Shown: in pieces, positions 1 to 64,000 of the stretch | Layout of the letters: every line of letters begins with the position of its first letter | How positions within the stretch are numbered: position 1 is the first letter of the stretch | DNA from: an uncultured Bacillota bacterium | GTDB lineage: Bacteria > Bacillota_I > Bacilli_A > RF39 > UBA660 | Direction of reading: 5' to 3' | Assembly: GCA_946622285.1 (NCBI GenBank) | Contig: CAMOPK010000001.1 | Span: 41,343 to 105,342, forward strand | DNA: 64,000 bases | Program-made: the position numbers and the translations under genes | The notes under the pieces: model-generated | What the model saw: only the letters and a program-made list of their open reading frames with translations | Told to the model about the DNA's origin: nothing | Database searches by the model: none

Positions 1-835
1 CCATTAAATTAGTTGTCGTATTTTCGTGAATTTCCTTACTAATACTAGACAATTCTCCTTTATTAAAAAACTCCCCAAATAAAGTCCAGTTAGTTGGATA
101 ATGTTCGTTTATAGCAATAGTGTTAGTTTTGACAACTTCAGGTTTTTTATTATACATAATTGTTCCAATATAAGAACCTGTTGGAATAATATTAACAAGT
201 TTTTTACTAACACGTTTAAATTTATCTGATTCAAATTGCTCTAACCTAAAACCTGGGCCATCGAATGAATAAACTTTTTTAATGTGCTCAAAAACATCAT
301 CATTTACTTCCATACCAACAAAAGTAGCTAGATTTCCACCTTTAGAATGTCCTACTAAATAAATTATTTCATCTGAATCATTTATATTTTCTAAAAAATA
401 TTTAAGTGCTAATTCTTGAGTATAAGTCGGATATGAATAAGCTGTTCTAAAATTTTCAACCCATCCAATAATTGACTCATCAGTACCTTTAAAACTGATA
501 ATTGTTTTATTATCTAATACAATTTTAACTGCACCGAATTGAGTTTTCTCATTTCTAAAATTTTCAAAATTAATAAGCTTCATTTCATGATATCTTCTAG
601 ATGAAAGCATTGCCTTTGCCAAACTATATAAATCTTTATGAAATGACTTCTTCTTTTTTGGTTCCAATGCCTGTATTCCTTCTTCTAGAACAACATCAAG
701 ACTTTTTTCACCTTTATAAGGTTCTATTGGTAAATAAGATAAAAGAGCACATACTAATTGATCCATCATATTAAAATTAATTTTTTTAAGTGATGACGCT
801 TTATAGTACTTTACATAATCTAATATTGTAAACAT
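1..835 (-). CDS. DUF2974/Mbeg1-like alpha/beta-hydrolase (lipase-like), C-terminally truncated by window edge
   Basis: Own translation of minus strand from ATG at 835..833 (RBS GGAGGAAAAT upstream): MFTILDYVKYYK... contains GHSKGG (GxSxG nucleophile elbow). ORF runs off the window start, so it is absent from the ORF track. Confidence 0.5.
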   Translation of the reverse strand, partial: MFTILDYVKYYKASSLKKINFNMMDQLVCALLSYLPIEPYKGEKSLDVVLEEGIQALEPKKKKSFHKDLYSLAKAMLSSRRYHEMKLINFENFRNEKTQFGAVKIVLDNKTIISFKGTDESIIGWVENFRTAYSYPTYTQELALKYFLENINDSDEIIYLVGHSKGGNLATFVGMEVNDDVFEHIKKVYSFDGPGFRLEQFESDKFKRVSKKLVNIIPTGSYIGTIMYNKKPEVVKTNTIAINEHYPTNWTLFGEFFNKGELSSISKEIHENTTTNLM

Positions 836-873
836 ATTTTCCTCCTATCCTTTACACTAGTAATATTATAGCA

Positions 874-903
874 CAAAAAAAGTCATAATAAATTATGACT
901 TTT
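874..903. terminator. Bidirectional rho-independent terminator (AGTCATAAT-AA-ATTATGACT hairpin flanked by A-run and T-run)
   Basis: Perfect 9-bp inverted repeat at 881-900 with A7 upstream and T3 downstream, immediately after the BofA-like stop (906). Confidence 0.5.
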
Positions 904-905
904 AG

Positions 906-1181
906 TTAAATGATATGGAATACTGCCAAGATTAATAAAATAAGTACTCCTGGAGCCCCGAATATTCCTGCTACTAATACTGTAATAATATTAAGAGGAA
1001 TTGAAACTAAGCCAGTCCAATTAATTAACCATAATACTGCTAATCCGATTAATGCATTAACGATTAAAGCAACAAGCTTTTTACCATTAATTTTGAAAAC
1101 ATATTTAGCTAGTAAAATTACGACAAGTGCAATGACTGCTATTTTTAAATAATCCATCCAACTAACTCCTTTCAAATACAT
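906..1181 (-). CDS. bofA: Pro-sigmaK processing inhibitor BofA-like small membrane protein
   Basis: 91 aa, two TM helices. C-terminal NIITVLVAGIFGAPGVLILLIL resembles the Bacillus BofA C-terminal motif (from memory). Confidence 0.55.
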   Translation of the reverse strand: MYLKGVSWMDYLKIAVIALVVILLAKYVFKINGKKLVALIVNALIGLAVLWLINWTGLVSIPLNIITVLVAGIFGAPGVLILLILAVFHII

Positions 1182-1236
1182 TTTACTGCATTTTTTAGAT
1201 TTTGTCTATTAGCCTTATATTACAATGATTTTACAA

Positions 1237-1362
1237 TTATTTTTTCGATGTCAACTGTTCGCCAGCACCCAATAATGTAGCATATTTTGACATCTCATCA
1301 ATTGTTAAAGGAAGTCCTAGACGCGTTCTATCATATGCCGAATATTTTTTTAAAGGAGACAT
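1237..1362 (-). CDS. Possible small ORF (41 aa, MSPLKKYSAYDRTRLGLPLTIDEMSKYATLLGAGEQLTSKK), locally GC-richer, weak RBS
   Basis: Own translation; not in ORF track (below size cut-off). LTIDEMSKY resembles the HTH_17/Xis-type motif LTIEEASKY. No good SD sequence; in-frame stop 9 codons upstream. Confidence 0.2.
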   Translation of the reverse strand: MSPLKKYSAYDRTRLGLPLTIDEMSKYATLLGAGEQLTSKK

Positions 1363-1472
1363 AAGCATTTTTTTCTACTTACATATTCATAGTTATATTC
1401 TTTTTCTAACATTGAATCGAATGGCCTAGGAAAATACCCATCCCTACTTGTACTTTCTGAAATAATTTCAAG

Positions 1473-1494
1473 AAAAAAAGATAGAAACCTATCT
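1473..1494 (-). terminator. Rho-independent terminator after the Cys-rich peptide gene (AGATAG-GTTT-CTATCT + T7)
   Basis: Hairpin at 1479-1494 on the minus strand, followed by TTTTTTTC (complement of A-run 1473-1479). Confidence 0.5.
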
Positions 1495-1634
1495 TATTTT
1501 TCACAAGTACATTCTTTTCCTTCATGACAGCCACATTCGCATGTTTCATCACAAGAGCCATCACAAGTACATTCTTTTCCTTCTTGGCAACCACATGTGC
1601 AGTCTGGAGTGCAATTACATTTCTTTTCTTCCAT
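1494..1634 (-). CDS. Metallothionein-like cysteine-rich peptide (46 aa, 13 Cys, 1 His)
   Basis: Own translation: MEEKKCNCTPDCTCGCQEGKECTCDGSCDETCECGCHEGKECTCEK. Strong RBS GGAGG 6 nt upstream (1641-1645). Contains a perfect 23-nt internal direct repeat (1501-1523 = 1561-1583), giving two ..EGKECTC.. modules. The ORF-track 62-aa ORF at 1406..1594 is the wrong frame of the same strand. Confidence 0.6.
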   Translation of the reverse strand: MEEKKCNCTPDCTCGCQEGKECTCDGSCDETCECGCHEGKECTCEK

Positions 1635-1645
1635 TTTAATCCTCC

Positions 1646-2194
1646 TTATTTTTTATAATAATTACTATTATCTATAAACAAATCCTTTTTATTATATTTT
1701 TCTAATGTGTCTATTATTTCATCTTTATATTTAGCATTTATAGAAATAAAACCATTGACAACAATTTTAGGTAATATGCTTATTGTATATTTATTCAAAA
1801 TAATATATTTAATATCTTCCCATTTAACACGAATGTTTTTATCGTCATCAATGTACTCAATTCCATCTTCATTAAACTCAACTATTCTAACTCCTTTAGT
1901 TTTAAGAAGCATTTTTATTCTCTTAATACAAACAAATAGATAAACAATTTGAATCAACAAAATTACAGTCAAAGCACCTGTCATAAACATAAATATTGTC
2001 TCTTTTGTATCAAGATAGAAATAAAAATTAAGCAGTAAGACAAAGAAAACAAAAATATTATAATATATTAAATACTTTGTAAATTGATATGCTTTTCTTC
2101 TTGGATTTTTTTTGAATTTTTTATATCTTGAAACGACATATAAAAATTCATCATAATATTCTTTAGATCCACGTTCTTTAACTTCAAGTCGCAT
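1646..2194 (-). CDS. YcxB-like membrane protein (two TM helices + bacterial PH-like domain)
   Basis: 182 aa; central hydrophobic hairpin (IFVFFVLLLNFYFYL ... LTVILLIQIVYLFVCI) followed by a soluble C-terminal domain. Own promoter TATAAT and RBS GAAAGGA upstream. Stop is 11 nt from the Cys-rich peptide start, so they form an operon. Confidence 0.45.
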   Translation of the reverse strand: MRLEVKERGSKEYYDEFLYVVSRYKKFKKNPRRKAYQFTKYLIYYNIFVFFVLLLNFYFYLDTKETIFMFMTGALTVILLIQIVYLFVCIKRIKMLLKTKGVRIVEFNEDGIEYIDDDKNIRVKWEDIKYIILNKYTISILPKIVVNGFISINAKYKDEIIDTLEKYNKKDLFIDNSNYYKK

Positions 2195-2235
2195 ATTATC
2201 GTCCTTTCACATATAATTATATCACAAAATGACTT

Positions 2236-2260
2236 TAGAAAAAAGAGACAAAAGTCTCTT
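2236..2260 (-). terminator. Rho-independent terminator of the ABC transporter gene (AGAGAC-AAAA-GTCTCT + T-run)
   Basis: 6-bp perfect stem at 2245-2260 directly after the stop at 2261, followed on the minus strand by TTTTTTC. Confidence 0.6.
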
Positions 2261-5200
2261 CTATTCGCTTCTTAAAGCTTCTACTGGATCTTTTTTAGAC
2301 GCTTTCCTTGCAGGTATTAAACCACCAATTAAAGTTAATATAATACTTAATACTACAAGTATAAATGCACTCTTTACGGCTAATGCAGCACTTAAAGGAA
2401 TATTTCCTGTATAGTGATGCAATATAGTATTAATAATCGGAATTAATGTATAAGTTATTGCAATACCAATTAATCCAGATAAAAATCCAATTATGAATGT
2501 TTCAGCATTAAATATTGAAGAAATATTACGTTTAGATGCACCAATACTTCTTAAGATACCAATTTCCTTAGTTCTTTCATAAACTGAAATATAAGTAATA
2601 ATACCAATCATTATTGATGAAACAACAAGTGAAATTGAAACAAAAGCAATTAAAACATAACTTACAGCATTAACAATTGTTTTAACTGAATTCATTAGAA
2701 TACCTGTCGTATCTGAATAATGAATTACCTTATCTTCATTACCTTCTTTTTCCATTTTTTCATTATAACTATCAATAAATTTTAAGAAATCTTCTTTACC
2801 CTCAAAACTTGTAAAATAGAAAGATATATAAGTTGGAATTTCTTTATCTTGATATCCAAGTTTAATTAAATTTGTATTTTGATTTGTTTCACTTCTATTT
2901 GCCATTGCCCCAAAAATACGCATAAGCTCATCTTCAGTAAATTTTAAAGTAAATGCTGATGCAATCTTATTTGAATCAACATTGAATGCATTAGCAAAAC
3001 TTTTACTTAAATTTCCTGTTAATTCACCAACTTTTGTTAAAATTGTTGCTTTCATTTTAGTTTCGGTCATCCCTTGAGCAAGTTTTTCAATTGCTCCAGC
3101 AGCACCAGTAACATAAGATTGATAAACTGTATTTAAAAGATTATTATCAACTTTTGCTGTTGGATTAGATGGATCAGTTGTTAAACTTGGATCAACTCCA
3201 GCATATGTGGAAATGTAGATTTGAAGTAGTGCTTTCAAAAGACCTGAGTATGCCTCTTTAAATGTTGCAGCTGGAATTACATAATTTTTTTCCAAATTAT
3301 TAACGATATTCTTTGCTTCAGCACTATTCATATAATCATTAACAATATTATTAATATCATTCTTGCTAAAATTCCCATCAATGCTATTAAATAGTCCTGT
3401 TTTTAATGTATTTAATCCATTATTAAAGTCTTTTTTTGCAGGAGTAATATCTGTTGTAATTGAATTAGATATTTCACCCATATACCCCTTTGTTTGATTT
3501 TCTAGATCCTTTTGATTAATTTTTACATTAAATGCATTACCAAGTTTTTTCTTATCGATATTTACTAAATCTGCAAATTGTAAATCTAAATTATTCTTTT
3601 TACTATCAAATCTTGTATTTGAGAAAACATCTACTTCTGGATTATCTAATTGTTTTTTTACCATTTCGTTTTTAGAAGCGTTATCAATAATATAATCTAT
3701 TAATGAATTTTGATAATGAACTCCTGGTGTTAAAGCAGAAGATGTAACTCCTGGTTTAGTAGTAACAATTCCAACTATTTTTAAATCAAGGGCTTTATCA
3801 TAAAGACCTTTCATGTATTCATCGTCTTCACTCATATCTTCATAAACTTCATATTTTGTATTATATTTATAAACATCATATGGATTAACCATTTTAAGTT
3901 TAATATTTAATAAGTCTTCATACGTGAATGTTAAAGGTTCATTATGAATATTAGAACTTTCACCTGACATTATTTTGGTAAACATATCAGTTAATTCATC
4001 ATAATCTCTTAAACCTAATGAATAAACAAGCAAATCAGAAATATTACCTTTTTCACTTAAGACAATTATCATTTCATTATATTTTTCTGGCCATCTACCA
4101 GCTAAAACTTCATATTGCTCATCAAGTATTTCTCTACTATCTAACATTTGACTATAAATTGAAGTCATCGATGATAGTGTTCCCATCATATTTGAATTAA
4201 ACATAGAACTAAATAAACTACTAGGATTTAATTTTGCAAGTTTATTTGTTGCATCAATTGTGTAAATCAAAGGTTCAATGCTATACGAATACTTTACATT
4301 TCTTAAGTCTTTTTCAACTTTTGAATAATTGTCTTCTAAATAGTGTTTAAAACTTTTAATATCATTTACTTTGATATTAGAAAACATTGATGTCATATAT
4401 TGTTGTTCTTTAACAACATCTTCATTTACTTCCTCACCATTACCAGATTGCATAGCAAGTAAAGCTCCTGTAACATCAGTTGCTTCTTGCATAATAGAAA
4501 GTGGATAAGAGCTCAAAGTATCTTCTTGAATAGAATCAACATAATTTTGAAATCCTGTTGAAACAGCTAATATCAAAGCAATACCAATGATTCCAATTGA
4601 ACCAGCAAAAGCAACTAAAATTGTTCTTGCTTTTTTAGTCATTAAGTTATTAAAAGAAAGTGATAAAGCGGTCAAAAATGACATACTTGTTTTTTTATCT
4701 TTATTACCAGATCCTTTACTCTTTTTTTCTTTAAAAGGATTAGAATCTGATGTAATTTTACCATCTTTTAAATTGATGATTCTATTTGAATATTTTTCAG
4801 CTAACTCTGGATTATGAGTTACCATTATAACTAATTTATCTTTAGAAATTTTCTTTAATAATTCCATTATTTGAACACTTGTTTCAGAATCAAGTGCTCC
4901 TGTTGGTTCATCAGCAAGTAAAATGTCTGGATTATTAACTAGTGCACGAGCAATTGCAACTCTTTGCATTTGACCACCAGATAATTGGTTTGGTCTTTTA
5001 TACATATGGTCTTCTAAACCGACATCTTTTAATGCCTGTTTAGCTTTCTCAATACCTTCTTTTTTAGAAATACCAGAAAGAGTCAATGCAAGGCGAACAT
5101 TAGAAAGAATAGTTTGATGTGAAATTAAATTATAGCTTTGGAATACAAAACCAATACGATGATTACGATAAGCATCCCAATCTGCATCTTTATATTTCTT

Positions 5201-5407
5201 AGTGCTTATTCCATTAATAATTAAGTCTCCTGAGTCATAATGATCAAGACCACCAATTATATTTAAAAATGTAGTTTTACCTGATCCAGAAGGACCTAAA
5301 ATAGAAGCAAATTCGCATTCACGAAAAGAGACACTGACGTCATCAAGTGCCTTTTGAGTAAACCCTTCTGTTTTATATATTTTTGTAATGTTTTTAATTT
5401 CTAACAT
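2261..5407 (-). CDS. ABC transporter, fused ATP-binding and FtsX-like permease (MacB-type), large extracytoplasmic domain
   Basis: Walker A GPSGSGKTT, signature LSGGQMQRVAIARAL, Walker B ILLADEPTGALD at the N-terminus. C-terminal FtsX-type TM bundle (IGILRSIGASKRNISSIF...). RBS AAGGTGA. Confidence 0.85.
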   Translation of the reverse strand: MLEIKNITKIYKTEGFTQKALDDVSVSFRECEFASILGPSGSGKTTFLNIIGGLDHYDSGDLIINGISTKKYKDADWDAYRNHRIGFVFQSYNLISHQTILSNVRLALTLSGISKKEGIEKAKQALKDVGLEDHMYKRPNQLSGGQMQRVAIARALVNNPDILLADEPTGALDSETSVQIMELLKKISKDKLVIMVTHNPELAEKYSNRIINLKDGKITSDSNPFKEKKSKGSGNKDKKTSMSFLTALSLSFNNLMTKKARTILVAFAGSIGIIGIALILAVSTGFQNYVDSIQEDTLSSYPLSIMQEATDVTGALLAMQSGNGEEVNEDVVKEQQYMTSMFSNIKVNDIKSFKHYLEDNYSKVEKDLRNVKYSYSIEPLIYTIDATNKLAKLNPSSLFSSMFNSNMMGTLSSMTSIYSQMLDSREILDEQYEVLAGRWPEKYNEMIIVLSEKGNISDLLVYSLGLRDYDELTDMFTKIMSGESSNIHNEPLTFTYEDLLNIKLKMVNPYDVYKYNTKYEVYEDMSEDDEYMKGLYDKALDLKIVGIVTTKPGVTSSALTPGVHYQNSLIDYIIDNASKNEMVKKQLDNPEVDVFSNTRFDSKKNNLDLQFADLVNIDKKKLGNAFNVKINQKDLENQTKGYMGEISNSITTDITPAKKDFNNGLNTLKTGLFNSIDGNFSKNDINNIVNDYMNSAEAKNIVNNLEKNYVIPAATFKEAYSGLLKALLQIYISTYAGVDPSLTTDPSNPTAKVDNNLLNTVYQSYVTGAAGAIEKLAQGMTETKMKATILTKVGELTGNLSKSFANAFNVDSNKIASAFTLKFTEDELMRIFGAMANRSETNQNTNLIKLGYQDKEIPTYISFYFTSFEGKEDFLKFIDSYNEKMEKEGNEDKVIHYSDTTGILMNSVKTIVNAVSYVLIAFVSISLVVSSIMIGIITYISVYERTKEIGILRSIGASKRNISSIFNAETFIIGFLSGLIGIAITYTLIPIINTILHHYTGNIPLSAALAVKSAFILVVLSIILTLIGGLIPARKASKKDPVEALRSE

Positions 5408-5469
5408 CTAATCACCTTTTCTTGCCGTTAGTATTATATTATATTTTCTTAAAATTTGATAGATTTTTT

Positions 5470-5931
5470 TTAATAATCTGATGTTCTTTTTTTGTTTAAA
5501 TTTTCATCATCATCAGTAGTTAAGAATTTCATGAAAATTCCTTGAACTAGTGAATAACCAGCATCAAAATGTAAAGGCTTATCACTTTCATTTTGAACTT
5601 TAACAAATATATGTCCCTCATTGTCTTCATTGTTATAATAATCAGCATCAATAACACCTACTTGATTAACTAAACGAATATTATATTTAAAACCAGTAGA
5701 TCCTCTTACTATTAAAAATAAAACTTCATCAGAATTAAAGCATGATTTAACTCCTGTTGGAATTTTAGCAATCTCGCCTGGTTTAATATCTAAATCTTCA
5801 AGTAAGTATATATCATATCCTGCAGCATCTGTTGTTTTTCTTGCAGGCAATTTATAACTATCATAAAACTTCTTATCATCTTTTACTGATTTTGAGAATT
5901 CTTCATAACTAATTTTTTCAAACTTACGCAT
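5470..5931 (-). CDS. dut: dUTP diphosphatase (dUTPase)
   Basis: 153 aa with dUTPase motifs AGYDIYL, RGSTG and GVIDADY. Confidence 0.7.
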   Translation of the reverse strand: MRKFEKISYEEFSKSVKDDKKFYDSYKLPARKTTDAAGYDIYLLEDLDIKPGEIAKIPTGVKSCFNSDEVLFLIVRGSTGFKYNIRLVNQVGVIDADYYNNEDNEGHIFVKVQNESDKPLHFDAGYSLVQGIFMKFLTTDDDENLNKKRTSDY

Positions 5932-5933
5932 TT

Positions 5934-6437
5934 TTATATCTCCTTTGAATAATAATTGACTATAACTTCTGTTCCATCTGGATAAGTATCAGTTGATGTT
6001 TTTAGATATGTTGTAAAGCCATATTTAAAATAAATCATCATATTCTTTACTTCACATGGTTCAACCCCTAAAGTTACTTTTTTATAACCTCTTTTTTTAA
6101 GATCTTCAATCATGAACTTAAATAACTTACTGAAGTATCCTTGGCCTTGATATTCTTCAATTACACGAAACGCTTCTAAATAAGCTGTATCTTTATCGGC
6201 TAAACCATTTCCATTTTGAACATCACTTGTATCAAATATTGCAGTTGTTTCAGCAATTATTTTACCATCTAAGACTCCATGATAAACAACACTTATACCT
6301 TTTTCTACTCTATCAAAAGCATTCTTTTTCCAGGTGATCCAATTATCTTTATCACTAGCTTTATTTATTTCATAATCCCACTTTATTTCCATTTCAGGAA
6401 TAGTCGCGATTTTGCAAATATATTCCATAGGTCTCAC
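5934..6437 (-). CDS. GNAT family N-acetyltransferase
   Basis: 167 aa; acetyl-CoA-binding motif RVIEEYQGQGYFSKLFKFMIEDLKKRGY. Confidence 0.65.
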   Translation of the reverse strand: MRPMEYICKIATIPEMEIKWDYEINKASDKDNWITWKKNAFDRVEKGISVVYHGVLDGKIIAETTAIFDTSDVQNGNGLADKDTAYLEAFRVIEEYQGQGYFSKLFKFMIEDLKKRGYKKVTLGVEPCEVKNMMIYFKYGFTTYLKTSTDTYPDGTEVIVNYYSKEI

Positions 6438-6477
6438 CTTTAGACATTATAACAAAAAAGAAGCAGATTTACTACTT

Positions 6478-8214
6478 CTAACTTAATTTTTTATAATCAA
6501 TTTTACCAATTTTAGTAGTTGGAAGTTTCTCTCTGAATTCATATTCAGCTGGCCACTTATATTTTGGTATGTTACTTTCACAATATTTCTTGATTTCTTT
6601 TTCAACTTCTTTTGTTAACTCAATATCTTTTTTAAGCACAATTACAGCTTTAGGAACTTCCCCTTTTACTTTATGCTTCATTGCAACAACTATTGCTTGA
6701 TCAACATATTTATGTTTACTAATAATACTTTCAAGTTCAAGTGGATAAATATTATATCCATTTGAAATAATCATTCTTTTTAAACGTGATTGATAATGTA
6801 AAACTCCATCTTTACTCATGTAGCCTAGGTCTCCAGTATGAAGCCAAGTCTTGCCATCATAGTGAGTTCTTAAAACTTCTGAAGTTTCCTTTTCCTGATT
6901 AATGTAACCTAACATTACAGATGGGCCTGTTACACATATTTCACCAATTGTTCCAAGTTCTAGTTCAATATCAGTATTTGGTTCAAATATCTTGATAATA
7001 TTATCTGGATTAGGTATACCAATATTATCAATATCTTTAACACTTTCACATGTAGCTGAAATAAATGCAGTTGCTTCAGATAATCCGTATCCTATCTGAA
7101 TATGTGCCAAAGATCCACAATCTCTGAAATAATTAATTGTATTTTCTTTCAATTCTTTAGGTAAATAATCTCCACCACTTAATATTACTTGAACACTCTC
7201 AAAGCTATTTCTTCCAAGTTTCTTATTTTTTATTATATAATTTAACATACTTGGAATAACAGGTAATAGATTAGGTTTTTTATCCTTGATTACCTTATTT
7301 AACTTATGAACATCAATCTTAGGTATTAAAATGCACTTTAATCCTATTGCAAGTGGTACATGAATACAAACACAAAGACCAAATCCATGAAAGATTGGTA
7401 AAGCCGATAAAATAGAATTACCAGCTTTAGCTTCTGGGCAAACAGCTTCACATTGAGCAGCAATTGAATTAAAGCAAAGATTTGAAAGAACAACACCTTT
7501 ATTTTTACCAGTTGTTCCACCGCTATAAATTATTATAGCCGGACTATCTTGACTACGATTGACATGAGTCTCAATTAAAGAAGTATCATTCTTTAAAAAG
7601 TCAATCCATCTAATAACATTGTCATTGTAATGCATGTTCTTGCGATTTTTTAAAGTATACAAAAGTTTCATGATAGCATCCATACTATTACATACTTCAC
7701 ATACTATTAAATGTTTGATTTTTAGATCTTTTACTTTCTCATATGTAACATCAGTTGTAATTAAAATTGTTGAATTTGTTTCCTTCATTGCTTCTTCAAT
7801 CTCAGCTGATGTTGAGATTGGATGGATGATATTACAAATAGCCCCTATTTTATTAACTGCATATATTGTAAATATTGCTTCAGGCATATTAGGCATACAA
7901 ATAGTTACGCATTCATTTTCAACTACTTTTAAATTTTTCAAAGAAATTGCAACTTGATCAATATTTTTAATTAATTCAGTATAACTATATTCGATTCCAA
8001 AATATTCCAAAGCTGAGTTATTTGGATATTTAATACTTGTATCTTTAACAATATCGTACATTGAGCCATTGTAATAACTTAAATGTTCTGGCATACGATC
8101 ATAATATTTTAACCAAGGTTTTTCATCATTTTGTTTAATACTATTTACTTTATTTATTATTTTATTTATATAATCATTTACTATTCCCATATATAAAACC
8201 TTTCTAATAAACAT
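6478..8214 (-). CDS. AMP-dependent synthetase/ligase (acyl-CoA synthetase family)
   Basis: AMP-binding motif IIYSGGTTGKNKGVVLS, GYGLSEA and TGDLGYMSKDGVLHYQSRLKRMI. True start may be the second Met (8190), which has a better RBS. Confidence 0.8.
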   Translation of the reverse strand: MFIRKVLYMGIVNDYINKIINKVNSIKQNDEKPWLKYYDRMPEHLSYYNGSMYDIVKDTSIKYPNNSALEYFGIEYSYTELIKNIDQVAISLKNLKVVENECVTICMPNMPEAIFTIYAVNKIGAICNIIHPISTSAEIEEAMKETNSTILITTDVTYEKVKDLKIKHLIVCEVCNSMDAIMKLLYTLKNRKNMHYNDNVIRWIDFLKNDTSLIETHVNRSQDSPAIIIYSGGTTGKNKGVVLSNLCFNSIAAQCEAVCPEAKAGNSILSALPIFHGFGLCVCIHVPLAIGLKCILIPKIDVHKLNKVIKDKKPNLLPVIPSMLNYIIKNKKLGRNSFESVQVILSGGDYLPKELKENTINYFRDCGSLAHIQIGYGLSEATAFISATCESVKDIDNIGIPNPDNIIKIFEPNTDIELELGTIGEICVTGPSVMLGYINQEKETSEVLRTHYDGKTWLHTGDLGYMSKDGVLHYQSRLKRMIISNGYNIYPLELESIISKHKYVDQAIVVAMKHKVKGEVPKAVIVLKKDIELTKEVEKEIKKYCESNIPKYKWPAEYEFREKLPTTKIGKIDYKKLS

Positions 8215-8294
8215 TTTTTATTATATCATAAATTGCACTTCTTTTTTAACAAAAATGCACTATTAACATATTATCACATAATTAAAAGCAAGAA

Positions 8295-9068
8295 TTACCT
8301 ATCTTGCTTTTTTTCCTTAAAATTAAATATTTTCTTTCTTTTCAATGTTATAGAACTAATATATGCAGTTATTGGAATAATCATAATTGATCCAATGAAA
8401 GAAATTAATAATTGAATTACTTCTTGATCAAATGCTTTATAGTTTAAAACATATTCAAAAGTTGCACCTCGATGCCACAAGAAGAATCCTATGAAATTGG
8501 CAATAATTGCAAAGTAAAGTGTATTTATCGTCGTTGACATAATATCTCTACCAACATTCATTCCTGACTTAAATAATTCTTTACTATTTAAATGTTGATT
8601 ATTTTCTAACACTTCATTCATAGCAGAACTTATTGAAATAGATGTATCAATTATAGTACCAATAATACATATTAAATACATTCCAATCATGACATCTATC
8701 ATATTTGTTCCAATATCATATGAATATCCACCAATAGCTTCAAGAGATTCCATTGAGAATCCTTGAATGTTACCTCTTTTAACAATTATAAATATGAGAG
8801 TAAATATAAATAGTAAAACTATCATTATTGATACAAATGAAGTCTTTGTTTTAATATTGACTCCATTGATAATAAATAATGTTGAAAGAGTCGCAAGCAT
8901 ACAAATAATTATTGAAAGAATTATTGGATTAAGTCCAGACTTCATTAATAATAAATATAGTATTATTAAAAATATGCCTAGATAAAGAGTTATATATGTT
9001 TTAAATCCTCTACTTCTTCCAATTATTAATAATAATACTAAAAGAGTTATAGATAATAATGTTATCAT
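8295..9068 (-). CDS. YibE/F-family polytopic membrane protein
   Basis: 257 aa, ~7 TM; motif IDTSISISSAMNEVLE is shared with the upstream paralogue. The two genes overlap by 4 nt. Confidence 0.45.
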   Translation of the reverse strand: MITLLSITLLVLLLIIGRSRGFKTYITLYLGIFLIILYLLLMKSGLNPIILSIIICMLATLSTLFIINGVNIKTKTSFVSIMIVLLFIFTLIFIIVKRGNIQGFSMESLEAIGGYSYDIGTNMIDVMIGMYLICIIGTIIDTSISISSAMNEVLENNQHLNSKELFKSGMNVGRDIMSTTINTLYFAIIANFIGFFLWHRGATFEYVLNYKAFDQEVIQLLISFIGSIMIIPITAYISSITLKRKKIFNFKEKKQDR

Positions 9069-10159
9069 TCTTGCACCTCCTTTTTAGAAGGTTTTAAAAT
9101 ATGTATTGCTATAAATAACGATATGGGTATTGCAAGAACAATACTTATAGAACTTGTAAATACAGCTATTAAATCTACTTCACCATAAAACGTTAAAGCA
9201 TCAAATAGTTTCATATTATTTTTGATTGCAAGAAAAACCATTGGAACAATTGGAGTATAACAAGTATAAAGCATAACATTAGTCATTGTTCCAACTATAT
9301 CTTTTGATATTTCTCTTCCAGATTTAATTAAAGCTGATTTTTTTATTTTAGGATCTTTTTCAATTAACTCATTTAAAGATGATGAAATAGTAATTGAGAT
9401 ATCCATTATAGCTCCAAGTCCGCATAATAAAATTGTGACATAAAAGAAATTTTCATAATCATATACTGCTTCAATATATTCCATTGACCAAATAGATAAT
9501 TCCCCACCATATATTTTAACAATTAAAAATGCTAAACCAAATGATATAAAGAGTGAAGCAATTGAAGATATAATTGCTGATAATGTTTTTTTACTTTTAC
9601 CATTAGTAATAAAAAGTGATAAAACTATAAATAATACTGATACTCCTATATAAAGTAATAATAGATTTAAAGTAGTAAACTTTTTTTGAAAAATGAATAT
9701 TGCTATAGCAGATACTATAATATTTATGAAAAAGCTTATTAAAGTCTGAACACCCTTCTTACCGGCTACTAAAATAATGGAATCAATGAATAATACGAGT
9801 AAAATAACTAAATATTTATCTCTTTTAACGCCAATAAGTTCATTAACTTCACCTGTCTTTGACATCTCAATCAATAATTCGTTTCCTTTTTCGACTATAT
9901 CTCCATAAACTCCTGTTTTAGAAACTAAATTATTTATTTTTATTTCTTTACCTTTATATTTCCCGTTTTTTATAATACCTTTAATTTCTTGGTTATAATA
10001 AGTTTCCTTAAACATTTCAGAATTTTTAGTACCATTCTTAACTTCAGTTACTTTCATAATTGGAGTTTTATATAAAAAGTGATCATTATATACAAATATA
10101 ATACTTACTAGTGAAAATAGTATTAAAATCATTATTTCTATTTTAAATTTTTTACTCAT
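9065..10159 (-). CDS. YibE/F-family membrane protein with N-terminal extracytoplasmic domain
   Basis: Start reassigned to MSKKFKIEIM (RBS GGTGA 4 nt upstream). Motif MDISITISSSLNELIE is paralogous to the downstream gene. Confidence 0.45.
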   Translation of the reverse strand: MSKKFKIEIMILILFSLVSIIFVYNDHFLYKTPIMKVTEVKNGTKNSEMFKETYYNQEIKGIIKNGKYKGKEIKINNLVSKTGVYGDIVEKGNELLIEMSKTGEVNELIGVKRDKYLVILLVLFIDSIILVAGKKGVQTLISFFINIIVSAIAIFIFQKKFTTLNLLLLYIGVSVLFIVLSLFITNGKSKKTLSAIISSIASLFISFGLAFLIVKIYGGELSIWSMEYIEAVYDYENFFYVTILLCGLGAIMDISITISSSLNELIEKDPKIKKSALIKSGREISKDIVGTMTNVMLYTCYTPIVPMVFLAIKNNMKLFDALTFYGEVDLIAVFTSSISIVLAIPISLFIAIHILKPSKKEVQE

Positions 10160-10270
10160 CTTATCACCATACAATATTAATTCTATCATATATTTTAGTA
10201 TTTTTACATTTTTTTGATTTTTTAGAAAAGAAAAAGCATAGACATTGTCTACACTTTTTTGGTTAGTTTA

Positions 10271-10927
10271 TTACTTTCCTGTTTTTGATTTTAGTTTGTC
10301 ATAATACATGGCATTAGCAACAGTCATGTATGGGAATAACCAAATCATGATTAACCCAAATGTTGGAACAATAAGTAAACACCATCCAATGAAACTTAAT
10401 CCAAATACAAAGTATTCCCACTTATGTCCCTTCATCATTTCACGACATTTCTTTAAGGCATCAACACCTGACAAATTAGTATCAAGAATTACATAATTTA
10501 CAAGTGCATAAGCTAAAGCTAAGATAATTCCAGGAATTACGAATAATACCATTCCTAGACCGATTAAAAGACCACCGATAAGATTTGCAACTAATAAGTT
10601 AACCCATTTTTCTTTTAATGTTTTAATAATTACATCATGGTTGAACTTACCTGTTCTTACAAAATCAATGATATATTTCAAGTAACAAGCACCTAAAATT
10701 GCACTCACCAAAGTAACAACTGTTGAACCTGCTGTTTGTATAGGTGTCATCTTAAACATATCTAGACTAAAATTGTTGAAGTCAAAAGTATTTATATCAA
10801 CCTTTGGGCTAAAGAAACTTGATAAAACTGATGTAATAATTGAAATACATATATATGGCCACCAAATATTCCATTTGTTTCCCCTAATCTTTTCTTTTGC
10901 TGCTTCCTTAATCTCCGCTCTGTTCAT
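10271..10927 (-). CDS. DUF975-family integral membrane protein
   Basis: 218 aa; N-terminus MNRAEIKEAAKEKIRGNKWNIW is typical of DUF975. RBS GGAGG. Terminator hairpin at ~10228-10262. Confidence 0.5.
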   Translation of the reverse strand: MNRAEIKEAAKEKIRGNKWNIWWPYICISIITSVLSSFFSPKVDINTFDFNNFSLDMFKMTPIQTAGSTVVTLVSAILGACYLKYIIDFVRTGKFNHDVIIKTLKEKWVNLLVANLIGGLLIGLGMVLFVIPGIILALAYALVNYVILDTNLSGVDALKKCREMMKGHKWEYFVFGLSFIGWCLLIVPTFGLIMIWLFPYMTVANAMYYDKLKSKTGK

Positions 10928-10977
10928 AAACTTACCTCCTATTCCTAAGATAATTATATTTCATTAATCAATAAAAA

Positions 10978-11790
10978 TCAACTTTTCAAAAATGAAATTA
11001 TTTTAAAGATTATAAAAATTATTAAATTAACAATTACAATTGTTGCTCCAGTTGGAGTTGCAACTAAATATGAAATAATTAATCCAATTATAAATGCTAT
11101 TGTTGAAACAATTACACTAGAAATTACTACGCTTTTGAATGTCTTAAATATTTGCATCGATGATAAGGTTGGAAAAATAATCAAACTTGAAATTAGAAGT
11201 GCTCCCATTAAACGCATTCCAAGTACTACTACAACTGAGCATAAACTTGCAAAAATAATATTATAAAGATTTGTTTTAATGCCAATTGATTTTGCAAATT
11301 TTTCATCGAATGTTAGTGCAAATATTTTATTGTATGAAAATATGTATAATGCTATTACAATTATTGAAAGTATTACACTTATAATTACATCTGATTTACT
11401 AATTGCTAAAATACTACCAAATAAATAATTATTAATATCTGTATTTACTCCAAATAAGGAAACTACAAATGTTCCAATTGCAAGTGAACTTGATGATATT
11501 AAGGCAATTGCCGCATCTCCGTTTATTTTACTATTTTCATTTAATTTAAGAATAAAGAATGAAACAATTATAACAATTGGCAAAGCAAACTCAAGTGGTG
11601 CAAAATGTAAAACCGAGGCAATGGCAAAAGCTCCAAAACCAACGTGAGAAAGTCCATCCCCAATCATTGAGTTTTTCCTTAATACTAGTGAAACCCCTAC
11701 TAAAGATGCACATAAACTTATTAAAAATCCTGCTATAAGAGCTCTTATCATAAATGATAATGAAAACATTTCAATTAAACTATTTATCAT
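10978..11790 (-). CDS. znuB: ABC-3 family metal (Zn/Mn) importer permease
   Basis: 270 aa, 8-9 TM, ABC-3 permease family; overlaps the ATPase gene by 11 nt. Confidence 0.75.
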   Translation of the reverse strand: MINSLIEMFSLSFMIRALIAGFLISLCASLVGVSLVLRKNSMIGDGLSHVGFGAFAIASVLHFAPLEFALPIVIIVSFFILKLNENSKINGDAAIALISSSSLAIGTFVVSLFGVNTDINNYLFGSILAISKSDVIISVILSIIVIALYIFSYNKIFALTFDEKFAKSIGIKTNLYNIIFASLCSVVVVLGMRLMGALLISSLIIFPTLSSMQIFKTFKSVVISSVIVSTIAFIIGLIISYLVATPTGATIVIVNLIIFIIFKIISFLKS

Positions 11791-12460
11791 GATGAATCCT
11801 CCTTACAAAATCAGTTGTTGATCCATAGAAAATTTCATCTTCACGAAGTGATAATATTTTATTACCTATTAGGTTCCCATGATCTAAGTCATGAGTAATC
11901 ATGATAATTGTAATTCCTTCTTTATTTAAATTTGAAATCATTTCATAAAGATTTTCTTTTGATTTAGTGTCTAAATTATTTGATGGTTCATCTAAAATAA
12001 GTAATTTTGATGTTGCACACAAACTTCTTGCAAGTAATACTTTTTGTCTTTGGCCTCCAGATAAATCAGCAAAACTTTTATTTTTTAAATTTTCAATATG
12101 CAATAATTTTAAATTATTTAAAGCTTTTTCTTTGGCTTCTTTTGAATAGAATGGTTTAAATCCAGAATTATTTAAAGTTCCTGATAAAACTATTTCCAAA
12201 ACTGAAGCTGGAAAGTTTGCATCGACTTTTGTTTCTTGAGGCATATAACCAATGAAGTTTTGTTTTAAATTGTTATACTTGATTTTACCTTTTAATGGCT
12301 TTATAAGGCCTAAAATACCTTTTATTAAGGTTGATTTCCCAGAGCCATTTGGTCCAACCACACAGACAAAATCTCCCTCTTCAATTTTAATATCAATGTT
12401 TCTTAAAACAATGTGTTTTTCATATCCTAATGTCACATTATTTAATTCAATAAGACTCAT
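11780..12460 (-). CDS. znuC: ABC-3 family metal importer ATP-binding protein
   Basis: Walker A GPNGSGKSTL, signature LSGGQRQKVLLARSL, Walker B LILDEPSNNLD. Confidence 0.85.
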   Translation of the reverse strand: MSLIELNNVTLGYEKHIVLRNIDIKIEEGDFVCVVGPNGSGKSTLIKGILGLIKPLKGKIKYNNLKQNFIGYMPQETKVDANFPASVLEIVLSGTLNNSGFKPFYSKEAKEKALNNLKLLHIENLKNKSFADLSGGQRQKVLLARSLCATSKLLILDEPSNNLDTKSKENLYEMISNLNKEGITIIMITHDLDHGNLIGNKILSLREDEIFYGSTTDFVRRIHHDK

Positions 12461-13377
12461 TAATTTAAAGCCTCCTTTAAAGCAACAATATTATTTTTCA
12501 TAATATCAATATAACCAATATTTTTATCAAAATCAGTTTTAGAAATATTATGTGCACTATTAAATTCTAATACTTTTGCTCCTGTTTCTTTTGCTATTGC
12601 TTCTGCTATTTTTTTATTTGAAAGTTCTATATGAAAAATAACTGGTATTTTATCTTCTTTAACTTTATTAATTAAAAACGATATTGTCTTAGCACTTGCT
12701 TCACTCGCTTCAGAGCATCCAGGAAAAGCTGCATAGTAAGTTAAACCATATTCTTCTACAAAATATCTAAATGGGAAACGATCTCCAAATATGATTTCTT
12801 TTCTTTTAGCATTTTTCACTACTTTTTTTATTTCATTATCAATGCTTTCAAGTTCTTTAATATATGAATCTCTATTTGATTCATATAGTTCTTTATTTGG
12901 TTCATCAATAGATATAACTTCATCTGTTAATTTTTCAGTTATTTTAATTGCATTAACTGGACTAGTCCATACATGTTCATCAAGTTCAGTTTCAGCACTT
13001 TCTTCAGCTTCTTCTTCCATTCCTTCAGTTATTTCTTCTTCATATGTATCAACTAAATCCATAAGTTTTACTATTTTAGTTTTAGTTGGATCAATATCAA
13101 TTAAAATATCATCAATCCAAGCGTCTGATTCGCCACCAACATAAATAAAAATCTTACTATTTTTTATTTTTAAAATATCTTGAGGAGTTGGTTCAAAGTC
13201 ATGAATCTCACTACCTGGCTTTAATAACATTTCAACTTCAATATTAGAATCTTTTGTAATTGCTCTTGCAAAATCATAACTTGGAAAATTAGTCGCAACA
13301 ATAGTATATTCTTGACTATTTTTATTACATCCAGTTATTAAAAATAACATAATTATAACTACTAATATTTTTTTCAT
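12460..13377 (-). CDS. znuA: Metal-binding lipoprotein of ABC-3 system (ZnuA/TroA fold) with acidic flexible loop
   Basis: Start placed at MKKILVV (RBS GGAAGAGAG); lipobox LITGC. Acidic loop EEEITEGMEEEAEESAETELDEH. Metal specificity (Zn vs Mn) is not decidable from sequence. Confidence 0.75.
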   Translation of the reverse strand: MKKILVVIIMLFLITGCNKNSQEYTIVATNFPSYDFARAITKDSNIEVEMLLKPGSEIHDFEPTPQDILKIKNSKIFIYVGGESDAWIDDILIDIDPTKTKIVKLMDLVDTYEEEITEGMEEEAEESAETELDEHVWTSPVNAIKITEKLTDEVISIDEPNKELYESNRDSYIKELESIDNEIKKVVKNAKRKEIIFGDRFPFRYFVEEYGLTYYAAFPGCSEASEASAKTISFLINKVKEDKIPVIFHIELSNKKIAEAIAKETGAKVLEFNSAHNISKTDFDKNIGYIDIMKNNIVALKEALN

Positions 13378-13381
13378 AGAT

Positions 13382-13771
13382 TCACTCTCTTCCACACTTT
13401 TCACAAATTCCATTTATAATAATGTGTTCACTATTTATTTTAAATTTATGTTCTCTAGCAATATGACTCATAAGTTCTGTAATACAGTCACAATCAACAT
13501 GAATGATGTTTCCACATTTTTCACATTTCAAATAAAAGTGATTTTCATGTTCACATTTTTCTAGATATTGATAATAAGCTATATTATCATCACCTATTGT
13601 TTTATTTAATAAGCCTTCTTTAACTAGCTTATCTATCAGACGATATATAGTTGTTAATCCAACTTCTTTATTTAAATATTTATAGATATCTTGTGCTTTA
13701 AATTCACTTTTTTGATTCTTAATTTCGTTTAAAATTAAATCTTTTTGTTTTGTTTTATAAGAATAATTCAT
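13382..13771 (-). CDS. Fur-family metalloregulator (probable Zur, by operon context)
   Basis: 129 aa, N-terminal winged helix, two C-terminal CxxC pairs (CEKCGN..., CEKCG). First gene of the regulator-znuACB operon. Confidence 0.8.
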   Translation of the reverse strand: MNYSYKTKQKDLILNEIKNQKSEFKAQDIYKYLNKEVGLTTIYRLIDKLVKEGLLNKTIGDDNIAYYQYLEKCEHENHFYLKCEKCGNIIHVDCDCITELMSHIAREHKFKINSEHIIINGICEKCGRE

Positions 13772-13782
13772 TATATCAGCTC

Positions 13783-13807
13783 CAATTTGAAAATGATTTT
13801 CAAATTG
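13783..13807. promoter_or_regulatory. Perfect 12-1-12 palindrome CAATTTGAAAAT-G-ATTTTCAAATTG (Fur-box-like, core TGAAAATnATTTTCA) overlapping the promoter of the regulator gene
   Basis: Seen directly in sequence: sits between the -10 TATAAT (minus strand) and the RBS of the Fur-family gene, and matches the 7-1-7 Fur/PerR/Zur box architecture. Confidence 0.55.
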
Positions 13808-13854
13808 ATTATACTACATTTATAAAAAAATGCAATAAAAAAAATCATGAATTA

Positions 13855-14538
13855 TCATGATTTATCTATGTTATTTTTATCTTTCCTTCTATTTAGTAAC
13901 CAAACTACTAAACTAAGTATATATGTTGCAACATGCATAAATATAAATACAAATACAGTTGCTTTAAAACCACCTCGTGCAAATCCATACCAGTCATATG
14001 CAAAAGGCACTTTGCCATTTTCAATATGAGTAATTATGTTTAACACATAAAATATTGCATATATAAATACAGGTACTAACCCTAAAATAGTGTGCTTAAA
14101 TTTTATTTGGTTGTTTTTTTCAAAAAAGACAAGTGTAATAAAACTTAATACTGGAATTATGAAATGATAAAATAAATTGCTATTTTGAAACATTGAGAAA
14201 AATCCAGTTGGTGCAAATGGAGCTAAATATAAAACTGTTACTAAAAATGTTACTAGAACCCCAATTGTAAACATATATTTCATTATATATAATTCTTTTG
14301 GTATTATTTTTCTTTTATCTTTCATTGTTTTATATTCGAAACAAGCAAACACTAATGATATTAGTCCAATTAATATATTTGAATCAACAGTAAAAAACTT
14401 AAATAGTTGAAGTCCTGATACTTCTAAAACTAGATCATCACTCATAAAATGAAAACCAGCCATCATAAAAATAGTGGCCATAAGAACCAATATAAATATT
14501 ATTATGTTAAAAATGAATGATATTTTTATATTTTTCAT
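13855..14538 (-). CDS. Polytopic membrane protein (Pr6Pr/FAR-17a-like family suspected)
   Basis: 227 aa, 6 TM helices, FTVDSN motif. Confidence 0.35.
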   Translation of the reverse strand: MKNIKISFIFNIIIFILVLMATIFMMAGFHFMSDDLVLEVSGLQLFKFFTVDSNILIGLISLVFACFEYKTMKDKRKIIPKELYIMKYMFTIGVLVTFLVTVLYLAPFAPTGFFSMFQNSNLFYHFIIPVLSFITLVFFEKNNQIKFKHTILGLVPVFIYAIFYVLNIITHIENGKVPFAYDWYGFARGGFKATVFVFIFMHVATYILSLVVWLLNRRKDKNNIDKS

Positions 14539-14621
14539 ATTTTCACCGTACTAATTATAACATAATTATTGCATTTATTAATTTCATTTGTTAAAATATG
14601 TCATAAAAGGTGGGGATTTTT

Positions 14622-15173
14622 ATGATTAAGCAAGAGATTCCAAAGTCTGTGCTCAAAAAAAGAGTCAAAGAAATTGCTGAAAGGATCACTCGTGACTACC
14701 AAGGTGAAAGTGTAACACTAGTTTGCATTTTAAAAGGCGGCATTTATTTCTTTGCAGATCTATCACGTCAAATAAATCTTGAAGATGTTAGATTGGATTT
14801 TATGTGTGTATCAAGTTATCAAGATACCGAAACAACTGGTAAACTTGATATTAGACTTGACTTAAGTGAACCAATTACTGGTAAAAATGTCATTGTTGTT
14901 GAAGACATAATTGATACTGGAACAACATTAGCTTATCTTATGGATTACTTAATGAGTCAATCGCCAAAGAGTTTAAAATTATGTGTTCTTTTAGATAAAA
15001 GAGCACGACGTGTTACTGAAACTAAAGTAAACTATGTTGGATTTGAAATCGATGATAAATTTGTTGTTGGATATGGTATGGATTACAATCAACAATATCG
15101 TACATATCCTACTGTAGGTGTCCTTGAAGAAAGCGGACCTCAACATAAAATAAAGAACCCAGGAGAAAAATAG
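14622..15173 (+). CDS. hpt: Hypoxanthine-guanine phosphoribosyltransferase
   Basis: PRPP-binding motif VVEDIIDTGTTL. Start moved to ATG 14622 (RBS AAAGGTGGGG); the track used an upstream GTG. Only plus-strand gene in the window. Confidence 0.85.
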   Translation: MIKQEIPKSVLKKRVKEIAERITRDYQGESVTLVCILKGGIYFFADLSRQINLEDVRLDFMCVSSYQDTETTGKLDIRLDLSEPITGKNVIVVEDIIDTGTTLAYLMDYLMSQSPKSLKLCVLLDKRARRVTETKVNYVGFEIDDKFVVGYGMDYNQQYRTYPTVGVLEESGPQHKIKNPGEK

Positions 15174-15200
15174 AGAGTTATTCACTCTCTATTTCTTTTT
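15161..15200. terminator. Bidirectional terminator shared by convergent hpt and oatA-like; both stop codons lie inside the hairpin arm (TAGAGAGTTATTCACTCTCTA)
   Basis: 8-bp stem TAGAGAGT/ACTCTCTA with T-runs on both strands; TAG of hpt at 15171-15173, and TAA of the minus-strand gene is the complement of 15178-15180. Confidence 0.6.
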
Positions 15201-17415
15201 GGTTTAAATTTTCTACAATCTTAGTTTTTAATGCTTTATTTCCTTCTTTAGTTAAATGAATTTTATCTACCATTAGATATTTTGGATTTTCATTTATCTC
15301 TTTATAGAAATCAATTATTGTGGCATTGTTAATATTTAATTCATCTTTGCCCATTTTAACAATGTAAACTTCTCTTTCACCACATAAATCAACTAAACTT
15401 TGATAGTTTTCATTAGTCAATTCACTTGAATTATCAAATGCAAATATAACTCGATGTGTTAAAGTATCTTCAGTTATATTTTTTTCTATTTCGTTTTTTA
15501 TTTCTTCATATTTATAATCTTTATTAATCATAAAGTTAGAATCATTATATTCATCTTTTAGATCATTAAAGGCATTTACTAATAGTTCGTTACCATAAAA
15601 ACTAAGTTTTGTTCTCATTTCTTCTTCATGTTTATTCATGATTTCTTCTTTTTTAGCATTAAATTCGTCCAAATAAACATTATAGATTGCTTCATATATA
15701 GCATTTGTATATGCTACTCTACCTGGAGATGGTAAATGCAAGCCATCTGAATAGAAGTATTCACTATGACCTTTTGAAATCTTTTCCCAATCAATTATAT
15801 ATAAATTATTATATTTTTCTGCAAATGCTTTTATTTTATCATTAAAATGAACTCTTTTATCATTAGTAACTGTCAACCAGAATACTTTTCTACTATCCCC
15901 GATTGTTTTCATGATTGTTTCTTTGGTTCCTTGTGAGCAATCACCATTAGCACCAAAGTTAAATACAACTACATCACCTAAAGCGTTTTTTCTAATCAAT
16001 TCTTTTAAAATATCATTTGCAACATAACATGTTCTTGATATTTCAGCATTGAAATAAGCGTTCTTAAATTTTTTCTCAATATTTAGTTTGGCTCCAAGCA
16101 TTACAGAATCTCCAATAAATGCAGATGGTACATCAGCAACAATTTTCTTAAGATTTTCTTCACTAGTATCTAAGTCAGCCATCATTTGTTTCCACTTTTC
16201 TTGTTCTTCTGCTGCCTTAGTTTTATAAGCTTCTTGTTGCTCTTCCATTAGTTTACTATTTTCACTTAATTGCTCTTCTAATGCTTTCATTTCATCAGTA
16301 TGATCAACACTAATGACATATAAATATAGTCCATATGCAGATATTACTAATACTCCAACTTGTAAAAGTATTTTTAAGAATTTTGCTTTATCATATTTTT
16401 TAAAATTTAATGCAATATGTAAAATATAAGCAACTAATATTGTTCCAATTATTATAAGTGGAATTTTAATATATGCCTTCATTTCTAATTCTTGCATCAT
16501 GAATATTATTGGATATTGCACTAAATAAATTTCATAAGTAATACTTGCTATTGATTTAATAATATTCTTTTTATTTGTTAATTCCTCTTCATTAATTGAA
16601 GCATAATTAATTAACCTCATTGTAACAACATTTGTTAGAAGCATATAAACTATCATGTATTTTGGATCTGTTCCACCAAGCAACATCAATGCAATCCATA
16701 CTAGACTATATATAACTAACATAATTCTACTATTAGCTTTAGTTGCGAGTTTTTCTGGTATTAAATTTTTATAAGCTCCTAAGAATGCAATCATCATTCC
16801 AAAACAAAGATCAAAAAGGCGCGCAAATGTATTATAGTAAGCAATTGTTATATTATTCAAACTCATTTTGTAAAAGAAAACTGCACTTAATATTCCAAGT
16901 AATCCTGTTAATATTACCGGACATACTTGACCTACTTTTCGTCCAATCTTTCTTAAAAAAATGAATATAAATGGAAATATCAAATCAAATTGAAGTAATA
17001 TTGCAATATACCATAGATGCATAAATGGTGAATCTACATGACGTGCAAAATAGTCCAAGTTAGCATTCAATTGCCAGAAATTATTGTATCCAAGCAATAC
17101 TGAATTTGTTTCTGGTTTTAGATTTAACCAACTAATACTTGGTATAAATGATATTGCAAATATAGATATTAATACCACAACTAGAAGCGGTAAATATAAG
17201 TGAAAAAATTTGTTTTTATAATAATTTTTAAAATCAAATTTTTCTTTTTTAAATGCTGATACGCATGATAAGTATCCACTTAAAACAAAAAATGAGCATA
17301 CTGCTAAATATCCGCCTTTTAAAATACCTAAATGATACAAAAGAACTGCTATACAAGCAATTACTCTAATAATGTCTAAATCTCTATAATACTTTTTCAT
17401 TTTATACATCTCCAC
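15178..17415 (-). CDS. OatA-like O-acyltransferase: Acyltransferase_3 membrane domain + coiled-coil linker + C-terminal SGNH hydrolase domain
   Basis: N-terminus DLDIIRVIACIAVLLYHLG is typical of acyl_transf_3; C-terminal FNFGANGDCSQG..DGLHL is SGNH-like. Likely start is MKKYY at 17400 (RBS GGAG). Confidence 0.75.
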   Translation of the reverse strand: MEMYKMKKYYRDLDIIRVIACIAVLLYHLGILKGGYLAVCSFFVLSGYLSCVSAFKKEKFDFKNYYKNKFFHLYLPLLVVVLISIFAISFIPSISWLNLKPETNSVLLGYNNFWQLNANLDYFARHVDSPFMHLWYIAILLQFDLIFPFIFIFLRKIGRKVGQVCPVILTGLLGILSAVFFYKMSLNNITIAYYNTFARLFDLCFGMMIAFLGAYKNLIPEKLATKANSRIMLVIYSLVWIALMLLGGTDPKYMIVYMLLTNVVTMRLINYASINEEELTNKKNIIKSIASITYEIYLVQYPIIFMMQELEMKAYIKIPLIIIGTILVAYILHIALNFKKYDKAKFLKILLQVGVLVISAYGLYLYVISVDHTDEMKALEEQLSENSKLMEEQQEAYKTKAAEEQEKWKQMMADLDTSEENLKKIVADVPSAFIGDSVMLGAKLNIEKKFKNAYFNAEISRTCYVANDILKELIRKNALGDVVVFNFGANGDCSQGTKETIMKTIGDSRKVFWLTVTNDKRVHFNDKIKAFAEKYNNLYIIDWEKISKGHSEYFYSDGLHLPSPGRVAYTNAIYEAIYNVYLDEFNAKKEEIMNKHEEEMRTKLSFYGNELLVNAFNDLKDEYNDSNFMINKDYKYEEIKNEIEKNITEDTLTHRVIFAFDNSSELTNENYQSLVDLCGEREVYIVKMGKDELNINNATIIDFYKEINENPKYLMVDKIHLTKEGNKALKTKIVENLNQKEIESE

Positions 17416-17483
17416 TATTATTAATTATACAAAATTTTGATATAAATTTAAAGCAAAAATAAAAAAAAGTACAAAGTACTTTT

Positions 17484-18341
17484 TTACATTCTTCCAACTC
17501 GCTTAATTTCTTTTTGAAGCATTGGACAACCTTCTGTATGAATATCTAAGTCTTCAGCAACATCTATTAATGATTTACCACATAAAATGTTTTCTAACTC
17601 ATTTACTACTGCTTCCATATCATCTTTTGATCTATAGATTAATTGAATTGCATATTCAAGTGATTCTAAAAATTTATACCAATCCGCTATTAAATAATGA
17701 AAATATTTAGAAAGCAAAGGATCATTAGTATTAGCTCTTTTGCACAATTTTTCTAGATCTCGTGCAACTTGTTGTTCCATTGGTAATCTAGTAAATAAGA
17801 AATAATTAAGAGCGTTTTCAAATTTTTGATCTCTTCTTAAATGTGTTATATATTCTAAAAACATTGGTAATACTTCTTCATATTCAAGAAAACTTCTTCT
17901 TAATAATTCAACTTCTGGAATATGTCCCATTTCATGAGCGTATCCAACTTGATCGTCCATTGTTAAAGGTCTTTTTGGAACATACAATTTAAATGTTGTA
18001 GGTCTCCCTACACCTCTTGTATAACCTAATTCTACGTCTTCACCTTCAATTCCACTTTTTCTTAAAAGTTGAATTTTTTTAGTTCTATCTGTAAAGTAGT
18101 CTGTTATATCTGATGAGTTAAATACTGTCAAGCTCCTTAAAAAGTAAGCTCTCATTGCTTCTTCTTTTATTTTTGCATGAATACCACTATCTTCTGGAAA
18201 TGTCGCTCTTGAAAACTTACGACACATAGCAAATATTCTTTGTCTTTCAGCTTCGCTATATTTATTTTTTATTGTTTGTCTTTCACTTTGTAATTTCTCT
18301 TGAAATTCTGTGACGAATCCTCTAAAATCTGCTTTTTTCAT
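17484..18341 (-). CDS. Hypothetical cytoplasmic protein with HExxH (HEMGH) zinc-peptidase-like motif
   Basis: 285 aa, no TM helices, single HEMGH motif; family not recognised. Terminator hairpin AAGTAC-AAA-GTACTT at 17462-17487. Confidence 0.35.
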   Translation of the reverse strand: MKKADFRGFVTEFQEKLQSERQTIKNKYSEAERQRIFAMCRKFSRATFPEDSGIHAKIKEEAMRAYFLRSLTVFNSSDITDYFTDRTKKIQLLRKSGIEGEDVELGYTRGVGRPTTFKLYVPKRPLTMDDQVGYAHEMGHIPEVELLRRSFLEYEEVLPMFLEYITHLRRDQKFENALNYFLFTRLPMEQQVARDLEKLCKRANTNDPLLSKYFHYLIADWYKFLESLEYAIQLIYRSKDDMEAVVNELENILCGKSLIDVAEDLDIHTEGCPMLQKEIKRVGRM

Positions 18342-18404
18342 ATTACCATTCTCCCTTGATGCAATATTATAATAAATAAAAATTTTTATTTCAAGAAAAA
18401 AAGA

Positions 18405-18737
18405 TCATTTTGGATCTTTTTGTACATCTAACTCTACAAATGTGGTTCTTCTAATAACTCGTGGATTCCCTTTTTGTGGAGATATGAATTCACGATAAGC
18501 TGTTAAAGCATCTTTAATTGATGGACATTGTTTAATACTCATTGTAAACTCAAACGATTTTTCTAAAGTTGGAAAATCAAGAAAGATTGTTTTTAAATCA
18601 CCATCATTTAATATTACTCGATATGAAAGTCCTTTTTCATTTGCTACTGGTGTAATTCTTGCATGGAGGAAATTTAACGACATTGATAATTCATTTTCAT
18701 TTACAAATACTCCATTATATTCAACTCTAGTTGACAT
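18405..18737 (-). CDS. Hypothetical protein (110 aa)
   Basis: ORF with a terminator hairpin (AAGATC-ATTTTG-GATCTT) overlapping its stop codon; no recognisable motif. Confidence 0.4.
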   Translation of the reverse strand: MSTRVEYNGVFVNENELSMSLNFLHARITPVANEKGLSYRVILNDGDLKTIFLDFPTLEKSFEFTMSIKQCPSIKDALTAYREFISPQKGNPRVIRRTTFVELDVQKDPK

Positions 18738-18803
18738 AATTACACTTCCCTACAATGATATTATAACATATAGATAATAAAAAAGAACTGAAGTTCAGTT
18801 CTT

Positions 18804-18959
18804 TTATCTTTGATTTGTTGGTTTTACAATAGTTACCTCTTCTGCTGGTTGTTCTTTTGTTAATGTTGCATTACCATCTAATGCTGCACATCCAGATAAA
18901 AGACTTAACATAACTACACTTATAATCAATGTGGCACAATATCCATTTGATTGAGGCAT
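18804..18959 (-). CDS. Putative small lipoprotein (51 aa)
   Basis: Own translation: MPQSNGYCATLIISVVMLSLLSGCAALDGNATLTKEQPAEEVTIVKPTNQR, lipobox LLSGC. Followed by a perfect 9-bp hairpin terminator (AGAACTGAA/TTCAGTTCT, 18781-18806). Weak RBS. Confidence 0.35.
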   Translation of the reverse strand: MPQSNGYCATLIISVVMLSLLSGCAALDGNATLTKEQPAEEVTIVKPTNQR

Positions 18960-18983
18960 ATTTAAAAATGGTCAAATTCAGTC

Positions 18984-19823
18984 TTAAAGCTTATTTAAAA
19001 TATTATTTAATTCTATTCTCCAACGTTTTATATTATTATTGACAATATTATCATCGATTATTCCATATAGTTTCGCCCAGTTTTGAATTTCTTTTAAACT
19101 TAAAATTACTCCATCAATATATACTTCTTCATTATCAACGTTTAATTCATTAAGTATATCTAGTGAATGATTTACTTTACTAAACATTAAAAAGTATGTT
19201 AAATCATATAATTCAGGCATATAAGATATATATTCCCAGTCAATAAACTTAACTTCATTCTTATCTAGTATTATATTTGTTGGTATTAAATCACCATGAG
19301 CCATAACAATTTTTTTAGGTTTTTTAATTAAAACTCCATATAATGAAGTTATTTTAAGATAAGTATTCTTAGAAATAAATTTTTTTGCTTTTTCTAGATA
19401 TTTATCAAGTTTTTCTTTTCTATTATAATCATTATCCAAATCATAATTTAGTTTAATGTTTTTTATATTAAGAACACTTTTAGCAATACTTAATCTTTTA
19501 TCATGAGATAAATGTGTATTATAATCGTTTCTTTGAGTACTTAGGGTTTTACCATTTATTTTTTCTAATACTATTAAGCAGTATTCATTTGAGATAAAAG
19601 AATCAACCAATTTAGGTATTATTACATTATCTTGGTTATTTTCATATAATTTAATCTCTTTCACTAAATTATTAAAAAATAATTTGTCAGAGTTTTTACC
19701 TACTTTAGCAAAATATTTATCATTTATAATATTATCTCTTTGATTTTTTTCTAAAGTCTTCCCTATTTTAATAATATCTTTTTCATTAAAATATTTTCTT
19801 AATATAGAAATAATTTCATTCAT
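18984..19823 (-). CDS. Phosphotransferase enzyme family protein (APH/choline-kinase-like small-molecule kinase)
   Basis: Brenner motif HGDLIPTNIIL and IDWEY (Mg-binding D) are typical of the APH/ChoK fold. Confidence 0.6.
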   Translation of the reverse strand: MNEIISILRKYFNEKDIIKIGKTLEKNQRDNIINDKYFAKVGKNSDKLFFNNLVKEIKLYENNQDNVIIPKLVDSFISNEYCLIVLEKINGKTLSTQRNDYNTHLSHDKRLSIAKSVLNIKNIKLNYDLDNDYNRKEKLDKYLEKAKKFISKNTYLKITSLYGVLIKKPKKIVMAHGDLIPTNIILDKNEVKFIDWEYISYMPELYDLTYFLMFSKVNHSLDILNELNVDNEEVYIDGVILSLKEIQNWAKLYGIIDDNIVNNNIKRWRIELNNILNKL

Positions 19824-19851
19824 ATTATTTATTTCCTTCTCTATAATTTAA

Positions 19852-20619
19852 TTATCTTCTACTTCTATATTGAATTTCATCTTTTGCATCTATTCTTCTT
19901 GTAGATAAATCATAGGCTGCATTATTATCTCTTAATGTATAAATATTAGATAGAAGCACGCGGTCTAGAAGTTGAACTTTACCTTTTGATCTTTCTAATA
20001 ATTCTTGAATTTGATCTGATGTTACAGTTTCACCACGATCTAAAACAATGCTTGCATCTAAATCTTCAAATAGCATAATTCTATAGTCGTCACCACGATA
20101 GATTTTTCCACTTTGAAAAATTCTAGCAATTTCATCACTTTTAAAAAGCAAAAACCTTTGAGCGCCACCAGCTTGACAAATATGTATTGTATGTTTAGAT
20201 TGATCATACTTTTCAGTGTCATCTATTTCAAAAAAAGACTTTTTCAAAATATACAATAAATATGGCTTTCTTTGGGCTTTATTAGTGGTTAAAAAATCAT
20301 ATCCTTCATCAAGGCATATTTTAATCCAATATGACGTCAATAAAGAAGCTAATCCAAGAGAACGATATTCAGGCTTAACATATGTACCAATATAAGAACT
20401 TGTTCGCGTTTCAGGATCTAAATAAAAATATATATACCCCATGTTTTCATGATGACAATTACTAGCAGTATCTGTTCTATATATTTTTACAAAGTATTGA
20501 TCAACATTTCTATGTGTGAAAAATGTTTTTTCTAAACTAACTGTGTAATAACAAGTACTTGATATAGGAATATTATCAAATTCTATTCCCTTTTGCCCAT
20601 ATTCTACTTTACTTAGCAT
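19852..20619 (-). CDS. GNAT-like acetyltransferase domain protein with ~100-aa C-terminal extension
   Basis: YVKPEYRSLGLASLLTSYWIKICLDEGYDF resembles GNAT motif A. C-terminal part unknown. Confidence 0.4.
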   Translation of the reverse strand: MLSKVEYGQKGIEFDNIPISSTCYYTVSLEKTFFTHRNVDQYFVKIYRTDTASNCHHENMGYIYFYLDPETRTSSYIGTYVKPEYRSLGLASLLTSYWIKICLDEGYDFLTTNKAQRKPYLLYILKKSFFEIDDTEKYDQSKHTIHICQAGGAQRFLLFKSDEIARIFQSGKIYRGDDYRIMLFEDLDASIVLDRGETVTSDQIQELLERSKGKVQLLDRVLLSNIYTLRDNNAAYDLSTRRIDAKDEIQYRSRR

Positions 20620-20646
20620 ATTGATTTTCCTCCTTACATAATTATT

Positions 20647-21588
20647 TTAACCATTTATTTTTCTATGATAAAAACCTATTGTATCTTCTGTTTTAAATCC
20701 TGCTGCATTATAAAATTTTTTGCGCCAATCATAAGAATTAACATAGCATTTTTCAACACCTAATTCTTTACATCTTAGCATTACTCCATGCATCATAGCA
20801 GTTCCAATGCCTTTATGGCGATATTTTTCTCTAGTACTTACAGGTTCTACAAATGCTGTCTTTGATTCTTTATCAACATAAACAAAACAATATGAACATA
20901 CATTATTTCGTTCACTTGTCTTTTCATCAATTACCATGCATTCAAAGCTATCTTTATACATTGATGAATTCTTTCTTAAATTATAAGGGGCCATACCATT
21001 TCTATAATTTGGATTTTCTAAATCTGGATGAAAACCCAAATTACAAGCACTCCATTTATTATCTTCATCAGTATATTCATCACCATAAACTAGTCTATAT
21101 CCTGCTGGTAAATCTATTGAAACATTTGTTTCGGAAGGTAACACAAAGTTATCATAGTCTTCTTCTTGTTGTCTTGTATAACCAATTGATTCTAAATAAC
21201 TTCTTGGATAACCTAAACTATCATTTGCAATAACTAAAAAATCTATAGACCCATCATTATTTTTTTTAAATAATGGCTTGCAGTTTTCTTCAGCATAACT
21301 AACTATAGTTTTATATAAAACTTCATAGCCTTTTTTAATACTTATATATATAGCATCTCCATCAGGCAAAATACATCCAACTATTTTTCCGTCATCTTCC
21401 CATAGATAAATATAATTGTATGAATTAGGTTTTCCTGCATCTTTTTCTTGTGCTGTCATACGAAATATTAAATCATGTAATCTTTCAGGTAACCATGAAG
21501 TCATATTTCTATTATCTAAATATTGATTTCTAAGATAGTTTTCTAATCTTTTTAAATCTTTTTCTAAATCAAATCTTTTTGTTTCCAT
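20647..21588 (-). CDS. GNAT family N-acetyltransferase (two-domain)
   Basis: C-terminal VSTREKYRHKGIGTAMMHGVMLRCKELGVEKCYV is a canonical GNAT acetyl-CoA motif. Confidence 0.6.
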   Translation of the reverse strand: METKRFDLEKDLKRLENYLRNQYLDNRNMTSWLPERLHDLIFRMTAQEKDAGKPNSYNYIYLWEDDGKIVGCILPDGDAIYISIKKGYEVLYKTIVSYAEENCKPLFKKNNDGSIDFLVIANDSLGYPRSYLESIGYTRQQEEDYDNFVLPSETNVSIDLPAGYRLVYGDEYTDEDNKWSACNLGFHPDLENPNYRNGMAPYNLRKNSSMYKDSFECMVIDEKTSERNNVCSYCFVYVDKESKTAFVEPVSTREKYRHKGIGTAMMHGVMLRCKELGVEKCYVNSYDWRKKFYNAAGFKTEDTIGFYHRKING

Positions 21589-21595
21589 AATTACC

Positions 21596-21730
21596 TTCTT
21601 TCTAATATATAGACACTATCACAATGGGTTGTATCAGTGTCAGTGCTAAGTGCTCTAACCTTGTTTCAGTATCAGGAATATTTCTAATTTTGAAACTATC
21701 ATAGTTGTTTGCGTATTAGGAATAAGTCGC
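21596..21730 (-). pseudogene. Decayed duplicate of the 3' end of the rlmD/rumA-type methyltransferase gene (encodes ...THCDSVYILERR* vs intact ...NTCHCESVCLLEKR*)
   Basis: 21601-21627 aligns at ~80% identity to 22215-22243, and 21687-21709 to 22271-22295. In-frame it gives HCDSVYILERR-stop, closed by a TGA 22 codons upstream. Confidence 0.45.
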
Positions 21731-22207
21731 TTAACTCAAATAATTTTCTAATATATAAGCATATCCTCTATTAATTTTTCCATCATTTATTTTATTAATA
21801 ATTTCTTCCTTAGTATACCAATTGATGTTTACTACTTCATTAGTATCATATTCTATACTATCTATATCTATTTCATCTTCTATTAAATAAATATTAAAGA
21901 TGTAACTATTATATGGATATATAATTGTATCTAAATGCTCAACAGTAACATTTTCTAAATTAAGTTCTTCTTTTAATTCTCTTTTTAAACCAGTTAAACC
22001 ATCTTCTCCAGCAAGCACATGTCCTCCAGGGATAGCTAAAGTATTGTTACTACGAGCTGTTGCTTGCTCTAATAAATATTTGTTGTTATTTTTTATTAAT
22101 GCATAACTCATCATTACATAACAACCTTCTGGTATTTCATCTACTCTTCTTCTGATAGTTTTATTTAACTTATTAAAATTCTTATCATACAAATCTTCTA
22201 ATTCCAT
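21731..22207 (-). CDS. NUDIX hydrolase
   Basis: Nudix box GGHVLAGEDGLTGLKRELKEELNLE. Start probably MELEDLY (22207), 2 nt after the rlmD stop; the track's longer start would overlap rlmD by 40 nt. Confidence 0.8.
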   Translation of the reverse strand: MELEDLYDKNFNKLNKTIRRRVDEIPEGCYVMMSYALIKNNNKYLLEQATARSNNTLAIPGGHVLAGEDGLTGLKRELKEELNLENVTVEHLDTIIYPYNSYIFNIYLIEDEIDIDSIEYDTNEVVNINWYTKEEIINKINDGKINRGYAYILENYLS

Positions 22208-22209
22208 AA

Positions 22210-23427
22210 TTATCTCTTTTCTAATAAACAGACACTCTCGCAGTGACATGTATTAGGAAACATATCAACAGGAGTAACTTTTAAAACATTATAAGTTTCT
22301 TTTAAAGTACTTAAATCTCTTGCTAATGTTGCAACATCACAGGAAACATAAACTATTCTTGATGGATTTAGTTTTAGAATAGAATTGATTGTTTTTTTAT
22401 CTAATCCTCCTCTTGGTGGATCAACTATTAAAATATCAATGTCATCTTTTATTTTAGTTAAGAATTGATTGGCATTCATTGCATAAAATTCGATATTTTT
22501 AATATTGTTAACTTTTTTATTATAATTAGCATCTTTAATAGCATCTTCATTTATTTCAATTCCATATACTTTTTTAGCTTTATCAGATAAATATATTCCA
22601 ATTGTTCCTGTTCCACAATAAAGATCTAAAACATTTTCATTTCCTGTTAAGTTAGCATATTCTTTAACTCTATCATATAGTTTAATTGCTTGAAATGTAT
22701 TTACTTGAAAGAAAGATGATGGTGATATATAGAATACATAATCATTCATTTTCTCAGCTATATTTTTATTTCCTGCTTTATGAATATATTTATCTTTTAC
22801 TTTTACATAAACTGAACCAGATTTATCAAGTACACTAGTATCTATATTTTTAGTTGCTTCTATAATAATCATTTTTTCAAGTGTTTGTTTTGATACTTTA
22901 ATAGTTATATTAGTAATATATTCTAATTCTAGTTTTTTTAATTTTTTAATCAATTTGTTAATATTTAAATCACATATTAAACAGTTGTCTACTTTTACAA
23001 AATCATTAGTTCTTTTTTCAAAAAAACCAATGTCATTAGAAACATGAAATGTTATTTTATTACGATAGTTAAATATTTCATCTGAAGGAATAATTGCTTC
23101 TATTTTAGGTGAAATATTTGCAAATTTCTTTAATGTTGTTTTTACTTTATCCTTTTTAAACTCTAGTTGATTTTGATAATCCATATGCATTAAATCACAC
23201 CCACCACATACTTTATAGTATGGACAAGATGGTTCAACTCTTTTTGGACTTTTCTTTTTAATATTTATAGTTCTCGCTTCATAAAACTTCTTACTTTTTT
23301 TAGTAATTTCTACATCAACTATTTCACCTTTTAAGGCATTATCTACAAATGTAACTATATTATCAATTCTAGCTATTCCTCTTCCTTGAAAATCCATATC
23401 TGTAATTTTAACATCATTCATATTCAC
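22210..23427 (-). CDS. 23S rRNA (uracil-C5)-methyltransferase, RlmD/RumA family (TRAM + Fe-S + SAM MTase)
   Basis: N-terminal TRAM domain, Cys cluster CPYYKVCGGCDLMH, SAM motif VLDLYCGTGTIG, DPPRGG, nucleophile SCDVATLARD, family-typical C-terminus DMFPNTCHCESVCLL. Confidence 0.8.
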   Translation of the reverse strand: MNMNDVKITDMDFQGRGIARIDNIVTFVDNALKGEIVDVEITKKSKKFYEARTINIKKKSPKRVEPSCPYYKVCGGCDLMHMDYQNQLEFKKDKVKTTLKKFANISPKIEAIIPSDEIFNYRNKITFHVSNDIGFFEKRTNDFVKVDNCLICDLNINKLIKKLKKLELEYITNITIKVSKQTLEKMIIIEATKNIDTSVLDKSGSVYVKVKDKYIHKAGNKNIAEKMNDYVFYISPSSFFQVNTFQAIKLYDRVKEYANLTGNENVLDLYCGTGTIGIYLSDKAKKVYGIEINEDAIKDANYNKKVNNIKNIEFYAMNANQFLTKIKDDIDILIVDPPRGGLDKKTINSILKLNPSRIVYVSCDVATLARDLSTLKETYNVLKVTPVDMFPNTCHCESVCLLEKR

Positions 23428-23472
23428 ACCTCATTTTATATTATAACAAAATAAAAGATACTTTTGTATCTT

Positions 23473-25347
23473 TTATTTCAATATGTATAATTGATAACCA
23501 TATGTTTTACGACCAGTATCATATCCGGATATCATAAATCTTGATGTGTCACGATCCATACGTTCTAACTCACCATCATAAGAGTCAATTATAAGTAAAT
23601 CTTGTTCACTCATAGTTGATCCTGATGTTACTGACTTTTTATAGCCAACTACTGTTACATAGTGACGTGATGTTCCGGCTTTATTTCCATTTACATGGAT
23701 AACCATTGGTTGTCCAGCATTAATAAGTTCATATACCTTTTCTAAAACAACTTGTTTATCATCATTTTTAAATTCATGGAAACGACCAGCATACATATAT
23801 TTTGATGCTTCAGGTGCGCTCATTCCATTTATATTGTCACCATTATATAAGTTATATGCATGATAATATGCAAATGATAAACACATATCTGGATATCCTG
23901 GTGGATCATTCTGAGCAACTCTTAATCTCTTAACTGTCTTTGCAAATTCGACTGTATCATTTTTAGCTGCAACAAGTACATATTCTGTTGAATCAATGAC
24001 AGTTGAGCTTCCAGGTGGACGACCTGATACGGTTGGTTCTTCTTTAATTGTTACATCACATTTTAAAGTTGTTTCATTTCCTACTAAATCTTTTACTTTA
24101 ACAGAAACTGTAGTTGATTTTTGACTTGCTTTATAATTTGTTTCTTTCTTATATTCAGTTGCTGTTCCATCTAGTATATAACTATATCCAGCTATACCTT
24201 TATTGTCGCTTGCACTTACATCAACAACAGTGTTTGATCCTTGTACTAATGCTGAACATGTTCCTGATGGTGGAATATTATCGATGTTGTTAACATCAAT
24301 TTCCTTAATAATTTTATTTCCATATATATCTTGGATTGTAAATGAATATTTTCCATTATTTCTTACAGTTTGTTCATAGTGACGGCTTATTTCACTTACC
24401 GGTTTAATAATGCGGTCATAACCTTTACCTTTTATATCAAGAGATAATTTTACTTCTCGTGTTATTTCCTCTGTACTTTTTGATAAAGTTATATCTAAGT
24501 CTGCTTTATACTTTACGACTGTTATTGTACGTGTATCAATAGCAGTATTTCCTTTTGAATTAGTGACACTATATGTAATTGTATAAATAGCTGGTTTTTT
24601 GGTGTCAATTTTTTCAGGATTAGGTGATACTCGAACTTGACGACTTATTTTTCCATCTTCAAAGTCAATTGCCGTATATCCTTCTTCAACATATTTTTGA
24701 TTTACTTGAAGAACAATATTTTTGTCTCCCATTAAAGTCAACGTTGGATCTTCACGATTTTTAAGTGGAGTTACATTCTCGCCTTTATCGTTTTCAGTTA
24801 CAATGACAGTACGATAAACTGTTTCTTTTAAATCTCCATCATATACTTTATAACTAAGTGTATAAACACCTGGTTCAGTTCCAACCTTACCTGTAATTAC
24901 AACATCAGCATCTCTCGTTAAGGTGTAATTCTTTTCTTCATATACTTCACCTTTATTTAAGATAACAATGTCGCCGCCAAGCAAAGTAATATACTTAGTA
25001 CTCTTTAATTGTATAGTTGATTCATAATTGTCACACTTTAAATATGGTAAATAATTTATTTTACCATTTTCATTTTTAACAATTACACCACTTGCCTTAC
25101 TACAAAGTTCCGTTCCTTGAATGTCCCCAAGTTTTGTAATTGGAATGAAATCTTGATTAGTTATATTCATATTATTACTGGTAATATATTGTTTAGCTGC
25201 TAATATCATTTCACTCTCAATATCGTTATAACCTCTTTTACAACTCTTTAAAGCAAATAAAATGATAACAACTATTGCTAATAAAATAATATATTTTCCA
25301 TATTTGATTATACTTTTTAACTTATCTTCATCTTCTATTGAATTCAT
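23473..25347 (-). CDS. Membrane-anchored surface protein: N-terminal TM, tandem Ig-like (DUF5011-type) domains, C-terminal C39-like/YvpB-like cysteine peptidase domain
   Basis: Single N-terminal TM. Repeats of the pattern L.GD..I.L..G..Y.E.GY.A.D..DG.ISR. C-terminal Cys (DMCLSFAY) and His (SRHYVTVVGY) typical of Peptidase_C39_2. Confidence 0.5.
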   Translation of the reverse strand: MNSIEDEDKLKSIIKYGKYIILLAIVVIILFALKSCKRGYNDIESEMILAAKQYITSNNMNITNQDFIPITKLGDIQGTELCSKASGVIVKNENGKINYLPYLKCDNYESTIQLKSTKYITLLGGDIVILNKGEVYEEKNYTLTRDADVVITGKVGTEPGVYTLSYKVYDGDLKETVYRTVIVTENDKGENVTPLKNREDPTLTLMGDKNIVLQVNQKYVEEGYTAIDFEDGKISRQVRVSPNPEKIDTKKPAIYTITYSVTNSKGNTAIDTRTITVVKYKADLDITLSKSTEEITREVKLSLDIKGKGYDRIIKPVSEISRHYEQTVRNNGKYSFTIQDIYGNKIIKEIDVNNIDNIPPSGTCSALVQGSNTVVDVSASDNKGIAGYSYILDGTATEYKKETNYKASQKSTTVSVKVKDLVGNETTLKCDVTIKEEPTVSGRPPGSSTVIDSTEYVLVAAKNDTVEFAKTVKRLRVAQNDPPGYPDMCLSFAYYHAYNLYNGDNINGMSAPEASKYMYAGRFHEFKNDDKQVVLEKVYELINAGQPMVIHVNGNKAGTSRHYVTVVGYKKSVTSGSTMSEQDLLIIDSYDGELERMDRDTSRFMISGYDTGRKTYGYQLYILK

Positions 25348-25397
25348 ATTATCACCATTTTCATTATAGCAAAAAAAAAGATATTTTCATATCTTTT

Positions 25398-27254
25398 TTA
25401 ATGGCATACTGCAAAAGATTTTGTATCCCTTGTTTTCTTAATAATATCCTTATTAGCATCCCATGTCTTTTTAGTAACTTTTTCACTATATGGGTCATTT
25501 ACAGCTATTTTTCCATCAGCTGTAACACCTTTTAGAACTATATAGTGTCCAGTATAAATACCAAAGGCATTTTTACCAACAAATGCGATTATTGGTTGTC
25601 CACTTCTTAAAGTATCTTTTAAAGTTGCTTCGTTTAAACTCTTCCATTCACAACTAACACCATATTTAGCAGCTGCTTTTGTTAATGCGGCTTTACCAAA
25701 TCCATTTCCATGGAAATATCCTTGGGCAACCAAATCTTCAAATATTAATTGTGGATTCTGGCTAATATTTCCAGTTAAATATGCTACAACCATTGATACT
25801 GACGTTGGCCCACAACCAAATCCTTTTACTGTTGTTGTTCCACCATACCATTTTATTGGTTTAGTATACATTGTTTGATAGAATGTTGGTATATTCATGA
25901 TACCATTTGTCATGCTACCATGCCCTGTTACTTTATTAACTTGACACGTAAATGTTGCATTGTTTCCATATGTATCTGTTACTTGTACTTTTGCTACTTT
26001 TAAAACTTTAGATGTTGAATAATATGATGTTGTACCTTCTTTAGTTTCTCCATCAATTATAAAGTTGTATGCTCTTATACCACTTTTGTCAGTTGCATTT
26101 ACAAATACGTTTGATCCTGTTGGTGCAACTGATGCGATACAAGATCCTGTTGGAGGTGTAATATCAATTCCATTAACATCGACATCTCTTATATATACGT
26201 TATTATATGAATCATATACTGCAAAATGATATGTGTCATTTTTAGGTGCTTTATATGTTATACTCGTTTTTGTTTCCTTAGTGCCGTCAGGTAGTATTGT
26301 ATGACTATAACCAGAACCAGTTATATTAAGGGTTATTGCATATCCTTTAGTTTGTTTTTTAATTGATGATTCAATAACAACATCGCTTTTCTTTAAAACG
26401 ACTTTAATTGTTCTAGTTTTAGTTACTGTTACTCCCCTAGAGTTAGTTACACTATATGTTATGGTATAATCTCCAATTGCTTTTGTTATTCTACTATCTT
26501 CAACACTACTTGTTTTTTTTACTTGACGGCTTATTTTTCCATCAACATAATCGACTGCTTTATAACCTGGTTCTTCGTATCTTTCTCCTCTTTCGAGAAT
26601 CATTATAGTATCACCATATAATTTAAGCGTCGGTTCATTGCTGTTTGTAACGCCACTATTAGTAGTTTCTTTATCATATTCTGTAACAATTACTTTTCTT
26701 GTTACAACTTGTTTTTCTTTACCTTCATCGATTATACGATAGTTAATTGTATATATACCAGGAGTTCTTTCAACCTTACCTTCTGTTATGACTTCAATAA
26801 CATCATCGCTGTAGTAACCTTTTTCTTCATAAAGTTCTCCTGAGTTTAAAATAACAACAGGATCTCCAGATAAAGTAATATATTTTTCACTATTAGAAAC
26901 TAGCTTTGTTTCATAGTCATTGCACTTTAAATAAGCTTCATATTTATACTTGTTATTTTTATTTGAAACAATTACACCACTTGCATTACTACAAAGTTCA
27001 GCACCTTCTACTTCACCTAATATTCCAAGTGGAACATAATATTCTTCTCCTTCGGGTACTTTAACACTATATGTTGCAACATATTCTTTTGCTTTTTCTA
27101 TAACAGTACTTTCAACATCACTATAGGTTACAACATAATGACTTATAATTGCCCAGATAGGAATTATAGGCAACAAAAAGAGCACGTATTTTAAGCGTGA
27201 TATTATTTTTTCTCTCTTTTCTTCAAAATCAATGCTGCCTATACTATCTAGCAT
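25398..27254 (-). CDS. Paralogous membrane-anchored Ig-like repeat protein with C-terminal C39-like cysteine peptidase domain
   Basis: Same architecture as the downstream gene; GFGCGPTSVSMVVAYL (Cys) and GHYIVLKGV (His). Confidence 0.5.
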   Translation of the reverse strand: MLDSIGSIDFEEKREKIISRLKYVLFLLPIIPIWAIISHYVVTYSDVESTVIEKAKEYVATYSVKVPEGEEYYVPLGILGEVEGAELCSNASGVIVSNKNNKYKYEAYLKCNDYETKLVSNSEKYITLSGDPVVILNSGELYEEKGYYSDDVIEVITEGKVERTPGIYTINYRIIDEGKEKQVVTRKVIVTEYDKETTNSGVTNSNEPTLKLYGDTIMILERGERYEEPGYKAVDYVDGKISRQVKKTSSVEDSRITKAIGDYTITYSVTNSRGVTVTKTRTIKVVLKKSDVVIESSIKKQTKGYAITLNITGSGYSHTILPDGTKETKTSITYKAPKNDTYHFAVYDSYNNVYIRDVDVNGIDITPPTGSCIASVAPTGSNVFVNATDKSGIRAYNFIIDGETKEGTTSYYSTSKVLKVAKVQVTDTYGNNATFTCQVNKVTGHGSMTNGIMNIPTFYQTMYTKPIKWYGGTTTVKGFGCGPTSVSMVVAYLTGNISQNPQLIFEDLVAQGYFHGNGFGKAALTKAAAKYGVSCEWKSLNEATLKDTLRSGQPIIAFVGKNAFGIYTGHYIVLKGVTADGKIAVNDPYSEKVTKKTWDANKDIIKKTRDTKSFAVCH

Positions 27255-27263
27255 TTAAACACC

Positions 27264-27539
27264 CTAATCCTTCTTTAGTACAAAATATTTACAATCATAT
27301 GCACAATAATTTTTAATATATTCATCTTTGTTTTTAAAATCATTTATTTTATTAAATATTTTATTGTTTTTTTCACAAAAACCTTTGAGTCTTAATTTAC
27401 CATATGCCCAGTCTCCTACGAGGTAGTCATAACTATCATAAAACTCAGTCATACACTTTTTAGTTTCTTCATAATCAAAACCATCTTTATAGTTTTCAAT
27501 TAATTCATATTCGTGTTCATTAAGTATATATTTTTTCAT
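27264..27539 (-). CDS. YutD-family protein (DUF1027)
   Basis: 91 aa. DYLVGDWAYGKLRLKGFC and NYCAYDCKYFVLKK match the YutD signature as remembered. Confidence 0.5.
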   Translation of the reverse strand: MKKYILNEHEYELIENYKDGFDYEETKKCMTEFYDSYDYLVGDWAYGKLRLKGFCEKNNKIFNKINDFKNKDEYIKNYCAYDCKYFVLKKD

Positions 27540-27547
27540 AAAACCTC

Positions 27548-29206
27548 CTATAGAGCCCCTATTATTTCTTTATATTTAGTTAATGACGATGACGCACTCC
27601 AAGGCATATGTCCACCTGTTGCACCTGAGTCTTCAATTGCTCTTATTTGATCTTTTATTTTTTCGGAATCATAAATAACTGATGGTGTTTTGGTCGTATT
27701 ATAAGCTTGAATCCAAGTTCGCATTATTGCTGGTGTTGGAATTTCAGCTTGACGCTTCATCGCATATTTACTACACCAAGTATATAGTAATTTGTATGGG
27801 TTTGTCCATACTACTTCTTCAATTCCATATTGATGAGCTAAGAAATGATCTGGATAAGGCATTGCACTTATAACGTCAACAACATTAGAAACAGCTCCCC
27901 AATATTGGCCATAGTTATTTACATATTCATGAGCACTTTCTCCAAACACATCTGCCGATATATAAACACCTTTTTCATGAAGTAAATCTGTTGCATACAT
28001 CAAGAATGTTTGAATTGCTTGAATTTTAGAAATACCATATTCATTTTTCATATTAATGCTTTTAGCTGATTCTGCTATTGAAGTTCCATCTGGGAAACGA
28101 ACATAATCAAATTGGATTTCATTAAAGCCAAATAATTCAACAGCTTCTAAAGCTAAATTGATATTGTATTCCCATACATTCGTGCTAAATGCACTTGGCC
28201 AATAAGAACCATTATGTTTATAAAGATTTCCACTTGTATCTGTAATTGAATCTTTAACATTATCTATGGCATAACTTTTATCTTTGAATAAAGTTATACG
28301 CCCAACTACATAATAACCATTATCTTTTAATTTTTGAATGCATTTTTGATAATTTTCAATACTTGATATTGCATATTTATATGTCGTTGGTGTATATTTT
28401 TCACTCACTTTTGACTTATATGCAATTGAGTCATCTTTAATATCAACAATAAAGGTATTTATATTTGTTCCCTTAGCTATTTCAATATAGTCATCAACTT
28501 TACGAATTGCACTTCCATTTAAATATAAGGCATGAACTTTTTCTGGCATTACATTATCTTTAAAATTTGCTTTCTTTCTTGGATAAAAATCAAGTTCTCC
28601 TGCTTTTCCACCAAAATTACTGCTTTTTTTAGCATGTATTTTTTGAATGCCTTCTTCATCATAATGCTTTAAAGCTTCTTCTTCATTATCAACTAAGTAT
28701 TCAGCACTTATATAACCTTCTAATCCATTATAACTAACTTTATATTTATTTGGATTCCCATTTTTATCAAGTTTATCAAATCCAAGAATTTTTAAGCTTG
28801 ATCCTTTAGGTACAATAGATTCTATTTTAGTTCCATTTAAAAGTGTTGTCATTGTCCTTACATAGATTTTATCATTCAAAAGAACATTACTATATTTATT
28901 AACTACTGCCGATTGCTTTACATAATAACTATCATTATTAACTTTAATTTTAACAAAATCATCAATAGTTTTATCAACATATAAAGTTGCTTTTGTTCCT
29001 CTTAAAGTTTCACTGACTTTCTTTTTTTCTTTATCATAAAGTTCTACTTTAGAAATAGAACTTGCTAAATAAACATTTTCAGTTCTAGGATTTATTACTC
29101 TATATAGAGAGTTTACACCTTTTACTAACAATAAAACGATTACTACTAAAGCGACAACACAAATTAAGATACGATCATAACGTATTTTGACTTTCTTCTT
29201 ATTCAT
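27548..29206 (-). CDS. Membrane-anchored putative glycoside-hydrolase-like TIM-barrel protein (DUF4015/YngK-like)
   Basis: Start reassigned to MNKKKVKIRY (RBS GGTGGA); N-terminal TM; GFNEIQFDYVRFPDG motif typical of this family. Confidence 0.45.
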   Translation of the reverse strand: MNKKKVKIRYDRILICVVALVVIVLLLVKGVNSLYRVINPRTENVYLASSISKVELYDKEKKKVSETLRGTKATLYVDKTIDDFVKIKVNNDSYYVKQSAVVNKYSNVLLNDKIYVRTMTTLLNGTKIESIVPKGSSLKILGFDKLDKNGNPNKYKVSYNGLEGYISAEYLVDNEEEALKHYDEEGIQKIHAKKSSNFGGKAGELDFYPRKKANFKDNVMPEKVHALYLNGSAIRKVDDYIEIAKGTNINTFIVDIKDDSIAYKSKVSEKYTPTTYKYAISSIENYQKCIQKLKDNGYYVVGRITLFKDKSYAIDNVKDSITDTSGNLYKHNGSYWPSAFSTNVWEYNINLALEAVELFGFNEIQFDYVRFPDGTSIAESAKSINMKNEYGISKIQAIQTFLMYATDLLHEKGVYISADVFGESAHEYVNNYGQYWGAVSNVVDVISAMPYPDHFLAHQYGIEEVVWTNPYKLLYTWCSKYAMKRQAEIPTPAIMRTWIQAYNTTKTPSVIYDSEKIKDQIRAIEDSGATGGHMPWSASSSLTKYKEIIGAL

Positions 29207-29257
29207 ATTATCCACCATATAATAGTATATCACAATTAACAATTTTATACTAGAAAG

Positions 29258-29294
29258 ACAATAAAAAAATCTATAGAGATAATCTATAGATTTT
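29258..29294 (-). terminator. Terminator of the nrd operon (AAATCTATAG-AGATAAT-CTATAGATTT + T7), overlapping the stop of the last gene
   Basis: 10-bp perfect stem; T-run is the complement of 29261-29270. Confidence 0.55.
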
Positions 29295-30189
29295 TACTAT
29301 TTAAATAGTCAATTACATCAATTGCTGCGATTGTACCATCGTTAGTTGCTGTAGTAAGTTGTCTTACATTTTTAGTACGAACATCACCTGCTACAAAAAT
29401 GCCCTCTAAATTGGTATTCATATCAGTAGATTTGATATAACCATAATCGTCGATATCAATTAGATTTTTAAATATTTTACTTGTCGGAATACGACCAATT
29501 GATAAGAATATTCCATCTAATTTAATATCTTTTTCATTATTTACTTCTATTCCTGAAAAGTTTCCATTTTCATTTAAATATTTTGTAACTTTACTTGATA
29601 AGTTTATTTCGACATTAGATTTTTTACCTATTTCAGCAATATATCTTTCTTCACCAGTTAAGTGATCTAAGTCTTGAATAATTACTACTTTTTTGCACAA
29701 TTCAGATAGCGATAGAGCATTAATCAAAGCAGAGTTTCCACCACCTATAACGCCTACTACTTTATTATTGTAAAAAGCGCCATCGCAGGAAACACAAAAG
29801 TGAATTCCCGATCCGATAAAGTCTTCTTCACCCTCAAGATTTAGTTTACGATATTCACATCCAGTTGCAATAATGATTGATTTAGCTTGATATTCACCTG
29901 AATCAGTAATAACTTTTTTATCTTTTGTTATTTCTAATACTTCTTCAATTGCTATTTCACAACCAAGATTATCAACTTGTTCATATAAATTATTTGCAAG
30001 TTCAGCTCCGCTTATTGCTTTAAATCCTGGATAATTCTCAACAAGTGGAGAGGAAGCTATTTGGCCTCCTATCCCCTCTTTTTCAATCAATAAAACATTT
30101 TTATTAGCTCTTTTTAAATATATTGCTGCAGTTAATCCCGCAGGACCTGCTCCAATTATAATTGTGTCGTACATATTATTTTGACTCAA
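29284..30189 (-). CDS. Thioredoxin-reductase-like flavoprotein lacking the NADPH-binding HRRxxxR motif (FFTR-like, pyridine-nucleotide-independent type suspected)
   Basis: FAD fingerprint IIIGAGPAGLTAAIY, redox CxxC CVSCDG, second GGGNSA. Where E. coli TrxR has HLIHRRDGFRAEK this protein has VIIQDLDHLTGEE. Confidence 0.7.
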   Translation of the reverse strand: MSQNNMYDTIIIGAGPAGLTAAIYLKRANKNVLLIEKEGIGGQIASSPLVENYPGFKAISGAELANNLYEQVDNLGCEIAIEEVLEITKDKKVITDSGEYQAKSIIIATGCEYRKLNLEGEEDFIGSGIHFCVSCDGAFYNNKVVGVIGGGNSALINALSLSELCKKVVIIQDLDHLTGEERYIAEIGKKSNVEINLSSKVTKYLNENGNFSGIEVNNEKDIKLDGIFLSIGRIPTSKIFKNLIDIDDYGYIKSTDMNTNLEGIFVAGDVRTKNVRQLTTATNDGTIAAIDVIDYLNSKNL

Positions 30190-32542
30190 TATATTTCTTT
30201 ATGTTAGAAAGGTTCTTTACTTGTTCTACAGTACCTTTTTTAACAATAACTAATGTTGGTGCTTGAGTAACTCCACATTTCTTTGTAAGTTCTACTTCTT
30301 CTTCAGCATCAATAAATTTATATTTGATTTTTGCTTTATCAAGTAATGTTTTTGCCATTTTACAGTTTGGGCATGTTTTAGTTCCGAAAAGCATTATTCC
30401 ATCTTTTACGTCTTCAACTTTTTCAGTAGTGCAATTAGTTTCGCAAGCGCATTTTTCAACATGATGAGTATGATCTAATTCTTCATATTCAGTTCTGCTA
30501 TCATATTCACTTCGTTTTCCATCATTCCAATTTTTGATTGGACGATAGTATCCTGTTATACGGCTGTATACTTCAGCTTCTTCACCGCATTCTGGACATG
30601 TAAAGTGTTCCCCTGGCATATAGCCATGGTTCTTACATACTGAATATGTAGGTGATATTGTATAGTAAGGTAAACGATAGTTTTCAGCGATTGTTCTAAC
30701 TAATTTAGCTGCTGCTTTCCAATCTGTTAATCTTTCACCTAAGAATGCATGGAATACTGTTCCTGATGTATAAAGTGTTTGTAATTCATCTTGAATATCT
30801 AAAGCTGCAAAGATATCTTTTGTGAAATCTACAGGTAAATGTGATGAATTTGTATAGTATGGTTTTTGGCCTTCTTTTGCTGCTGTTATAATATCAGGAT
30901 ATTTTTCAACATCATGTTTAGCAAAACGATATGTTGTTGATTCTGCTGGAGTTGCTTCTAAGTTATATAGATCTCCATATTCTTCTTGATAATCTGATAA
31001 TTTTTCACGCATGAAGTTTAATACTTCTTTAGCAAATTTTTGTGTCTTTGGACTTGTTAAGTCTTCTCTTAACCATTTAGCATTTAAACCTACTTCATTC
31101 ATACCAATTAAACCAATTGTTGAGAAGTGATTATTAAATGTACCTAAATAACGTTTAGTATATGGATAAAGTCCTTCATCAAGTAATTTTGTAATTACAT
31201 TTCTCTTTACCTTTAAACTACGAGCTGCAATATCCATTAAACGTGTTAAACGCTTGTAAAAATCTTTTTCATCTGTTGCTAAATAAGCAATTCTTGGTAA
31301 GTTGATTGTTACAACTCCAATTGATCCAGTTGATTCGCCACTACCGAAGAAACCACCTGATTTCTTTCTTAATTCTCTTAGGTCTAGTCTTAAACGACAG
31401 CACATACTTCTTACATCACTTGGTTCCATATCACTGTTGATGTAATTTGAAAAGTATGGTGTACCATATTTAGCAGTCATTTCAAATAATAACTTATTGT
31501 TTTCTGTTTCACCCCAATTAAAATCACGAGTAATTGAGTATGTTGGAATTGGATATTGGAATCCACGGCCATTAGCATCTCCTTCAATCATGATTTCGAT
31601 GAATGCTTTATTTACCATATCCATTTCTTTTTGACAGTCTTTATATTTGAAATCCATTTCTTTGCCACCAACGATAGCATTTAATTCAGCTAAGTCATTT
31701 GGTACTGTCCAGTCAAGTGTAATATTAGTGAAAGGTGCTTGAGTTCCCCATCTACTTGGTGTATTAACGCCATAGATGAATGATTGAAGTCCTTGTTTTA
31801 CTTGTTTATAAGTTAAGTTATCAACTTTAACAAAAGGTGCTAGATAAGTATCAAATGATGAGAAAGCTTGTGCTCCAGCCCATTCATTTTGCATAATACC
31901 TAAGAAGTTAACCATTTGATTACAAAGTGTTGATAGGTGCTTTGCTGGTGATGAAGTAATCTTTCCTGGTACTCCACCTAGTCCTTCTTGAATTAATTGT
32001 TTTAAACTCCAACCTGCACAATATCCACTAAGCATTGATAAGTCATGGATATGAATATCAGCATTACGATGTGCATTTGCAATTTCTTCATCATATACTT
32101 CACTTAACCAATAATTTGCAGTGATTGCACCAGAGTTACTTAAAATTAATCCTCCGATTGAATATGTAACTGTTGAGTTTTCTTTTACTCTCCAGTCAGT
32201 TACATTAATATAACTATTAACAACATCACGATAGTTTAAAATCGCACCTTGCATGTTACGCATTTTTTCATGTTGTTTACGATACAAAATGTATGTTTTA
32301 GCAACTTCTGCATAACCAGCATTTGATAATACACTTTCTACACTATCTTGAATATCTTCTACTCTGATTGCGTTATTTTTGATGTTAGGTTGAAAATTAG
32401 CAGTTACTTTTAAAGCAAGTAGATCTAAAACATCATCATTGTATTCAGTTTCAGTTGCTTCAAATGCTCTTCTAATTGCACTTTTAATTCTCTCTATATC
32501 AAATTCAACAGTTTTTCCTTCTCTTGTTTTTACTTTATACAT
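30176..32542 (-). CDS. nrdD: Anaerobic ribonucleoside-triphosphate reductase NrdD (class III) with N-terminal ATP-cone and fused C-terminal glutaredoxin/NrdH-like domain
   Basis: ATP-cone MYKVKTREGKTVEFDIERIKSAI; ADIHIHDL; thiyl loop MCCRLRL; Zn site CKNHG...CPEC; glycyl-radical motif SRITGYYR; then ~100 extra residues with CACETNC and a TKTCPNCKMAK CPxC redoxin fold. Confidence 0.9.
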   Translation of the reverse strand: MYKVKTREGKTVEFDIERIKSAIRRAFEATETEYNDDVLDLLALKVTANFQPNIKNNAIRVEDIQDSVESVLSNAGYAEVAKTYILYRKQHEKMRNMQGAILNYRDVVNSYINVTDWRVKENSTVTYSIGGLILSNSGAITANYWLSEVYDEEIANAHRNADIHIHDLSMLSGYCAGWSLKQLIQEGLGGVPGKITSSPAKHLSTLCNQMVNFLGIMQNEWAGAQAFSSFDTYLAPFVKVDNLTYKQVKQGLQSFIYGVNTPSRWGTQAPFTNITLDWTVPNDLAELNAIVGGKEMDFKYKDCQKEMDMVNKAFIEIMIEGDANGRGFQYPIPTYSITRDFNWGETENNKLLFEMTAKYGTPYFSNYINSDMEPSDVRSMCCRLRLDLRELRKKSGGFFGSGESTGSIGVVTINLPRIAYLATDEKDFYKRLTRLMDIAARSLKVKRNVITKLLDEGLYPYTKRYLGTFNNHFSTIGLIGMNEVGLNAKWLREDLTSPKTQKFAKEVLNFMREKLSDYQEEYGDLYNLEATPAESTTYRFAKHDVEKYPDIITAAKEGQKPYYTNSSHLPVDFTKDIFAALDIQDELQTLYTSGTVFHAFLGERLTDWKAAAKLVRTIAENYRLPYYTISPTYSVCKNHGYMPGEHFTCPECGEEAEVYSRITGYYRPIKNWNDGKRSEYDSRTEYEELDHTHHVEKCACETNCTTEKVEDVKDGIMLFGTKTCPNCKMAKTLLDKAKIKYKFIDAEEEVELTKKCGVTQAPTLVIVKKGTVEQVKNLSNIKKYIESK

Positions 32543-32570
32543 AATAAGTTCCTCCCTTTATTTCTATTAT

Positions 32571-33254
32571 CTATAAACCACGTATTTCTACGTTCTTTTC
32601 GTTTTTAAATATAGCTTTTATTTTTTCTAGCTCATCTGCTTCAAATCCAATTAAATTCTTATCAAGTACATCATCGCTCATTTTAAAGTTTTGAATATAA
32701 TACTTGCTTCCTTTAACTAGTTTATAAATTGATTTTACATCATCAATTGTATGATAATTCTTTATGAGTGTTGTCCTGAATTCATAATCAACACTACCAT
32801 TTTTTAATATTTTTATACTCTCTTTAAGAGCTTTTTCGTTGACTTTGCATTTAGCAACGATTTCATATTTATCAAGACTATTTTTTATATCCATCGCCAC
32901 ATAATCAACTAATTTATTGCTTACAAGTTCTTTTAATACTTTTGGATTGCTTCCATTTGTATCTAATTTAACTTTAAGTCCAATTGCTTTAACCTTTTTA
33001 ATGAAATTTATTAATTCTGGTTGAACTGTAGGTTCACCTCCAGATATTACAATTCCATCTAAAACATTTTTTCTAAGATTCAAGTAATCTAATATTTCTT
33101 CTTCAGAAAAGTTGCCTTTTTCTTTCTTGTGCAAAATTAATGAACTATTTTGACAATAAGAACATCTAAAATTGCATCCTCTTGTAAAAATAATGCAAGC
33201 AACATGTCCTGGATAATCTAGTAGAGTTAATTTATCAAATCCATCAATTATCAT
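32571..33254 (-). CDS. nrdG: Anaerobic RNR activating protein NrdG (radical SAM)
   Basis: CNFRCSYCQN radical-SAM cluster motif; operon context. Confidence 0.85.
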   Translation of the reverse strand: MIIDGFDKLTLLDYPGHVACIIFTRGCNFRCSYCQNSSLILHKKEKGNFSEEEILDYLNLRKNVLDGIVISGGEPTVQPELINFIKKVKAIGLKVKLDTNGSNPKVLKELVSNKLVDYVAMDIKNSLDKYEIVAKCKVNEKALKESIKILKNGSVDYEFRTTLIKNYHTIDDVKSIYKLVKGSKYYIQNFKMSDDVLDKNLIGFEADELEKIKAIFKNEKNVEIRGL

Positions 33255-35169
33255 AATTTACCTCCACATATTTTATTTTACTTGCTTCTAAGTCTGATAA
33301 AAGTTTAGTAAATTTTTTAAATTCAGCATTTTTTAGATTGATTGTACAAATTGCTGAAGTTAAACTTTGATATTTTGCTTGAAGTGTTAGTTGTGTGTCA
33401 AAACCTAATTTTGATTGATTAATAAATTTAGATACTGGTTCATAACAACTTTTATTGATTGTTTTCTCACTTCCAAACACACTTTTATCGATACGAATGA
33501 AACTATTTATTATTGATTGATCATATATTTCAGCAATCATGAAGTTTAATTTTAAATCATTACTTAAAGCTTCACATTTTTTATTCATTGCTTTGATAAC
33601 TTTAGTAAGCATTTCAAAATCTTCATTATTTAGTTTATTATCTGCTTTCTTATTTAATAAGAAGACTGCTTCAACAAGCCCAACAAATCCAATTACAAAT
33701 GCTCCATTACGCAATATTTTTCTAACTTTTTGGCCATCATCAAGTTTTTCAGAGTCATAAAGTAAACCTTTATTAAATAGAACATTATAATTTTCTTTAA
33801 TTTTACCTGATTGAACTTCAAATCTTTGCATAAGTGCATTTTTTGCAAGCTCCATGACATTATCAAGTTCCTTTAAAAAATCATTTATGCAGGTATTTTT
33901 CAAAGCAAGTCTGGCCAAATTAATGGTTGAAATCGAATTAATTGTTCTTCCTCTTGATGTTTCAGTTCCATTTATATTATTAAATACACATATTCCATTT
34001 GAGAAATAATTAACATCATGATTTTTACCAAATACAAAGTGAATTTTATTTGATTTAGTTTTTTCAAACAAAACCTTATTTATTTCTTCGTCATTATTAA
34101 TATATATATTAGTAATTACCTTTGATTTCGGTTTTAATGCTTTGAAATAATTGATAATTATCATTTTACTTATGAATGAGTCATCATTATCAAGGCATAT
34201 TACAATATTTTTCTTTAAAATTGTATCAATAATATCAAATAATCTTTCGAAGTTATCTTTTATTAACCTATTCAGTTTTTTAATTGTTTGATTGTAAGTA
34301 ATTTCAAAAATATTTTTTAATACGCCATTTTTTAACTCAGTATTAAGAAAATCTTTATCTTCAATATTTGTTAATGGTTTTACTAATTCTTCAACTTTAT
34401 TTCTATCTATATATATATCTAAACCATTTATACTTAAGTTATTCCAAAATTCTTTTAGAAATATATCTTTAAAATCATTTAATACTCTTGTTGATAAAAT
34501 TCTATCAAAGTTCATTAAAGTTTGTTCTTGATATTGATCTGATTCTACTAGAATAATTGTATGAATTATCTCAGTCATAAAACTTTGAACTGTTTTTAAA
34601 TCTTCAAAATCAACATTCAAGTTACTTGAACAAGGAGTTCCAAATGTATAATTATCTAATCCATTTATTGCAATTATTCCTTCTTCAATGCCTTTTTCAA
34701 CTTTGCCTTCAATTAAGTAAGCTGTTGCAAATTCCTTTGAAATTACTTCAGCAAAGTTAGATATGAGTTCATTTGGTTTTTGATCATTTGCTTCATTTGC
34801 CAAATAGCCAACTTTTTCCATGGCTTTAACAAATTTATGTTGTGGTCTTATTCCAAATACATCCCTTGACTTTGCTCTACGTAAGCGATAATCACTAAAT
34901 GAATTATAAACATTTATGTACCCTGCTTTTTTCAAAGATTCTTCAATGATATTTTGAATGTCTTCAACATTGATAGTTTTTCTTGTTTTGTAGTTTTCAG
35001 CAATTGTTTTTAAAACTAACTCATAAACTTTGTTTACATCTTTAACATTTGGGTCTTCATAGACGCTTCCAAAGCCTTTTCCTATAGCAATTGCAATTTT
35101 TGTACCATTGAATGCTACTCTTTGACCAGTTCTCTTAACAACTACGAGATCTTTAAATTCTTCTTTCAT
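33244..35169 (-). CDS. NrdD-like protein with ATP-cone but without glycyl-radical motif, Zn-ribbon or thiyl Cys pair (probable pseudo-enzyme / regulatory paralogue)
   Basis: ATP-cone VVKRTGQRVAFNGTKIAIAIG...VEDIQNIIEESLKKAGY. EGIIAINGLDNY aligns with NrdD ADIHIHDLSMLSGY, and TINSISTINLARLALKN...LKEL aligns with NrdD IGVVTINLPRIAYLAT. C-terminus ends ...KYVEVNYDN with no RxxGY and no CxxC. Overlaps nrdG by 11 nt. Confidence 0.6.
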   Translation of the reverse strand: MKEEFKDLVVVKRTGQRVAFNGTKIAIAIGKGFGSVYEDPNVKDVNKVYELVLKTIAENYKTRKTINVEDIQNIIEESLKKAGYINVYNSFSDYRLRRAKSRDVFGIRPQHKFVKAMEKVGYLANEANDQKPNELISNFAEVISKEFATAYLIEGKVEKGIEEGIIAINGLDNYTFGTPCSSNLNVDFEDLKTVQSFMTEIIHTIILVESDQYQEQTLMNFDRILSTRVLNDFKDIFLKEFWNNLSINGLDIYIDRNKVEELVKPLTNIEDKDFLNTELKNGVLKNIFEITYNQTIKKLNRLIKDNFERLFDIIDTILKKNIVICLDNDDSFISKMIIINYFKALKPKSKVITNIYINNDEEINKVLFEKTKSNKIHFVFGKNHDVNYFSNGICVFNNINGTETSRGRTINSISTINLARLALKNTCINDFLKELDNVMELAKNALMQRFEVQSGKIKENYNVLFNKGLLYDSEKLDDGQKVRKILRNGAFVIGFVGLVEAVFLLNKKADNKLNNEDFEMLTKVIKAMNKKCEALSNDLKLNFMIAEIYDQSIINSFIRIDKSVFGSEKTINKSCYEPVSKFINQSKLGFDTQLTLQAKYQSLTSAICTINLKNAEFKKFTKLLSDLEASKIKYVEVNYDN

Positions 35170-35306
35170 AAACTTTCGCCTTTCTATTTTTGGCTACTGT
35201 AATCATATTACCAAATTGGAGAAAAAATAGCAATATTTTTTTGTAAATTTTTTTACATTTTTTTAAAATTATTTTTTTGATTTTTTTGATTTTTTTCTAA
35301 AAAAAA

Positions 35307-35332
35307 CATTTTGTATTTTTTACACAAAATGT
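35307..35332. promoter_or_regulatory. Inverted repeat ACATTTTGT-N9-ACAAAATGT in the nrd operon leader (candidate repressor box; NrdR-box-like ACA...TGT half-sites)
   Basis: Seen in sequence between the hypothetical gene terminator and the putative nrd promoter (-35 TTGCTA / TGgTAATAT at ~35232-35204). A third copy of ACAAAATGT lies at 35371-35379. Confidence 0.25.
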
Positions 35333-35354
35333 CTTTTCTTTTGAAATATAAGGG

Positions 35355-35385
35355 TTAATATAAAAAACGACAAAATGTCGTTTTT
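35355..35385 (-). terminator. Rho-independent terminator (ACGACA-AAA-TGTCGT + T-run) after the 35400..36347 gene
   Basis: 6-bp stem at 35367-35382; minus strand continues TTTTTTAT. Confidence 0.5.
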
Positions 35386-35399
35386 TTGTTTTTTATTTT

Positions 35400-36347
35400 T
35401 TATTCGACAGTAAAATATCCAAAATTGATTTCAGACGTTGGATTTTCAACAGTTCCTGTGAAATATCTAACACGGAACTTTTCATCTCCTGTAACTTTTA
35501 CTGAAACAGAGTTTGCATGATAATACCAAGAACCATTTTCTTTATAAAAATCAGCTATTGGTTCATCTTCTCCATTATATAGTTTATATTGAAGTATTGT
35601 ATTATCTTTTGTCAATGTGTTAGAAGCATATGTATAACTATTAGCATTTTGCTTAAAGTCATATCCATTTATATTTTCTTTATCAATTTTAAAATAATTT
35701 GTAACAACATTTACGTAGTTGGTATATTTTCTTATAACTAATGTTCTTGTTGCTTCTTTTGAAACTGTATTGTTATTATCGACAACTGAATATCTTACAT
35801 AAAAAATATTATCGACATTAGGTGATAAATATTTAGTAACTACTTTTAATTTAGTTCTTGTTTCATCTAAAACATAATTTCCTTTTGAATCTTTTTCATT
35901 ATATGTATAGTAAACAAGATCAACTTTATAGTTATCACTACTAGTTACTGTATTTGTATTAAAACCGATAACTTCATTACCTATTTCATCATATATTTTA
36001 TAGTTTAATAGATTAGTAATGTCACTTTCATTTTCTTGGCATAAAGAGTTACTTTCACTATTAGCAGCTCCATCATTAATGCATCCAGAGACTTTACCTT
36101 TAAAGTCATATTCCATTACTTCTTCTTCATTTATTCTAACATAAGTAGTATCAGGAGATATTTGAACACGTGCTCCATATGTTTCAGCCGCTTCATTCAA
36201 TTCTGTTTTAACATTTTTCTTATATTTATCAAGAGCCAACTTACGATTAGATATCATTGCAAGTAAAGCTACAACTATTGTTAGAAACAAAATCATTACG
36301 GCATATAATATTCCACTTATGGCAAATCCCTTATTATTCAGTTTCAT
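35400..36347 (-). CDS. Hypothetical membrane-anchored secreted protein
   Basis: 315 aa; N-terminal signal anchor MKLNNKGFAISGILYAVMILFL; no recognised domain. Confidence 0.4.
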   Translation of the reverse strand: MKLNNKGFAISGILYAVMILFLTIVVALLAMISNRKLALDKYKKNVKTELNEAAETYGARVQISPDTTYVRINEEEVMEYDFKGKVSGCINDGAANSESNSLCQENESDITNLLNYKIYDEIGNEVIGFNTNTVTSSDNYKVDLVYYTYNEKDSKGNYVLDETRTKLKVVTKYLSPNVDNIFYVRYSVVDNNNTVSKEATRTLVIRKYTNYVNVVTNYFKIDKENINGYDFKQNANSYTYASNTLTKDNTILQYKLYNGEDEPIADFYKENGSWYYHANSVSVKVTGDEKFRVRYFTGTVENPTSEINFGYFTVE

Positions 36348-36394
36348 ATTTTCACCTACTATAAGTATATAATTATTTCTTTAAAATAACAAGT

Positions 36395-37636
36395 TTAATA
36401 ACCAATGATTTTTAAATTTGTTGGTGTTACTTTTTCAACATTTTCATTTTTAACAACTACTGTATTTGGATTACCATCTGAGATATATCTTCTTGTTTCA
36501 AGATATTTAAAATTATAGGTTATATCAAAATCATTACCATCATTATCATAAGCACGAATTCTTTTAACAAATTGAGGATTAAAGCTTTCTGAAAATGGTG
36601 AGTAATCACTTTCCCAACCTACTCTTAAAGTGCAATCTGTTTGATATGACTCACCCTCATAAGTTCCAGATAAAACATGTTTAAAATTTGCATGTGTTGA
36701 TTTATATGGTGTTCCATATGGTAAAGCTACAATATTAACAAATTTATTTGTTTTACTCTTTAATAATTTATACATTCTGCCTACTTCTTTAATTGTTTCT
36801 TCTTCAGTAGTTGTTGTTAAATCAGCATGTGAATATGTGTGATTTCCTATATCGTATCCATTTTTAATCATCCAATCAATTATTTTATCGTTGTATTCTT
36901 TTTGATTAAATAAACCACCATTTAAGAAGAATGTTGCTGTCACTTTAAAATCAGGGTATTTTTTCTTAAAACTTTCTAAAATTCCAACTGCACTATGTGG
37001 ATCTATTATAATATTTCCTTTTTCATCTAAACCAGTTACTTTTATGCTGTTACTTAAACCATCATCAAATGTGAGAACAATTGGGCTTTTTCCAAGCTCA
37101 CAATCGATTTTACCATTAATATAGTCTGCTAGTCTTATCATTCTGTAACCGCTTTTATAATAGAATTCTAAATCATTTATAAATGCTTCATATGTTCTTT
37201 GATATCCATCTTTATCAACATTTCCACCTGTATATGATGTTTCTTCACTTTTTTTATCAATTATTCCATGATACATCATTACTGGAATACGACCTAGTTC
37301 ATTTACATTATTATCACTGTAAACTTGATAATTTATTCCTTTTGAAATAACAATTTCAATTTTTTCATTGTCCTTTAATTCTGAATTTTTCTCTTTATTT
37401 TGTTTAATTATTTCATCTTTTTCAAAATCAATATTATATTCATAACTTATATCAACTTTACAGTTATTTAGTTTACAGAATTCAATTGCATCTTCTTTTT
37501 TTAGTCCAACAAAAAGTGGCATTAATACTTTTTCTTTTTTAGGTATTATTAAAATGACTATTATTATAAATATTAATAGTCCGAGTCCAATTAAAAAAAT
37601 TTTAGCTTCTTTTTTTAGATGTCTTTTCTTTTTCAT
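36395..37636 (-). CDS. Polysaccharide deacetylase (NodB-domain) family protein, membrane anchored
   Basis: NodB motifs TFDDG and HTYSHADL; N-terminal TM. Confidence 0.8.
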   Translation of the reverse strand: MKKKRHLKKEAKIFLIGLGLLIFIIIVILIIPKKEKVLMPLFVGLKKEDAIEFCKLNNCKVDISYEYNIDFEKDEIIKQNKEKNSELKDNEKIEIVISKGINYQVYSDNNVNELGRIPVMMYHGIIDKKSEETSYTGGNVDKDGYQRTYEAFINDLEFYYKSGYRMIRLADYINGKIDCELGKSPIVLTFDDGLSNSIKVTGLDEKGNIIIDPHSAVGILESFKKKYPDFKVTATFFLNGGLFNQKEYNDKIIDWMIKNGYDIGNHTYSHADLTTTTEEETIKEVGRMYKLLKSKTNKFVNIVALPYGTPYKSTHANFKHVLSGTYEGESYQTDCTLRVGWESDYSPFSESFNPQFVKRIRAYDNDGNDFDITYNFKYLETRRYISDGNPNTVVVKNENVEKVTPTNLKIIGY

Positions 37637-37687
37637 ATAATCCTCTATTATAAGTATATCATAAAAAAATAGCTGTTAAGCTATTTT

Positions 37688-40216
37688 TTATTTTAATAAT
37701 TCTTCAAGTTTTTTCTTTTCTTCTTCTAGTTTTTGTTTATCCATTTCAACAATCTTAGTAGGAGCTTTATTTACATAATTTTCATTTGCTAAGAGTTTTT
37801 CTCTTCTCTCAATTGAAGCTTGTAATAATTTGATTTGTGCTTCTTTTGCCATTTTATCAGCTTCCGTTTCAACTTTTTCAAAGAAGATAGTTGCTTTTAT
37901 TTTCTTAGAAAATACATTATAAGCTTTAATTCCAAGTGGCTTTTTAACAAGATTTTCATCAAGTTTTAACATTTTTACAATTAAATCATTGTCATCACTT
38001 GTATCAAACATTACTTTTGCTTCTTTTGTAATGTTATTTTCAGCTTTAATATTTCTAAATTTCTTAATAAATTCAATTGCATCATCTGTTGCTTCTTCTT
38101 CAACTTCAAATATCAATTTTTTATCATATTTTGGATAACTAGAAATTATTATATCTTCGGCATCTTTAACTGGTAACATAGAGTATATTTCATCTGTTAC
38201 ATAAGGCATAAATGGTTGAAGAAGTTTTAAAATTCCTGTTAAGATAAAGCATAATGTTGATTTAGTGCTTTCTTCTTCAATTGAGTATTTAGCCATTTCA
38301 ATATAGTAATCACAGAAATAATTCCATGTGAATTCATAAATAGATGCTCCGGCATTATTAAATTCATATTTATCCATGAATCTCTTTGTTTCATGTAAAG
38401 TTTTTTCAAATTTTGTAATAATCCATTTATCTTCTGGTTTTAAGTTTTCTAATTTTATTTCTTTTAAACCTTCAATATTAGTTAGTACGAATCTTGAAGC
38501 ATTCCATATTTTATTGATATAATTCCAAGCAGCTTTTACTTTTTCTTCATCGAAACGCATATCTGTTCCTGGAGCTACATCTGTTGCAAGATAGTATCTT
38601 AAAGCATCTGCTCCATATAAGTTAACCATATCAAATGGATCAATACCATTACCTAAGCTCTTAGAGAATTTTCTTCCTTCTTTATCACGAATAAGTCCAT
38701 GAATGAAGCAGTGTTCAAATGGTCTTGCACCTAGAATATGTTCTCCTTGGAATGTCATACGATTAACCCAGAATGGAATAATATCGTATGCTGTTACTAA
38801 ACATGAGTTTGGATAGTATTTCTCAAGTAAATCAGTTTTATGTGGCCAACCTAAGGTTGCAAATGGCCATAGTGCACTTGAAAACCAAGTATCAAGTACA
38901 TCTGGATCTTGTACCCAACCATCACCAATAGGTGCTTCCATACCTACATATATTTCGTCTCCTTTATACCAAGCCGGAATACGATGACCCCACCATAATT
39001 GACGAGATATACACCAGTCATAAGTAATTTCCATCCAGTGATTCATTGTTTTTTCATAACGTGGTGGAACAAAGTTAACTTTTTCGTTTTTCTTCTTTTG
39101 AATTTCTAATACATGATCAGCAAGTGGGCGCATTTTTACAAACCATTGCTTTTTAATCATTGGTTCTACCATTACACCTGTTCTTTCACTATGTCCTACT
39201 TCGTGAACAATTGGTTCTACTTTTAATAATAGGCCTTGTTTTTCCAAATCTTTTAAGACTGCTTCACGGCATTCTTCACGAGTCATACCAGTATAACCTG
39301 GTGCATTTTCATTCATTGTTGCATCATCATTCATAATAACAATACGTTCAAGATTATGACGATTTCCTACTTCAAAGTCGTTAGGGTCATGTGCAGGTGT
39401 TATTTTAACAGCACCTGTTCCCTTAGTCATATCAGCATGTTCGTCAGTGATAACTGGTATTTTTTTACCTACTAAAGGTAATATTACATTTTTACCAACG
39501 AACTTTTTATAACGTTTATCTTCTTCGTTTACAGCAACAGCAGTATCTCCAAATAAAGTTTCAGGACGAGTTGTTGCAACATCAATATATTCTTCACTAT
39601 CTTCTAGTTTATATTTAAGGTGATAAAATGCACTTTTTTCTTCTGCATAGATAACTTCTTCGTTAGATAAAGCTGTTCTTGCAGCTGGATCCCAGTTAAT
39701 TATTTTTTCACCACGATAAATTAAACCCTCATTATAGTAGTCAACGAATACCTTTTTAACAGCCTCAGATAATCCTTCATCAAGCGTAAATCTTTCTTTA
39801 GAGTAATCCATAGATACACCTAGAATAGCCCATTGTTTTCTTATAATGTCACCATGTTCATGAGTCCAATCCCAACAAGCTTCTAAGAATTTCTCACGCC
39901 CATATTCATATTTATTAATTCCTTTATCTTTTAGTCTTTTTACAACTTTTGCTTCAGTTGCGATTGCAGCATGATCCATTCCTGGAAGCCAAAAAGTATC
40001 ATATCCTTCCATTTTCTTATAACGAATCATAATATCCTGTAAAGCTGCATCCCAAGCATGACCAAGATGTAAAACTCCTGTTACATTTGGTGGTGGCAAA
40101 ACTATACAATATGGTTTTTTCTTACTATTTGGTTCACATTTAAAATAGTCTTTTTTTAGCCATTTTTCATATTTCCCTTTTTCAACTAACTCGTGATCAT
40201 ATTTCTTTTCTAACAT
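37688..40216 (-). CDS. valS: Valine--tRNA ligase
   Basis: Class I HIGH (LHLGHAWD) and KMSKS (KFSKS) motifs; C-terminal coiled coil. True start MLEKKYDHEL at 40216; the track's 21-residue N-terminal extension is the T-box terminator read as protein. Confidence 0.95.
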   Translation of the reverse strand: MLEKKYDHELVEKGKYEKWLKKDYFKCEPNSKKKPYCIVLPPPNVTGVLHLGHAWDAALQDIMIRYKKMEGYDTFWLPGMDHAAIATEAKVVKRLKDKGINKYEYGREKFLEACWDWTHEHGDIIRKQWAILGVSMDYSKERFTLDEGLSEAVKKVFVDYYNEGLIYRGEKIINWDPAARTALSNEEVIYAEEKSAFYHLKYKLEDSEEYIDVATTRPETLFGDTAVAVNEEDKRYKKFVGKNVILPLVGKKIPVITDEHADMTKGTGAVKITPAHDPNDFEVGNRHNLERIVIMNDDATMNENAPGYTGMTREECREAVLKDLEKQGLLLKVEPIVHEVGHSERTGVMVEPMIKKQWFVKMRPLADHVLEIQKKKNEKVNFVPPRYEKTMNHWMEITYDWCISRQLWWGHRIPAWYKGDEIYVGMEAPIGDGWVQDPDVLDTWFSSALWPFATLGWPHKTDLLEKYYPNSCLVTAYDIIPFWVNRMTFQGEHILGARPFEHCFIHGLIRDKEGRKFSKSLGNGIDPFDMVNLYGADALRYYLATDVAPGTDMRFDEEKVKAAWNYINKIWNASRFVLTNIEGLKEIKLENLKPEDKWIITKFEKTLHETKRFMDKYEFNNAGASIYEFTWNYFCDYYIEMAKYSIEEESTKSTLCFILTGILKLLQPFMPYVTDEIYSMLPVKDAEDIIISSYPKYDKKLIFEVEEEATDDAIEFIKKFRNIKAENNITKEAKVMFDTSDDNDLIVKMLKLDENLVKKPLGIKAYNVFSKKIKATIFFEKVETEADKMAKEAQIKLLQASIERREKLLANENYVNKAPTKIVEMDKQKLEEEKKKLEELLK

Positions 40217-40465
40217 AATATCAACCCTTTCTAAACAAAAAAACATTTCATCCAAAGGACGAAATGTTCGTGGTACCACCTTAATTTATAGTATTGCTAC
40301 TATCTCAAAGTCTTAATGCGACTAACAATATATCTTACTCTTAGTTCTGACATATAACTCCCAAGCTACCTTCAAATAGGTTTCACTAATGAATGCTTTC
40401 AGTCGGTGACATTCAATTCCTAATAGTTACTAACTACTTTACTCCTCTTGTTCTTCGTTTTTTTA
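40217..40465 (-). promoter_or_regulatory. T-box riboswitch leader of valS (specifier GUC, T-box AAGGUGGUACCACG, terminator AACAUUUC...GAAAUGUU + U7), with consensus promoter TTGACA-N16-TATAAT upstream
   Basis: Own reverse complement: ...AATGTCACC (Val GUC specifier) ... AATTAAGGTGGTACCACGAACATTTCGTCCTTTGGATGAAATGTTTTTTTG. Confidence 0.8.
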
Positions 40466-40504
40466 TAATTATAATCATTTAAATAATTTTGTCAATACAT
40501 AAAA

Positions 40505-40581
40505 TGGCGCCTCAAGTAGGACTCGAACCTACGACCCCTTGATTAACAGTCAAGTGCTCTAACCGACTGAGCTATTGAGGC
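40505..40581 (-). tRNA. tRNA-Asn (anticodon GTT)
   Basis: Folded by hand: acceptor GCCTCAA/TTGAGGC, D arm GCTC..GAGC, anticodon loop CTGTTAA, T arm GTAGG-TTCGAGT-CCTAC, encoded CCA; 77 nt. Confidence 0.9.
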
Positions 40582-40612
40582 CCTAAAGATAGTATAACAC
40601 TTTTTTTAAATT

Positions 40613-41158
40613 TTACAATAACATTTCTTTTATAGCTAACCAATCTTTAGCTCTTTCAATACCCATTTTTTCTAATTCTTCATCACTTATTGCTTCATTA
40701 TGATATGCAGTAAAAAGAATTTTTCTTTTGGCATTTTTTAAATTATCAGTTCTATCATCTATTTTAATATCAGTTTGTAATAATGCTTTATTAGATAAAA
40801 ATATATATTGACTTGGTTTAATAAATGGAAATTCTTTTACTAAAAATTCATGTTTTTGTTTTAATATATATCCACATTCTTCTGGTATTTCACGATATAT
40901 ATATGATGTTCCTATATATAAATCATATTTCTTAGACAATTCTTCTATTACTTCTTTTGCATTTGGTGCTATATGGCAATATTCATAAATGTTTTTATCT
41001 TTAAACCATTTAAAGAATGCTTCTTTATCTGGAAGAATATCTTGCATATAAAAATTCTTGAAATCACTTTCCACATAGTTTGTTCCCATATATTCATTCA
41101 AGAGGGCTATAAAGCCCCCTTGAACCATTACATCATCCATATCAATCATTAATGTCAT
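40613..41158 (-). CDS. 5'(3')-deoxyribonucleotidase (NT5C/YorS-like HAD phosphatase)
   Basis: HAD motif I IDMDDVMV and C-terminal KIDDRTDNL, typical of the NT5C family. Start ATG overlaps the upstream stop (ATGA). Confidence 0.7.
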   Translation of the reverse strand: MTLMIDMDDVMVQGGFIALLNEYMGTNYVESDFKNFYMQDILPDKEAFFKWFKDKNIYEYCHIAPNAKEVIEELSKKYDLYIGTSYIYREIPEECGYILKQKHEFLVKEFPFIKPSQYIFLSNKALLQTDIKIDDRTDNLKNAKRKILFTAYHNEAISDEELEKMGIERAKDWLAIKEMLL

Positions 41159-44100
41159 TTTTTATCACCAATAACCTTATTTGGTCCTCTCGGAACCAAT
41201 CTTCTTTGATATACAGGTTGAGGGTTAGGATTACCTTCACCAAAAATTGTTGCTTCTTCAGTCATGCAACTTTGAATAAAAGATTCTAGTCCCATTTCTC
41301 TTACTACTGGATTTTGAATTTGATATTGGTCTAAGAATTCTGTTCCAATAGTTTCTATAACTATTCTTCCATCTTCCAAATATTTTTCAACAACAAATAG
41401 TGGTTGACTACTATAGCCTAAGTTTTGTTCAAACCCACTTTGTCCAGATCCTGAACCTGTAATTGTAATTAAAGTATTATTAATTACAGAGGTTTCAAAT
41501 ATATGATAATGAGCTGCTATTACTTTATCAATTCTTGGCAAGTTTGGTGCCATTCTATTCAACCATTTTGAAGCACCTATAGTTGGAGATGACCCTCCAC
41601 CTTTAAAACTATGTGAATAGATATTATTATAACCATTTATTGTTCTAAAACAATATGGTGCATTAACAAAGTCCCCCTTACCGTTTACCAAAAATTCAGT
41701 TAATGTTAAATCAATGTCACTACCTGTAACAGCTTTTAAAGTATCTAACTCTTGCCTTAAAAGTTCAATTTCATCAAAACCTTTATGGTCCCAATCACTG
41801 TTTTCTTCGTGATTTCCTCTTAACAAATCAGTAAACTCAAGATTGACAATTTTTGTTAATTTGCTTCTTATTTCAGTTTCATATGGTTTTAACGCAGGTG
41901 GTAATTTTAAATCAACTTTCTTATAATCAATACCTCTTTTAACACGTTCAATGCTTCCATATAAACCTTCTGATTGTTCTATTAAACCTGTTTGAGCCAA
42001 ATGTGTAATTATTTCTTGTGAAGTTCTACAATCTATTCTTTCGGTCCTAAACCCATCTCTTACTACTCCAAATCCATTTCTCATGTATGGTCTTAGTAAT
42101 TTATTATGGCTTACCATTTGTTGTGTCATAGCTGCAGCTCCAATATGTCTTGCTTCATTTGGATACTTTCCATAGTTATGTCCTTGTTGTAAATCACCAT
42201 TAAAAATTATACCAGTTGGATTGCATTCATAGAATAAATAATCTAAAAATTTAACAACATATTCTGGTCTTTCTGCTAATGAACCAATATGCAAATCATT
42301 TAAATGCCCAATAGTTTTCTGTTCGTATCCTTTGCCAGTTCTTTGGACTTCATCCATTACTTCTCTTACTCGTTTATAATATGGAATAATCTCCATTCTT
42401 TCACGAATATCACCCGTAATCATCCAACCACCAGGATAATTTGGTCTTGCTGTTACTTGAGTAACTCTTTTATATGTTGGATCTTGAAGGACATGTTCTT
42501 TAATACCTGCAAGTAATTCAGGATGTTCCATATATTTACTATCATCAATCATAGATGGAACATTCATTGTAAGTTCATCGCCTTCATAAGCAATAGACAT
42601 AAATGGTTGTTTTGCATCTACAAATAATCTTGGAATACCAGTCACTTTGGCTTGTTCTACAACGTTAGATTGGTATAATCTTAAGTTTTTCATAACGTTA
42701 GATCTACCTTTTGATGAGCGCCCATTTGAAGCAATTAAGTTAACTGCTATTGTTGAATCATCTTGCCCATATTGATGAATGTCAGAATATAATACTCTGA
42801 AGGCTGGATTATCTTTTAAAAATTCTGGTTTAAGTCTAACATCATCACCTAATGGTAATCCTTCTTTATATCTCTTTATTGCATGTAATACTCTTGATAC
42901 ATTTGTTTTTGTTTCATCATCTGTATATAATCCAGCAAGGTCTTCACCACTACGAATCATATAAGGAATTAATTCTTGAATAATGATTGGACGTACCCAG
43001 TCAAATTTACTCTTCAAATCTTCTCTTTTTAAGAAGTCGTTTCCTTTTACGCCTTGTTCTCTTATATAAATTTTAAATATATCTTGGTATAATTGAAATT
43101 CTTCATCACCCATTTGATAAATAACTTTAATACCTGCTTCATTTAATTTATCAACTACTCTTCTAGCTGCTTGAAGACGTGATGCGATAGTTTCGTATGT
43201 TGGATCTGTTAACAATCTTCTTGATGTTTGGTTATGATAATAAGTTGAATAAATTAAACCTTGAATATAAACTGTATCAACTTTATTAGCAATTGCCATA
43301 TCAATCATATTATTAGTATCTACTTCACTATGATAGATATTACCAAAATTAGCTCCTGCCATGAACATCAATAATGGATATCCTTGACGTGCTTCAATTG
43401 GTGAAAGATTCTTTAGTTCACGCCTATTACTTCTTTCTTCAGCAATGAAAGATGCTCCAATACTATCAAGAGTTTTAACGTCCAAGGTTGCTGTACTATT
43501 GGTAACGAAATAACTCCTATTACGCGGATTATTTCGATATAACATAATATAATCTTGAACATATTTTTTAAGAAGTGGATATGCTTCTTTTACTTGATTC
43601 ATATGTGGAATAAATGCCAAATCAATTGCAAATTGATTCTCTTTTAAAGAATCTGATATAAATCCAGCTCTTGTTAAAATTTCTTCTAATTTTTTAACAC
43701 CTTTTTTAGTGCTAATATCTATTCCAGATACAAATTTAACATAACTTCCTTTAGCCGGAAATAGACTTTTATATCCCGAGAATATTGCATCGTTAGCAAG
43801 TATGTGATGCTCACCATTTTTCTTAATATCTTCAGTTAAATAATAAAGTAAGTCATGAAAATTTTTACCTCTAGAAAGATATGCAGTAATATGTGAAACT
43901 AATTTTGTAAATACTTCATATTCTCTTTTATCTAATTTATCTTTTACATGCTTAGTTAATAATAGTGCATGTGCAACTGGATCGTACGTCTCATTTTCAG
44001 CATATCTTCTAATCTTGGCCAAATTGAACTCATCTGTTAATAATTGTTCAACCTGAGCATCTGTAATAAATGACTTTTCAATTTCACGATCAATATCTTC

Positions 44101-44622
44101 TTTTCTTTGTTTATATAATAATTTTAACTGTTCTTTTTTTTCTTTTGCATCAAGTTCACTAAAATCTTTATTTTTCGATAAAACTCTTTCAATATATGAA
44201 TCATATAGTGAAGGCCTTAATGCTTGTATTATGTCTGCTCTAGAGAGTCCGAATAATTTAGTTATATATTCTTCTTTGGTAGCACATGCTTTCATCAACA
44301 ATGTATTAAAAATAGCATTTTCAACATTAGCATGTTTACGATCAAAGAATAAAATATATGGTTTAGAAGTACAAACTCTTTCTGCCATACCAGCTAAAGA
44401 TGCTGTAACATAAAAACCTCCTACATGACCAATCATCATAGGTGCTTTACCATATGAATATTTGCTTTCAAATTCTTCTGCTACTTCAGTAAAGTCATCT
44501 GACGAACAAAGCTTTACTCGTTCACTTTTAGAAATTTCAGAATCAAAAGACATTTCTTGATTGTCCATGTAAGAGATAAAATGAGTTTCTCTAAATCTTT
44601 TTAAATCTTGACTTCTTGCCAT
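41155..44622 (-). CDS. Large cytoplasmic protein (1155 aa): ~750-aa N-terminal region of unknown function + C-terminal calcineurin-like metallophosphoesterase domain
   Basis: MPE motifs GHLNDLHIG (D-x-H), FNGDLQQGHNY (GDxx), LLRGNHEE (GNHE) and AAHYHIF in the last ~380 aa. No TM, no P-loop. Structured 5' UTR with promoter TTGAAA-N16-TACAAT and RBS GGGGGGAG. Confidence 0.5.
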   Translation of the reverse strand: MARSQDLKRFRETHFISYMDNQEMSFDSEISKSERVKLCSSDDFTEVAEEFESKYSYGKAPMMIGHVGGFYVTASLAGMAERVCTSKPYILFFDRKHANVENAIFNTLLMKACATKEEYITKLFGLSRADIIQALRPSLYDSYIERVLSKNKDFSELDAKEKKEQLKLLYKQRKEDIDREIEKSFITDAQVEQLLTDEFNLAKIRRYAENETYDPVAHALLLTKHVKDKLDKREYEVFTKLVSHITAYLSRGKNFHDLLYYLTEDIKKNGEHHILANDAIFSGYKSLFPAKGSYVKFVSGIDISTKKGVKKLEEILTRAGFISDSLKENQFAIDLAFIPHMNQVKEAYPLLKKYVQDYIMLYRNNPRNRSYFVTNSTATLDVKTLDSIGASFIAEERSNRRELKNLSPIEARQGYPLLMFMAGANFGNIYHSEVDTNNMIDMAIANKVDTVYIQGLIYSTYYHNQTSRRLLTDPTYETIASRLQAARRVVDKLNEAGIKVIYQMGDEEFQLYQDIFKIYIREQGVKGNDFLKREDLKSKFDWVRPIIIQELIPYMIRSGEDLAGLYTDDETKTNVSRVLHAIKRYKEGLPLGDDVRLKPEFLKDNPAFRVLYSDIHQYGQDDSTIAVNLIASNGRSSKGRSNVMKNLRLYQSNVVEQAKVTGIPRLFVDAKQPFMSIAYEGDELTMNVPSMIDDSKYMEHPELLAGIKEHVLQDPTYKRVTQVTARPNYPGGWMITGDIRERMEIIPYYKRVREVMDEVQRTGKGYEQKTIGHLNDLHIGSLAERPEYVVKFLDYLFYECNPTGIIFNGDLQQGHNYGKYPNEARHIGAAAMTQQMVSHNKLLRPYMRNGFGVVRDGFRTERIDCRTSQEIITHLAQTGLIEQSEGLYGSIERVKRGIDYKKVDLKLPPALKPYETEIRSKLTKIVNLEFTDLLRGNHEENSDWDHKGFDEIELLRQELDTLKAVTGSDIDLTLTEFLVNGKGDFVNAPYCFRTINGYNNIYSHSFKGGGSSPTIGASKWLNRMAPNLPRIDKVIAAHYHIFETSVINNTLITITGSGSGQSGFEQNLGYSSQPLFVVEKYLEDGRIVIETIGTEFLDQYQIQNPVVREMGLESFIQSCMTEEATIFGEGNPNPQPVYQRRLVPRGPNKVIGDKK

Positions 44623-44767
44623 ATTTTCTCCCCCCTAGAATTGACTTTGTGTCCTAATACAAAATAATTGATTAAGTAATAATAGAGCACCACTCTCTAC
44701 CATTATCTTAAACTCTATTATCATTGTATCATTTTTACTCAATATTTCAAACAATTTTAAGCAAAAT

Positions 44768-44796
44768 TAAAAAAAATATAGCATTTGCTATATTTT
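44768..44796 (-). terminator. Rho-independent terminator (AATATAGCA-TT-TGCTATATT + T8) after the VanY-like gene
   Basis: 9-bp stem at 44775-44794. Confidence 0.55.
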
Positions 44797-44799
44797 TTA

Positions 44800-46101
44800 C
44801 TAAGCATTGATATCATAGATACCTAAATATTCTTCTAATGTTATATTTTTTGTCATTATTTCAGTTGCTATTTCAACACCAACATAGCGAACATGCCACG
44901 GTTCATAACCATATCCAGTAATAGCTTCTTTATACTGTGGATATCTGATTATAAAACCGTATTTATGAGCGTTTTCTCTTAACCAAATACCTTCTGGCAT
45001 GACACCTAATTTAACAGAACAAAGTCCAATATCAAATGCAAGTCCTGTTTGATGTTCTGAGTGACCAGGTCTAGCAGATCTTTTATCAGCAAATTCTTGT
45101 CCTTTATTTGTTTTATATCGATTATATAAGGCATCTTGAGTTGAATAACTACGATATGCCGATTTAGTTGGCAAACTATGTCCTTCTTTTTTTGCATCTG
45201 CTTGCAATTTTTCAAGTGCTGCTTTAGCTTCAGTACTATCGACTTGGAAATTTTTAGGAATTGCATATTTTTTATTAACAATCAAAATATCTTTAATATA
45301 AGTTGGTCCTGAAACAATTTCAGTATAACCTTTATTTAGATCATCTTGATTATATACTTTTATTTTTCTTATTGCTGTAGCTTCATTTCCAGCATTATCC
45401 TTTACTTTATATGTTACTTCAAATACTTGATGTTTACTTGTATCAACATTTGAAATAACTTCAATTTTAGAAGTAATATCACCATCACAGTTATCGGTAG
45501 CTTTGGCCCCAAATTCTTTATATGTTGAATTTAGTTCAAATGTCAAAATATCAGAATTAACTAATGTTATTTCAGGTTTAGTACTATCCTTACTATCAAG
45601 TATTCTTACAACTTCTTTCTTGTTGCCACTTTTATCTTTAACTGAGTAAATGATTTTATCACTTTTTTTAGTAACAACTACATCTTTGGTCAAATCACCA
45701 TCAACGTTATCAATTGCAGTATATCCTTCTTCAGTATATTCTTTTCCACATGTACTCACCTTAGAATCCCCTTTAAGTGTTATTTCAGGAGATATTAAAT
45801 CAGCAACTATAACTGTTCTAGTAGCTTTCCTTGTTGAATTTCCATGCTTTATTTCATAGGTTATTTTATATTCACCTAATTTGTTAGTATCAACTTTATT
45901 AGTCACTTTTATTTCTTTGGTTAAATCTTCTTTTAAATATGAAGCTTTAGCTCCTTGATCATTATATTTTTCCCCAATTGAAATTTTAATTGTTGCATTA
46001 CCATTTAATTTAAGTTTCAAAAATGGATTATATATTATAATGGTTGCTGCTATTAAAACTATTTCAAGTATTATTGTAATAATAAGTGGTTTTGTTTTCA
46101 T
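44800..46101 (-). CDS. Membrane-anchored D-Ala-D-Ala carboxypeptidase (peptidase M15/VanY family) with Ig-like stalk domains
   Basis: M15 motifs SEHQTGLAFDIG and EPWHVRY; N-terminal TM; Ig-like repeats as in the C39-like proteins. Start at MKTKPL (RBS GGGTGAGGGT). Confidence 0.7.
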   Translation of the reverse strand: MKTKPLIITIILEIVLIAATIIIYNPFLKLKLNGNATIKISIGEKYNDQGAKASYLKEDLTKEIKVTNKVDTNKLGEYKITYEIKHGNSTRKATRTVIVADLISPEITLKGDSKVSTCGKEYTEEGYTAIDNVDGDLTKDVVVTKKSDKIIYSVKDKSGNKKEVVRILDSKDSTKPEITLVNSDILTFELNSTYKEFGAKATDNCDGDITSKIEVISNVDTSKHQVFEVTYKVKDNAGNEATAIRKIKVYNQDDLNKGYTEIVSGPTYIKDILIVNKKYAIPKNFQVDSTEAKAALEKLQADAKKEGHSLPTKSAYRSYSTQDALYNRYKTNKGQEFADKRSARPGHSEHQTGLAFDIGLCSVKLGVMPEGIWLRENAHKYGFIIRYPQYKEAITGYGYEPWHVRYVGVEIATEIMTKNITLEEYLGIYDINA

Positions 46102-46137
46102 ACCCTCACCCATAGATATTATAACACAAAAAAATAC

Positions 46138-46941
46138 CTATAAGGTATTTTTCATATATGAATTTATGCTTTCATATATAGCAATTAACTCTTCATTTGA
46201 AATAGCATTAAATGTTTTAGCTAATAGTTCTTCGTTTATAGATAATTCTGACACTATCTTCTTAGCTTCTCTTTGAGTTAAAGTAATATTTTTTAAATAG
46301 TTTAATCTTATAAAAGATTCTACCAAAGCATTTTTTATTTTTTTATCATCATAAAAATAAAGATTTCTAAATATGATCATTTCATCAGTTAAATCATTTT
46401 CTTTAATAGGTGTCAATCTAATCATTGATGATAATACTCTCGGTTTTGGATCAAAAGATTCTGGTAATATATCCATTATCTTTTCTATTTTGAAGAAACA
46501 ATTTGTTAACAATGACAATTTTGTAGTTTTATTTTCTAAAACATTGTTTGCAAATCTACTTCCTGTAATCATCAATATTTCTTTGAAATCACATTTTATT
46601 ATTTTATAAATAAATGGTTCAACAATACTATATGGTAGTGATGTAACAATCTTATCACAAGGTGGAATATATGTATCTAAAACACTATCAAATATAAGTT
46701 CAATATTGCCTTTTTCATATGATAAAGGAACTAAATATTTTTCTAGTCTACGATCCAGTTCAATTAAATATAGTTTTTTTACTTTATCTGCAATTAAACT
46801 TGAAATATTTCCTTTACCTGGACCCACTTCAACTATAGTGTCAGTTTTTTTCAAATTTGCTTCTTTGATAAATCTTGAAATGACTTCTTGGTCTATCAAA
46901 AAATGTTGATCTAGTTTATCTGTTTCATTGATGAATTGCAT
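46138..46941 (-). CDS. rRNA adenine N6-methyltransferase family protein (KsgA/Erm fold), divergent
   Basis: DQHFLIDQEVI, SAM motif VEVGPGKGNIS, catalytic TSLPYSIVEP. Overlaps the rel stop by 17 nt. Specifically paralogous to 62771..63916 (shared LPY[ST]I.EP). Confidence 0.55.
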   Translation of the reverse strand: MQFINETDKLDQHFLIDQEVISRFIKEANLKKTDTIVEVGPGKGNISSLIADKVKKLYLIELDRRLEKYLVPLSYEKGNIELIFDSVLDTYIPPCDKIVTSLPYSIVEPFIYKIIKCDFKEILMITGSRFANNVLENKTTKLSLLTNCFFKIEKIMDILPESFDPKPRVLSSMIRLTPIKENDLTDEMIIFRNLYFYDDKKIKNALVESFIRLNYLKNITLTQREAKKIVSELSINEELLAKTFNAISNEELIAIYESINSYMKNTL

Positions 46942-48376
46942 ATTTTTTCCTCATTCCTCTTCGAATTGATACTTGAGCTTGTACTGTTGTTGATATATGT
47001 TCCCATCCAGGTAATGGTCCATGTGGATACTCAGATAGTATTAAATGTACGCGATCTCCTTGTTCAAAAACAGTACTTACGTCAACTTGTTGTCCATTTA
47101 CAAAAACTGAGTCTAAGCGGTCCCCAATCTCCTGTCCACGACTATATGCATAGTCAATGGCTGTTGATCCAGCTGAAACAAACACTTGATGTTCTCCGTC
47201 ATATATAGCTACTTTATCACCAATAACGTTTTGTTCAAAGCCTTGAACAAAATCTTGACTATTTTTCATAATGCGGCTTAATTCTTTTACGGATTGAATA
47301 AAATGATATTTATCCCTTAATATCTCTTGCATAACATCAACTGCTTTTCCTTGAAATAAATCCCAGTAAGCAGTAAGACCTTGAAGATTAATTTTTTCCA
47401 TTTCATGTGTTCTTATCTGCATTTGAACAGCCACTAATTCTGGTCCGAAAACTGTCGTATGTATAGAACTATACATATTTGGTTTTGGTTGGCTTATATA
47501 ATCTTTAAATGTTTTAGGCATTGGTGGATATAAACTATGTACTAGCCCAAGTGCATTATAACATTCTTTTTTACTTTCTACTAGTAGTTTTATTGCAAGA
47601 AAGTCATGAAGATTTTCAATTTTTCCGCCATCCTTTATTCTTTGATAAACACTATAAACACTTTTAATTCTTAATTTTAAAGTATGTGGAACTTTTTCAT
47701 CTTCCAATAACCTATGAATATCAATCATCATTTGGTTGGTACTTAATTGCGTTTGGTTAGAATAATCACTGATAATTTTACTTGTTTCAACGTAACCCTC
47801 TGGATTCAAAAATTTGAACGAAAGATCTTCAAGTTTTCGTCTTAAAACTTCAGCCCCAATATATCTTGCAAGTGGTGCATAAAATTGCATCGTTTCTGCT
47901 GCTTTTTTAATTCTTTTTTCTTGGCTTTTATATTGAAGCGTTAAAAGATTATGTAAACGGTCTGCAAGCTTGATTACGACAATTCTAGCATCTTTACTAA
48001 TTCCTAAAATGATTTTATTTTTATTAGCATAATCACGTTCTGTTTTTGACTTAAAATCAACTTGGGTCAAATTAGTAACTCCATCAACTAATTCGGCAAT
48101 TTTAGGATTAAATTCTCTAGATATTTGTTCTAAAGTAACATCACAGTCCTCAACTACATCATGCAAAAGTCCAGCACATACTGTATCACGATCAGCATGC
48201 ATATTTGCTAAAATCCATGCGACTGCTAGTGGATGAATAATATATGGTTCCCCACTTTCGCGATGTTGCCCTTTATGACATTCTTCTGCAAACCTATAAG
48301 CCTTAGTTATGATTTCAACTTCATCAGGATTATAAGCTTTAACGAGGTTAATAAATTCTTCAAATGTTACTTGCAT
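46925..48376 (-). CDS. rel: Bifunctional (p)ppGpp synthetase/hydrolase Rel, short form (HD-Synth-TGS, no ACT/RRM C-terminus)
   Basis: HD motif HPLAVAWIL...LLHDVVED; synthetase YSSIHTTVFGP...VAVQMQIRTHEM; TGS-like C-terminus; ~480 aa versus ~730 for canonical Rel. Start at MQVTFEEF (RBS GGTGG). Confidence 0.75.
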   Translation of the reverse strand: MQVTFEEFINLVKAYNPDEVEIITKAYRFAEECHKGQHRESGEPYIIHPLAVAWILANMHADRDTVCAGLLHDVVEDCDVTLEQISREFNPKIAELVDGVTNLTQVDFKSKTERDYANKNKIILGISKDARIVVIKLADRLHNLLTLQYKSQEKRIKKAAETMQFYAPLARYIGAEVLRRKLEDLSFKFLNPEGYVETSKIISDYSNQTQLSTNQMMIDIHRLLEDEKVPHTLKLRIKSVYSVYQRIKDGGKIENLHDFLAIKLLVESKKECYNALGLVHSLYPPMPKTFKDYISQPKPNMYSSIHTTVFGPELVAVQMQIRTHEMEKINLQGLTAYWDLFQGKAVDVMQEILRDKYHFIQSVKELSRIMKNSQDFVQGFEQNVIGDKVAIYDGEHQVFVSAGSTAIDYAYSRGQEIGDRLDSVFVNGQQVDVSTVFEQGDRVHLILSEYPHGPLPGWEHISTTVQAQVSIRRGMRKKYAIHQ

Positions 48377-48402
48377 AATATCCACCAATTCTTTGATAGA
48401 AA

Positions 48403-48430
48403 AAAGGCACTAATATAGCGCCTTTTTATA
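48403..48430 (-). terminator. Rho-independent terminator (AAGGCAC...GCGCCTT + T-run)
   Basis: GC-containing stem at 48404-48428 downstream of 48471..48875. Confidence 0.45.
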
Positions 48431-48470
48431 TCCGTTATATTAAATTGGTAATAATATAACCTTTCTTTAT

Positions 48471-48875
48471 TTAGTTGTCAAGTTGATTTTGTTTTTTTCC
48501 GAATCTTATTGGTTTAAATCTATTCATAACTCTTTGAGAAACTGGTTTTCTCGCAAAATTAATAATTGGTTCTTTTTCAACAATTTGACCTCTTAAGATT
48601 GATTGAATCTCTTCTTGACCATATTCACGACCATGAAAGTCAATAACTGCATATGTTCTAGATTCTGAGAATGATTCAGTTGGAGTAATATCGTCAAGCA
48701 TAACTCCATTAATAGTAGAATATTCTGTTCTTATTTGCTCAACCAAGTCTCTTGGTATATATTCCATATATCTTGGTTCAAAACTCATTTCATATGATTC
48801 AATACCTCTTACGACATAAAGATCATTTGCTCTATCATAAGTATATCCGTATAAAACTTGTTCTACTCTTTGCAT
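48471..48875 (-). CDS. Hypothetical protein (134 aa)
   Basis: ORF with RBS AAAAGGAGG; no recognised motif. Confidence 0.4.
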   Translation of the reverse strand: MQRVEQVLYGYTYDRANDLYVVRGIESYEMSFEPRYMEYIPRDLVEQIRTEYSTINGVMLDDITPTESFSESRTYAVIDFHGREYGQEEIQSILRGQIVEKEPIINFARKPVSQRVMNRFKPIRFGKKQNQLDN

Positions 48876-48938
48876 TATTAAACCTCCTTTTTTGTTGTGA
48901 CATATATTATATAGTTTTTAACTTTTTTTGCAAGTTTT

Positions 48939-49343
48939 TTATGATGATAAGCAAATAACATAATCTGCATCTGACATATACTTAGTTAATTCTTGCTTAT
49001 TTAAGTCTTTATAATCTTCCCAATAGTCTTCTGTTTCTTCTGTTATAAATACATCATACATATAGCTTATAGTTTCAGAATTACCAAAGGTTTCTTCTTT
49101 ATAATATTGTTCTGCTTCTTCTGGTGTTTTAAATTTAATTGCAGTTTCTACTTTAACAATTTTTTCATCTTCAAAATAAACTACTTCATATGTATCTTCA
49201 CTTTTAAATACTAATCTATTATCAGTTGATACAAGTGAGTATTTTTCAACTTCTTTTTTAGGTTTTTTTACTTCTTCTTTTTTAACATTTCCACAGCCAA
49301 CTAAGAATATACAAATAGCTATTAGATAAACTATCTTTTTCAT
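48939..49343 (-). CDS. Lipoprotein (134 aa)
   Basis: Signal peptide with lipobox FLVGCG. Confidence 0.5.
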   Translation of the reverse strand: MKKIVYLIAICIFLVGCGNVKKEEVKKPKKEVEKYSLVSTDNRLVFKSEDTYEVVYFEDEKIVKVETAIKFKTPEEAEQYYKEETFGNSETISYMYDVFITEETEDYWEDYKDLNKQELTKYMSDADYVICLSS

Positions 49344-50023
49344 GCTCTTTTGCCTCTTTTCTTTATAACTAAAACACTAGCAATTGCAATTACAATAAAT
49401 GCTCCGATTGCAGATATTATAACTACTTTCTTTTTACTTTTTGGTTTTACTTCTTCTTTTACAGGTTCTTCCTTTTTCTCAGGCTCTTCAACAATTGTAT
49501 ACTCAATACTATCTATAATCTTTTTATTTTCCAAGATTTCAGCTGATGTAAATTCACTCTTTTTTTGAAAACTATATAAATACCATTTATGATTAATAAC
49601 TGTTGCATAAATATTCATATAGTAATCTCCTGATTTATTATTAAGGAGTATATATTTATATTTATTAGTGTATCCTTTATAATCTTCTGTTTTATTAATT
49701 GCTCCTAAATCACTTGCTATTTCTTCTATTTTTTCATCAGGATAATCACTTAATGAAGCATAATCAACATCATCAGTTGTTCTTAATACAAGTTCAACAT
49801 CTTTCTTTGCAGCTGATATATAAGCTGTATTAATTTCAAAAAACTTTTTCATGAGTTCTTTTTTAGATTCTTCAACATCTTCTTTTGTATCAATATTTTC
49901 CCTTGTAAATACAAACCATTCATCTGGAATTGTTATTTTCATATCAGCACTTTTAATATCATATTCTGCTGCTTTTATGTTTAAAGGTAAAATCAATAGT
50001 AGCATTATAAAAAATTTTTTCAT
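49340..50023 (-). CDS. Secreted protein with C-terminal TM anchor
   Basis: Start reassigned to MKKFFIMLLLILPL (RBS GGTGA); C-terminal VVIISAIGAFIVIAIASVLVI-KKRGKRA. Confidence 0.4.
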   Translation of the reverse strand: MKKFFIMLLLILPLNIKAAEYDIKSADMKITIPDEWFVFTRENIDTKEDVEESKKELMKKFFEINTAYISAAKKDVELVLRTTDDVDYASLSDYPDEKIEEIASDLGAINKTEDYKGYTNKYKYILLNNKSGDYYMNIYATVINHKWYLYSFQKKSEFTSAEILENKKIIDSIEYTIVEEPEKKEEPVKEEVKPKSKKKVVIISAIGAFIVIAIASVLVIKKRGKRA

Positions 50024-50071
50024 TCTATCACCAAGATAATTATAACACAAAAAAAGCAAATAAATTGCTTT

Positions 50072-51451
50072 TTAATAGTTATCAAAAATAGTCCTATAAT
50101 TGGTTTTTAATTTTTCAATGTTTTCTTTTGATGCATAAATATCAAATTTCTTACTTGTATAATTAACAACATTTCGCTTATTAAGATCTTTTAAAACTCT
50201 TCTAATATCGTTTAATTCTGTTCCATTATAGTTGTTTCTTAAAGCAAGTATTGTTCCTTCTTTAACAAATTCATAATCATAATCTTTATAATGTGTTAAT
50301 TTGATTACAATATTATCTATATCTTCTTCATGATATTCAGTATTGTTTGAGCAACAAATTGCTAGGCCATTTTCAAACTCGTATTCATAAGTTTTTTCAA
50401 TAAAGTATTCTTTAGTTTCATCTGTTTTAACATCTTTATATTCAATATTAGAAGCCCCATGTACCATAAGTCCAATTCCTATTCCTGCTAATAATAATGA
50501 AATTAAGAATATGATTGCCCCTACTTTGCCATCATTCTCACGTCCTGTTATGAATTTATAAATGACTACTAGGAATACCATATTAATTGCAATTGCTGCT
50601 ATAAGAGCTATTAAAAGTCCTATAAATAAAGTTCCTGTTTTAACAATCATAAATGATAAAACTAAAGCTGCTGCAAATCCAACTAAAGAACATATAAACA
50701 TAATTCCTGCAAATAGTGCAAATATCTTTATGATAAGAATAAATATTCTTAAAAGACCTTTTATAAATCCATATTCAGAGTGCTTTGGGTCCCTTATGAT
50801 AATTTTTTCTTTTGGTTCAATTATTTTTAAATTTTCTTTTTTTTCTTCAATATTTTCTTTTGTTTCGACATCATCGTTTTTAACTTCTTCATCTTCATGA
50901 ACAATTTCATAATAATTAAGATATCTAATCTTAAAGATATGTAAAATAACGACTGCTCCAATAACGATAAGGCCAAGTTTTAGTATTGCCTCCCATATTC
51001 TATCAATATAGTAATATATATTGCTTGGTAAAAACGATATTAAACCATCAATTATTGAATGTAAAATTAATCCAACAATTGCACCTAATACTATAAGTAT
51101 TGAAACGATAAGTATTTGTTCAAATATGCATTTTAATTTTTCTTTAAAACTCATTGCTCCAAACATCTTAGTGGTTTTGGTTATAAAATCAAGAAAACTA
51201 TCAATATATTTATTAATATTAATTTTAGATTTCTTTTTACTATTTACATCTTTAATATCTTGATTTAGTAAATCATCCATATTTAGATTAAACATTTCAC
51301 ATAGTTGTAACATCTTATCCATTTCAGGATATGCTTGACCAGATTCCCATTTTGAAACACTTTGGCGAGATACACCTAATTTTTCAGCAAGTTGTTCTTG
51401 AGATAGATTATTTTCCTTTCTTATCTTCTTTAAGTTTTCACTTAAGTTCAT
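50072..51451 (-). CDS. XRE-family HTH transcriptional regulator fused to a polytopic membrane domain
   Basis: N-terminal LSQEQLAEKLGVSRQSVSKWESGQ (HTH_3), followed by ~6 TM helices and a C-terminal domain. Confidence 0.65.
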   Translation of the reverse strand: MNLSENLKKIRKENNLSQEQLAEKLGVSRQSVSKWESGQAYPEMDKMLQLCEMFNLNMDDLLNQDIKDVNSKKKSKININKYIDSFLDFITKTTKMFGAMSFKEKLKCIFEQILIVSILIVLGAIVGLILHSIIDGLISFLPSNIYYYIDRIWEAILKLGLIVIGAVVILHIFKIRYLNYYEIVHEDEEVKNDDVETKENIEEKKENLKIIEPKEKIIIRDPKHSEYGFIKGLLRIFILIIKIFALFAGIMFICSLVGFAAALVLSFMIVKTGTLFIGLLIALIAAIAINMVFLVVIYKFITGRENDGKVGAIIFLISLLLAGIGIGLMVHGASNIEYKDVKTDETKEYFIEKTYEYEFENGLAICCSNNTEYHEEDIDNIVIKLTHYKDYDYEFVKEGTILALRNNYNGTELNDIRRVLKDLNKRNVVNYTSKKFDIYASKENIEKLKTNYRTIFDNY

Positions 51452-51576
51452 ATTTTCTCCTCCTCACAACTTTATTTAACCATTTCTACTGGTTGCACTC
51501 TACCAATTTTTAGTTGTTTTTTGTCAATTTTCGGTTGCAATTACTATTTTATATCAAAAAAAGAATTAAATATAGT

Positions 51577-52158
51577 CTAATTTAATTCTTCTTTCAACTG
51601 TTCTAATGCACGAGCACGATGTGAAATTTGATTTTTTTCTTCAAGTGTCATTTCACCAAGAGTTTTATTTAAATTATCTGATAAAAATATACATTCGTAT
51701 CCAAAAGAATTATCTCCTCTTTCTTCTTCAATGATTTCACCATATGTTTTACCTTCTTTATAGATATATGTACCATCTGGATGATATAAAACTATTGTTG
51801 AATTGAAATATCCTTTATGATCTTTACCTTTTAAATCTAAAATCAATTTATCACGATTAGCTTTAAAATCATGATTACCAGCATAACGGGCACTATAAAT
51901 TCCTGGTGCTCCATTAAGACTAGGCATACAAAGTCCAGAATCGTCTGCAATAATGTCATATTCTAGTCCCTTTGATTTTAAATATTCACTTATAGTTCTT
52001 GCCTTAATAAGAGCATTTTCTAAAAAAGTTGAACCAGTTTCTTCTATTTCTTCATTAAAGCCAATTTCATCTAATGTTAGAATCTTATAGTTAGTTAGCA
52101 TTGATTGAAATTGTTTTATTTTATGTTTATTGTTTGATGCAAGCACGATTTCTTTCAT
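51577..52158 (-). CDS. rdgB: Non-canonical purine NTP pyrophosphatase (ITPase, RdgB/Ham1 family)
   Basis: ASNNKHKIKQF, DDSGL and FGYECIF family motifs. Confidence 0.85.
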   Translation of the reverse strand: MKEIVLASNNKHKIKQFQSMLTNYKILTLDEIGFNEEIEETGSTFLENALIKARTISEYLKSKGLEYDIIADDSGLCMPSLNGAPGIYSARYAGNHDFKANRDKLILDLKGKDHKGYFNSTIVLYHPDGTYIYKEGKTYGEIIEEERGDNSFGYECIFLSDNLNKTLGEMTLEEKNQISHRARALEQLKEELN

Positions 52159-53141
52159 AGTTTCACTCCTGATGCTTTTTCAATTATTGGAATTAATCCT
52201 TCTTTTTTGTAGCCAAAGCTTGGTTTAATTTGATATACTCCTGGGAAGCAATTTCCTTCAATTATAGAAGCTCCATCTTCAAGTAATGCAACATCCCATC
52301 CAACAAATTGAACTTCTGGAACAACTTTTGCACATTCTTTAACAAGTTCAATTGCTTTATCATAGTTTGGTATTTCATATCCAACTAATTTAATATTGCT
52401 TTTGGGATGAACTTCATAGATAAAGTCTTCTCGGTCAATTGCTGGAACGATTATTTTTCCATCTTCAACAAATGTATACATGCTTCCAGTTGAAAAATTA
52501 TCAGTTACGCCACCATTACCTATTTTAAATACACTATTAATTATATGTGCTTCTTTTCCATCATAAAATGTAATAATTCTAAGTGTATTTACACTAGTAC
52601 TATTTAAAGCAGCTATTTTTTTATGTTGAATTATTTTTTCTTCAACTAGAAGTTTTTTATTTTTAATTAGATAATCAAATATTTCTTTTAGGTTTTTTTT
52701 GACTTCGATTAATTCGATTCCTACTCCGCCACTACCATCTAATGGTTTAGCAATAAAATCTTTTTTATTTTTGCAGAATTTTTCAAAATCAGCAAAGTTA
52801 TCTTTATTTAAATATAACCAATCTCTTTTTAGATATTTTTTAAATATCTTATTAAATTCAACTTTATCATCAAACTTATACCATGAACTTTTAACATTAT
52901 AGTTTCTTACAATTTTAACGTTTTTAGCTCTTGTTAAATAAGTTTTTCTTTCTTTTCCATTTAAATTATAGAATTCAAATTCTTGATAATCATATGGACC
53001 AGATCCATATTTAATTGCACACCACATAATATCAAAGAAAAGTGCAATTTTACTTTTTTTAGTTTTAATATGTAATTTATTAATTATTATTTTTAGATTC
53101 TTGACTGTTTCATTATTAAAACAACGTAGTTTTGTAAACAT
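52155..53141 (-). CDS. ATP-grasp domain protein (sugar-transfer-associated ATP-grasp family suspected)
   Basis: 328 aa; the N-terminal segment (FFDIMWCAIKYGSGPYDYQEFEFYNLNGKERKTYLT) and C-terminal DVAL..DG..IIEGN are consistent with this family; 4-nt overlap with rdgB. Confidence 0.45.
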   Translation of the reverse strand: MFTKLRCFNNETVKNLKIIINKLHIKTKKSKIALFFDIMWCAIKYGSGPYDYQEFEFYNLNGKERKTYLTRAKNVKIVRNYNVKSSWYKFDDKVEFNKIFKKYLKRDWLYLNKDNFADFEKFCKNKKDFIAKPLDGSGGVGIELIEVKKNLKEIFDYLIKNKKLLVEEKIIQHKKIAALNSTSVNTLRIITFYDGKEAHIINSVFKIGNGGVTDNFSTGSMYTFVEDGKIIVPAIDREDFIYEVHPKSNIKLVGYEIPNYDKAIELVKECAKVVPEVQFVGWDVALLEDGASIIEGNCFPGVYQIKPSFGYKKEGLIPIIEKASGVKL

Positions 53142-53219
53142 ATTTTTTACTCCTTAACATACTTTGATTATATCAAAATTAGTACCTTAAAACAAGAAAA
53201 AAGGATTTTATAAATCCTT

Positions 53220-54800
53220 TTAAATTATTATTAAGATAACACTTGCAATAGCAAGTACTGCATATAACGCTTTTGCTAGTGGATATGTGTAAATTTTTTT
53301 AGTTTTTCCATCTACTGTCCATTCTTTTATTTCAACATATGGGACTGGACTACGACGATACCAGCCTTTTACTGTTACAGTTTTATTGAAATATTGTTCA
53401 GATCTAAATATTGCAAATATTTTGTTTATTATTCCAAGTGGTTGATTATAATCTAAGAAAATGATTCCTGTTTGATCTTTTATTACAAAATCTTCGTTAA
53501 AAATACATCCTGGGTTACCTCTACCAATGATATTACCATTTAAAACACATGGAATACTAGTTACATGTGATACTTTCACTTCACCAAGTAAAGATGCAAC
53601 ATTTGTTTCTTTGTAATCTTTGTTCTTATGTGCACGAGCAAATTTAATATAAAGTGTTATTGTAAATAGTAGTCCTACTATTCCTGCATAACGTAATATG
53701 TTAAAGTCATCAGAGATAAGAATTAATCCCATGATTATTCCAACAATTAATATAATAAATGGCAAGAAAGAGATCAAAACTTCTAATAAGAAATCATCAA
53801 CATAAGATTCTTTCTTTTCTAAATCAAATATAATGTATGGTTCTTGACCATAATCCATTGAACGACTTGAAATTGCAAGTAAACGTTTTGAAATTAATGG
53901 GTGTGTCGAATTAAATTCAAACCATTTAGCCCATGGATTCCATTTTTCCCATTTCATCGCATTTTTGATTTTTTCTTTTGATACAGTATTACCTTCTAAT
54001 GCTGTTACAACCATTGCTTTTGATGCTTTTGAGTCAAAAATACCTAATGCGTTATTTTTTGAAACATTGTGTTTTCCTTCATTAGATGCTGTGCTTAATC
54101 CAAATCCTATTTTAACTAATGCTTCTGCTAATGCATTTGGATTCCCAGTTTCCTCAATTGAGAAAGCATCGGCAAAATATTCACGTGTTCTTGATAAATA
54201 AAGAATTATATATTGGCTTATTAAATATAAAATATAAGCTATCCATCCTACTATTGCTGCTTTATTATCATCTGAATCACTACTACTGCTATTTGCAAGC
54301 ATTTCATAGATTGCATATAAAACAAGTGGTACAACTTGAACAGCTGTCATAAATAGCATGTCATAATGCACAATATGACCTATTTCATGACCTACAACTG
54401 CTTTTACTTCTTCTGGATTTAATAAGTTATAAATTCCTTCTGTAATAACAATTCTAGCATCATTTTTTGTTCTACCATATGTAAATGCATTTGGTGCTCC
54501 ATCATGAATAATTCCAATTTTTGGATATTTCATTTTATGTTTTTGACATTCTTGTTCAATGAATGCTTTCAAATAATCTGGAATTTGTTCATCAAACTTA
54601 GCTTTATAGAACCATCTCATTGATAAATCAGTTAAGAAAGGCGCTATTAAGAATTGAATGATTAAAACAATAATACTAATTCCAATACCAAGTAACGCTT
54701 GGCCACCTAATAAAATTGTGGCTAAAATAATAATTGCTCCAAGTAACCCATACATACATGTTAGAGTTAATAAGGAGATTCCCATAATACTTTTTTTCAT
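53220..54800 (-). CDS. M48-family (HtpX-like) membrane zinc metallopeptidase with C-terminal extension
   Basis: HEIGHIVHYD (HExxH) within a TM-flanked domain; ~150-aa extra C-terminal domain. Confidence 0.7.
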   Translation of the reverse strand: MKKSIMGISLLTLTCMYGLLGAIIILATILLGGQALLGIGISIIVLIIQFLIAPFLTDLSMRWFYKAKFDEQIPDYLKAFIEQECQKHKMKYPKIGIIHDGAPNAFTYGRTKNDARIVITEGIYNLLNPEEVKAVVGHEIGHIVHYDMLFMTAVQVVPLVLYAIYEMLANSSSSDSDDNKAAIVGWIAYILYLISQYIILYLSRTREYFADAFSIEETGNPNALAEALVKIGFGLSTASNEGKHNVSKNNALGIFDSKASKAMVVTALEGNTVSKEKIKNAMKWEKWNPWAKWFEFNSTHPLISKRLLAISSRSMDYGQEPYIIFDLEKKESYVDDFLLEVLISFLPFIILIVGIIMGLILISDDFNILRYAGIVGLLFTITLYIKFARAHKNKDYKETNVASLLGEVKVSHVTSIPCVLNGNIIGRGNPGCIFNEDFVIKDQTGIIFLDYNQPLGIINKIFAIFRSEQYFNKTVTVKGWYRRSPVPYVEIKEWTVDGKTKKIYTYPLAKALYAVLAIASVILIII

Positions 54801-54846
54801 AAATTACCTCCAAAAAAATTATAACATAAAAAGAGGTTTTTTAACC

Positions 54847-56376
54847 TCATTTTATTATTTCTAATGTTGCTATTACTAAATTATGATCGGTATATATTCC
54901 ACGTGTAACTTCAGTTTTACCACTGACACCTTTTATTCTTAAATTACCTGCATTGTCTTTTGGCTTTATAATGACTGAATCAGCATATATTTTTCTTGAT
55001 GTATCGTGGGCAACTATTTCAAATTTTGAACCCAAGGCATCTACCAAAACAGTGTTTGGTCCAACATTAAAGTCTCCTACTAATATTACTGCATTTGGAT
55101 CTTCTTTTATAATTCTAGCAACTTCAACCATTTGTTTTGCAGGGCAACCACTTTGATATGAAAGATGAGTATTATAAAATGATATTTTTACACCATTTAT
55201 TGTCATAACAACTTTAGTTAATTCGCGACTTTCATGGCAACTTGGTAATGAATAATATTTTTTTGATTCAAATGAATATTTTGCCATCGTTGAATCTGCA
55301 GCTGCTGGTTGTCTATAATAGTGATTGTATCCTAAAGATGATGCTATTTTATTTGTTGTATTTTGTGGATGGGCTTCTTGCATTCCAATGATATCTATTT
55401 TGTTACCTTTAATTAGATTTGCAAAATTAGAATAAGTAGCATTACATGTTAATGAACTACTTCCACAACGATATGCTCCAATATTTAAAGTCCCAACAAT
55501 TACTTTAACTCCACTTTTAACTGTTATAGTTGCACTTGCTGTCTTACCATTACTTGTCTTAGCAGTTATTGTAGTTTTGCCATCTTTTAAAGCTTTTACA
55601 ACGCCATTTGATACACTTGCTACACTCGGATTAGAACTCGTCCATGTCAACGTTCTAGCTTCGGTATTAGATGGTTCAAATGTGACTTTAAGTGTCAATG
55701 ACGTATTTGTAGTAAGAGTTGCCGAAGTTTTATCAAAAGTTATTTTAGTTGCTTCAATTTCCTTTGGTTTTACTTCAACATCACATATTGCAATTTTACC
55801 ACTACTCGATTTTGCTGTTATTAAAGTCGTTCCTTTTTTCTTTGCTGTTACAACCCCATTTGATACGCTTGCAACACTTTCATCACTACTAGTCCATTTT
55901 ATTTTTTCAGTATTATTTTTTGGTTTTATAGTTAAACTTAAAGTAAAACTTTTTCCTTCAATTAATTCAATATCAGTTTTATTGATAGTCATACTTTCTA
56001 TCTTGACTTCTTTTGCTTTGACTTTAATAGTAGCCTTTGCTTCTTTTCCATTATTTGTTTTAACTATTACTGCTGCAGTTCCTACGCTTTTAGCCTTAAT
56101 TACTCCATTACTAACTTCAACAATACTTGGGTTATCACTATACCAGTTAACACTTTTATCTGATGCATTATTAGGTGAAATAATATAATTTAAATTATAT
56201 GTATCACCAACAACTAAGGAAATATTATTTTCTGATAATATAATGTTTTCTACTTGTACATTAGAAAAAGTATTTTCATTATTGTTTCTACCTGTAAAAA
56301 ATAAATAAGCAACAATAAAAACGCATAATATTACAATTATAATCAATATTAAATTACCCGTGTTATTCTTTTCCAT
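54847..56376 (-). CDS. Membrane-anchored endonuclease/exonuclease/phosphatase (EEP) family protein with three Big_2 Ig-like domains
   Basis: Three VASVSNGVV.A.K.G Big_2 repeats; C-terminal EEP motifs IIGMQEAH, LVGDFN, TDHNLV. Confidence 0.7.
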   Translation of the reverse strand: MEKNNTGNLILIIIVILCVFIVAYLFFTGRNNNENTFSNVQVENIILSENNISLVVGDTYNLNYIISPNNASDKSVNWYSDNPSIVEVSNGVIKAKSVGTAAVIVKTNNGKEAKATIKVKAKEVKIESMTINKTDIELIEGKSFTLSLTIKPKNNTEKIKWTSSDESVASVSNGVVTAKKKGTTLITAKSSSGKIAICDVEVKPKEIEATKITFDKTSATLTTNTSLTLKVTFEPSNTEARTLTWTSSNPSVASVSNGVVKALKDGKTTITAKTSNGKTASATITVKSGVKVIVGTLNIGAYRCGSSSLTCNATYSNFANLIKGNKIDIIGMQEAHPQNTTNKIASSLGYNHYYRQPAAADSTMAKYSFESKKYYSLPSCHESRELTKVVMTINGVKISFYNTHLSYQSGCPAKQMVEVARIIKEDPNAVILVGDFNVGPNTVLVDALGSKFEIVAHDTSRKIYADSVIIKPKDNAGNLRIKGVSGKTEVTRGIYTDHNLVIATLEIIK

Positions 56377-56453
56377 AGTGCTCCTTATTAGTTTATATTC
56401 TCATATTATATTTTAGCACAATTAAATTAAATAAAAAAGGCCATTAAGACCTT

Positions 56454-56657
56454 TTATCTTCTATATGTGTGATATTTTTCAATATCTATGTTATAACTAA
56501 GAGCCATTCTTATTATTTCATCAGGTGATTCAATTGTTTCTGCTGCAACTAAATCAGCATTCGCCATCATTTCAATTGGAGTAGCTGGTCCAATTACAGA
56601 AACTAATTCTTCTCTTATAGATTCAATATCATATTCATCTGGATTTATATTGTACAT
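56454..56657 (-). CDS. Hypothetical small acidic protein (67 aa)
   Basis: ORF 10 nt downstream of the CapA-SGNH fusion gene; no motif. Confidence 0.3.
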   Translation of the reverse strand: MYNINPDEYDIESIREELVSVIGPATPIEMMANADLVAAETIESPDEIIRMALSYNIDIEKYHTYRR

Positions 56658-56666
56658 AAATACCTC

Positions 56667-59330
56667 CTAGTTATTTATAACTGCTTCACTATATAAATTG
56701 ATTCCATTTATCTTATTTGGATGAATATGATCCTTCAAATAGTATTTAGAATCTATTCCTTTTAATTCATTAAGAATATATTCATTTGGATCAATATATA
56801 AATAATTATTTTTAATACTATAATCTTTCAAAGAATTAGAATATTTTGCAAATAATACTTCTTTATCACTTTGATTTAAAGGAGTTACTAAATCACTTAC
56901 AAGTGAAGTCCAAGGTGCTATAAAAATAATTTTAGCATCTTTATTTTCCTTCTTAATTAGTTTTACAAGTAAATCAATATTTTCAATATATTCTTTTTCA
57001 TCCATTGCACAAATACTCTTATCACGATATCTGATATCATTTGTTCCAATTGCAATTATATTTAAATCAGAAACACAGTTTTTAATTTCTTTTTCTTTAT
57101 TATTTAATAACATTTTAACCGTATGAGAACCATATGCAGCAGCCTTAACCTCACCTTCAAAATTCGCAATTAAAGGCTCATACCAACCATATCCACCATT
57201 TTTAGTTCCTTCAGTTACAGAGTCTCCAATAAAGCAATAACTTGTTGCATTTTTAAGTTCATTATAAACTTCATTTTCCATATAAGAACTTATATCTAAT
57301 GCCTTAACTTTATTTCTTTTATAACCATCTTTATAGAAGAAATATCTTTCTTCAATATTAGTTATATCTAATTCTTCATTTATCATTACTTTAGTTATGA
57401 GTGAATGAACTTCTTTAATTCTCTTCATTTCATAAAGACCAATTGAATTATAAAGTTCTTTATTCGTCATTATTTCATATATTGGTAATGCTTTAAAAAA
57501 TCCATCATTACTTGCATATGTATACATTGGAATAACTGCTGAAGTAATTACTTTTTTAGTATTTTTATCAATATAAACATCAACTATACTTGTTGCATCA
57601 CCATCAAAATCGCGATATAGATTAGCAAAATTTCCTGGGCAATTAACAACAAATGTGTCTCCAATATATTCAATAGGTTCAACTGCATGTGCATGATTAC
57701 CTAAGATTATATCAGCACCATATTCAGCAAATATTTGATTCCAAGTATTTTGATAAGTATCAGTTCCATGTGAAAACTGTGTTCCCATATGTGGTAATAC
57801 TATAATTAAATCAACTTTTGATTTTAAGTTTTCAAAGTCTTTTTTTACATTTTCTTTTATTCTATTAAAGTTTTTACTATATGGACTTACTATTAATGAT
57901 TTAACTTTTAAATTAATTAAATCTTCTTCAGTATAGTAATTACTACCATATGTATATGTAAGAATACCTATTTTAAGATTATCTTTTTCAATTATTTTAG
58001 AGTTGTCATTTAAAGCATCTATATAATCCATATTAAGTTTTTTCAAGTTTTCAATTGTTTCTTTATAGCCATCAACACCTTGATCAAACATGTGATTATT
58101 TGCTAATGTTACTAAATCAATATTGCTATTTTTAATGCTTTCTACAAATTCAATTGGATAATTCAAGTAAAGAGCAACTCCATCGTCAAAATTACCAACA
58201 CTATAAGGTTTATTAGCAACTGGTCCTTCTAATGTACCAATTGTTAAGTCAGATTTTAAGTATTTTTTAGCATATTCAAACATTGGATCAAAATTATATT
58301 TTCCAGAACTATATCCACTTCTAACTTGATTTTCAAGCATTATTAAGTCTCCAACAAATGAGATTTTAAATGAATTGTTAACTTCATTTATTTCTTTTTC
58401 ACTCATTTTTGGATACATTTTATCAACATTATAATTTGTTTTTAAATGTGGAATTGTTAAAAAGATAATTAATAAAACTAAACTTGTGATTAGTATTATT
58501 GTTTTATCTATTTTTTCTACTTTTTCAATTAGTTTTTGAACATATTTATTATTAGTTAAGATTATTAAGAAAATTGCAAATAAAACTGCATATAAAATAT
58601 AGCAATTACTATAAAACTTTTGATTAACAATTACTAAAAATAAATTAGTAATAACTGGTATTAATGATATTAAAAGTATTTCTTTATTTCCATCTTTATC
58701 TATTTTAAAGATATTACCAAATGAATATAGGAATACTAAAGCAATACCAAAATAACCTGCTCTAAAAAGTAAATGTTTTTTAGATTCAATAATACTTAAA
58801 TTTAAGATATCAAATGAAACATAGAAGCGTTTTAAAATAAATATAGTTGCTAGAACTAATATTACTAAAACTATAGCACTTACTATTTTTTTTGTTTTTT
58901 CACTTATTTTTAGCTTTAATTCATATCTTCCAAGAAGAAAGAATGGAAATAAGCTAATTAACCAAGATTCTAAATAAAATCCACTCAATAAGGCTATAAT
59001 AAAGAATATTGGTATATAAATAAATTTATCAAAGTATTTATAAATCATATTCCAGATAATAATACATGGAATTATTCTGATTAAACCAAGTGAATTATCT
59101 TTAAAAATTATTAAATTTATTAAGGCTAAAATAATTGCAATTAAAAATGCAAAGTTAATATTTATATCTTTTTTCTTACCAAAGTAAAAAGCAACACCTG
59201 TTAAACTAATGAAGCTTAACATTTTGACTAAAAAATAAATTAAACTTTCTTCATTTAAAATAGCATATGGATATAAAAGAGCATTAATAATTACTAAAAA
59301 TAAAAGAATTAAACCCAAACGATCTTTCAT
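56667..59330 (-). CDS. Three-domain envelope protein: polytopic membrane domain + CapA/PgsA-type metallophosphatase domain + C-terminal SGNH/GDSL hydrolase
   Basis: ~320-aa TM region; CapA-like ISFVGDLIM...LANNHMFDQGVDG...; C-terminal SGNH-type motifs CFIGDSVTEG, AIGTNDI, DHIHPN. Confidence 0.6.
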   Translation of the reverse strand: MKDRLGLILLFLVIINALLYPYAILNEESLIYFLVKMLSFISLTGVAFYFGKKKDININFAFLIAIILALINLIIFKDNSLGLIRIIPCIIIWNMIYKYFDKFIYIPIFFIIALLSGFYLESWLISLFPFFLLGRYELKLKISEKTKKIVSAIVLVILVLATIFILKRFYVSFDILNLSIIESKKHLLFRAGYFGIALVFLYSFGNIFKIDKDGNKEILLISLIPVITNLFLVIVNQKFYSNCYILYAVLFAIFLIILTNNKYVQKLIEKVEKIDKTIILITSLVLLIIFLTIPHLKTNYNVDKMYPKMSEKEINEVNNSFKISFVGDLIMLENQVRSGYSSGKYNFDPMFEYAKKYLKSDLTIGTLEGPVANKPYSVGNFDDGVALYLNYPIEFVESIKNSNIDLVTLANNHMFDQGVDGYKETIENLKKLNMDYIDALNDNSKIIEKDNLKIGILTYTYGSNYYTEEDLINLKVKSLIVSPYSKNFNRIKENVKKDFENLKSKVDLIIVLPHMGTQFSHGTDTYQNTWNQIFAEYGADIILGNHAHAVEPIEYIGDTFVVNCPGNFANLYRDFDGDATSIVDVYIDKNTKKVITSAVIPMYTYASNDGFFKALPIYEIMTNKELYNSIGLYEMKRIKEVHSLITKVMINEELDITNIEERYFFYKDGYKRNKVKALDISSYMENEVYNELKNATSYCFIGDSVTEGTKNGGYGWYEPLIANFEGEVKAAAYGSHTVKMLLNNKEKEIKNCVSDLNIIAIGTNDIRYRDKSICAMDEKEYIENIDLLVKLIKKENKDAKIIFIAPWTSLVSDLVTPLNQSDKEVLFAKYSNSLKDYSIKNNYLYIDPNEYILNELKGIDSKYYLKDHIHPNKINGINLYSEAVINN

Positions 59331-59337
59331 ATTTCAC

Positions 59338-59952
59338 CTATTTCTTAATGAATTTTTCATTTTCATAATAATAAGTATTATTACCTATTTTCTTTATAAA
59401 ATGATTATCCATTCCTTTTTTCACTATTTTTCTTGGATGATCTAAAACAACTAATGTATCATCATCTATATCTTCAGCAACAACTGCACCTGCTCCGATT
59501 CTAACATTATTTCCTATTTTAATATTACCTATTATTTTAGCACCTGCTCCTATAAAAACATTATCTCCAATTGTTGGAGAACCTTGTTTTTTAGAATCGG
59601 CTAAGGTATTTGATCCTATTGTTACATCTTGAAATATTACACAGTTTTCACCTATTTTAGCATCATCTGAAATGAAGATTCCAAATACTCCATGTGGAAA
59701 ACAAGGAATGTTTTTAAATTCAGCATGAATTCCAATATAAGAACATCTTTTCATGAAATAGTCGTTATAATAGCTAGCAACCATTCCCCCTTGAATATTG
59801 TTTTCTTTTATTTTTTTTCTCACGTTCCAAATATTTTTATATTTACAAACAACAATTTTATTTGTAATAGGTCTCACTATATCTTTTAAAACATTTTTAA
59901 ACATGAATAATCCTATATGTTTTCCATTATATTCACCATATTCAGTAGTCAT
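59338..59952 (-). CDS. Hexapeptide-repeat (left-handed beta-helix) O-acetyltransferase
   Basis: Repeats IGENCVIFQDVTIGSN ... IGDNVFIGAGAKIIGNIKIGNNVRIGAGAVV. Confidence 0.7.
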   Translation of the reverse strand: MTTEYGEYNGKHIGLFMFKNVLKDIVRPITNKIVVCKYKNIWNVRKKIKENNIQGGMVASYYNDYFMKRCSYIGIHAEFKNIPCFPHGVFGIFISDDAKIGENCVIFQDVTIGSNTLADSKKQGSPTIGDNVFIGAGAKIIGNIKIGNNVRIGAGAVVAEDIDDDTLVVLDHPRKIVKKGMDNHFIKKIGNNTYYYENEKFIKK

Positions 59953-60032
59953 ATTAACACCTCTATTTAATTATAACATTTACATAAAAAAAAGGATATT
60001 AAATATCCTTTTTTTGTTTAAATCATTAGTTC

Positions 60033-61796
60033 TTAAAGAGTATATTTTTTATTATCAATATTATCTTTAATCATTTTTAAGAATTCATCAATAGATAAAG
60101 TTGTTGTTTCTTGTGAACCAAAGCATCTATATGATATTGTTCTACTATCTCTTTCTTTATCACCTAAGATTAAAGTTAAAGGTATCTTACGAGTTTGAGT
60201 TTCTCTCATCTTATAAGATAATTTTTCTTCTCTTTGATCTAATTCTACTCTGATATTATTATCAGCAAGTAAATTCTTTATTTCAGTTGCATATTCCATA
60301 TGATATTCATTATTAACTGGTAGAATTACAACTTGTTTTGGTGCTAGCCATAAAGGTAAATTTCCTTTTGTTTCTTCTAAATAGTAAGCAATAGTTCTAT
60401 CAATTGAACCAAATACTGCACGGTGTAATACAACTGGTGTTTTTTTAGAACCATCTTTATCAACATAAGTTAGTTCGAATTTTGCTGGTAAGCAGAAATC
60501 GATTTGACAAGTTGATAATGAGAACTCATTTCCAACAGCTGGTTTTACTTGAACATCTAATTTTGGTCCATAGAATGCTGCATCACCAATTTTTTCTTCA
60601 TATGGAATACCAATTTCATCTAAGATTTTTCTTAAAGCATTTTCAGCAGTATTCCACATTTCATCATCTTGATGGAATTTTACTTTATCTTCTGGATCTC
60701 TTAAAGCAAGCTCGAATTTAAAATCTTTAATATTTAGTTCTTTATATACTTCAAGGATTAAATCAACAACATTTTTAAATTCTGATTCAATTTGTTCTGG
60801 AGTGCAGAAGATATGTGAATCGTTTTGACAGAATGTTCTTACTCTTTCAACACCTTTTAAAGATCCTGATGATTCATAACGACAATCTCTTGCTATTTCA
60901 GCAATACGAAGTGGTAAATCACGATAAGAATGAATTTCATTACCATAGATAACCATGTGATGAGGACAGTTCATTGGTCTTAAAACATATTCTTCATCTT
61001 CAACTTGCATGATTGGGAACATTGCATCTTTGTAGTGTTCCAAGTGACCTGAAGTTTTGTACAAATTGACATTACCTAAAGGTGGAGTTTGTACATGTAA
61101 ATATCCTCTTTTAATTTCTTTATCACGAATGTAAGTTTCAAGTAAATTCCATAGAATAAATCCATTTGGTAAATACATTGGAAGTCCTCTACCAACTAAA
61201 TCAGACATCATATAGATACCTAAGTCTTTACCTAGTTTTCTATGATCTCTTTCTTTTGCTTCTTCTAATGCTTGAATATGTTTATTTAAATCTTCTTCAT
61301 TTTCAAAGCAAATGCCATAGATTCTTTGAAGCATTTTATTTTTAGAGTCACCTTTCCAGTAAGCACCACTGAATTTGATAAGTTTAAAATATTTAATTTC
61401 TTTTACAGATTCTACATGAGGTCCACGACAAAGATCTGTAAAGTCACCTTGTGTATAGCAACTAATAACTGTAGAGTCCTCGTCCATATTGTTGATTAAA
61501 TCAATTTTATATGGATCATCCTTAAACATATCTAAAGCTTCACTTTTAGATATTTCATGTCTTACAATTCTTTTACCATCTTTAGAAATTTTTTTCATTT
61601 CTTTTTCAATTTTTGGTAAATCTTCTTCTGTTAAAGTTACATCACCTAAATCAATGTCATAGTAAAATCCTTCTTCAATTACTGGTCCTACCCAGAATTT
61701 AGCATTTGGATATAAATGCTTTACTGCTTGTGCAAGTAAATGGGCACAACTATGATTTAGTTTGTTTAGTCTTTCGTCTTCTTTAATGTTTATCAT
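60033..61796 (-). CDS. thrS: Threonine--tRNA ligase
   Basis: Class II catalytic core motif FRDLPLRIAEIARDCRYESSG with C-terminal anticodon-binding domain; true start MINIKEDERL at 61796. The track's N-terminal 22 aa is the T-box terminator. Confidence 0.95.
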   Translation of the reverse strand: MINIKEDERLNKLNHSCAHLLAQAVKHLYPNAKFWVGPVIEEGFYYDIDLGDVTLTEEDLPKIEKEMKKISKDGKRIVRHEISKSEALDMFKDDPYKIDLINNMDEDSTVISCYTQGDFTDLCRGPHVESVKEIKYFKLIKFSGAYWKGDSKNKMLQRIYGICFENEEDLNKHIQALEEAKERDHRKLGKDLGIYMMSDLVGRGLPMYLPNGFILWNLLETYIRDKEIKRGYLHVQTPPLGNVNLYKTSGHLEHYKDAMFPIMQVEDEEYVLRPMNCPHHMVIYGNEIHSYRDLPLRIAEIARDCRYESSGSLKGVERVRTFCQNDSHIFCTPEQIESEFKNVVDLILEVYKELNIKDFKFELALRDPEDKVKFHQDDEMWNTAENALRKILDEIGIPYEEKIGDAAFYGPKLDVQVKPAVGNEFSLSTCQIDFCLPAKFELTYVDKDGSKKTPVVLHRAVFGSIDRTIAYYLEETKGNLPLWLAPKQVVILPVNNEYHMEYATEIKNLLADNNIRVELDQREEKLSYKMRETQTRKIPLTLILGDKERDSRTISYRCFGSQETTTLSIDEFLKMIKDNIDNKKYTL

Positions 61797-62045
61797 ATTA
61801 TCATTCCTTTCCAATAAAAAACTCCTACAGAAAACTGCAGGAGTGCAATTACACGGTACCATCCTTTTTTTAACTTAATTAGATAACGGTTTTTAAGCCG
61901 GGCGCCTTTTTCAAGACCTGTTTATAGGTAGTAACCTTTGATGTTTTCCTTCAGTCAATTTTCACCATTCATGACTTCTCTTTTAAGTAACTTTCAAAAG
62001 TCGTGTCCTAATCAATACATTTATAAGTACATTTTAACACTTTTT
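61797..62045 (-). promoter_or_regulatory. T-box riboswitch leader of thrS (T-box AAGGAUGGUACCGUG; terminator CUCCUGCAG...CUGUAGGAG + U6; candidate specifier ACU)
   Basis: Own reverse complement of 61830-61880: GGATGGTACCGTGTAATTGCACTCCTGCAGTTTTCTGTAGGAGTTTTTTATTGG. Confidence 0.75.
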
Positions 62046-62073
62046 TTTATTTTTGCAAGTCTTTTCCTTGTAT

Positions 62074-62101
62074 TACAATAAAAAATAGTATTTGCACGCA
62101 A
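62074..62101 (-). terminator. Strong rho-independent terminator (AATAGTATTTGC-AC-GCAAATACTATT + T-run)
   Basis: 12-bp perfect stem directly after the 62105 stop, isolating the upstream two-gene cassette from the thrS leader. Confidence 0.65.
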
Positions 62102-62104
62102 ATA

Positions 62105-62734
62105 CTATTTTAAATCATTTGTTCTTACTATAGGACCTTTAACTTTTGATGGTGGTGTATCTACCCATTCACCACCAACACAGTATTTAACAATTGGTGT
62201 TGGTAAAATATGCCCTTTTTTATCAAAATATTGTTCTCTTACCATTAAATCACTTGCTTCACGCATATCGACTGCAAAGTCATAGGCATTTCCTACATAA
62301 GGAAAATAGAATATTGGTTCTTTTACAAATCGATGTGGATTAGCTCCTCCAGGAAAATCATCTAGTGTAAGTCCTTCTAGTTGAATATCAAGTCCAACTA
62401 CTTGTGACCTAAATGCTTCTTCTGTTTCTTCTAAAAGTTTTTTCCAATCATCATCTTGTAAAAATGGTGTTGATTTTATATCTTCTATAGCGTACTTATA
62501 AGATACTAATGCAGTTTCAATAATTGTATTGATGTTGCAATAAGCTAGTCCTCCACCATATGGACGATTTAATTCTTTAAAATACCAATATACTAGTTCT
62601 ACAATAGCAGTAATTGATTCTTTTTTTATAAATTTAAGTCCATCATGCATTACTGCAGAATCAAGTTCAATTGATGTTATCTCTCTCATCTTATCTGCTA
62701 TGAATGCTGCTTGTGCATCATATTGACTTTCCAT
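62105..62734 (-). CDS. Hypothetical cytoplasmic protein (209 aa), companion of the extended methyltransferase
   Basis: No recognised motif; its RBS lies 36 nt after the upstream stop. Confidence 0.4.
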   Translation of the reverse strand: MESQYDAQAAFIADKMREITSIELDSAVMHDGLKFIKKESITAIVELVYWYFKELNRPYGGGLAYCNINTIIETALVSYKYAIEDIKSTPFLQDDDWKKLLEETEEAFRSQVVGLDIQLEGLTLDDFPGGANPHRFVKEPIFYFPYVGNAYDFAVDMREASDLMVREQYFDKKGHILPTPIVKYCVGGEWVDTPPSKVKGPIVRTNDLK

Positions 62735-62770
62735 TAATTTAACACCTCTACTAGTTAGGTTATGCTTCTA

Positions 62771-63916
62771 TTAATTCCCCTGGCTTATTTGATATGCAGA
62801 TGCTTTTCTTACAATTGGTGGAAGACCAAAATTTTCTCTTAAAACTGCTGGATCCATATATTCTAATCCACGATGTAATAAGACTTGATACATACGATCA
62901 TCATATAAATAATCATATTTATGATCATACTTAGTTGTTGGTCTTCTTGTTTCGATTTCATCGTCTTCTTCATCAAAATCCATTGTCATGAAGTCGTCTT
63001 CGCGAACTCTTCTTTCAGTAAATCTTCTTGATTTAATTCCTTTATCATTACGAACTAAGTCTTGAACTAATTGTGAAAGTTGTAAGTTAGTTAATTCATA
63101 AATACTAGAATTTAAAATCCTATCAGATGTAAATCTAGTGCTTACTACACTTTCCATATTATTTTTATGTTTACCTGCTTTATAAACTTTTCCTTGAGCA
63201 ACCATCATTTGATAAATTCTACCGATTGATGGACATTTTCCTTTTTTATCCATTAATAATTCTCTTAAGATTCTATCAATTGTTGTTTTTTGTTTTTTTG
63301 GTTCTAAACGAACAATAAATGAAGTTACAGCTGGTTCTGGAAAGAATGCTGAACTTGGAACAGCTCCAATGACATCAACGTCAAAAAATGCTTTTGTAAT
63401 CATTCCCATTATTCCGAATTCTGGGTTAGCATGTCTACTATTACCTTCTGTAATTTGAACAGGTGCCACCATTTTTCTTAATGAATTTTGAGAAATCATT
63501 ATTGTGATTCCTTTTAATTTTGAACTATGTGGATCACTTGGATTATAATCTAATGCTCCACTTCTTGCTAAATTGATTAATAGTGGTTCTGTTATTGTAT
63601 ATGGTAAATTTGCAACCATACGATCAAATTCAGAATAATCAAATGCTAATGCGTCACCTTCAACAACACTAACATTTCCACAGTTTGCATACTTGTTACG
63701 TAAGTAACCAGCATAGTATGGATCTTTTTCAATAACTGTTATATAGTCAGTTCCTTGTCTTAAATAATCAGTTAAAGCTCCTTCACCACCACCGATTTCA
63801 ACGATTGATTCGCCTTCTTCGATTCCGGCATTTGCAATAATAGTTTCCAAAGTTTCAGCATCTTTTAAAAAGTGTTGATCTTTAGTTGGATTTGGATTCT
63901 TTTCAAACTCTGTCAT
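62771..63916 (-). CDS. rRNA adenine N6-methyltransferase family protein (KsgA/Erm fold) with ~130-aa charged C-terminal extension
   Basis: DQHFLKDAETL, SAM motif VEIGGGEGALT, catalytic VANLPYTITEP; C-terminal tail rich in R/D/E/Y (RFTERRVREDDFMTMDFDEEDDEIETRR...). Strong RBS AAGGGGGG. Confidence 0.6.
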   Translation of the reverse strand: MTEFEKNPNPTKDQHFLKDAETLETIIANAGIEEGESIVEIGGGEGALTDYLRQGTDYITVIEKDPYYAGYLRNKYANCGNVSVVEGDALAFDYSEFDRMVANLPYTITEPLLINLARSGALDYNPSDPHSSKLKGITIMISQNSLRKMVAPVQITEGNSRHANPEFGIMGMITKAFFDVDVIGAVPSSAFFPEPAVTSFIVRLEPKKQKTTIDRILRELLMDKKGKCPSIGRIYQMMVAQGKVYKAGKHKNNMESVVSTRFTSDRILNSSIYELTNLQLSQLVQDLVRNDKGIKSRRFTERRVREDDFMTMDFDEEDDEIETRRPTTKYDHKYDYLYDDRMYQVLLHRGLEYMDPAVLRENFGLPPIVRKASAYQISQGN

Positions 63917-64000
63917 AATTAACCCCCCTTAAATTCAAAATTCCTTGATTAAGTTTGTATTTTAACACATTTTTATAGTTTGTCAAATCAACTTATTTTT

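Follow-up and report, generated by a model that had tools for sequence, protein, structure and literature searches.

The 64 kb window, i.e., the whole stretch of DNA that was analysed, contains a small gene that, judging by comparisons with its relatives, is real, conserved and under purifying selection, and its product is probably a cytosolic metallothionein-like peptide for which Cu(I) is the likeliest metal. The peptide and its homologues constitute a previously undescribed family of metallothionein-like sequences, with Cu(I) binding as the probable common property. The metallothionein-like character put forward in the original prediction has proved to be the best functional reading, and it is considered the most likely one because relatives of the peptide are repeatedly linked to copper- and metal-handling genes; some adjoin the genes of CsoR, CopA or CDF proteins, and others form fusions with HMA/CopZ, ArsR and SlyD.

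The peptide gene and its reading frame

The gene and its translation signal were located as follows; L083 and L084 denote the orthologous loci of two related species.

1494–1634, minus strand: coding sequence of the 46-aa peptide (open reading frame (ORF) list, homologues, purifying selection against L083 and L084)
1641–1645, minus strand: ribosome-binding site GGAGG, 6 nt before the ATG (sequence, kept in relatives)

The ORF at 1494–1634 encodes the peptide MEEKKCNCTPDCTCGCQEGKECTCDGSCDETCECGCHEGKECTCEK, and its length of 46 aa and its 13 cysteines (28%) are those predicted; it also contains a single histidine and no phenylalanine, tryptophan or tyrosine. The cysteines are spaced as CxC (seven times), Cx3C (three times) and Cx5C (twice); of the CxC/CxxC spacing described earlier, the first half is confirmed and the second is not, CxxC being absent. 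The composition is that of metallothioneins (low mass, 15–30% Cys, no aromatic residues, motifs of the CxC/CxxC type), and this is the single ORF in the window that combines more than 10% Cys with a CxC..CxC pattern. AF2 modelling gave a pLDDT of 54.5, with no secondary structure and no stable apo fold, and such a disordered apo prediction matches what metallothioneins show.

The canonical GGAGG ribosome-binding site that had been noted is present, with the counterparts AAGGAGGA/GAGGAGGA in L083 and L084; the stop codon of the preceding partner gene is located at 1646–1648, which leaves the predicted 11 nt to the peptide ATG. A 62-aa ORF at 1406–1594 (minus strand), overlapping the gene in another frame, is listed alongside the 46-aa ORF. 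In relatives, this frame is open across the peptide gene, yet its sequence is unconserved, and it is therefore a shadow ORF, in agreement with its earlier dismissal as a wrong frame.

Two modules and the internal repeat

1501–1601, minus strand: internal direct repeat, perfect over 23 nt (1501–1523 and 1561–1583) and 88% identical over 41 nt

The peptide comprises two modules, an architecture common to the family. Module 1 (C6–C24, 19 aa) has seven cysteines arranged as CxCx3CxCxCx5CxC, and module 2 (C28–C44) has six, with one Gln replaced by His; the consensus of the 19-residue unit is C-x-C-(G/S/T)-(P/E)-D-C-T-C-G-C-Q-E-G-K-E-C-T-C. The repeat codes for the C-x-C-G-C-(Q/H)-E-G-K-E-C-T-C cores, one per module. 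The perfect 23-nt repeat was found exactly where it had been reported and extends beyond the reported boundaries, but its interpretation as a recent in-frame duplication is unsupported, because module pairs within genes differ as much as modules of different species do: 2 of 11 synonymous codons differ between the two modules of the window, as compared with 2–6 synonymous differences for module 1 between species and 1–6 for module pairs inside other genes. The analytic probability of identical codons arising from codon bias alone is 0.03.

Conservation and selection

The searches revealed 31 homologues of the peptide and 112 relatives in species genomes. All 13 cysteines are retained in the orthologues of L083 and L084; third codon positions account for 10 of the 13 differences from L083 and 17 of the 25 from L084, and synonymous codon changes outnumber non-synonymous ones by 9 to 2 and by 14 to 7, respectively. 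In MAGs of Planctomycetaceae and Propioniciclava and in Akkermansia (57–70% GC), the 19-aa module is 16–18/19 identical, with scrambled third positions; in Akkermansia (59% GC), 18 of the 19 residues are identical to those of the window and only 6 of the 19 third positions are, and in Propioniciclava (68–70% GC) the identity is 13–16/19. A structured RNA or a DNA repeat was rejected as an explanation, since the conservation is at the protein level despite the very different GC contents; these comparisons support a translated, selected small protein.

The conservation of the non-Cys residues of the module is far above that of ordinary metallothioneins, and this may point to a specific fold or binding partner. 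Among homologues, the first 24 residues are near-invariant and the C-terminus is variable. This pattern, together with the MacB-like ABC transporter gene located directly upstream in the window's clade, would also suit a RiPP precursor (sactipeptide or ranthipeptide) with a conserved N-terminal leader and a variable C-terminal core, exported by the neighbouring transporter. Such a precursor is hardly probable at all: the supposed leader is the repeated module itself, which is found at N-terminal, C-terminal or internal sites in large cytosolic proteins (GrpE, SlyD, CopZ, HisRS); within about 12 kb in the window, neither a radical-SAM enzyme nor a peptidase or any other maturase is encoded; no maturase recurs beside family members in the neighbour scan of 33–34 standalone members; no NCBIfam RiPP-precursor model matches the peptide; and a terminator lies between the transporter gene and the partner–peptide unit.

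Transcription unit and membrane-protein partner

The following features surround the peptide gene.

1646–2194, minus strand: partner gene, 182 aa, two TM helices and a C-terminal PH/PTB-like domain (weak profiles, AF2, Foldseek)
2216–2224, minus strand: extended −10 element TGATATAAT, upstream of the partner gene (sequence, kept in relatives)
2236–2260, minus strand: terminator hairpin AAGAGAC-UUUU-GUCUCUU with a U-tract, belonging to the upstream MacB-like ABC transporter gene
1466–1502, minus strand: weak terminator-like hairpin AAGAUAG-GUUU-CUAUCUU with a U-tract, overlapping the peptide stop codon

The partner had been described as YcxB-like. Sequence profiles do not bear this out, the scores against PF14317 (12.6 bits, cutoff 23.3) and NF041635 (21.2 bits, cutoff 40) being below threshold, and the predicted architecture is compatible with it; the AF2 model (pLDDT 76.5) contains two long helices, corresponding to two TM segments, and a beta-sandwich-and-helix domain, for which the Foldseek search found PH-like domains of the FERM-F3 and talin-F3 kind (E about 0.015, probability 1.0). 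Searching with the partner itself yielded 17 homologues.

L083 and L084 keep the pair: the partner gene, whose product shows 88% and 64% identity, respectively, is followed by the peptide gene after 10–12 nt, and the proposed co-transcription of the peptide with the membrane-protein gene is plausible. The predicted terminator at 2236–2260, which has a counterpart at the equal position in both species, delimits the unit at its 5′ end, and the extended −10 element (counterparts TGTTATAAT/TGCTATAAT in L083 and L084) is the probable start of a bicistronic transcript. The hairpin terminator claimed for the 3′ end stands as far as the stem and the U-tract are concerned, but not in its strength: the stem is 7 bp long and AT-rich (−11.6 kcal/mol, z = −1.0), it was not among the terminators called by the scan, and the hairpin is identical in L083 and missing in L084. 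Other neighbours in the window include genes for an ABC transporter, dUTPase, GNAT, an AMP-binding enzyme, YibE/F, BofA and an Mbeg1-like protein.

The bofA gene is located 3′ of the peptide in all examined clade members carrying it (L083–L085), in L084 without a terminator between them. This arrangement and the close spacing of the pair might be taken to indicate that the peptide serves the two-TM PH-like protein of this clade as an accessory subunit or ligand, or is sporulation-related, with metal binding being incidental. We consider this very unlikely, as the pairing, kept in related metagenome contigs, is conserved only inside the window's own clade; the partner is beside the peptide in none of the 80 species loci from other lineages, a Na_Ca_ex gene sits between the two in L085, the more distantly related partner homologue L086 lacks an accompanying peptide, and the module long predates the pairing.

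Metal-related context in the window and in relatives

The Fur-family gene and the znuABC-type operon, earlier placed about 12 kb away, are indeed encoded at 10978–13771 (minus strand), 9–12 kb from the peptide gene. A search for a second copy of the Fur-family palindrome (13786–13804) near the peptide gene found none, in line with the earlier statement that no Zur/Fur operator is located there; the Zur-like half-match mentioned on that occasion, GTAATTATTAT, is inside the coding sequence of the partner, and its conservation tracks the protein. The 64-kb window contains no CsoR gene, P1B-ATPase or HMA protein, and no CsoR operator (TACCC/GGGGTA-type box) above chance.

The family is carried by anaerobes of the gut and rumen that belong to several phyla, well beyond Firmicutes. 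A gene of the CsoR family (PF02583) is immediately adjacent in 15 of the 80 species loci; these 15 represent three gene orders and at least four lineages, and in them the csoR gene adjoins the peptide only and is found nowhere else in the flanks. The Cu(I) fingerprint C...H-x3-C is present in all nine CsoR proteins aligned, and operator-like boxes (TACCC...GGGGTA-type, or ATATACCCCC in Bacilli loci) were found in 13 of the 15 upstream regions inspected. Among the CsoR-linked orthologues, L007 comes closest to the window peptide, with 78% identity. The gene order in Propioniciclava, including strain DSM 22130, is csoR, a gene combining modules with HMA/CopZ, and a P1B-ATPase (copA) gene. The immediate neighbours of the 33–34 standalone members scanned are mostly unrelated housekeeping genes. 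Taken together, the context suggests copper rather than zinc. The box ATACCCCCAAGGGGTAT is a candidate target of the adjacent CsoR in csoR-linked carriers. Searches of plasmids and phages with tblastn gave no match, a result to which the BLAST low-complexity filter may contribute.

A metallothionein buffering Zn(II) or Cd(II) in an SmtA-like manner, where each module would help to form an M(II)3–4 thiolate cluster, is a possible but rather unlikely alternative. It would agree with the CDF gene (PF01545, a Zn/Cd/Co exporter) that precedes the peptide in L032, with a second CDF gene that is the downstream neighbour in another locus, with the ArsR/SmtB-type HTH fused to the module in one relative (P0072), with the Fur-family/znuABC operon of the window and with the His that replaces Gln in module 2. 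However, the CsoR/CopZ/CopA links concern 15 loci and the CDF links two, the palindrome at 13786–13804 is not repeated near the gene, and the all-Cys, CxC-dominated ligand set favours Cu(I).

Fusions of the module

The module precedes the HMA domain of CopZ-like proteins (L047, L048, L075, L080 and P0065), follows the His/Cys-rich tail of a SlyD-type FKBP (L057), is joined to an ArsR-type HTH (P0072) and, in 12 of the 80 loci, is fused to GrpE within hrcA-grpE-dnaK operons; further fusions involve HisRS, a MinD-type ATPase, SIMPL, DoxX and YlbF/YmcA. The fusions with GrpE, HisRS, MinD, SIMPL, DoxX and YlbF are poorly explained by simple sequestration.

A redox or sulfur function, with the module buffering thiols/disulfides or persulfides, carrying Fe-S clusters or sensing stress, would account for the attachment to chaperones and housekeeping proteins. 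The GrpE fusions in the hrcA-grpE-dnaK operons, those with DoxX, YlbF/YmcA, the MinD-type ATPase and HisRS, and the strong conservation of non-Cys residues can all be counted for it; in addition, some members of the CsoR family sense persulfide rather than copper. The nine adjacent CsoR proteins that were aligned, however, are all of the Cu(I)-type C-H-C and not of the C-x-C persulfide-sensor type, the HMA and P1B-ATPase operons are copper-specific, and CxC spacing does not correspond to any known Fe-S motif, which makes such a function unlikely.

Proposed function and significance

For the preferred reading, a Cu(I) metallothionein-like peptide, the following course can be suggested. The mRNA would probably start at the extended −10 promoter before the 182-aa membrane-protein gene, and the peptide would be translated from its own strong ribosome-binding site. 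Its 13 thiolates, arranged as two copies of C-x-C-x3-C-x-C-x-C-x5-C-x-C, would fold only around metal–thiolate clusters, most likely with Cu(I), e.g., as one Cu4S6-type cluster per module, with Zn(II) or Cd(II) being possible as well. The peptide would then act as a buffer or sink for soft metal ions in an anaerobic cell, for which Cu(I) is particularly toxic. Metal binding, the choice of metal, the stoichiometry and the regulation in the window genome are the parts of this scheme that we infer.

It is quite possible that the 19-residue unit is a hitherto unrecognised, structurally defined metal-cluster domain, probably of the Cu(I)4-thiolate kind, which has been disseminated among anaerobes of the gut and rumen in at least five phyla. 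It would then have two uses, as a metallothionein in its own right under CsoR control and as a plug-in unit that senses or buffers metal on GrpE, SlyD, CopZ, ArsR and other proteins. If this is true, the plug-in module would tie copper stress directly to protein folding in anaerobes. The GrpE and SlyD fusions point to an inherent coupling of chaperones to soft-metal stress, and such a coupling is topical, since copper is more toxic anaerobically and leads to protein aggregation, which chaperones including DnaK counteract (PMC9040851); copper-driven aggregation under anaerobic conditions fits the GrpE fusions of the module.

Few bacterial metallothioneins have been functionally characterised; SmtA and MymT are the only ones mentioned in a paper of 2020 (PMC7387436), and knowledge of them was still described as limited in 2026 (PMC13578184). 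The present family would be a third, unrelated type, with a compact and highly conserved 7-Cys unit. Genetic handles are offered by the csoR operons, the CopZ fusions and the cultured carrier Propioniciclava tarda DSM 22130, and the module, as a short, genetically encodable metal-binding tag, may find use in bioremediation or metal sensing.

Comparison with known metallothioneins

Searches with the peptide against Pfam (E ≤ 1) and NCBIfam revealed nothing above threshold, and the PDB sequence search gave just a chance EGF-like match (E = 1.1). The comparison with SmtA and MymT gave hhalign probabilities of 0.6% and 1.8%, respectively, and by these measures the peptide is outside any known metallothionein family. 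A full-text literature search, using motif strings and related descriptions, found no description of the peptide family, and no characterised metallothionein from Firmicutes or strict gut anaerobes was found in the literature. A paper on a 'thioredoxin-metallothionein chimera' concerns an SmtA-type domain and is unrelated to the peptide.

MymT is a Cu(I) metallothionein under the CsoR paralogue RicR (PMC3944814). Both it and the peptide are cytosolic, Cys-rich and about 50 aa long, with CxC motifs, and the control of MymT by a Cu(I) repressor of the CsoR family has a parallel in the 15 of 80 relatives that adjoin a csoR gene. In contrast to the mixed Cys/His set of MymT, the peptide has 13 Cys and one His in two repeated modules; the hhalign probability, obtained with a provisional copy of the MymT sequence, covers 6 aligned columns; the hosts here are anaerobes that live in gut and rumen and represent several phyla; and the window copy has neither a csoR gene nor a box nearby.

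SmtA/BmtA (PF02069) are likewise small bacterial Cys-rich metal buffers, and the ArsR/SmtB-type domain fused to the relative P0072 echoes the SmtB–SmtA pair. SmtA has a zinc-finger-like fold, a Cys9His2 ligand set and aromatic residues, whereas the peptide has neither predicted secondary structure nor aromatic residues; there is no match to PF02069, and the SmtA sequence used for hhalign was likewise provisional.

The eukaryotic copper thioneins and Cu4-cluster segments (Drosophila Mtn, PF02067; dMTF-1, CNCTNCKCDQTKSCHGGDC) resemble the peptide in that CxC and CxCx3CxC dominate the spacing, and a 19-aa CNCxxCxC segment, similar in length and all-Cys, forms a Cu4S6 cluster (PMC2396432). The score of the peptide against PF02067 (metallothionein family 5) is 10.6 bits (cutoff 25, E = 0.65); the cutoff is passed solely by one relative with many repeats, at the level of the whole protein and without a single matching stretch. 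The resemblance is read as compositional, not homologous, and the peptide module differs in that its non-Cys residues are conserved as well.

The C-terminal metal-binding tails of SlyD- and HypB-type proteins and the metal-binding N-terminal extensions of CopZ and CopA are comparable in position, which the module takes in some relatives. The known tails, however, are of low complexity, rich in His, Cys and Asp and without a conserved register, whereas the module is a discrete 19-aa unit that also occurs as a free-standing gene.

Cysteine-Rich Peptide Gene

Features of the peptide locus and its surroundings (window positions) are as follows.

1240–1460 (−): 43-aa ORF between the peptide gene and bofA, a frameshifted remnant of a 272-aa gene, corresponding to its final ~80 residues; the 5′ part is deleted in the window, and the related contig L083 carries an intact copy (3272–4090)
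1406..1594 (−): 62-aa ORF shown in default ORF listings, a shadow frame overlapping the peptide gene
1466–1502 (−): hairpin 3′ of the peptide gene, weak (−11.6 kcal/mol, z = −1.0)
1494..1634 (−): peptide CDS from the ORF listing, 46 aa, 13 Cys, MEEKKCNCTPDCTCGCQEGKECTCDGSCDETCECGCHEGKECTCEK
1501–1523 and 1561–1583: perfect 23-nt direct repeat, extending to 41 nt at 88% identity
1641–1645 (−): ribosome-binding site GGAGG, 6 nt 5′ of the ATG
1646..2194 (−): 182-aa membrane protein gene (the partner)
2216–2224: extended −10 element TGATATAAT, after the terminator of the ABC transporter gene, conserved in relatives
10978–13771 (−): Fur-family/znuABC-type operon
13786–13804: perfect palindrome TTTGAAAATGATTTTCAAA, directly after TATAAT and 5′ of the Fur-family gene heading that operon
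40252–40581 (−): T-box leader (106 bits), directly downstream of a tRNA gene

The ORF, its GGAGG and the 11 nt separating the partner stop from the peptide ATG are all present as the original prediction described them, and the peptide is the sole ORF of the window combining more than 10% Cys with a CxC..CxC pattern. The proposed CxC spacing is found, but CxxC does not occur, the other spacings being Cx3C and Cx5C; likewise, the hairpin read as a terminator exists, but it is weak and was not called by a terminator scan. The 62-aa frame, already suspected to be wrong, was rejected as a true gene: its sequence is not kept in relatives, although there too it is stop-free across the peptide gene, Cys, Glu and Lys codons yielding no stops when read this way.

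Among 5.8 billion proteins searched, 31 homologues were found; they share an almost invariant N-terminal MEEKKCNCxPDCTCGCQEGKECTC, followed by a variable, modular C-terminal portion. The related metagenome contigs L083 and L084 each carry an orthologue that preserves 13/13 Cys; third codon positions account for 10/13 and 17/25 nucleotide differences from the window gene, respectively, and synonymous versus non-synonymous codon changes number 9 vs. 2 and 14 vs. 7. The 19-aa module (CxCx3CxCxCx5CxC) is retained at 17–18/19 residues in Akkermansia MAGs (locus GC 59%; third positions identical at 5–6/19), 16–17/19 in a Planctomycetaceae MAG (57%; 10–12/19) and 13–16/19 in Propioniciclava (68–70%; 4–5/19), the window GC being 27.9%. 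Retention across such widely differing GC contents rules out an RNA element or DNA repeat; conservation lies at the protein level and is not frame-independent. These comparisons show strong constraint on the non-Cys residues of the module too; the gene is a genuine, previously unannotated small protein-coding gene under selection.

The 23-nt repeat is real, and the expected probability of identical codons for EGKECTC, given identical amino acids and genome codon usage, is 0.03. Beside the identical stretch, the two modules differ at 2/11 synonymous codons, within the range seen between species for module 1 (2–6; within-gene module pairs of other species, 1–6), and architectures with two or more modules are found across the family. 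The duplication is old or recurrent, and not demonstrably recent as originally proposed.

Distribution and Architectures of the Module Family

Scanning a single genome for each species turned up 112 relatives; 80 of these were retained. The hosts are mostly gut/rumen MAGs labelled Bacilli, Erysipelotrichaceae or 'Tenericutes', with further labels including Akkermansia, Gastranaerophilales, AT-rich 'Rickettsiales/Alphaproteobacteria', Planctomycetes and Clostridia; one relative comes from an isolate, Propioniciclava tarda DSM 22130. The labels of six MAGs look unreliable: GC is 25–26% where measured (L003 and L006, 'Rickettsiales'; L004, 'Muribaculaceae'), L004 has a CsoR and a peptide very similar to their counterparts in the Bacilli MAGs, and L052, L060 and L073 carry Bacilli-like peptides under a 'Muribaculaceae' label. 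The family is small, and its members are short: 1.84 billion cluster representatives, searched exhaustively with an HMM, gave just 57 matches at E ≤ 1e-3.

Architectures of the module at 80 species loci
Free-standing gene, 110 aa or less: 37
N-terminal extension of GrpE inside hrcA-grpE-dnaK: 12
YlbF/YmcA fusion (Akkermansia): 10
HMA (CopZ-like) fusion: 4
SIMPL fusion: 2
Other longer proteins (including SlyD-type FKBP, MinD-type ATPase, HisRS, TPR protein and signal-peptide forms): 15

Additional fusions involve an ArsR-type HTH (protein P0072) and a DoxX protein (P0045). In Bacilli and Clostridia MAGs, GrpE encoded within hrcA-grpE-dnaK operons carries one to several N-terminal modules (loci L009, L010, L016, L019, L022, L028, L043, L046, L067 and L077, match near 6000 each; proteins P0035 and P0050), and may act there as a metal- or redox-sensing co-chaperone. 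In Akkermansia (L013, L017, L025, L036, L040, L041, L050, L056, L070 and L081), the YlbF/YmcA-domain protein (PF06133) bears a C-terminal module plus a CCGKHGEGHEC-type tail and is always followed by a conserved 592–594-aa membrane protein. Signal peptides precede members L064, L068, L082, P0039, P0075, P0076 and P0088, mostly from Gastranaerophilales-type MAGs; therefore, the module is used outside the cytoplasm too. That the window peptide is a RiPP precursor is unlikely, since no maturase was found within about 12 kb of its gene and the supposed 'leader' occurs as a domain in large cytosolic proteins.

Membrane Partner

The partner, predicted to be YcxB-like, matches the YcxB and STM3941 profiles below threshold only; its AF2 model (pLDDT 76.5) has a pair of long TM helices, with a PH/PTB-like domain at the C-terminus. 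On the 5′ side, the partner–peptide unit is bounded by the terminator of a MacB-like ABC transporter gene; the unit is plausibly an operon, in line with the suggested co-transcription. In L083 (partner identity 88%) and L084 (64%), the partner is followed at 10–12 nt by the 46-aa peptide; in L085 (56%), a Na_Ca_ex (PF01699) cation-exchanger gene (3057–4148) is inserted, the 41-aa Cys peptide starting 12 nt after it; in L086 (43%), no Cys peptide accompanies the partner, and none of the 80 species loci has the partner beside the peptide. Because of this distribution, the pairing is clade-specific synteny, and a family-wide functional partnership was rejected. A function connected with the PH-like membrane protein or, given bofA as a neighbour, to sporulation would likewise be limited to one clade.

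Metal-Homeostasis Context and Comparison with Known Systems

The only recurrent functional neighbours of module genes across the 80 loci are metal-homeostasis genes. A CsoR-family gene (PF02583) directly adjoins the module gene at 15/80 loci, and nowhere else in the flanks of those 15, in three arrangements: csoR–peptide in Bacilli-type loci (L004, L007, L011, L023, L030, L034), peptide–csoR (L003, L006, L037, L055 and the signal-peptide member L082) and csoR–[modules + HMA]–P1B-ATPase in Propioniciclava/Actinomycetes (L047, L048, L075, L080). The C...H-x3-C motif, the established fingerprint of Cu(I)-sensing CsoR, is retained in each of the nine CsoR proteins aligned. Classical boxes lie upstream, e.g., ATACCCCCAAGGGGTAT (L047) and TATACTCTAAGGGGGTATA (L037), and a conserved ATATACCCCC box stands beside the −35 in 6/6 Bacilli loci; no clear box is evident upstream of L048 or L080. 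In L032, the peptide lies 31 nt downstream of a CDF exporter gene. A SlyD-type FKBP (L057, 5314–6075) has a repeated His/Cys-rich CGCGEHHHHHDEG tail terminating in a module, which occupies the usual place of the SlyD metal-binding tail.

The 64-kb window itself contains no CsoR gene, P1B-ATPase, HMA protein or CsoR-type box above chance. The palindrome TTTGAAAATGATTTTCAAA is probably the operator of the znuABC-type operon itself; it has a single exact copy in the window and one other match with 3 mismatches, and no second copy was found near the peptide gene, as expected from the original prediction.

A Zn/Cd-binding role is possible, as CDF and ArsR links among relatives suggest, but has less support than copper. 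A redox, persulfide or Fe-S role instead of a metal store would better account for why the module is fused to GrpE, DoxX and other proteins, but is at odds with the CopZ/CopA operons and with CsoR having a Cu-type fingerprint.

The window gene belongs to a cysteine-rich module family that most likely works like metallothioneins; its spread in gut anaerobes, unusually conserved non-Cys residues, direct testability and fusions to chaperones and copper chaperones make it of interest.

Profile and sequence searches found no Pfam, NCBIfam or PDB family covering the module, hhalign against SmtA and MymT gave no similarity, and literature searches, motif strings included, returned no description; the family apparently is undescribed and, judged by sequence, lies outside all known metallothionein families. 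Functional precedents exist: MymT belongs to the regulon of RicR, a CsoR paralogue (PMC3944814), a Cu4 cluster is formed by a Cys segment of 19 aa (PMC2396432), and copper is more toxic anaerobically, causing protein aggregation countered by chaperones including DnaK (PMC9040851). Because of the CsoR/CopA/CDF/SlyD context, these precedents and the absence of a predicted apo structure in AF2 modelling of the window peptide, the proposed metallothionein-like character gains support, and the module, for which we infer metal binding, is probably a Cu(I)-binding counterpart of metallothioneins.

Follow-up and report, generated by a model that had tools for sequence, protein, structure and literature searches.

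The operon nrdD'-nrdG-nrdD::grx-trxB', located on the minus strand of the window (the whole stretch of 64,000 nucleotides analysed), is best explained as encoding a thiol-dependent class III ribonucleotide reductase (RNR) that is self-contained, an interpretation which, taken as a whole, we hold to be somewhat better than evenly balanced. The analysis shows the domains, folds and motifs, how well they are conserved, and the synteny; the donor and each step of electron transfer are inferred, electrons passing in this reading from NADH to a dedicated thioredoxin reductase (TrxR), from there to a redoxin tethered to NrdD, and finally to the NrdD disulfide. All features below lie on the minus strand and are given in window coordinates.

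Genes and operon organization

Both open reading frames of the preliminary description, NrdD and a TrxR-like protein, were confirmed at their positions. The catalytic subunit of the class III RNR is an NrdD::redoxin fusion of 788 amino acids (30176..32542), which scored 1146.7 bits against NF006126 (PRK08270; cut-off 548). Its radical-SAM activase NrdG (32571..33254) scored 215.5 bits against TIGR02495 (NrdG2; cut-off 131) and carries the Pfam domains Radical_SAM and Fer4_12; in most related loci, too, nrdG precedes nrdD. The first gene of the operon (33244..35169), which shares 11 nt with the start of nrdG, encodes an NrdD paralogue of 641 amino acids with an ATP-cone (residues 9-99) and a partial NrdD core (Pfam NRDD at residues 367-639, corresponding to profile positions 241-506 of 562). 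This protein lacks a glycyl-radical domain, and BLASTP pairs its GICVFN with SMCCRL of NrdD, placing GICV in the finger loop where NrdD has MCCR. The paralogue, already suspected to be a dead member of this operon, is therefore probably catalytically inactive. It is found at the same position in the related loci L001-L003 and L082-L084.

The last gene (29284..30174) encodes a low-Mr TrxR-like flavoprotein, identified by Pfam, NCBIfam and PDB matches, of 296 amino acids from an ATG start or 301 from a TTG start; this enzyme would serve the tethered redoxin as its dedicated reductase. The 14-nt overlap with nrdD described earlier requires the TTG at 30189 as start codon. With the ATG at 30174, situated 1 nt past the nrdD stop (TAAtATG), the two genes are separated by a 1-nt gap, and this ATG is supported by the reductases of relatives, which start at the equivalent MYD. 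Public gene calls also record the 296-residue ATG product. Whichever codon is used, the two genes are tightly coupled.

Active site of NrdD

An N-terminal ATP-cone, the allosteric activity site (residues 3-92; 32267..32536), was identified by Pfam (PF03477, E 3.7e-19), followed by the NRDD domain (residues 121-686, E 2.4e-193), whose match reaches profile position 562 of 562. Within this match lie the zinc-ribbon ligands CKNH (636-639) and CPEC (649-652) and the glycyl-radical motif RITGYY (661-666), together at 30545..30637, and Gly664 is present in all 81 relatives. HMMER alignment to 4coi showed that Cys175 (32018..32020) corresponds to Cys125 of T. maritima, the cysteine on the reducing face of the substrate (role given in PMC4493059 and PMC9669993). 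All 81 relatives have this cysteine, and in 80 the surrounding hexamer GYCAGW is identical. Two further elements are invariant in 81 of 81: the finger loop Met380-Cys381-Cys382-Arg383 (31394..31405) and Glu529 (30956..30958), the counterpart of T. maritima Glu495 in an alignment pairing YNLE with FNIE.

The double-cysteine loop is a mark of the thiol-reducible lineage, while its Met would also allow formate chemistry (PMC9669993). In thiol-dependent NrdDs, Glu495 is proposed to donate the proton, its column being defined in PMC9669993, and the third Cys and the Glu are the published criteria for such enzymes (PMC4493059). On alignment the NrdD residues are thus of the double-cysteine and glutamate type. 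Together with the C-terminal redoxin fold and a syntenic reductase in 58 of 80 loci, MCCR, Cys175 and Glu529 support the earlier proposal of a class III RNR that would depend on a disulfide relay. NrdG would install a glycyl radical at Gly664, from which the radical would move on to a finger-loop cysteine of MCCR. Two electrons per turnover would be supplied by the pair of Cys175 and one MCCR cysteine, with Glu529 as proton donor, leaving an active-site disulfide behind.

Formate could instead be the catalytic reductant via a Met380-Cys175 thiosulfuranyl radical, with redoxin and reductase serving another purpose, such as removing accidental disulfides formed on exposure to oxygen, or gating activity by redox state. 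The invariant Met380 would fit this chemistry, enzymes with MCCR contain what is needed for either reductant, formate or thioredoxin (PMC9669993), and about a quarter of the related loci, largely from Lachnospiraceae, carry no adjacent reductase gene. However, Glu529 and the second Cys of the finger loop do not vary either, and SCCR enzymes need both cysteines of that loop (PMC4493059). A permanent redoxin fusion in several hundred species, accompanied by an operonic reductase, would also be costly for occasional repair, and a fused Grx has a precedent as catalytic RNR reductant (PMC6187632). We regard the use of formate, whichever of these purposes is assumed for the redoxin, as improbable.

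Fused redoxin domain

In the thiol-dependent mechanism favoured here, the NrdD disulfide would be re-reduced by the C-terminal domain (residues 714-788; 30179..30403). Pfam assigned this region to Glutaredoxin (716-766, E 1.7e-8) and Thioredoxin (E 3.5e-6), and AlphaFold2, run with an alignment, predicted a beta-alpha-beta-alpha-beta-beta-alpha redoxin fold for residues ~710-788 (pLDDT ~90). Foldseek against the PDB returned thioredoxins and glutaredoxins, the best being desulfothioredoxin 2L6C, which was also the best sequence match (E 5.4e-6; 27% identity over ~90 alignment columns). The three approaches agree on the redoxin module that had been noticed after the glycyl-radical motif, the structure prediction confirming its thioredoxin-type fold. 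The active site is Cys724-Pro-Asn-Cys727 (CPNC), with the cis-Pro motif APT at 761-763; CxxC is present in all 81 relatives and CPNC in 78.

APT is conserved among the relatives and the preceding linker is variable. In the window protein this flexible segment (residues ~687-713; 30404..30484; AlphaFold2 pLDDT ~40) includes CACETNC (698-704). Linkers of the relatives are 15-49 amino acids long (median 29), and because 33 of the 81 have no Cys there, CACETNC is, judging from this alignment, not a conserved relay element. On its disordered tether of ~27 residues, the CPNC domain would in turn be re-reduced by the flavoprotein with FAD and CVSC, whose gene follows after 1 nt.

Reductase and its electron donor

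The reductase matched Pyr_redox_2 (E 2.5e-45) and scored 294.8 bits against TIGR01292, under the cut-off of 343.45. It keeps the FAD motif GAGPAG and the redox-active disulfide CVSC (residues 132-135 in TTG numbering; 29785..29796), which aligns to CAVC/CATC of solved TrxRs and was found in 91 of the 120 closest reductase clusters. The dinucleotide pyrophosphate-binding loop GGGNSA (29728..29745) is likewise retained, as in 115 of these clusters and in nearly all nrdD-linked reductases. The NADPH 2'-phosphate motif HRRxxxR is replaced by QDLDHLT (29656..29676), which aligns to HRRDTLR in 7aaw and to QNLPYLT in 7jyp. HMMER paired 'KVVIIQDLDHLTGEE' of the reductase with 'KVTIVHRRDTLRAQK' of the solved TrxR 7aaw, so the replacement is real: the three 2'-phosphate arginines and His175 have given way to Gln, Asp, Leu and Thr, with an Asp in the pocket. 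Q[NDLM][LM] occurs in ~105 of the 120 clusters and HRR in none. A neighbour-joining tree placed the nrdD-linked reductases apart from five solved housekeeping TrxRs, and the QxL clade shows G(E/N/D)G at the position of the thioredoxin-docking G(R/K)G of TrxRs; both observations favour a dedicated partner of the redoxin. The small clade to which the window reductase belongs has QxL at the 2'-phosphate site in some members and a basic variant (VREETIR, CRKDKLK) in others, which looks like switching of NADH/NADPH specificity.

The preliminary description was right about the FAD and CVSC motifs and the loss of the 2'-phosphate site, but its conclusion that the missing HRR marks a pyridine-nucleotide-independent enzyme of the FFTR/DTR type was not upheld: GGGNSA is kept, NAD(P)H-type TrxRs were the best PDB matches, and the replacement motif is that of Thermotogota. 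According to published work, HRR is absent but the GGGxxA loop kept in TrxRs that depend on NADH (T. maritima, D. vulgaris TR3 and T. acidophilum), while TRi and FFTR, which are NAD(P)H-independent, have neither (PMC5627308, PMC6262447, PMC10880999); GGGxxAxE is the form kept in NADH-TRs (PMC5627308). The electron donor is thus most likely NADH and not ferredoxin, as would suit a flavoprotein with the pyrophosphate loop and without the three arginines; the T. maritima enzyme, as reported in PMC5627308, prefers NADH over NADPH but is not described there as NADH-specific. The motif class Q-x-L-x-x-L-T occurs in Thermosipho, Fervidobacterium and Kosmotoga (VQNLPxLTA), in TA06 (VQDLPYLTA) and in a 'Thermotoga sp.' entry (P0316, not labelled T. 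maritima; QLLExLTA). Since the Thermotogota motif arose in a separate tree branch, the resemblance is, on this tree, convergent and not inherited. NADH binding is argued by analogy only, because the second Rossmann strand ends in Gln-Asn in most family members and not in the textbook acidic residue.

A nucleotide-independent reductase (FFTR-, DTR- or TRi-like), fed by reduced ferredoxin or flavodoxin, would agree with the absent HRRxxxR, the TIGR01292 score under its cut-off and the anaerobic Firmicutes hosts, FFTRs being frequent in this group (PMC10880999). Two nrdD-linked reductases (L074, L077) have degenerate GDGNSA/GDANSA loops and a TLFDKFF motif, suggesting that such variants may exist in the wider family. 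We nevertheless consider this unlikely for the window reductase, as the strictly kept GGGNSA is the loop that FFTR and TRi lose (PMC10880999, PMC5627308), and among PDB matches NAD(P)H-type TrxRs (E 2.7e-65) lie far ahead of FFTR (E 9e-37) and DTR (E 1e-32). The C-terminus is no longer than in solved NADPH-type TrxRs, so that the aromatic tail of DTR is missing (PMC8154056), and no ferredoxin or flavodoxin gene recurs beside the cassette in the neighbourhoods of related loci. The same inference from a missing HRR has a precedent of being wrong in the TR of T. acidophilum, which is without HRRxxxR and NADH-dependent (PMC6262447).

NADPH, or NADH and NADPH about equally, might also serve as donor, QDL only lowering discrimination in an ordinary NrdD2/Trx/TrxR/NADPH pathway that has been fused and clustered. 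A canonical HRRxxFR enzyme in the same operon position in 13 of 58 loci points in this direction, as do the N. bacilliformis system, which is cited in PMC4493059 and PMC9176816 as running on NADPH, and the preference, rather than specificity, for NADH stated for T. maritima TR in PMC5627308. It is quite unlikely in our view, since the arginines and His175 are replaced, an Asp lies in the pocket, and strong conservation of the replacement motif favours a distinct specificity over decay.

Comparison with known systems

One of the nearest counterparts is NrdD2 of N. bacilliformis and T. maritima (Wei et al. 2014; PMC4493059, PMC9669993), described in these sources as a glycyl-radical enzyme with double-Cys loop, conserved strand Cys and active-site Glu, in which a thioredoxin-type protein and not formate reduces the disulfide, as proposed here. 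There, however, redoxin and reductase are reported as separate housekeeping proteins, and NADPH as the N. bacilliformis donor, whereas in the window the redoxin is fused and the HRR-less reductase is a specialised operon product. The window loop is MCCR instead of SCCR, and T. maritima NrdD shows low identity to the NrdD of the window (E 5e-40). NrdD3 of Methanosarcina barkeri (Wei et al. 2015; PMC5704485, PMC9176816) is described as sharing an operon with its own NrdH-like redoxin and ferredoxin:disulfide reductase, tuned to the electron carriers of the host. According to the same sources, its reductase is of the [4Fe-4S] FTR type instead of a flavoprotein, its redoxin is a separate protein and the active-site Glu is absent.

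A glutaredoxin-fold domain is also fused to an RNR subunit in Facklamia ignava Grx::ATP-cone::NrdB, where it was experimentally shown to be the physiological reductant; this fusion, unlike the present one, is class I, N-terminal, on the radical-generating subunit and glutathione-dependent (PMC6187632). The reductase resembles Thermotogota TRs (T. maritima; Thermosipho, PDB 7JYP) in FAD/CxxC, GGG(D/N)SA and Q-(N/L/D)-L-x-x-L-T in place of HRRxxxR, and the T. maritima enzyme works with a glutaredoxin-like protein (Yang and Ma 2010, as cited in PMC5627308). Those TRs are, in contrast, housekeeping enzymes of the other tree branch, unlinked to nrdD, and have kept the thioredoxin-docking motif GRG where the window reductase has GSG. 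Clostridial FFTR and cyanobacterial DTR/FFTR (6GNA-6GND, 5J60) share the low-Mr TrxR fold, FAD, CxxC and the lack of HRRxxxR, but FFTRs also lack GxGxxA, those of clostridia being shorter (288 amino acids), and DTR has its aromatic tail (PMC8154056, PMC10880999). The D. vulgaris TR3/desulfothioredoxin pair (PMC5627308; 2L6C) likewise combines an atypical small redoxin with an HRR-less, GGGxxAxE, NADH-preferring reductase, the reductases being likened by description; it is, however, unlinked to any RNR.

Distribution

Close relatives were found in at least 598 species-level genomes, and details were drawn from the best 80 of these, in all of which the match covers the fused redoxin domain. Among the 120 closest NrdD protein clusters, 119 combine PF13597 with PF00462, while P0003 has PF00085 (Thioredoxin) in place of the latter. 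In 58 of the best 80 loci, the gene that immediately follows nrdD::grx is TrxR-like, with the QxL motif in 41, HRR in 13 and other motifs in 4. Two further relatives, sampled by the TrxR-like protein, both lie in the same four-gene cassette. As dozens of genomes show the same order of domains and of genes, the arrangement is not due to chance.

The earlier remark that this version is poorly described is fair for the literature, where the survey in PMC6187632 lists a single Grx:NrdD fusion (Lachnospiraceae bacterium TWA4, subclass NrdDd), but not for genomes, in which it is abundant. The fused layout is very common in gut Firmicutes. Should its reductase, contrary to the NADH dependence considered most likely here, draw on ferredoxin or flavodoxin, the RNR would be linked to the low-potential electron carriers of fermentation.

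Operon organization

The four genes of interest form a tightly packed operon on the minus strand (35169 to 29284), encoding in this order a NrdD paralogue (33244-35169), the activase NrdG (32571-33254), a class III ribonucleotide reductase (RNR) with a fused C-terminal redoxin domain (NrdD, 30176-32542, 788 aa) and a thioredoxin reductase (TrxR)-like flavoprotein (29284-30174). The second gene product, NrdG (227 aa), reached 215 bits against TIGR02495 (cut-off 131). The 14-nt overlap of nrdD and the reductase gene noted in the preliminary description holds with a TTG start codon only, but an ATG is situated 1 nt past the nrdD stop (TAAtATG). Relatives start at the equivalent MYD, and public gene calls record the 296-aa ATG product. 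No second TrxR or thioredoxin was found elsewhere in the 64-kb window.

The operon is preceded on the minus strand by a pair of AT-rich palindromes at 35300-35335 (ACATTTTGT-N9-ACAAAATGT) and 35241-35256 (TGTAAAAAAATTTACA), with a terminator-like hairpin (35362-35386) on their upstream side and a promoter-like TTGCTA-N17-TAATAT on the other. No NrdR operator boxes were found upstream of the operon, and the palindromes, which may represent an operator, do not fit the NrdR box consensus. The window also carries two adjacent paralogous ORFs on the minus strand (23473-25347 and 25398-27254), each of ~620 aa; both are anchored in the membrane at the N-terminus, continue with Ig-like repeats and end in a cysteine-peptidase/amidase-like segment, and they look like surface proteins.

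Catalytic subunit and active site

NrdD is a class III RNR catalytic subunit. Pfam assigned an ATP-cone (residues 3-92) and the barrel domain NRDD (PF13597, residues 121-686, E 2.4e-193) at full profile length, and NF006126 was matched with 1146.7 bits (cut-off 548). The glycyl-radical motif RITGYY, of the RxxGY form, is found at residues 661-666, and the zinc-ribbon ligands CKNH and CPEC are also present.

The predicted active site consists of the strand cysteine Cys175 (GYCAGW), the finger loop Met380-Cys381-Cys382-Arg383 (MCCR) and Glu529. HMMER aligned YNLE with FNIE of T. maritima NrdD (4coi), which places Glu529 in the column of Glu495, the proton-donor glutamate (PMC9669993). Cys175, MCCR and Glu529, together with Gly664, are kept in all 81 aligned NrdD relatives. 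Thiol-dependent NrdDs are marked by a glutamate and a third cysteine in the active site (PMC4493059), and one class III node parts single-cysteine MGCR from double-cysteine (M/S)CCR finger loops (PMC9669993). By these residues, the enzyme is predicted to be of the thiol-dependent (NrdD2/double-cysteine) type. The MCCR loop corresponds to the NrdDh4 variant of PMC4493059, and the sole Grx:NrdD fusion in the RefSeq survey of PMC6187632, from Lachnospiraceae, was filed under subclass NrdDd. Formate chemistry is formally possible with Met380 as far as the sequence goes; the same point is made in PMC9669993, according to which the sequence of MCCR enzymes permits either formate or thioredoxin as reductant.

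The fused redoxin domain

The extra module past RITGYY was recognized as Glutaredoxin by Pfam at residues 716-766 (E 1.7e-8; 35 bits for PF00462, cut-off 22.9) and also as Thioredoxin (E 3.5e-6). AlphaFold2, supplied with 26 aligned relatives, modelled the segment 690-788 and gave a beta-alpha-beta-alpha-beta-beta-alpha fold over residues ~710-788 with a pLDDT of ~90, while the linker reached ~40. A Foldseek search of the PDB with this model returned thioredoxins and glutaredoxins with probability 1.0; the top match, desulfothioredoxin 2L6C, was the only redoxin matched by sequence too (E 5.4e-6). A CxxC site is present in 81/81 redoxin domains, in 78 of them as CPNC, and the cis-Pro loop APT is conserved. 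The module is thus assigned to the redoxins of the glutaredoxin/thioredoxin fold, which are marked by a CxxC at the N-terminal end of helix 1 and by a cis-Pro loop.

The domain represents a subfamily distinct from NrdH-redoxin (TIGR02194, 22.4 bits against a cut-off of 85.75) and YruB (TIGR02196, 24.4 bits against 88.55). Glutathione-dependent glutaredoxins are recognized by a CPYC-type site and the GSH-binding TVP and GG-x-DD elements. At these positions the fused domain reads CPNC, APT and NLSNIKK and lacks the glutathione-type motifs.

The linker measures 15-49 residues (median 29) and its sequence is unconserved. Its CACETNC might suggest a conserved pair of shuttle cysteines of the kind seen in the C-terminal tails of class I/II enzymes, but it is not a conserved relay element, because linker length varies and 33 of the 81 sequences have no linker cysteine. 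Short Cys-rich patches (CxC, CC, CxCxC) occur in the linkers of about 60% of the relatives, with exactly two cysteines in 26/81 and six in the related locus L001; the linker of the window enzyme is encoded at 30404-30484. Such patches could bind metal or take part in the relay facultatively, or they could be neutral.

A search of the whole library with the redoxin domain (84 aa) gave 686 matches at E <= 0.001, 200 of them at E <= 1e-10. Those of the listed matches that were inspected proved to be short proteins, including several fragments of the NrdD C-terminus or chimeric gene calls, and as a census of free-standing relatives the matches listed gave no clean picture. One metagenomic protein (P0126, 309 aa) carries two copies of the CPNC domain separated by proline/alanine-rich repeats, and has no NrdD part.

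The linked reductase

The reductase carries GAGPAG (FAD), CVSC and GGGNSA, corresponding to the FAD GxGxxG, CxxC and GGGxxA motifs of low-Mr TrxRs. In the HMMER alignment its segment KVVIIQDLDHLTGEE lies against KVTIVHRRDTLRAQK of a solved TrxR, and QDLDHLT stands opposite HRRDTLR of 7aaw, so that the NADPH 2'-phosphate motif HRRxxxR is replaced. Against TIGR01292, the profile for NADPH-dependent low-Mr TrxRs, the protein scored 294.8 bits, below the cut-off of 343.45. Its sequence in this region (IIQDLDHLTGEE) combines the retained GGGxSA loop with Q-x-L-x-x-L-T in place of HRRxxxR (hereafter QxL), as in the Thermotoga-type enzymes. The fused redoxin module and the adjoining HRR-less flavoprotein of the preliminary description were thus both confirmed, by Pfam, AlphaFold2, Foldseek and HMMER alignment.

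At the HRR position of the window reductase and 58 nrdD-linked relatives, Q[NDM]Lxx[LFVM]T was found in 42 proteins, canonical HRRxxFR in 13 and other sequences in four. Among the 120 closest reductase clusters, about 105 read Q[NDLM][LM] at this site, HRR occurs in none, and 115 retain GGGNSA. A neighbour-joining tree placed the nrdD-linked reductases apart from the five solved housekeeping TrxRs. The thioredoxin-docking G(R/K)G of TrxRs reads G(E/N/D)G in the QxL clade and GSG in the window reductase; the altered motif fits adaptation to a non-canonical partner, the fused redoxin domain.

Two loci from Bacilli/Clostridia MAGs, L074 and L077, have nrdG downstream on the opposite strand. Their reductases (8366-9277 and 8362-9273, respectively) carry the degenerate pyrophosphate loops GDGNSA and GDANSA, with TLFDKFF for HRR. 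Unlike the window reductase, these proteins match in sequence what is seen in NAD(P)H-independent TrxRs; in a PDB search, the nearest structures to the L074 reductase were nevertheless NAD(P)H-type TrxRs.

Electron donor of the reductase

NADH-dependent TrxRs such as T. maritima TR and D. vulgaris TR3 lack HRR and keep GGGxxAxE (PMC5627308), and in the NAD(P)H-independent TRi and FFTR both motifs are gone (PMC5627308, PMC10880999). T. acidophilum TR, which also lacks HRRxxxR, was initially classed as pyridine-nucleotide-independent until it was shown to work with NADH (PMC6262447), a direct precedent against deducing independence from HRR loss. Among Thermotoga-type enzymes, a measured NADH preference is known for T. 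maritima TR only, as cited in PMC5627308.

The preliminary description had proposed a non-NADPH reductase related to the ferredoxin- or flavodoxin-linked FFTR/DTR enzymes. The first part is plausible, but the assignment to FFTR/DTR is not supported, as GGGNSA is kept and no ferredoxin or flavodoxin gene is syntenic. FFTR and DTR were compared with the reductase by E-values: the best PDB matches were of the NAD(P)H type (7aaw, 2.7e-65), while FFTR 6gna (9e-37) and DTR 5j60 (1e-32) matched much more weakly. No C-terminal tail of the DTR type, in which an aromatic residue stacks on FAD (PMC8154056), was found; the alignment to solved NADPH-type TrxRs ends ~5 residues short of the reductase end. 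Likewise, a motif search and clustering of neighbouring ORFs revealed no recurrent ferredoxin or flavodoxin gene near the cassette. The retained loop, the missing tail and the weaker matches argue against a clostridial FFTR or DTR.

The second-best PDB match, 7JYP, reads VQNLPYLTAAK and was identified as a Thermosipho TrxR by sequence search. The QxL class is general in Thermotogota, with VQNLPxLTA in Thermosipho, Fervidobacterium and Kosmotoga and QLLETLTAAK in Thermotoga sp.; a TA06 bacterium has VQDLPYLTAEK. GGG(D/N)SA is kept in all Thermotogota and TA06 QxL TrxRs compared, and the neighbour-joining tree shows the Thermotogota motif to be convergent with the nrdD-linked one. In the small clade of the window, the HRR site alternates between QxL and the basic forms VREETIR and CRKDKLK, behaviour that would be expected of switching between NADH and NADPH specificity. 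Real caveats for an NADH donor are this convergence of the Thermotogota motif and the Gln-Asn that most family members carry instead of an acidic residue at the end of the second Rossmann strand. NADH is favoured as the probable donor because of the motif pattern, the PDB affinities, the lack of a tail and of a syntenic ferredoxin or flavodoxin, and the switching at this site.

Proposed electron path

From the domains, motifs, folds, conservation and synteny observed, we infer an electron path and its donor as follows. NrdG would generate Gly664•, from which the radical would pass to a finger-loop cysteine. Cys175 would donate the electrons together with the remaining MCCR cysteine, and Glu529 would provide the proton. 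The tethered CPNC domain would then swing in on its flexible linker to reduce the resulting disulfide, and would itself be re-reduced by the FAD/CVSC reductase at the expense of NADH. The thiol-relay class III RNR of the preliminary description agrees with the MCCR, Cys175 and Glu529 residues, which are not those of the formate type only, and with the fused redoxin and linked reductase, to the extent that sequence can indicate it.

The NrdD paralogue (641 aa) consists of an ATP-cone and a partial barrel without a glycyl-radical domain, with GICV for MCCR in the finger loop. Homologues take the same position in L001 (221-2062), L002 (3368-5266), L082 (1049-2941) and L083 (944-2929). This position is conserved in the clade of the window, yet the sequence of the paralogue evolves quickly, at 32-39% identity where NrdD shows about 80%. 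The paralogue may be a pseudo-enzyme with a role in regulation or as a scaffold. It seems improbable that the operon encodes a new RNR holoenzyme in which the paralogue pairs with the redoxin-fused NrdD in such a role and the QxL reductase is fed by a non-NAD(P)H donor, e.g. ferredoxin or flavodoxin. In such a holoenzyme, the synthesis of dNTPs would be coupled directly to the pool of low-potential electrons from fermentation.

Distribution and synteny

NRDD with a fused redoxin was found in all 120 closest 90%-identity clusters, the redoxin being recognized by PF00462 in 119 and by PF00085 (Thioredoxin) in one. A scan with one genome per species gave at least 600 matching stretches, of which at least 598 were confirmed; the best 80 of these all align through residue ~785, redoxin domain included. 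The best 80 include Bacilli MAGs, Oscillospiraceae, Acutalibacteraceae and Lachnospiraceae, and among the cultured species are Roseburia lenta, Anaerocolumna aminovalerica, Lacrimispora, Anaerosporobacter faecicola and Pseudoflavonifractor phocaeensis.

The TrxR-like gene is located directly 3' of the redoxin-fused nrdD in 58 of the 80 best loci, and nrdG is usually 5' of it. Loci without an adjoining reductase gene are mostly from Lachnospiraceae or end at contig ends. In such Lachnospiraceae loci (L038, L053, L056, L064 and others), the redoxin-fused nrdD is often followed by ORFs of pyrimidine-biosynthesis type, similar to OMP decarboxylase, orotate phosphoribosyltransferase and dihydroorotase, as recognized by reading the sequences rather than by profile search; this suggests a nucleotide-supply cluster. 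The 120 nearest reductase clusters (58-100% identity) are uniformly of the type of the window reductase, and two of these relatives, picked by their own sequence, lie in the same four-gene cassette. Redoxin-fused NrdDs and linked reductases are abundant in databases, where they are annotated as 'ribonucleoside triphosphate reductase' and 'thioredoxin reductase'.

Relation to known systems

The thiol-dependent class III RNRs of N. bacilliformis and T. maritima share the chemistry predicted for the window NrdD, and NrdD3 of M. barkeri is likewise encoded in an operon with its own redoxin and reductase, the latter being an iron-sulfur protein there and a flavoprotein here. Fusion of a redoxin to an RNR subunit has been proven for the class I NrdB of Facklamia (PMC6187632), whereas here NrdD is the fused subunit. 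Full-text literature searches found no study of the NrdD::redoxin architecture or of its linked reductase. Because these parallels exist and no study was found, the system is regarded as an uncharacterised version of known RNR chemistry.

A fused redoxin with an operonic reductase across hundreds of gut Firmicutes provides strong genomic evidence for a thiol relay in MCCR enzymes, and the cassette offers a complete, ready-made three-protein system in which the reductant of class III RNRs of the MCCR type could be tested cleanly. The linked reductases also define a conserved HRR-less class, with Q-x-L-x-x-L-T and the GGG loop kept, for which a default 'ferredoxin-dependent' label is unwarranted and which TrxR surveys sorting by presence or absence of HRR would misassign. 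The surprise for specialists is modest; the system still warns against equating HRR loss with ferredoxin dependence. For these gut anaerobes, it suggests that the dNTP supply is wired to NADH, not NADPH.

Follow-up and report, generated by a model that had tools for sequence, protein, structure and literature searches.

The 64,000-nucleotide window analyzed here, from an uncultured bacterium of the RF39 lineage of Bacillota, encodes an NrdD-like protein of 641 aa that, as judged from its sequence, cannot be a reductase, since it has none of the elements required for radical chemistry or to bind NTPs at the active site. The protein keeps its ATP-cone, and the gene, which heads an anaerobic ribonucleotide reductase (RNR) operon, is under purifying selection across a large clade of gut Bacilli with low GC content. 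We tentatively propose that this "dead NrdD" may be an accessory subunit of class III RNR that senses (d)ATP and has no catalytic role, with the activase NrdG as our preferred partner.

A degenerate NrdD barrel behind an ATP-cone

The gene starts with ATG and occupies positions 33244..35169 of the window, stop codon included, on the minus strand, as do all features described below. Pfam detected an ATP-cone at residues 9 to 99 (34873..35145; PF03477, 43.9 bits against a gathering cut-off of 25.8) and an NRDD domain (111.8 bits) that matched only positions 241 to 506 of the 562 in the profile. The protein is below every curated NrdD equivalog cut-off (PF13597/TIGR02487/PRK families), the top NCBIfam equivalog being PRK07111 at 181.7 bits (cut-off, 764), with TIGR02487 at 83.4 bits (cut-off, 326). 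A sequence-only reading of this DNA had called for profile searches, which might have assigned the protein to an unrelated family, and for structure prediction; both led to NrdD. A profile of the dead-NrdD family matched Prevotella copri NrdD (PcNrdD) end to end over residues 8 to 679 (E 1e-54), and the AF2 model of the 641-aa protein (pLDDT 88.2, low at residues 104 to 130) had as its best PDB matches in Foldseek the NrdDs of P. copri, Streptococcus thermophilus, and T4 (E 1e-29, TM 0.67 to 0.78). The 10-stranded alpha/beta barrel of NrdD was thus recovered by Pfam, the profile, and Foldseek, and the protein is predicted to adopt an NrdD-like fold, with the same order of cone, connector, and barrel as in P. 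copri NrdD (PDB 8p23), S. thermophilus NrdD (9d3x), and MGCR class III enzymes with a cone.

The barrel (aa 132 to 641; 33247..34776) is degenerate. The profile alignment reaches residue 679 of 743 in PcNrdD, and the protein stops at the last barrel strand, with neither the C-terminal Zn ribbon nor a glycyl-radical domain (GRD) and its RxxGY loop. Losses were scored by column statistics on 68 dead-family sequences versus 13 active sister sequences, and they proved more numerous than those listed in the sequence-only reading, which had named the glycyl-radical motif, the Zn-ribbon cysteines, and the Cys-Cys thiyl loop. Gone from the family, in comparison with the NrdDs of P. copri and S. thermophilus, are the thiyl-radical Cys, the beta-A Cys, HxHD, TPAE, the NxN flap, loop 2, the Zn ribbon, and the GRD. 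The thiyl-radical position, in the finger-loop remnant (aa 386 to 408; 33946..34014), is Asn in the window copy, N, D, or T in 66/68 family members, and Cys in none (0/68), while the active sister sequences read Y-M-G-C-R in 13/13. The beta-A Cys position has become S, H, or D, and HIHD has become Y/F-I-H/E/N-D/N (IAING in the window copy); the ATPAE motif and the Arg and Gln of loop 2 are lost, and just past the connector, 68/68 sequences have a deletion of the 10-residue NxN flap, which reads RENANVDGDG in the active sister clade. The roles of the beta-A Cys, HxHD, TPAE, the NxN flap, and loop 2 have been described (PMC11226230). Barrel residues that are kept are G407, N417, R420, D561, and G566. 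Two cysteines of the window copy, C394 (3 residues past the thiyl position) and C180 (1 residue ahead of the beta-A Cys position), are not conserved in the family.

The ATP-cone is intact, as the same reading had stated. K12, R13, Y94, and R98 of the cone and R102 of the connector are invariant in 68/68 family members and align to Lys7, Arg8, Tyr83, Arg87, and Arg91 of PcNrdD, which contact (d)ATP (PMC11226230). These ligands, of the two-nucleotide cone type, and the conserved TINL-strand Asn are common to the dead NrdD and the P. copri and S. thermophilus enzymes, and the 641-aa protein would be expected to bind ATP/dATP via its cone. H111, K112, F113, and E118 of the connector (aa 100 to 131; 34777..34872) are likewise invariant by column statistics.

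The protein had previously been aligned to the bona fide NrdD two genes downstream (here NrdD2) and taken for an inactive paralogue of it. Homology and inactivity both stand, but the direct similarity is weak (BLASTP E 6e-7 in the cone and E 4e-4 at the TINL strand), the two cones are only ∼30% identical, and the proteins share 25% identity. Sequence comparison places the dead protein among the descendants of formate-type (MGCR) NrdDs, whereas its neighbor is a thioredoxin-type (MCCR) NrdD-glutaredoxin fusion; a close or recent paralogue of the adjacent NrdD was therefore rejected, as the subclasses differ. The family is monophyletic in an NJ tree. Another NJ tree, built without bootstrap and open to long-branch attraction, also groups all dead NrdDs, the more distant ones included. 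A phage origin was also rejected, with 0 relatives among 2.9 million viral contigs.

Operon context, conservation, and selection

The start of nrdG (32571..33254; 227 aa; NCBIfam TIGR02495 NrdG2, 215.5 bits against a cut-off of 131) and the end of the dead gene share 11 nt, an overlap noted earlier and evident both from the ORF list and from the junction sequence, and in the window the GGAGG Shine-Dalgarno sequence of nrdG sits within the 3' end of the dead ORF. NrdD2 follows (30176..32542; 788 aa), a catalytic MCCR-type NrdD that has an ATP-cone of its own and carries a glutaredoxin domain (Grx) at its C terminus. It scored 1146.7 bits with NCBIfam PRK08270 (cut-off, 548) and 644 bits over the full Pfam NRDD profile, together with a Pfam Glutaredoxin match, and it carries MCCRLRL, CKNHG...CPEC, and SRITGYYR. 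Next comes the last gene of the operon, trxB (29284..30189), which is syntenic in 52 loci and encodes a thioredoxin-reductase-like flavoprotein (TIGR01292, 294.8 bits, below the cut-off of 343; Pyr_redox_2, 155.6 bits).

The dead gene heads this operon, in agreement with the sequence-only reading. A terminator-like hairpin of the upstream gene, found by a terminator scan at 35362..35386, parts the operon from that gene. A promoter-like site, TTGCTA-17 nt-TAATAT with a TG upstream of the -10 hexamer, was read from the sequence at 35205..35233 and is absent from the list of a consensus scan; it could perhaps be the promoter of the dead gene. Just upstream of the -35 hexamer, we read a perfect 16-bp palindrome, TGTAAAAAAATTTACA (35242..35257), which, going by consensus sites, might be a Crp/Fnr- or Rex-type operator. 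A regex scan of the 64-kb window revealed no NrdR.

Of 80 species-level loci, 65 have the order dead gene, nrdG, nrdD-grx, trxB, the last of these on every contig long enough to include it; of the other loci, 1 has an MGCR NrdD and 14 are active NrdDs or have too little flank. The junction between the dead gene and nrdG was an overlap or a gap of ≤7 nt in all cases (67/67 loci). A search anchored on NrdD2 gave the same gene order; the best 120 NrdD2 homologues were all ≥78% identical and from the same lineage, to which this converse test is limited. In the window's clade, the dead gene lies within the nrd operon in all sufficiently flanked loci and so constantly accompanies an active enzyme. 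This does not hold for more distant dead NrdDs, whose cone motifs are intact: they stand alone, far from nrd genes, with the glycine cleavage system, MscL, or PrsA/HAD as neighbors, and linkage to the operon is thus not shared by all dead NrdDs. The cone of the catalytic NrdD mostly reads V-r-K-R-e-G in 54 orthologues, with a Thr at the Lys position in the window copy only; the idea that the dead cone replaces a defective cone of the catalytic enzyme was rejected on this ground.

The family comprises at least 120 clusters at 90% identity (the best 120), nearly all of 613 to 685 aa and with the same C-terminal end, and all catalytic motifs are absent from ∼85 full-length representatives at 50% identity. 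Homologues down to ∼33% identity have the same length, the same end point, and the same losses, and 43 columns, all cone ligands included, are invariant. Over the whole ORF, dN/dS is 0.09 to 0.25 for the dead gene, compared with 0.06 to 0.2 for NrdG and 0.01 to 0.07 for NrdD2. Mean distances of 1.15 for the dead protein and 0.22 for NrdD2 correspond to an evolutionary rate ∼5 times higher in the former. In one strain-level contig, a stop codon interrupts the cone; this contig resembles a sequencing error because it has 4× coverage and 8 changes clustered within 60 nt. A frameshift hiding a glycyl-radical domain and a recent pseudogene had both been raised as ways to refute the sequence-only reading, and both were rejected: length and end point are kept, dN/dS is low, and since the first 11 nt of nrdG are also the last 11 nt of the dead gene, stop codon included, no downstream frame can supply a glycyl-radical domain. 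With its catalytic residues lost and its sequence under purifying selection, the dead NrdD has the features of a pseudoenzyme.

We then considered the relatives of the family. In the sister clade, which contains the nearest active relatives, NrdD is split into a core and a separate RIRRITGY micro-ORF of ∼50 aa with the Gly loop; in the operon of the window, neither such a micro-ORF nor the catalytic Cys is found. In Acholeplasmataceae, 13 clusters have a dead NrdD fused to NrdG, adjoining an active MCCR NrdD-Grx. One fusion member (P0354) has an identical sequence in three independent assemblies, and the fusions read RRINDL where RRITGY is expected and lack the finger-loop Cys. The activase is a short NrdG in locus L038 and in the fusions and of the NrdG2 type in the main clade, and the catalytic NrdD is of the MGCR type in L038 and of the MCCR type elsewhere, with a cone in both. 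The activase type has thus changed over the history of the family, and the dead protein outlived a swap of both putative partners.

Candidate role and competing explanations

We infer the partner and effect of the dead NrdD from sequences and gene neighborhoods, and the genomic evidence speaks at least as strongly for the activase, because of the nrdG abutment or overlap at every junction (67/67) and the NrdG fusions of related dead NrdDs. In our proposal, an old MGCR NrdD would have lost catalysis together with substrate and effector handling, while the two-nucleotide cone and the connector stayed. The cone would bind ATP or dATP, and the dead subunit would pass the signal on to the working RNR system. 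The dead protein and NrdG, both from one translationally coupled message, would form a complex, and the ATP/dATP ratio would thereby control delivery of the glycyl radical to NrdD-Grx. Ranking closely behind is an association, driven by dATP, between the cone of the dead protein and that of the catalytic NrdD. The heterodimer with NrdD suggested in the sequence-only reading is a less likely form of partnership if it means barrel-to-barrel contact, since the dead protein comes from the other (formate-type) subclass and is only 25% identical to NrdD2.

Several observations weigh against a role with NrdG. The dead protein has no GRD, which to our knowledge is the only part of NrdD on which NrdG acts. 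An extra cone is not obviously needed, because most orthologues of the catalytic NrdD already carry a canonical cone, and the gene coupling may not signify a complex, because overlaps are routine in compact genomes. Mirror-tree partial correlations (0.39 for NrdG versus 0.40 for NrdD2) did not discriminate between the partners. The swap of both putative partners in the history of the family and the stand-alone dead NrdDs count against this role as well. NrdD::NrdG fusions exist in eukaryotes (PMC3019208), and those of Acholeplasmataceae could descend from an active fusion of this kind, in which case they would be weaker as Rosetta-stone evidence. Together, the fusions indicate that the activase can function within the same polypeptide as an NrdD-type protein, and so they support a physical link between NrdD and NrdG. 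They are single chains, whereas the nrdD-like gene and nrdG of the window are separate, overlapping genes, and the eukaryotic fusions are presumed active, whereas those of Acholeplasmataceae have the altered loop and no finger-loop Cys.

Mean identity in the dead family is 0.61 in the cone and 0.51 in the connector, versus 0.25 to 0.30 in much of the barrel, and this limitation of strong constraint to the cone and connector suggests cone-mediated contacts. These might be made with the catalytic NrdD, in dATP-dependent hetero-oligomers that sharpen or buffer dATP inhibition while NrdG is uninvolved, a reading that we consider rather unlikely. NrdD cones do work by self-association, as dATP-induced tetramers via cone helices in PcNrdD (PMC11226230) and as dATP cone dimers in StNrdD (PMC12662201), and the co-occurrence of a cone-bearing NrdD of either subclass suits a generic cone contact more than co-evolved barrel or activase contacts. 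However, the cones of the dead protein and of NrdD2 diverge as described above (∼30% identity), NrdD2 dimers could self-associate unaided, stand-alone relatives exist, and the invariable abutment to nrdG and the NrdG fusions would be left unexplained. The stand-alone genes would fit a protein that has become a nucleotide sensor or binder with an output outside RNR (for example, a dATP/ATP buffer or a regulator of another process) and whose operon position is historical. N417, R420, D561, and G566, invariant without a catalytic context, also suggest a retained pocket or a constraint on the fold. We consider such a neofunctionalization unlikely, as the gene stays inside the nrd operon throughout the window's clade wherever the flanks suffice, and the context hints at no other domain or partner.

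The ∼5-fold faster evolution, the position of the nrdG Shine-Dalgarno sequence within the dead ORF, and the contig with a stop codon in the cone would suit a gene in decay, or one retained solely to feed ribosomes to nrdG by translational coupling, with a functionless product. This seems very improbable: the selection analysis over the whole ORF largely refutes it, length and end point are kept to 33% identity along with the 43 invariant columns, the AF2 model is confident, and the stop codon probably reflects a sequencing error. Least credible of all is a protein that is still catalytic and completed in trans by a separate glycyl-radical peptide, as in the split NrdDs of the nearest active relatives. 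The operon has no ORF with a Gly loop, nrdG overlaps the stop codon, and no family member has the thiyl Cys, the beta-A Cys, HxHD, TPAE, or the NxN flap, which would leave a donated radical without a target; at the sequence level, trans-completion is refuted.

Our preferred reading thus remains an accessory subunit acting with NrdG. With distinctly less confidence, cone-bearing dead NrdDs might be a widespread regulatory class that tethers or gates the radical-SAM enzyme NrdG and extends the ATP/dATP switch to the installation of the glycyl radical, with the conserved RRINDL loop as a pseudo-substrate for the fused activase in Acholeplasmataceae. If NrdG is gated in this way, class III RNR would have a new control point, besides substrate binding in the catalytic subunit.

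Relation to known systems and implications

Dead paralogues that partner an active enzyme are known, among them yeast Rnr4, which works with Rnr2 (class Ia beta). The AdoMetDC prozyme and the dead DHS paralogue of trypanosomatids are also inactive partners of active enzymes (PMC5201418, PMC3663545). Like these, the dead NrdD is a paralogue that has lost the catalytic residues of an enzyme subunit, is maintained by selection, and is encoded together with the active enzyme. The known cases are eukaryotic and their complexes are demonstrated, whereas the dead NrdD is known here from genes; moreover, its active neighbor is of another subclass, and the retained module is an allosteric domain and not an interface.

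A second point of comparison is NrdR, a repressor of nrd genes made of an ATP-cone and a Zn ribbon. By analogy, the dead NrdD would likewise place an ATP-cone, as an ATP/dATP sensor, on a non-reductase that acts on the RNR system. The Zn ribbon of NrdR binds DNA and NrdR has no barrel, whereas the dead NrdD has a dead barrel of ∼540 aa and no recognizable DNA-binding domain (for NrdR, see also the references in PMC11226230).

Glycyl-radical enzymes also have non-catalytic helpers. GrcA (YfiD) is a spare part for a glycyl-radical enzyme. The beta and gamma subunits of benzylsuccinate synthase are accessory subunits of another (PMC12590467). These proteins, too, are non-catalytic and modulate the installation or use of the radical, but they are unrelated to the dead NrdD in sequence and fold and have no nucleotide-sensing domain.

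Searches of the literature on dead, inactive, or pseudo-NrdD, on RF39 RNR, and on NrdG fusions, and likewise of Pfam and NCBIfam, found no description of a dead NrdD; as the sequence-only reading had supposed, a dead NrdD with a live cone is probably an undescribed component of class III RNR systems. The dead genes are currently labeled "anaerobic ribonucleoside-triphosphate reductase" or "hypothetical," and in metabolic models built for RF39-like gut bacteria they would be mistaken for a second RNR. The on/off allostery of anaerobic RNRs has been explained structurally only recently, for a cone on the catalytic chain. The dead NrdD offers a natural separation-of-function case for what an ATP-cone does without an active site of its own, and if the accessory role is true, class III RNR would gain its first pseudoenzyme component.

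The operon and its two NrdD-like proteins

The window carries four closely packed minus-strand genes: the 641-aa open reading frame (ORF) (33244-35169, -), here called the dead gene; nrdG (32571-33254, -), whose start overlaps the dead gene by 11 nt and whose Shine-Dalgarno sequence GGAGG sits within the last codons of that ORF; a gene for a 788-aa NrdD (30176-32542, -); and a thioredoxin-reductase-like gene (29284-30189, -). The DNA has a G+C content of 24-33%, and the genes flanking the operon are unrelated ones, for housekeeping or surface proteins. Upstream of the 641-aa ORF and its ribosome-binding site (GAAAGG) lie the terminator-like hairpin of the preceding gene (35386-35362), a perfect 16-bp palindrome, TGTAAAAAAATTTACA (35257-35242), just upstream of the operon's putative -35 hexamer, and, between palindrome and ORF, a promoter-like site (TTGCTA-17-TAATAT). 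A second, AT-rich hairpin with a 9-bp stem and then a T run (35306-35332) is found between the upstream terminator and the palindrome; judged from their sequences, the palindrome and this hairpin may be a candidate operator and leader element. The gene just upstream (35400-36347, -) encodes a 315-aa protein with a hydrophobic pilin-like N terminus (MKLNNKGFAISGILYAVMILFL...) and without a Pfam match. Upstream of the nrd operon by ∼5 kb, and in the same orientation, the window also encodes another dNTP-pool enzyme, an NT5C-type 5'(3')-deoxyribonucleotidase (40613-41158, -; Pfam, 62.8 bits).

The 788-aa protein is a genuine NrdD (PRK08270, 1146.7 bits, cutoff 548) that matches the Pfam NRDD profile over its full length and comprises an ATP-cone, a double-Cys finger loop (MCCR), a Zn ribbon, a Gly loop (SRITGY), and a C-terminal glutaredoxin (Grx) domain. 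MCCR marks the thioredoxin-type NrdD subclass and MGCR the formate type (PMC9669993). The start of its cone (32518-32533, NrdD residues 4 to 8) reads VKTREG, where most of 54 orthologues read V-r-K-R-e-G; among these, only this strain's catalytic NrdD has Thr in place of the nucleotide-phosphate-contacting Lys of other cones.

In Pfam, the 641-aa protein matches ATP-cone (43.9 bits) and, in part only, NRDD (111.8 bits, profile positions 241 to 506 of 562); it falls far under the cutoff of every NCBIfam NrdD equivalog (best, PRK07111, 181.7 versus 764). A profile of its homologues, the dead family, aligns along its full length with Prevotella copri NrdD (PcNrdD; residues 8 to 679 of 743, E = 1e-54). 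Its AlphaFold2 model (pLDDT 88.2, pTM 0.78) finds the P. copri, S. thermophilus, T4, and T. maritima NrdDs as best PDB matches (E down to 1e-29, TM 0.67-0.78 on the core). Domain scores, family profile, and structural matches thus bear out the sequence-only observation of a dead, cone-bearing NrdD homologue. That reading had also called the protein a paralogue of the adjacent NrdD, which needs correction in that the two are not close: their direct similarity is weak, with E values of 6e-7 (cone) and 4e-4 (near the TINL strand), and the 641-aa protein derives from the other, MGCR-type lineage.

Lost catalytic elements and the retained ATP-cone

We set 68 dead-family members against 13 sequences from the active clade nearest to them, taking residue roles from the work on PcNrdD (PMC11226230). 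The thiyl-radical Cys (Y-M-G-C-R) and the beta-A Cys are both present in 13/13 active sequences, whereas in the dead family the former is N/D/T in 66/68 members and never Cys, and the latter is S/H/D. The HIHD triphosphate motif of the active clade has become Y/F-I-(H/E/N)-(D/N) (IAING in the window copy), the ATPAE phosphate loop is gone, the NxN flap (RENANVDGDG) is deleted in 68/68 members, and the loop 2 Arg and Gln and the s-site Asn are lost. The Zn ribbon and glycyl-radical domain (GRD), likewise present in the active sequences, are absent, all members ending at the last barrel strand. Two Cys of the window copy lie near catalytic positions, C180 one residue before the beta-A position and C394 three after the thiyl position; the family conserves neither. 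The dead protein is a folded NrdD homologue that can neither form nor use a radical and whose NTP and effector sites are lost; by alignment, the c-site and s-site are gone and the a-site is the sole survivor.

Invariant residues in the cone region of the family are K12, R13, G15, Q16, R17, F20, K24, Y94, R95, R98, and R102. Five of them (K12, R13, Y94, R98, and R102) align to PcNrdD Lys7, Arg8, Tyr83, Arg87, and Arg91, which contact two (d)ATP molecules (PMC11226230), and the dead protein's cone keeps all (d)ATP ligands. Connector residues H111, K112, F113, and E118 are invariant in the dead family and common to the active sister clade. Within the dead family, mean pairwise identity drops from 0.61 (cone) and about 0.5 (connector) to 0.25-0.30 in much of the barrel, a pattern pointing to constraint that remains on cone and connector.

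Conservation, distribution, and relatives

A protein search returned 544 relatives of the 641-aa protein, the best 120 of which (90% identity clusters) are nearly all 613 to 685 aa long, with identity down to 35% and a C-terminal end common to nearly all. Scanned in full with an HMM, 1.84 billion representatives at 50% identity yielded 369 matches at E ≤ 1e-30, about 85 of them full-length representatives without any catalytic motif. For locus pairs with unsaturated dS, dN/dS was 0.09-0.25 for the dead gene, 0.06-0.2 for nrdG, and 0.01-0.07 for catalytic nrdD. The dead gene is clearly under purifying selection despite its fast evolution, ∼five times that of the catalytic MCCR-type neighbor (NrdD2), and its dN/dS together with the constant length and C-terminal end among relatives rules out a pseudogene. 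In one locus (L082, 3339-5291), 8 substitutions within 60 nt of the cone create a stop codon, the NrdD-Grx being identical to that of locus L083; since coverage is 4x, this is probably a sequencing error and not a natural loss.

With one genome scanned per GTDB species, relatives turned up in 256 species, and 80 loci were kept. Their sources are low-GC metagenome-assembled genomes (MAGs) from gut and rumen, bearing the labels Bacilli, Erysipelotrichaceae, Tenericutes, "Mycoplasma sp. CAG:776," "Clostridium sp. CAG:1193," or Candidatus Avacholeplasma, which we take to be mostly members of GTDB order RF39 and its neighbors. The order dead gene-nrdG-nrdD-grx occurs in 65/80 loci, with trxB next wherever the contig reaches, and in 67/67 cases the dead gene and nrdG either overlap, mostly by 4 nt, or are separated by ≤7 nt. 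A search anchored on the catalytic NrdD-Grx recovered the same upstream gene (650 to 657 aa, ATP-cone plus NRDD); the viral collection searched contained no relative of the dead protein. In one locus, L017, trxB is directly followed by a second NrdG-like ORF that is encoded on the opposite strand (13935-14606, -) and shares 44% identity with the window NrdG.

The dead family is monophyletic in a neighbor-joining tree, its sister group being an active MGCR clade of similar organisms. The neighbors of one near-basal member (locus L038) are an active NrdD of the MGCR type and a short NrdG, not the MCCR cassette. The simplest history is that duplication of an MGCR nrdD was followed by loss of catalysis in one copy, that the catalytic partner and activase were later replaced by an nrdG2-nrdD(MCCR)-grx-trxB cassette, and that the dead copy was retained through the whole replacement.

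The nearest active relatives are NrdDs in pieces, e.g., L051 (7995-10274, 10280-10453, and 10440-11009), and also in L057, L062, L065, L066, L072, L073, and L075-L077. A core of ∼757 aa keeps the MGCR Cys and Zn ribbon but ends immediately ahead of the Gly loop; a few nucleotides downstream comes a separate ORF of ∼50 aa (VGEGVxFxRIRRITGYLVGT..RFNNAKK), then a short NrdG, an arrangement seen in 10/11 such loci. Phages are known to have split nrdD genes (PMC3653736); we found no description of the bacterial form in the literature. Several other active-clade relatives (proteins P0338, P0340, P0355, P0364, and others; 900 to 1116 aa) exceed normal length by 150 to 350 aa without an MGCR recognizable by regular expression; inteins or other finger-loop insertions are a possible cause.

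Dead NrdDs also occur in other forms. A representative search yielded 13 clusters at 90% identity labeled Acholeplasmataceae (P0354, P0378-P0389; 892 to 931 aa, 54 to 79% identical), in which ATP-cone, NrdD barrel, and short NrdG form a single chain. Their finger loop (Y-G-A-T-R-N-R) lacks Cys, the HIHD site reads F/Y-I-K-E, and a conserved RRINDL stands where the Gly loop RRITGY stood; in the activase part, CxxxCxxC remains intact. The reference fusion, P0354, identical in three independent assemblies, directly follows an active MCCR NrdD-Grx, and no separate nrdG lies nearby; this arrangement is that of L086 (5602-7950 and 8001-10715), L087, and L088. Divergent dead NrdDs of 680 to 722 aa have intact cone motifs and neither thiyl Cys nor Gly loop. 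Some are encoded alone, with no nrd gene anywhere near (L090, 6001-8091; L093/L094, 5001-7127; L095, 5001-7043; L096, 1113-3200; L091, 6001-8169), with unrelated neighbors (glycine cleavage system, MscL, PrsA/HAD, and pta/UvrD). A third arrangement of this association with the nrd genes is found in L092, where a 713-aa dead NrdD (5001-7142, +) is divergent from an MCCR nrdD-nrdG pair (1874-4638, -; NrdD of 698 aa, Gly loop RVVGF). All dead forms group together in a crude tree, in which long-branch attraction is possible.

Possible partners and role

The gene of the dead protein is part of the class III operon. We propose that the protein would bind ATP/dATP and relay the signal, with NrdG or the cone of the catalytic NrdD as plausible partners. 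NrdG, including the general form of this reading, ranks first as a tentative choice: the dead gene invariably abuts nrdG, with translational coupling, and related dead NrdDs are recurrently fused covalently to NrdG, but the activase type was swapped in the family's history and the GRD, the known target of NrdG, is missing. In eukaryotes, too, NrdD is found fused to NrdG, there in presumably active enzymes (PMC3019208); selection for the dead domain may therefore not be what gave rise to the bacterial fusions, which could have been inherited. Pairing with the catalytic cone, which we rank second and consider rather unlikely, would use the nucleotide-driven self-association by which NrdD cones act (PMC11226230; PMC12662201). 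It fits the confinement of constraint to cone and connector and the coexistence of the dead protein with cone-bearing catalytic NrdDs of both subclasses; however, dead and catalytic cones are only about 30% identical, and most NrdD2 orthologues carry a canonical cone themselves. Rate correlations favored neither of these two partners. A sensor independent of RNR comes third and is less likely again, and a relic or an ORF kept for coupling only is highly improbable.

The dead protein may be likened to the pseudoenzyme partners yeast Rnr4, trypanosomatid prozyme, and the dead DHS paralogue, and it would resemble NrdR as an ATP-cone sensor acting on the RNR system. Although homologous to NrdD, it fails every functional defining feature of NrdD and should therefore not be filed as a reductase. 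Pfam and NCBIfam hold no model specific to it, and source annotations of the family read "hypothetical protein" or "anaerobic ribonucleoside-triphosphate reductase." In the full-text literature, incompletely covered, we found no description of dead NrdD, RF39 RNR, or bacterial dead-NrdD::NrdG fusions; an earlier description is possible. The sequence-only reading had proposed a regulatory or scaffolding subunit, a proposal borne out in part: the protein is dead, cone-bearing, and conserved, while its regulatory role and its partner are only what we infer. The dead protein would be a pseudoenzyme member of the NrdD family kept as an accessory component, of interest to RNR and glycyl-radical specialists.
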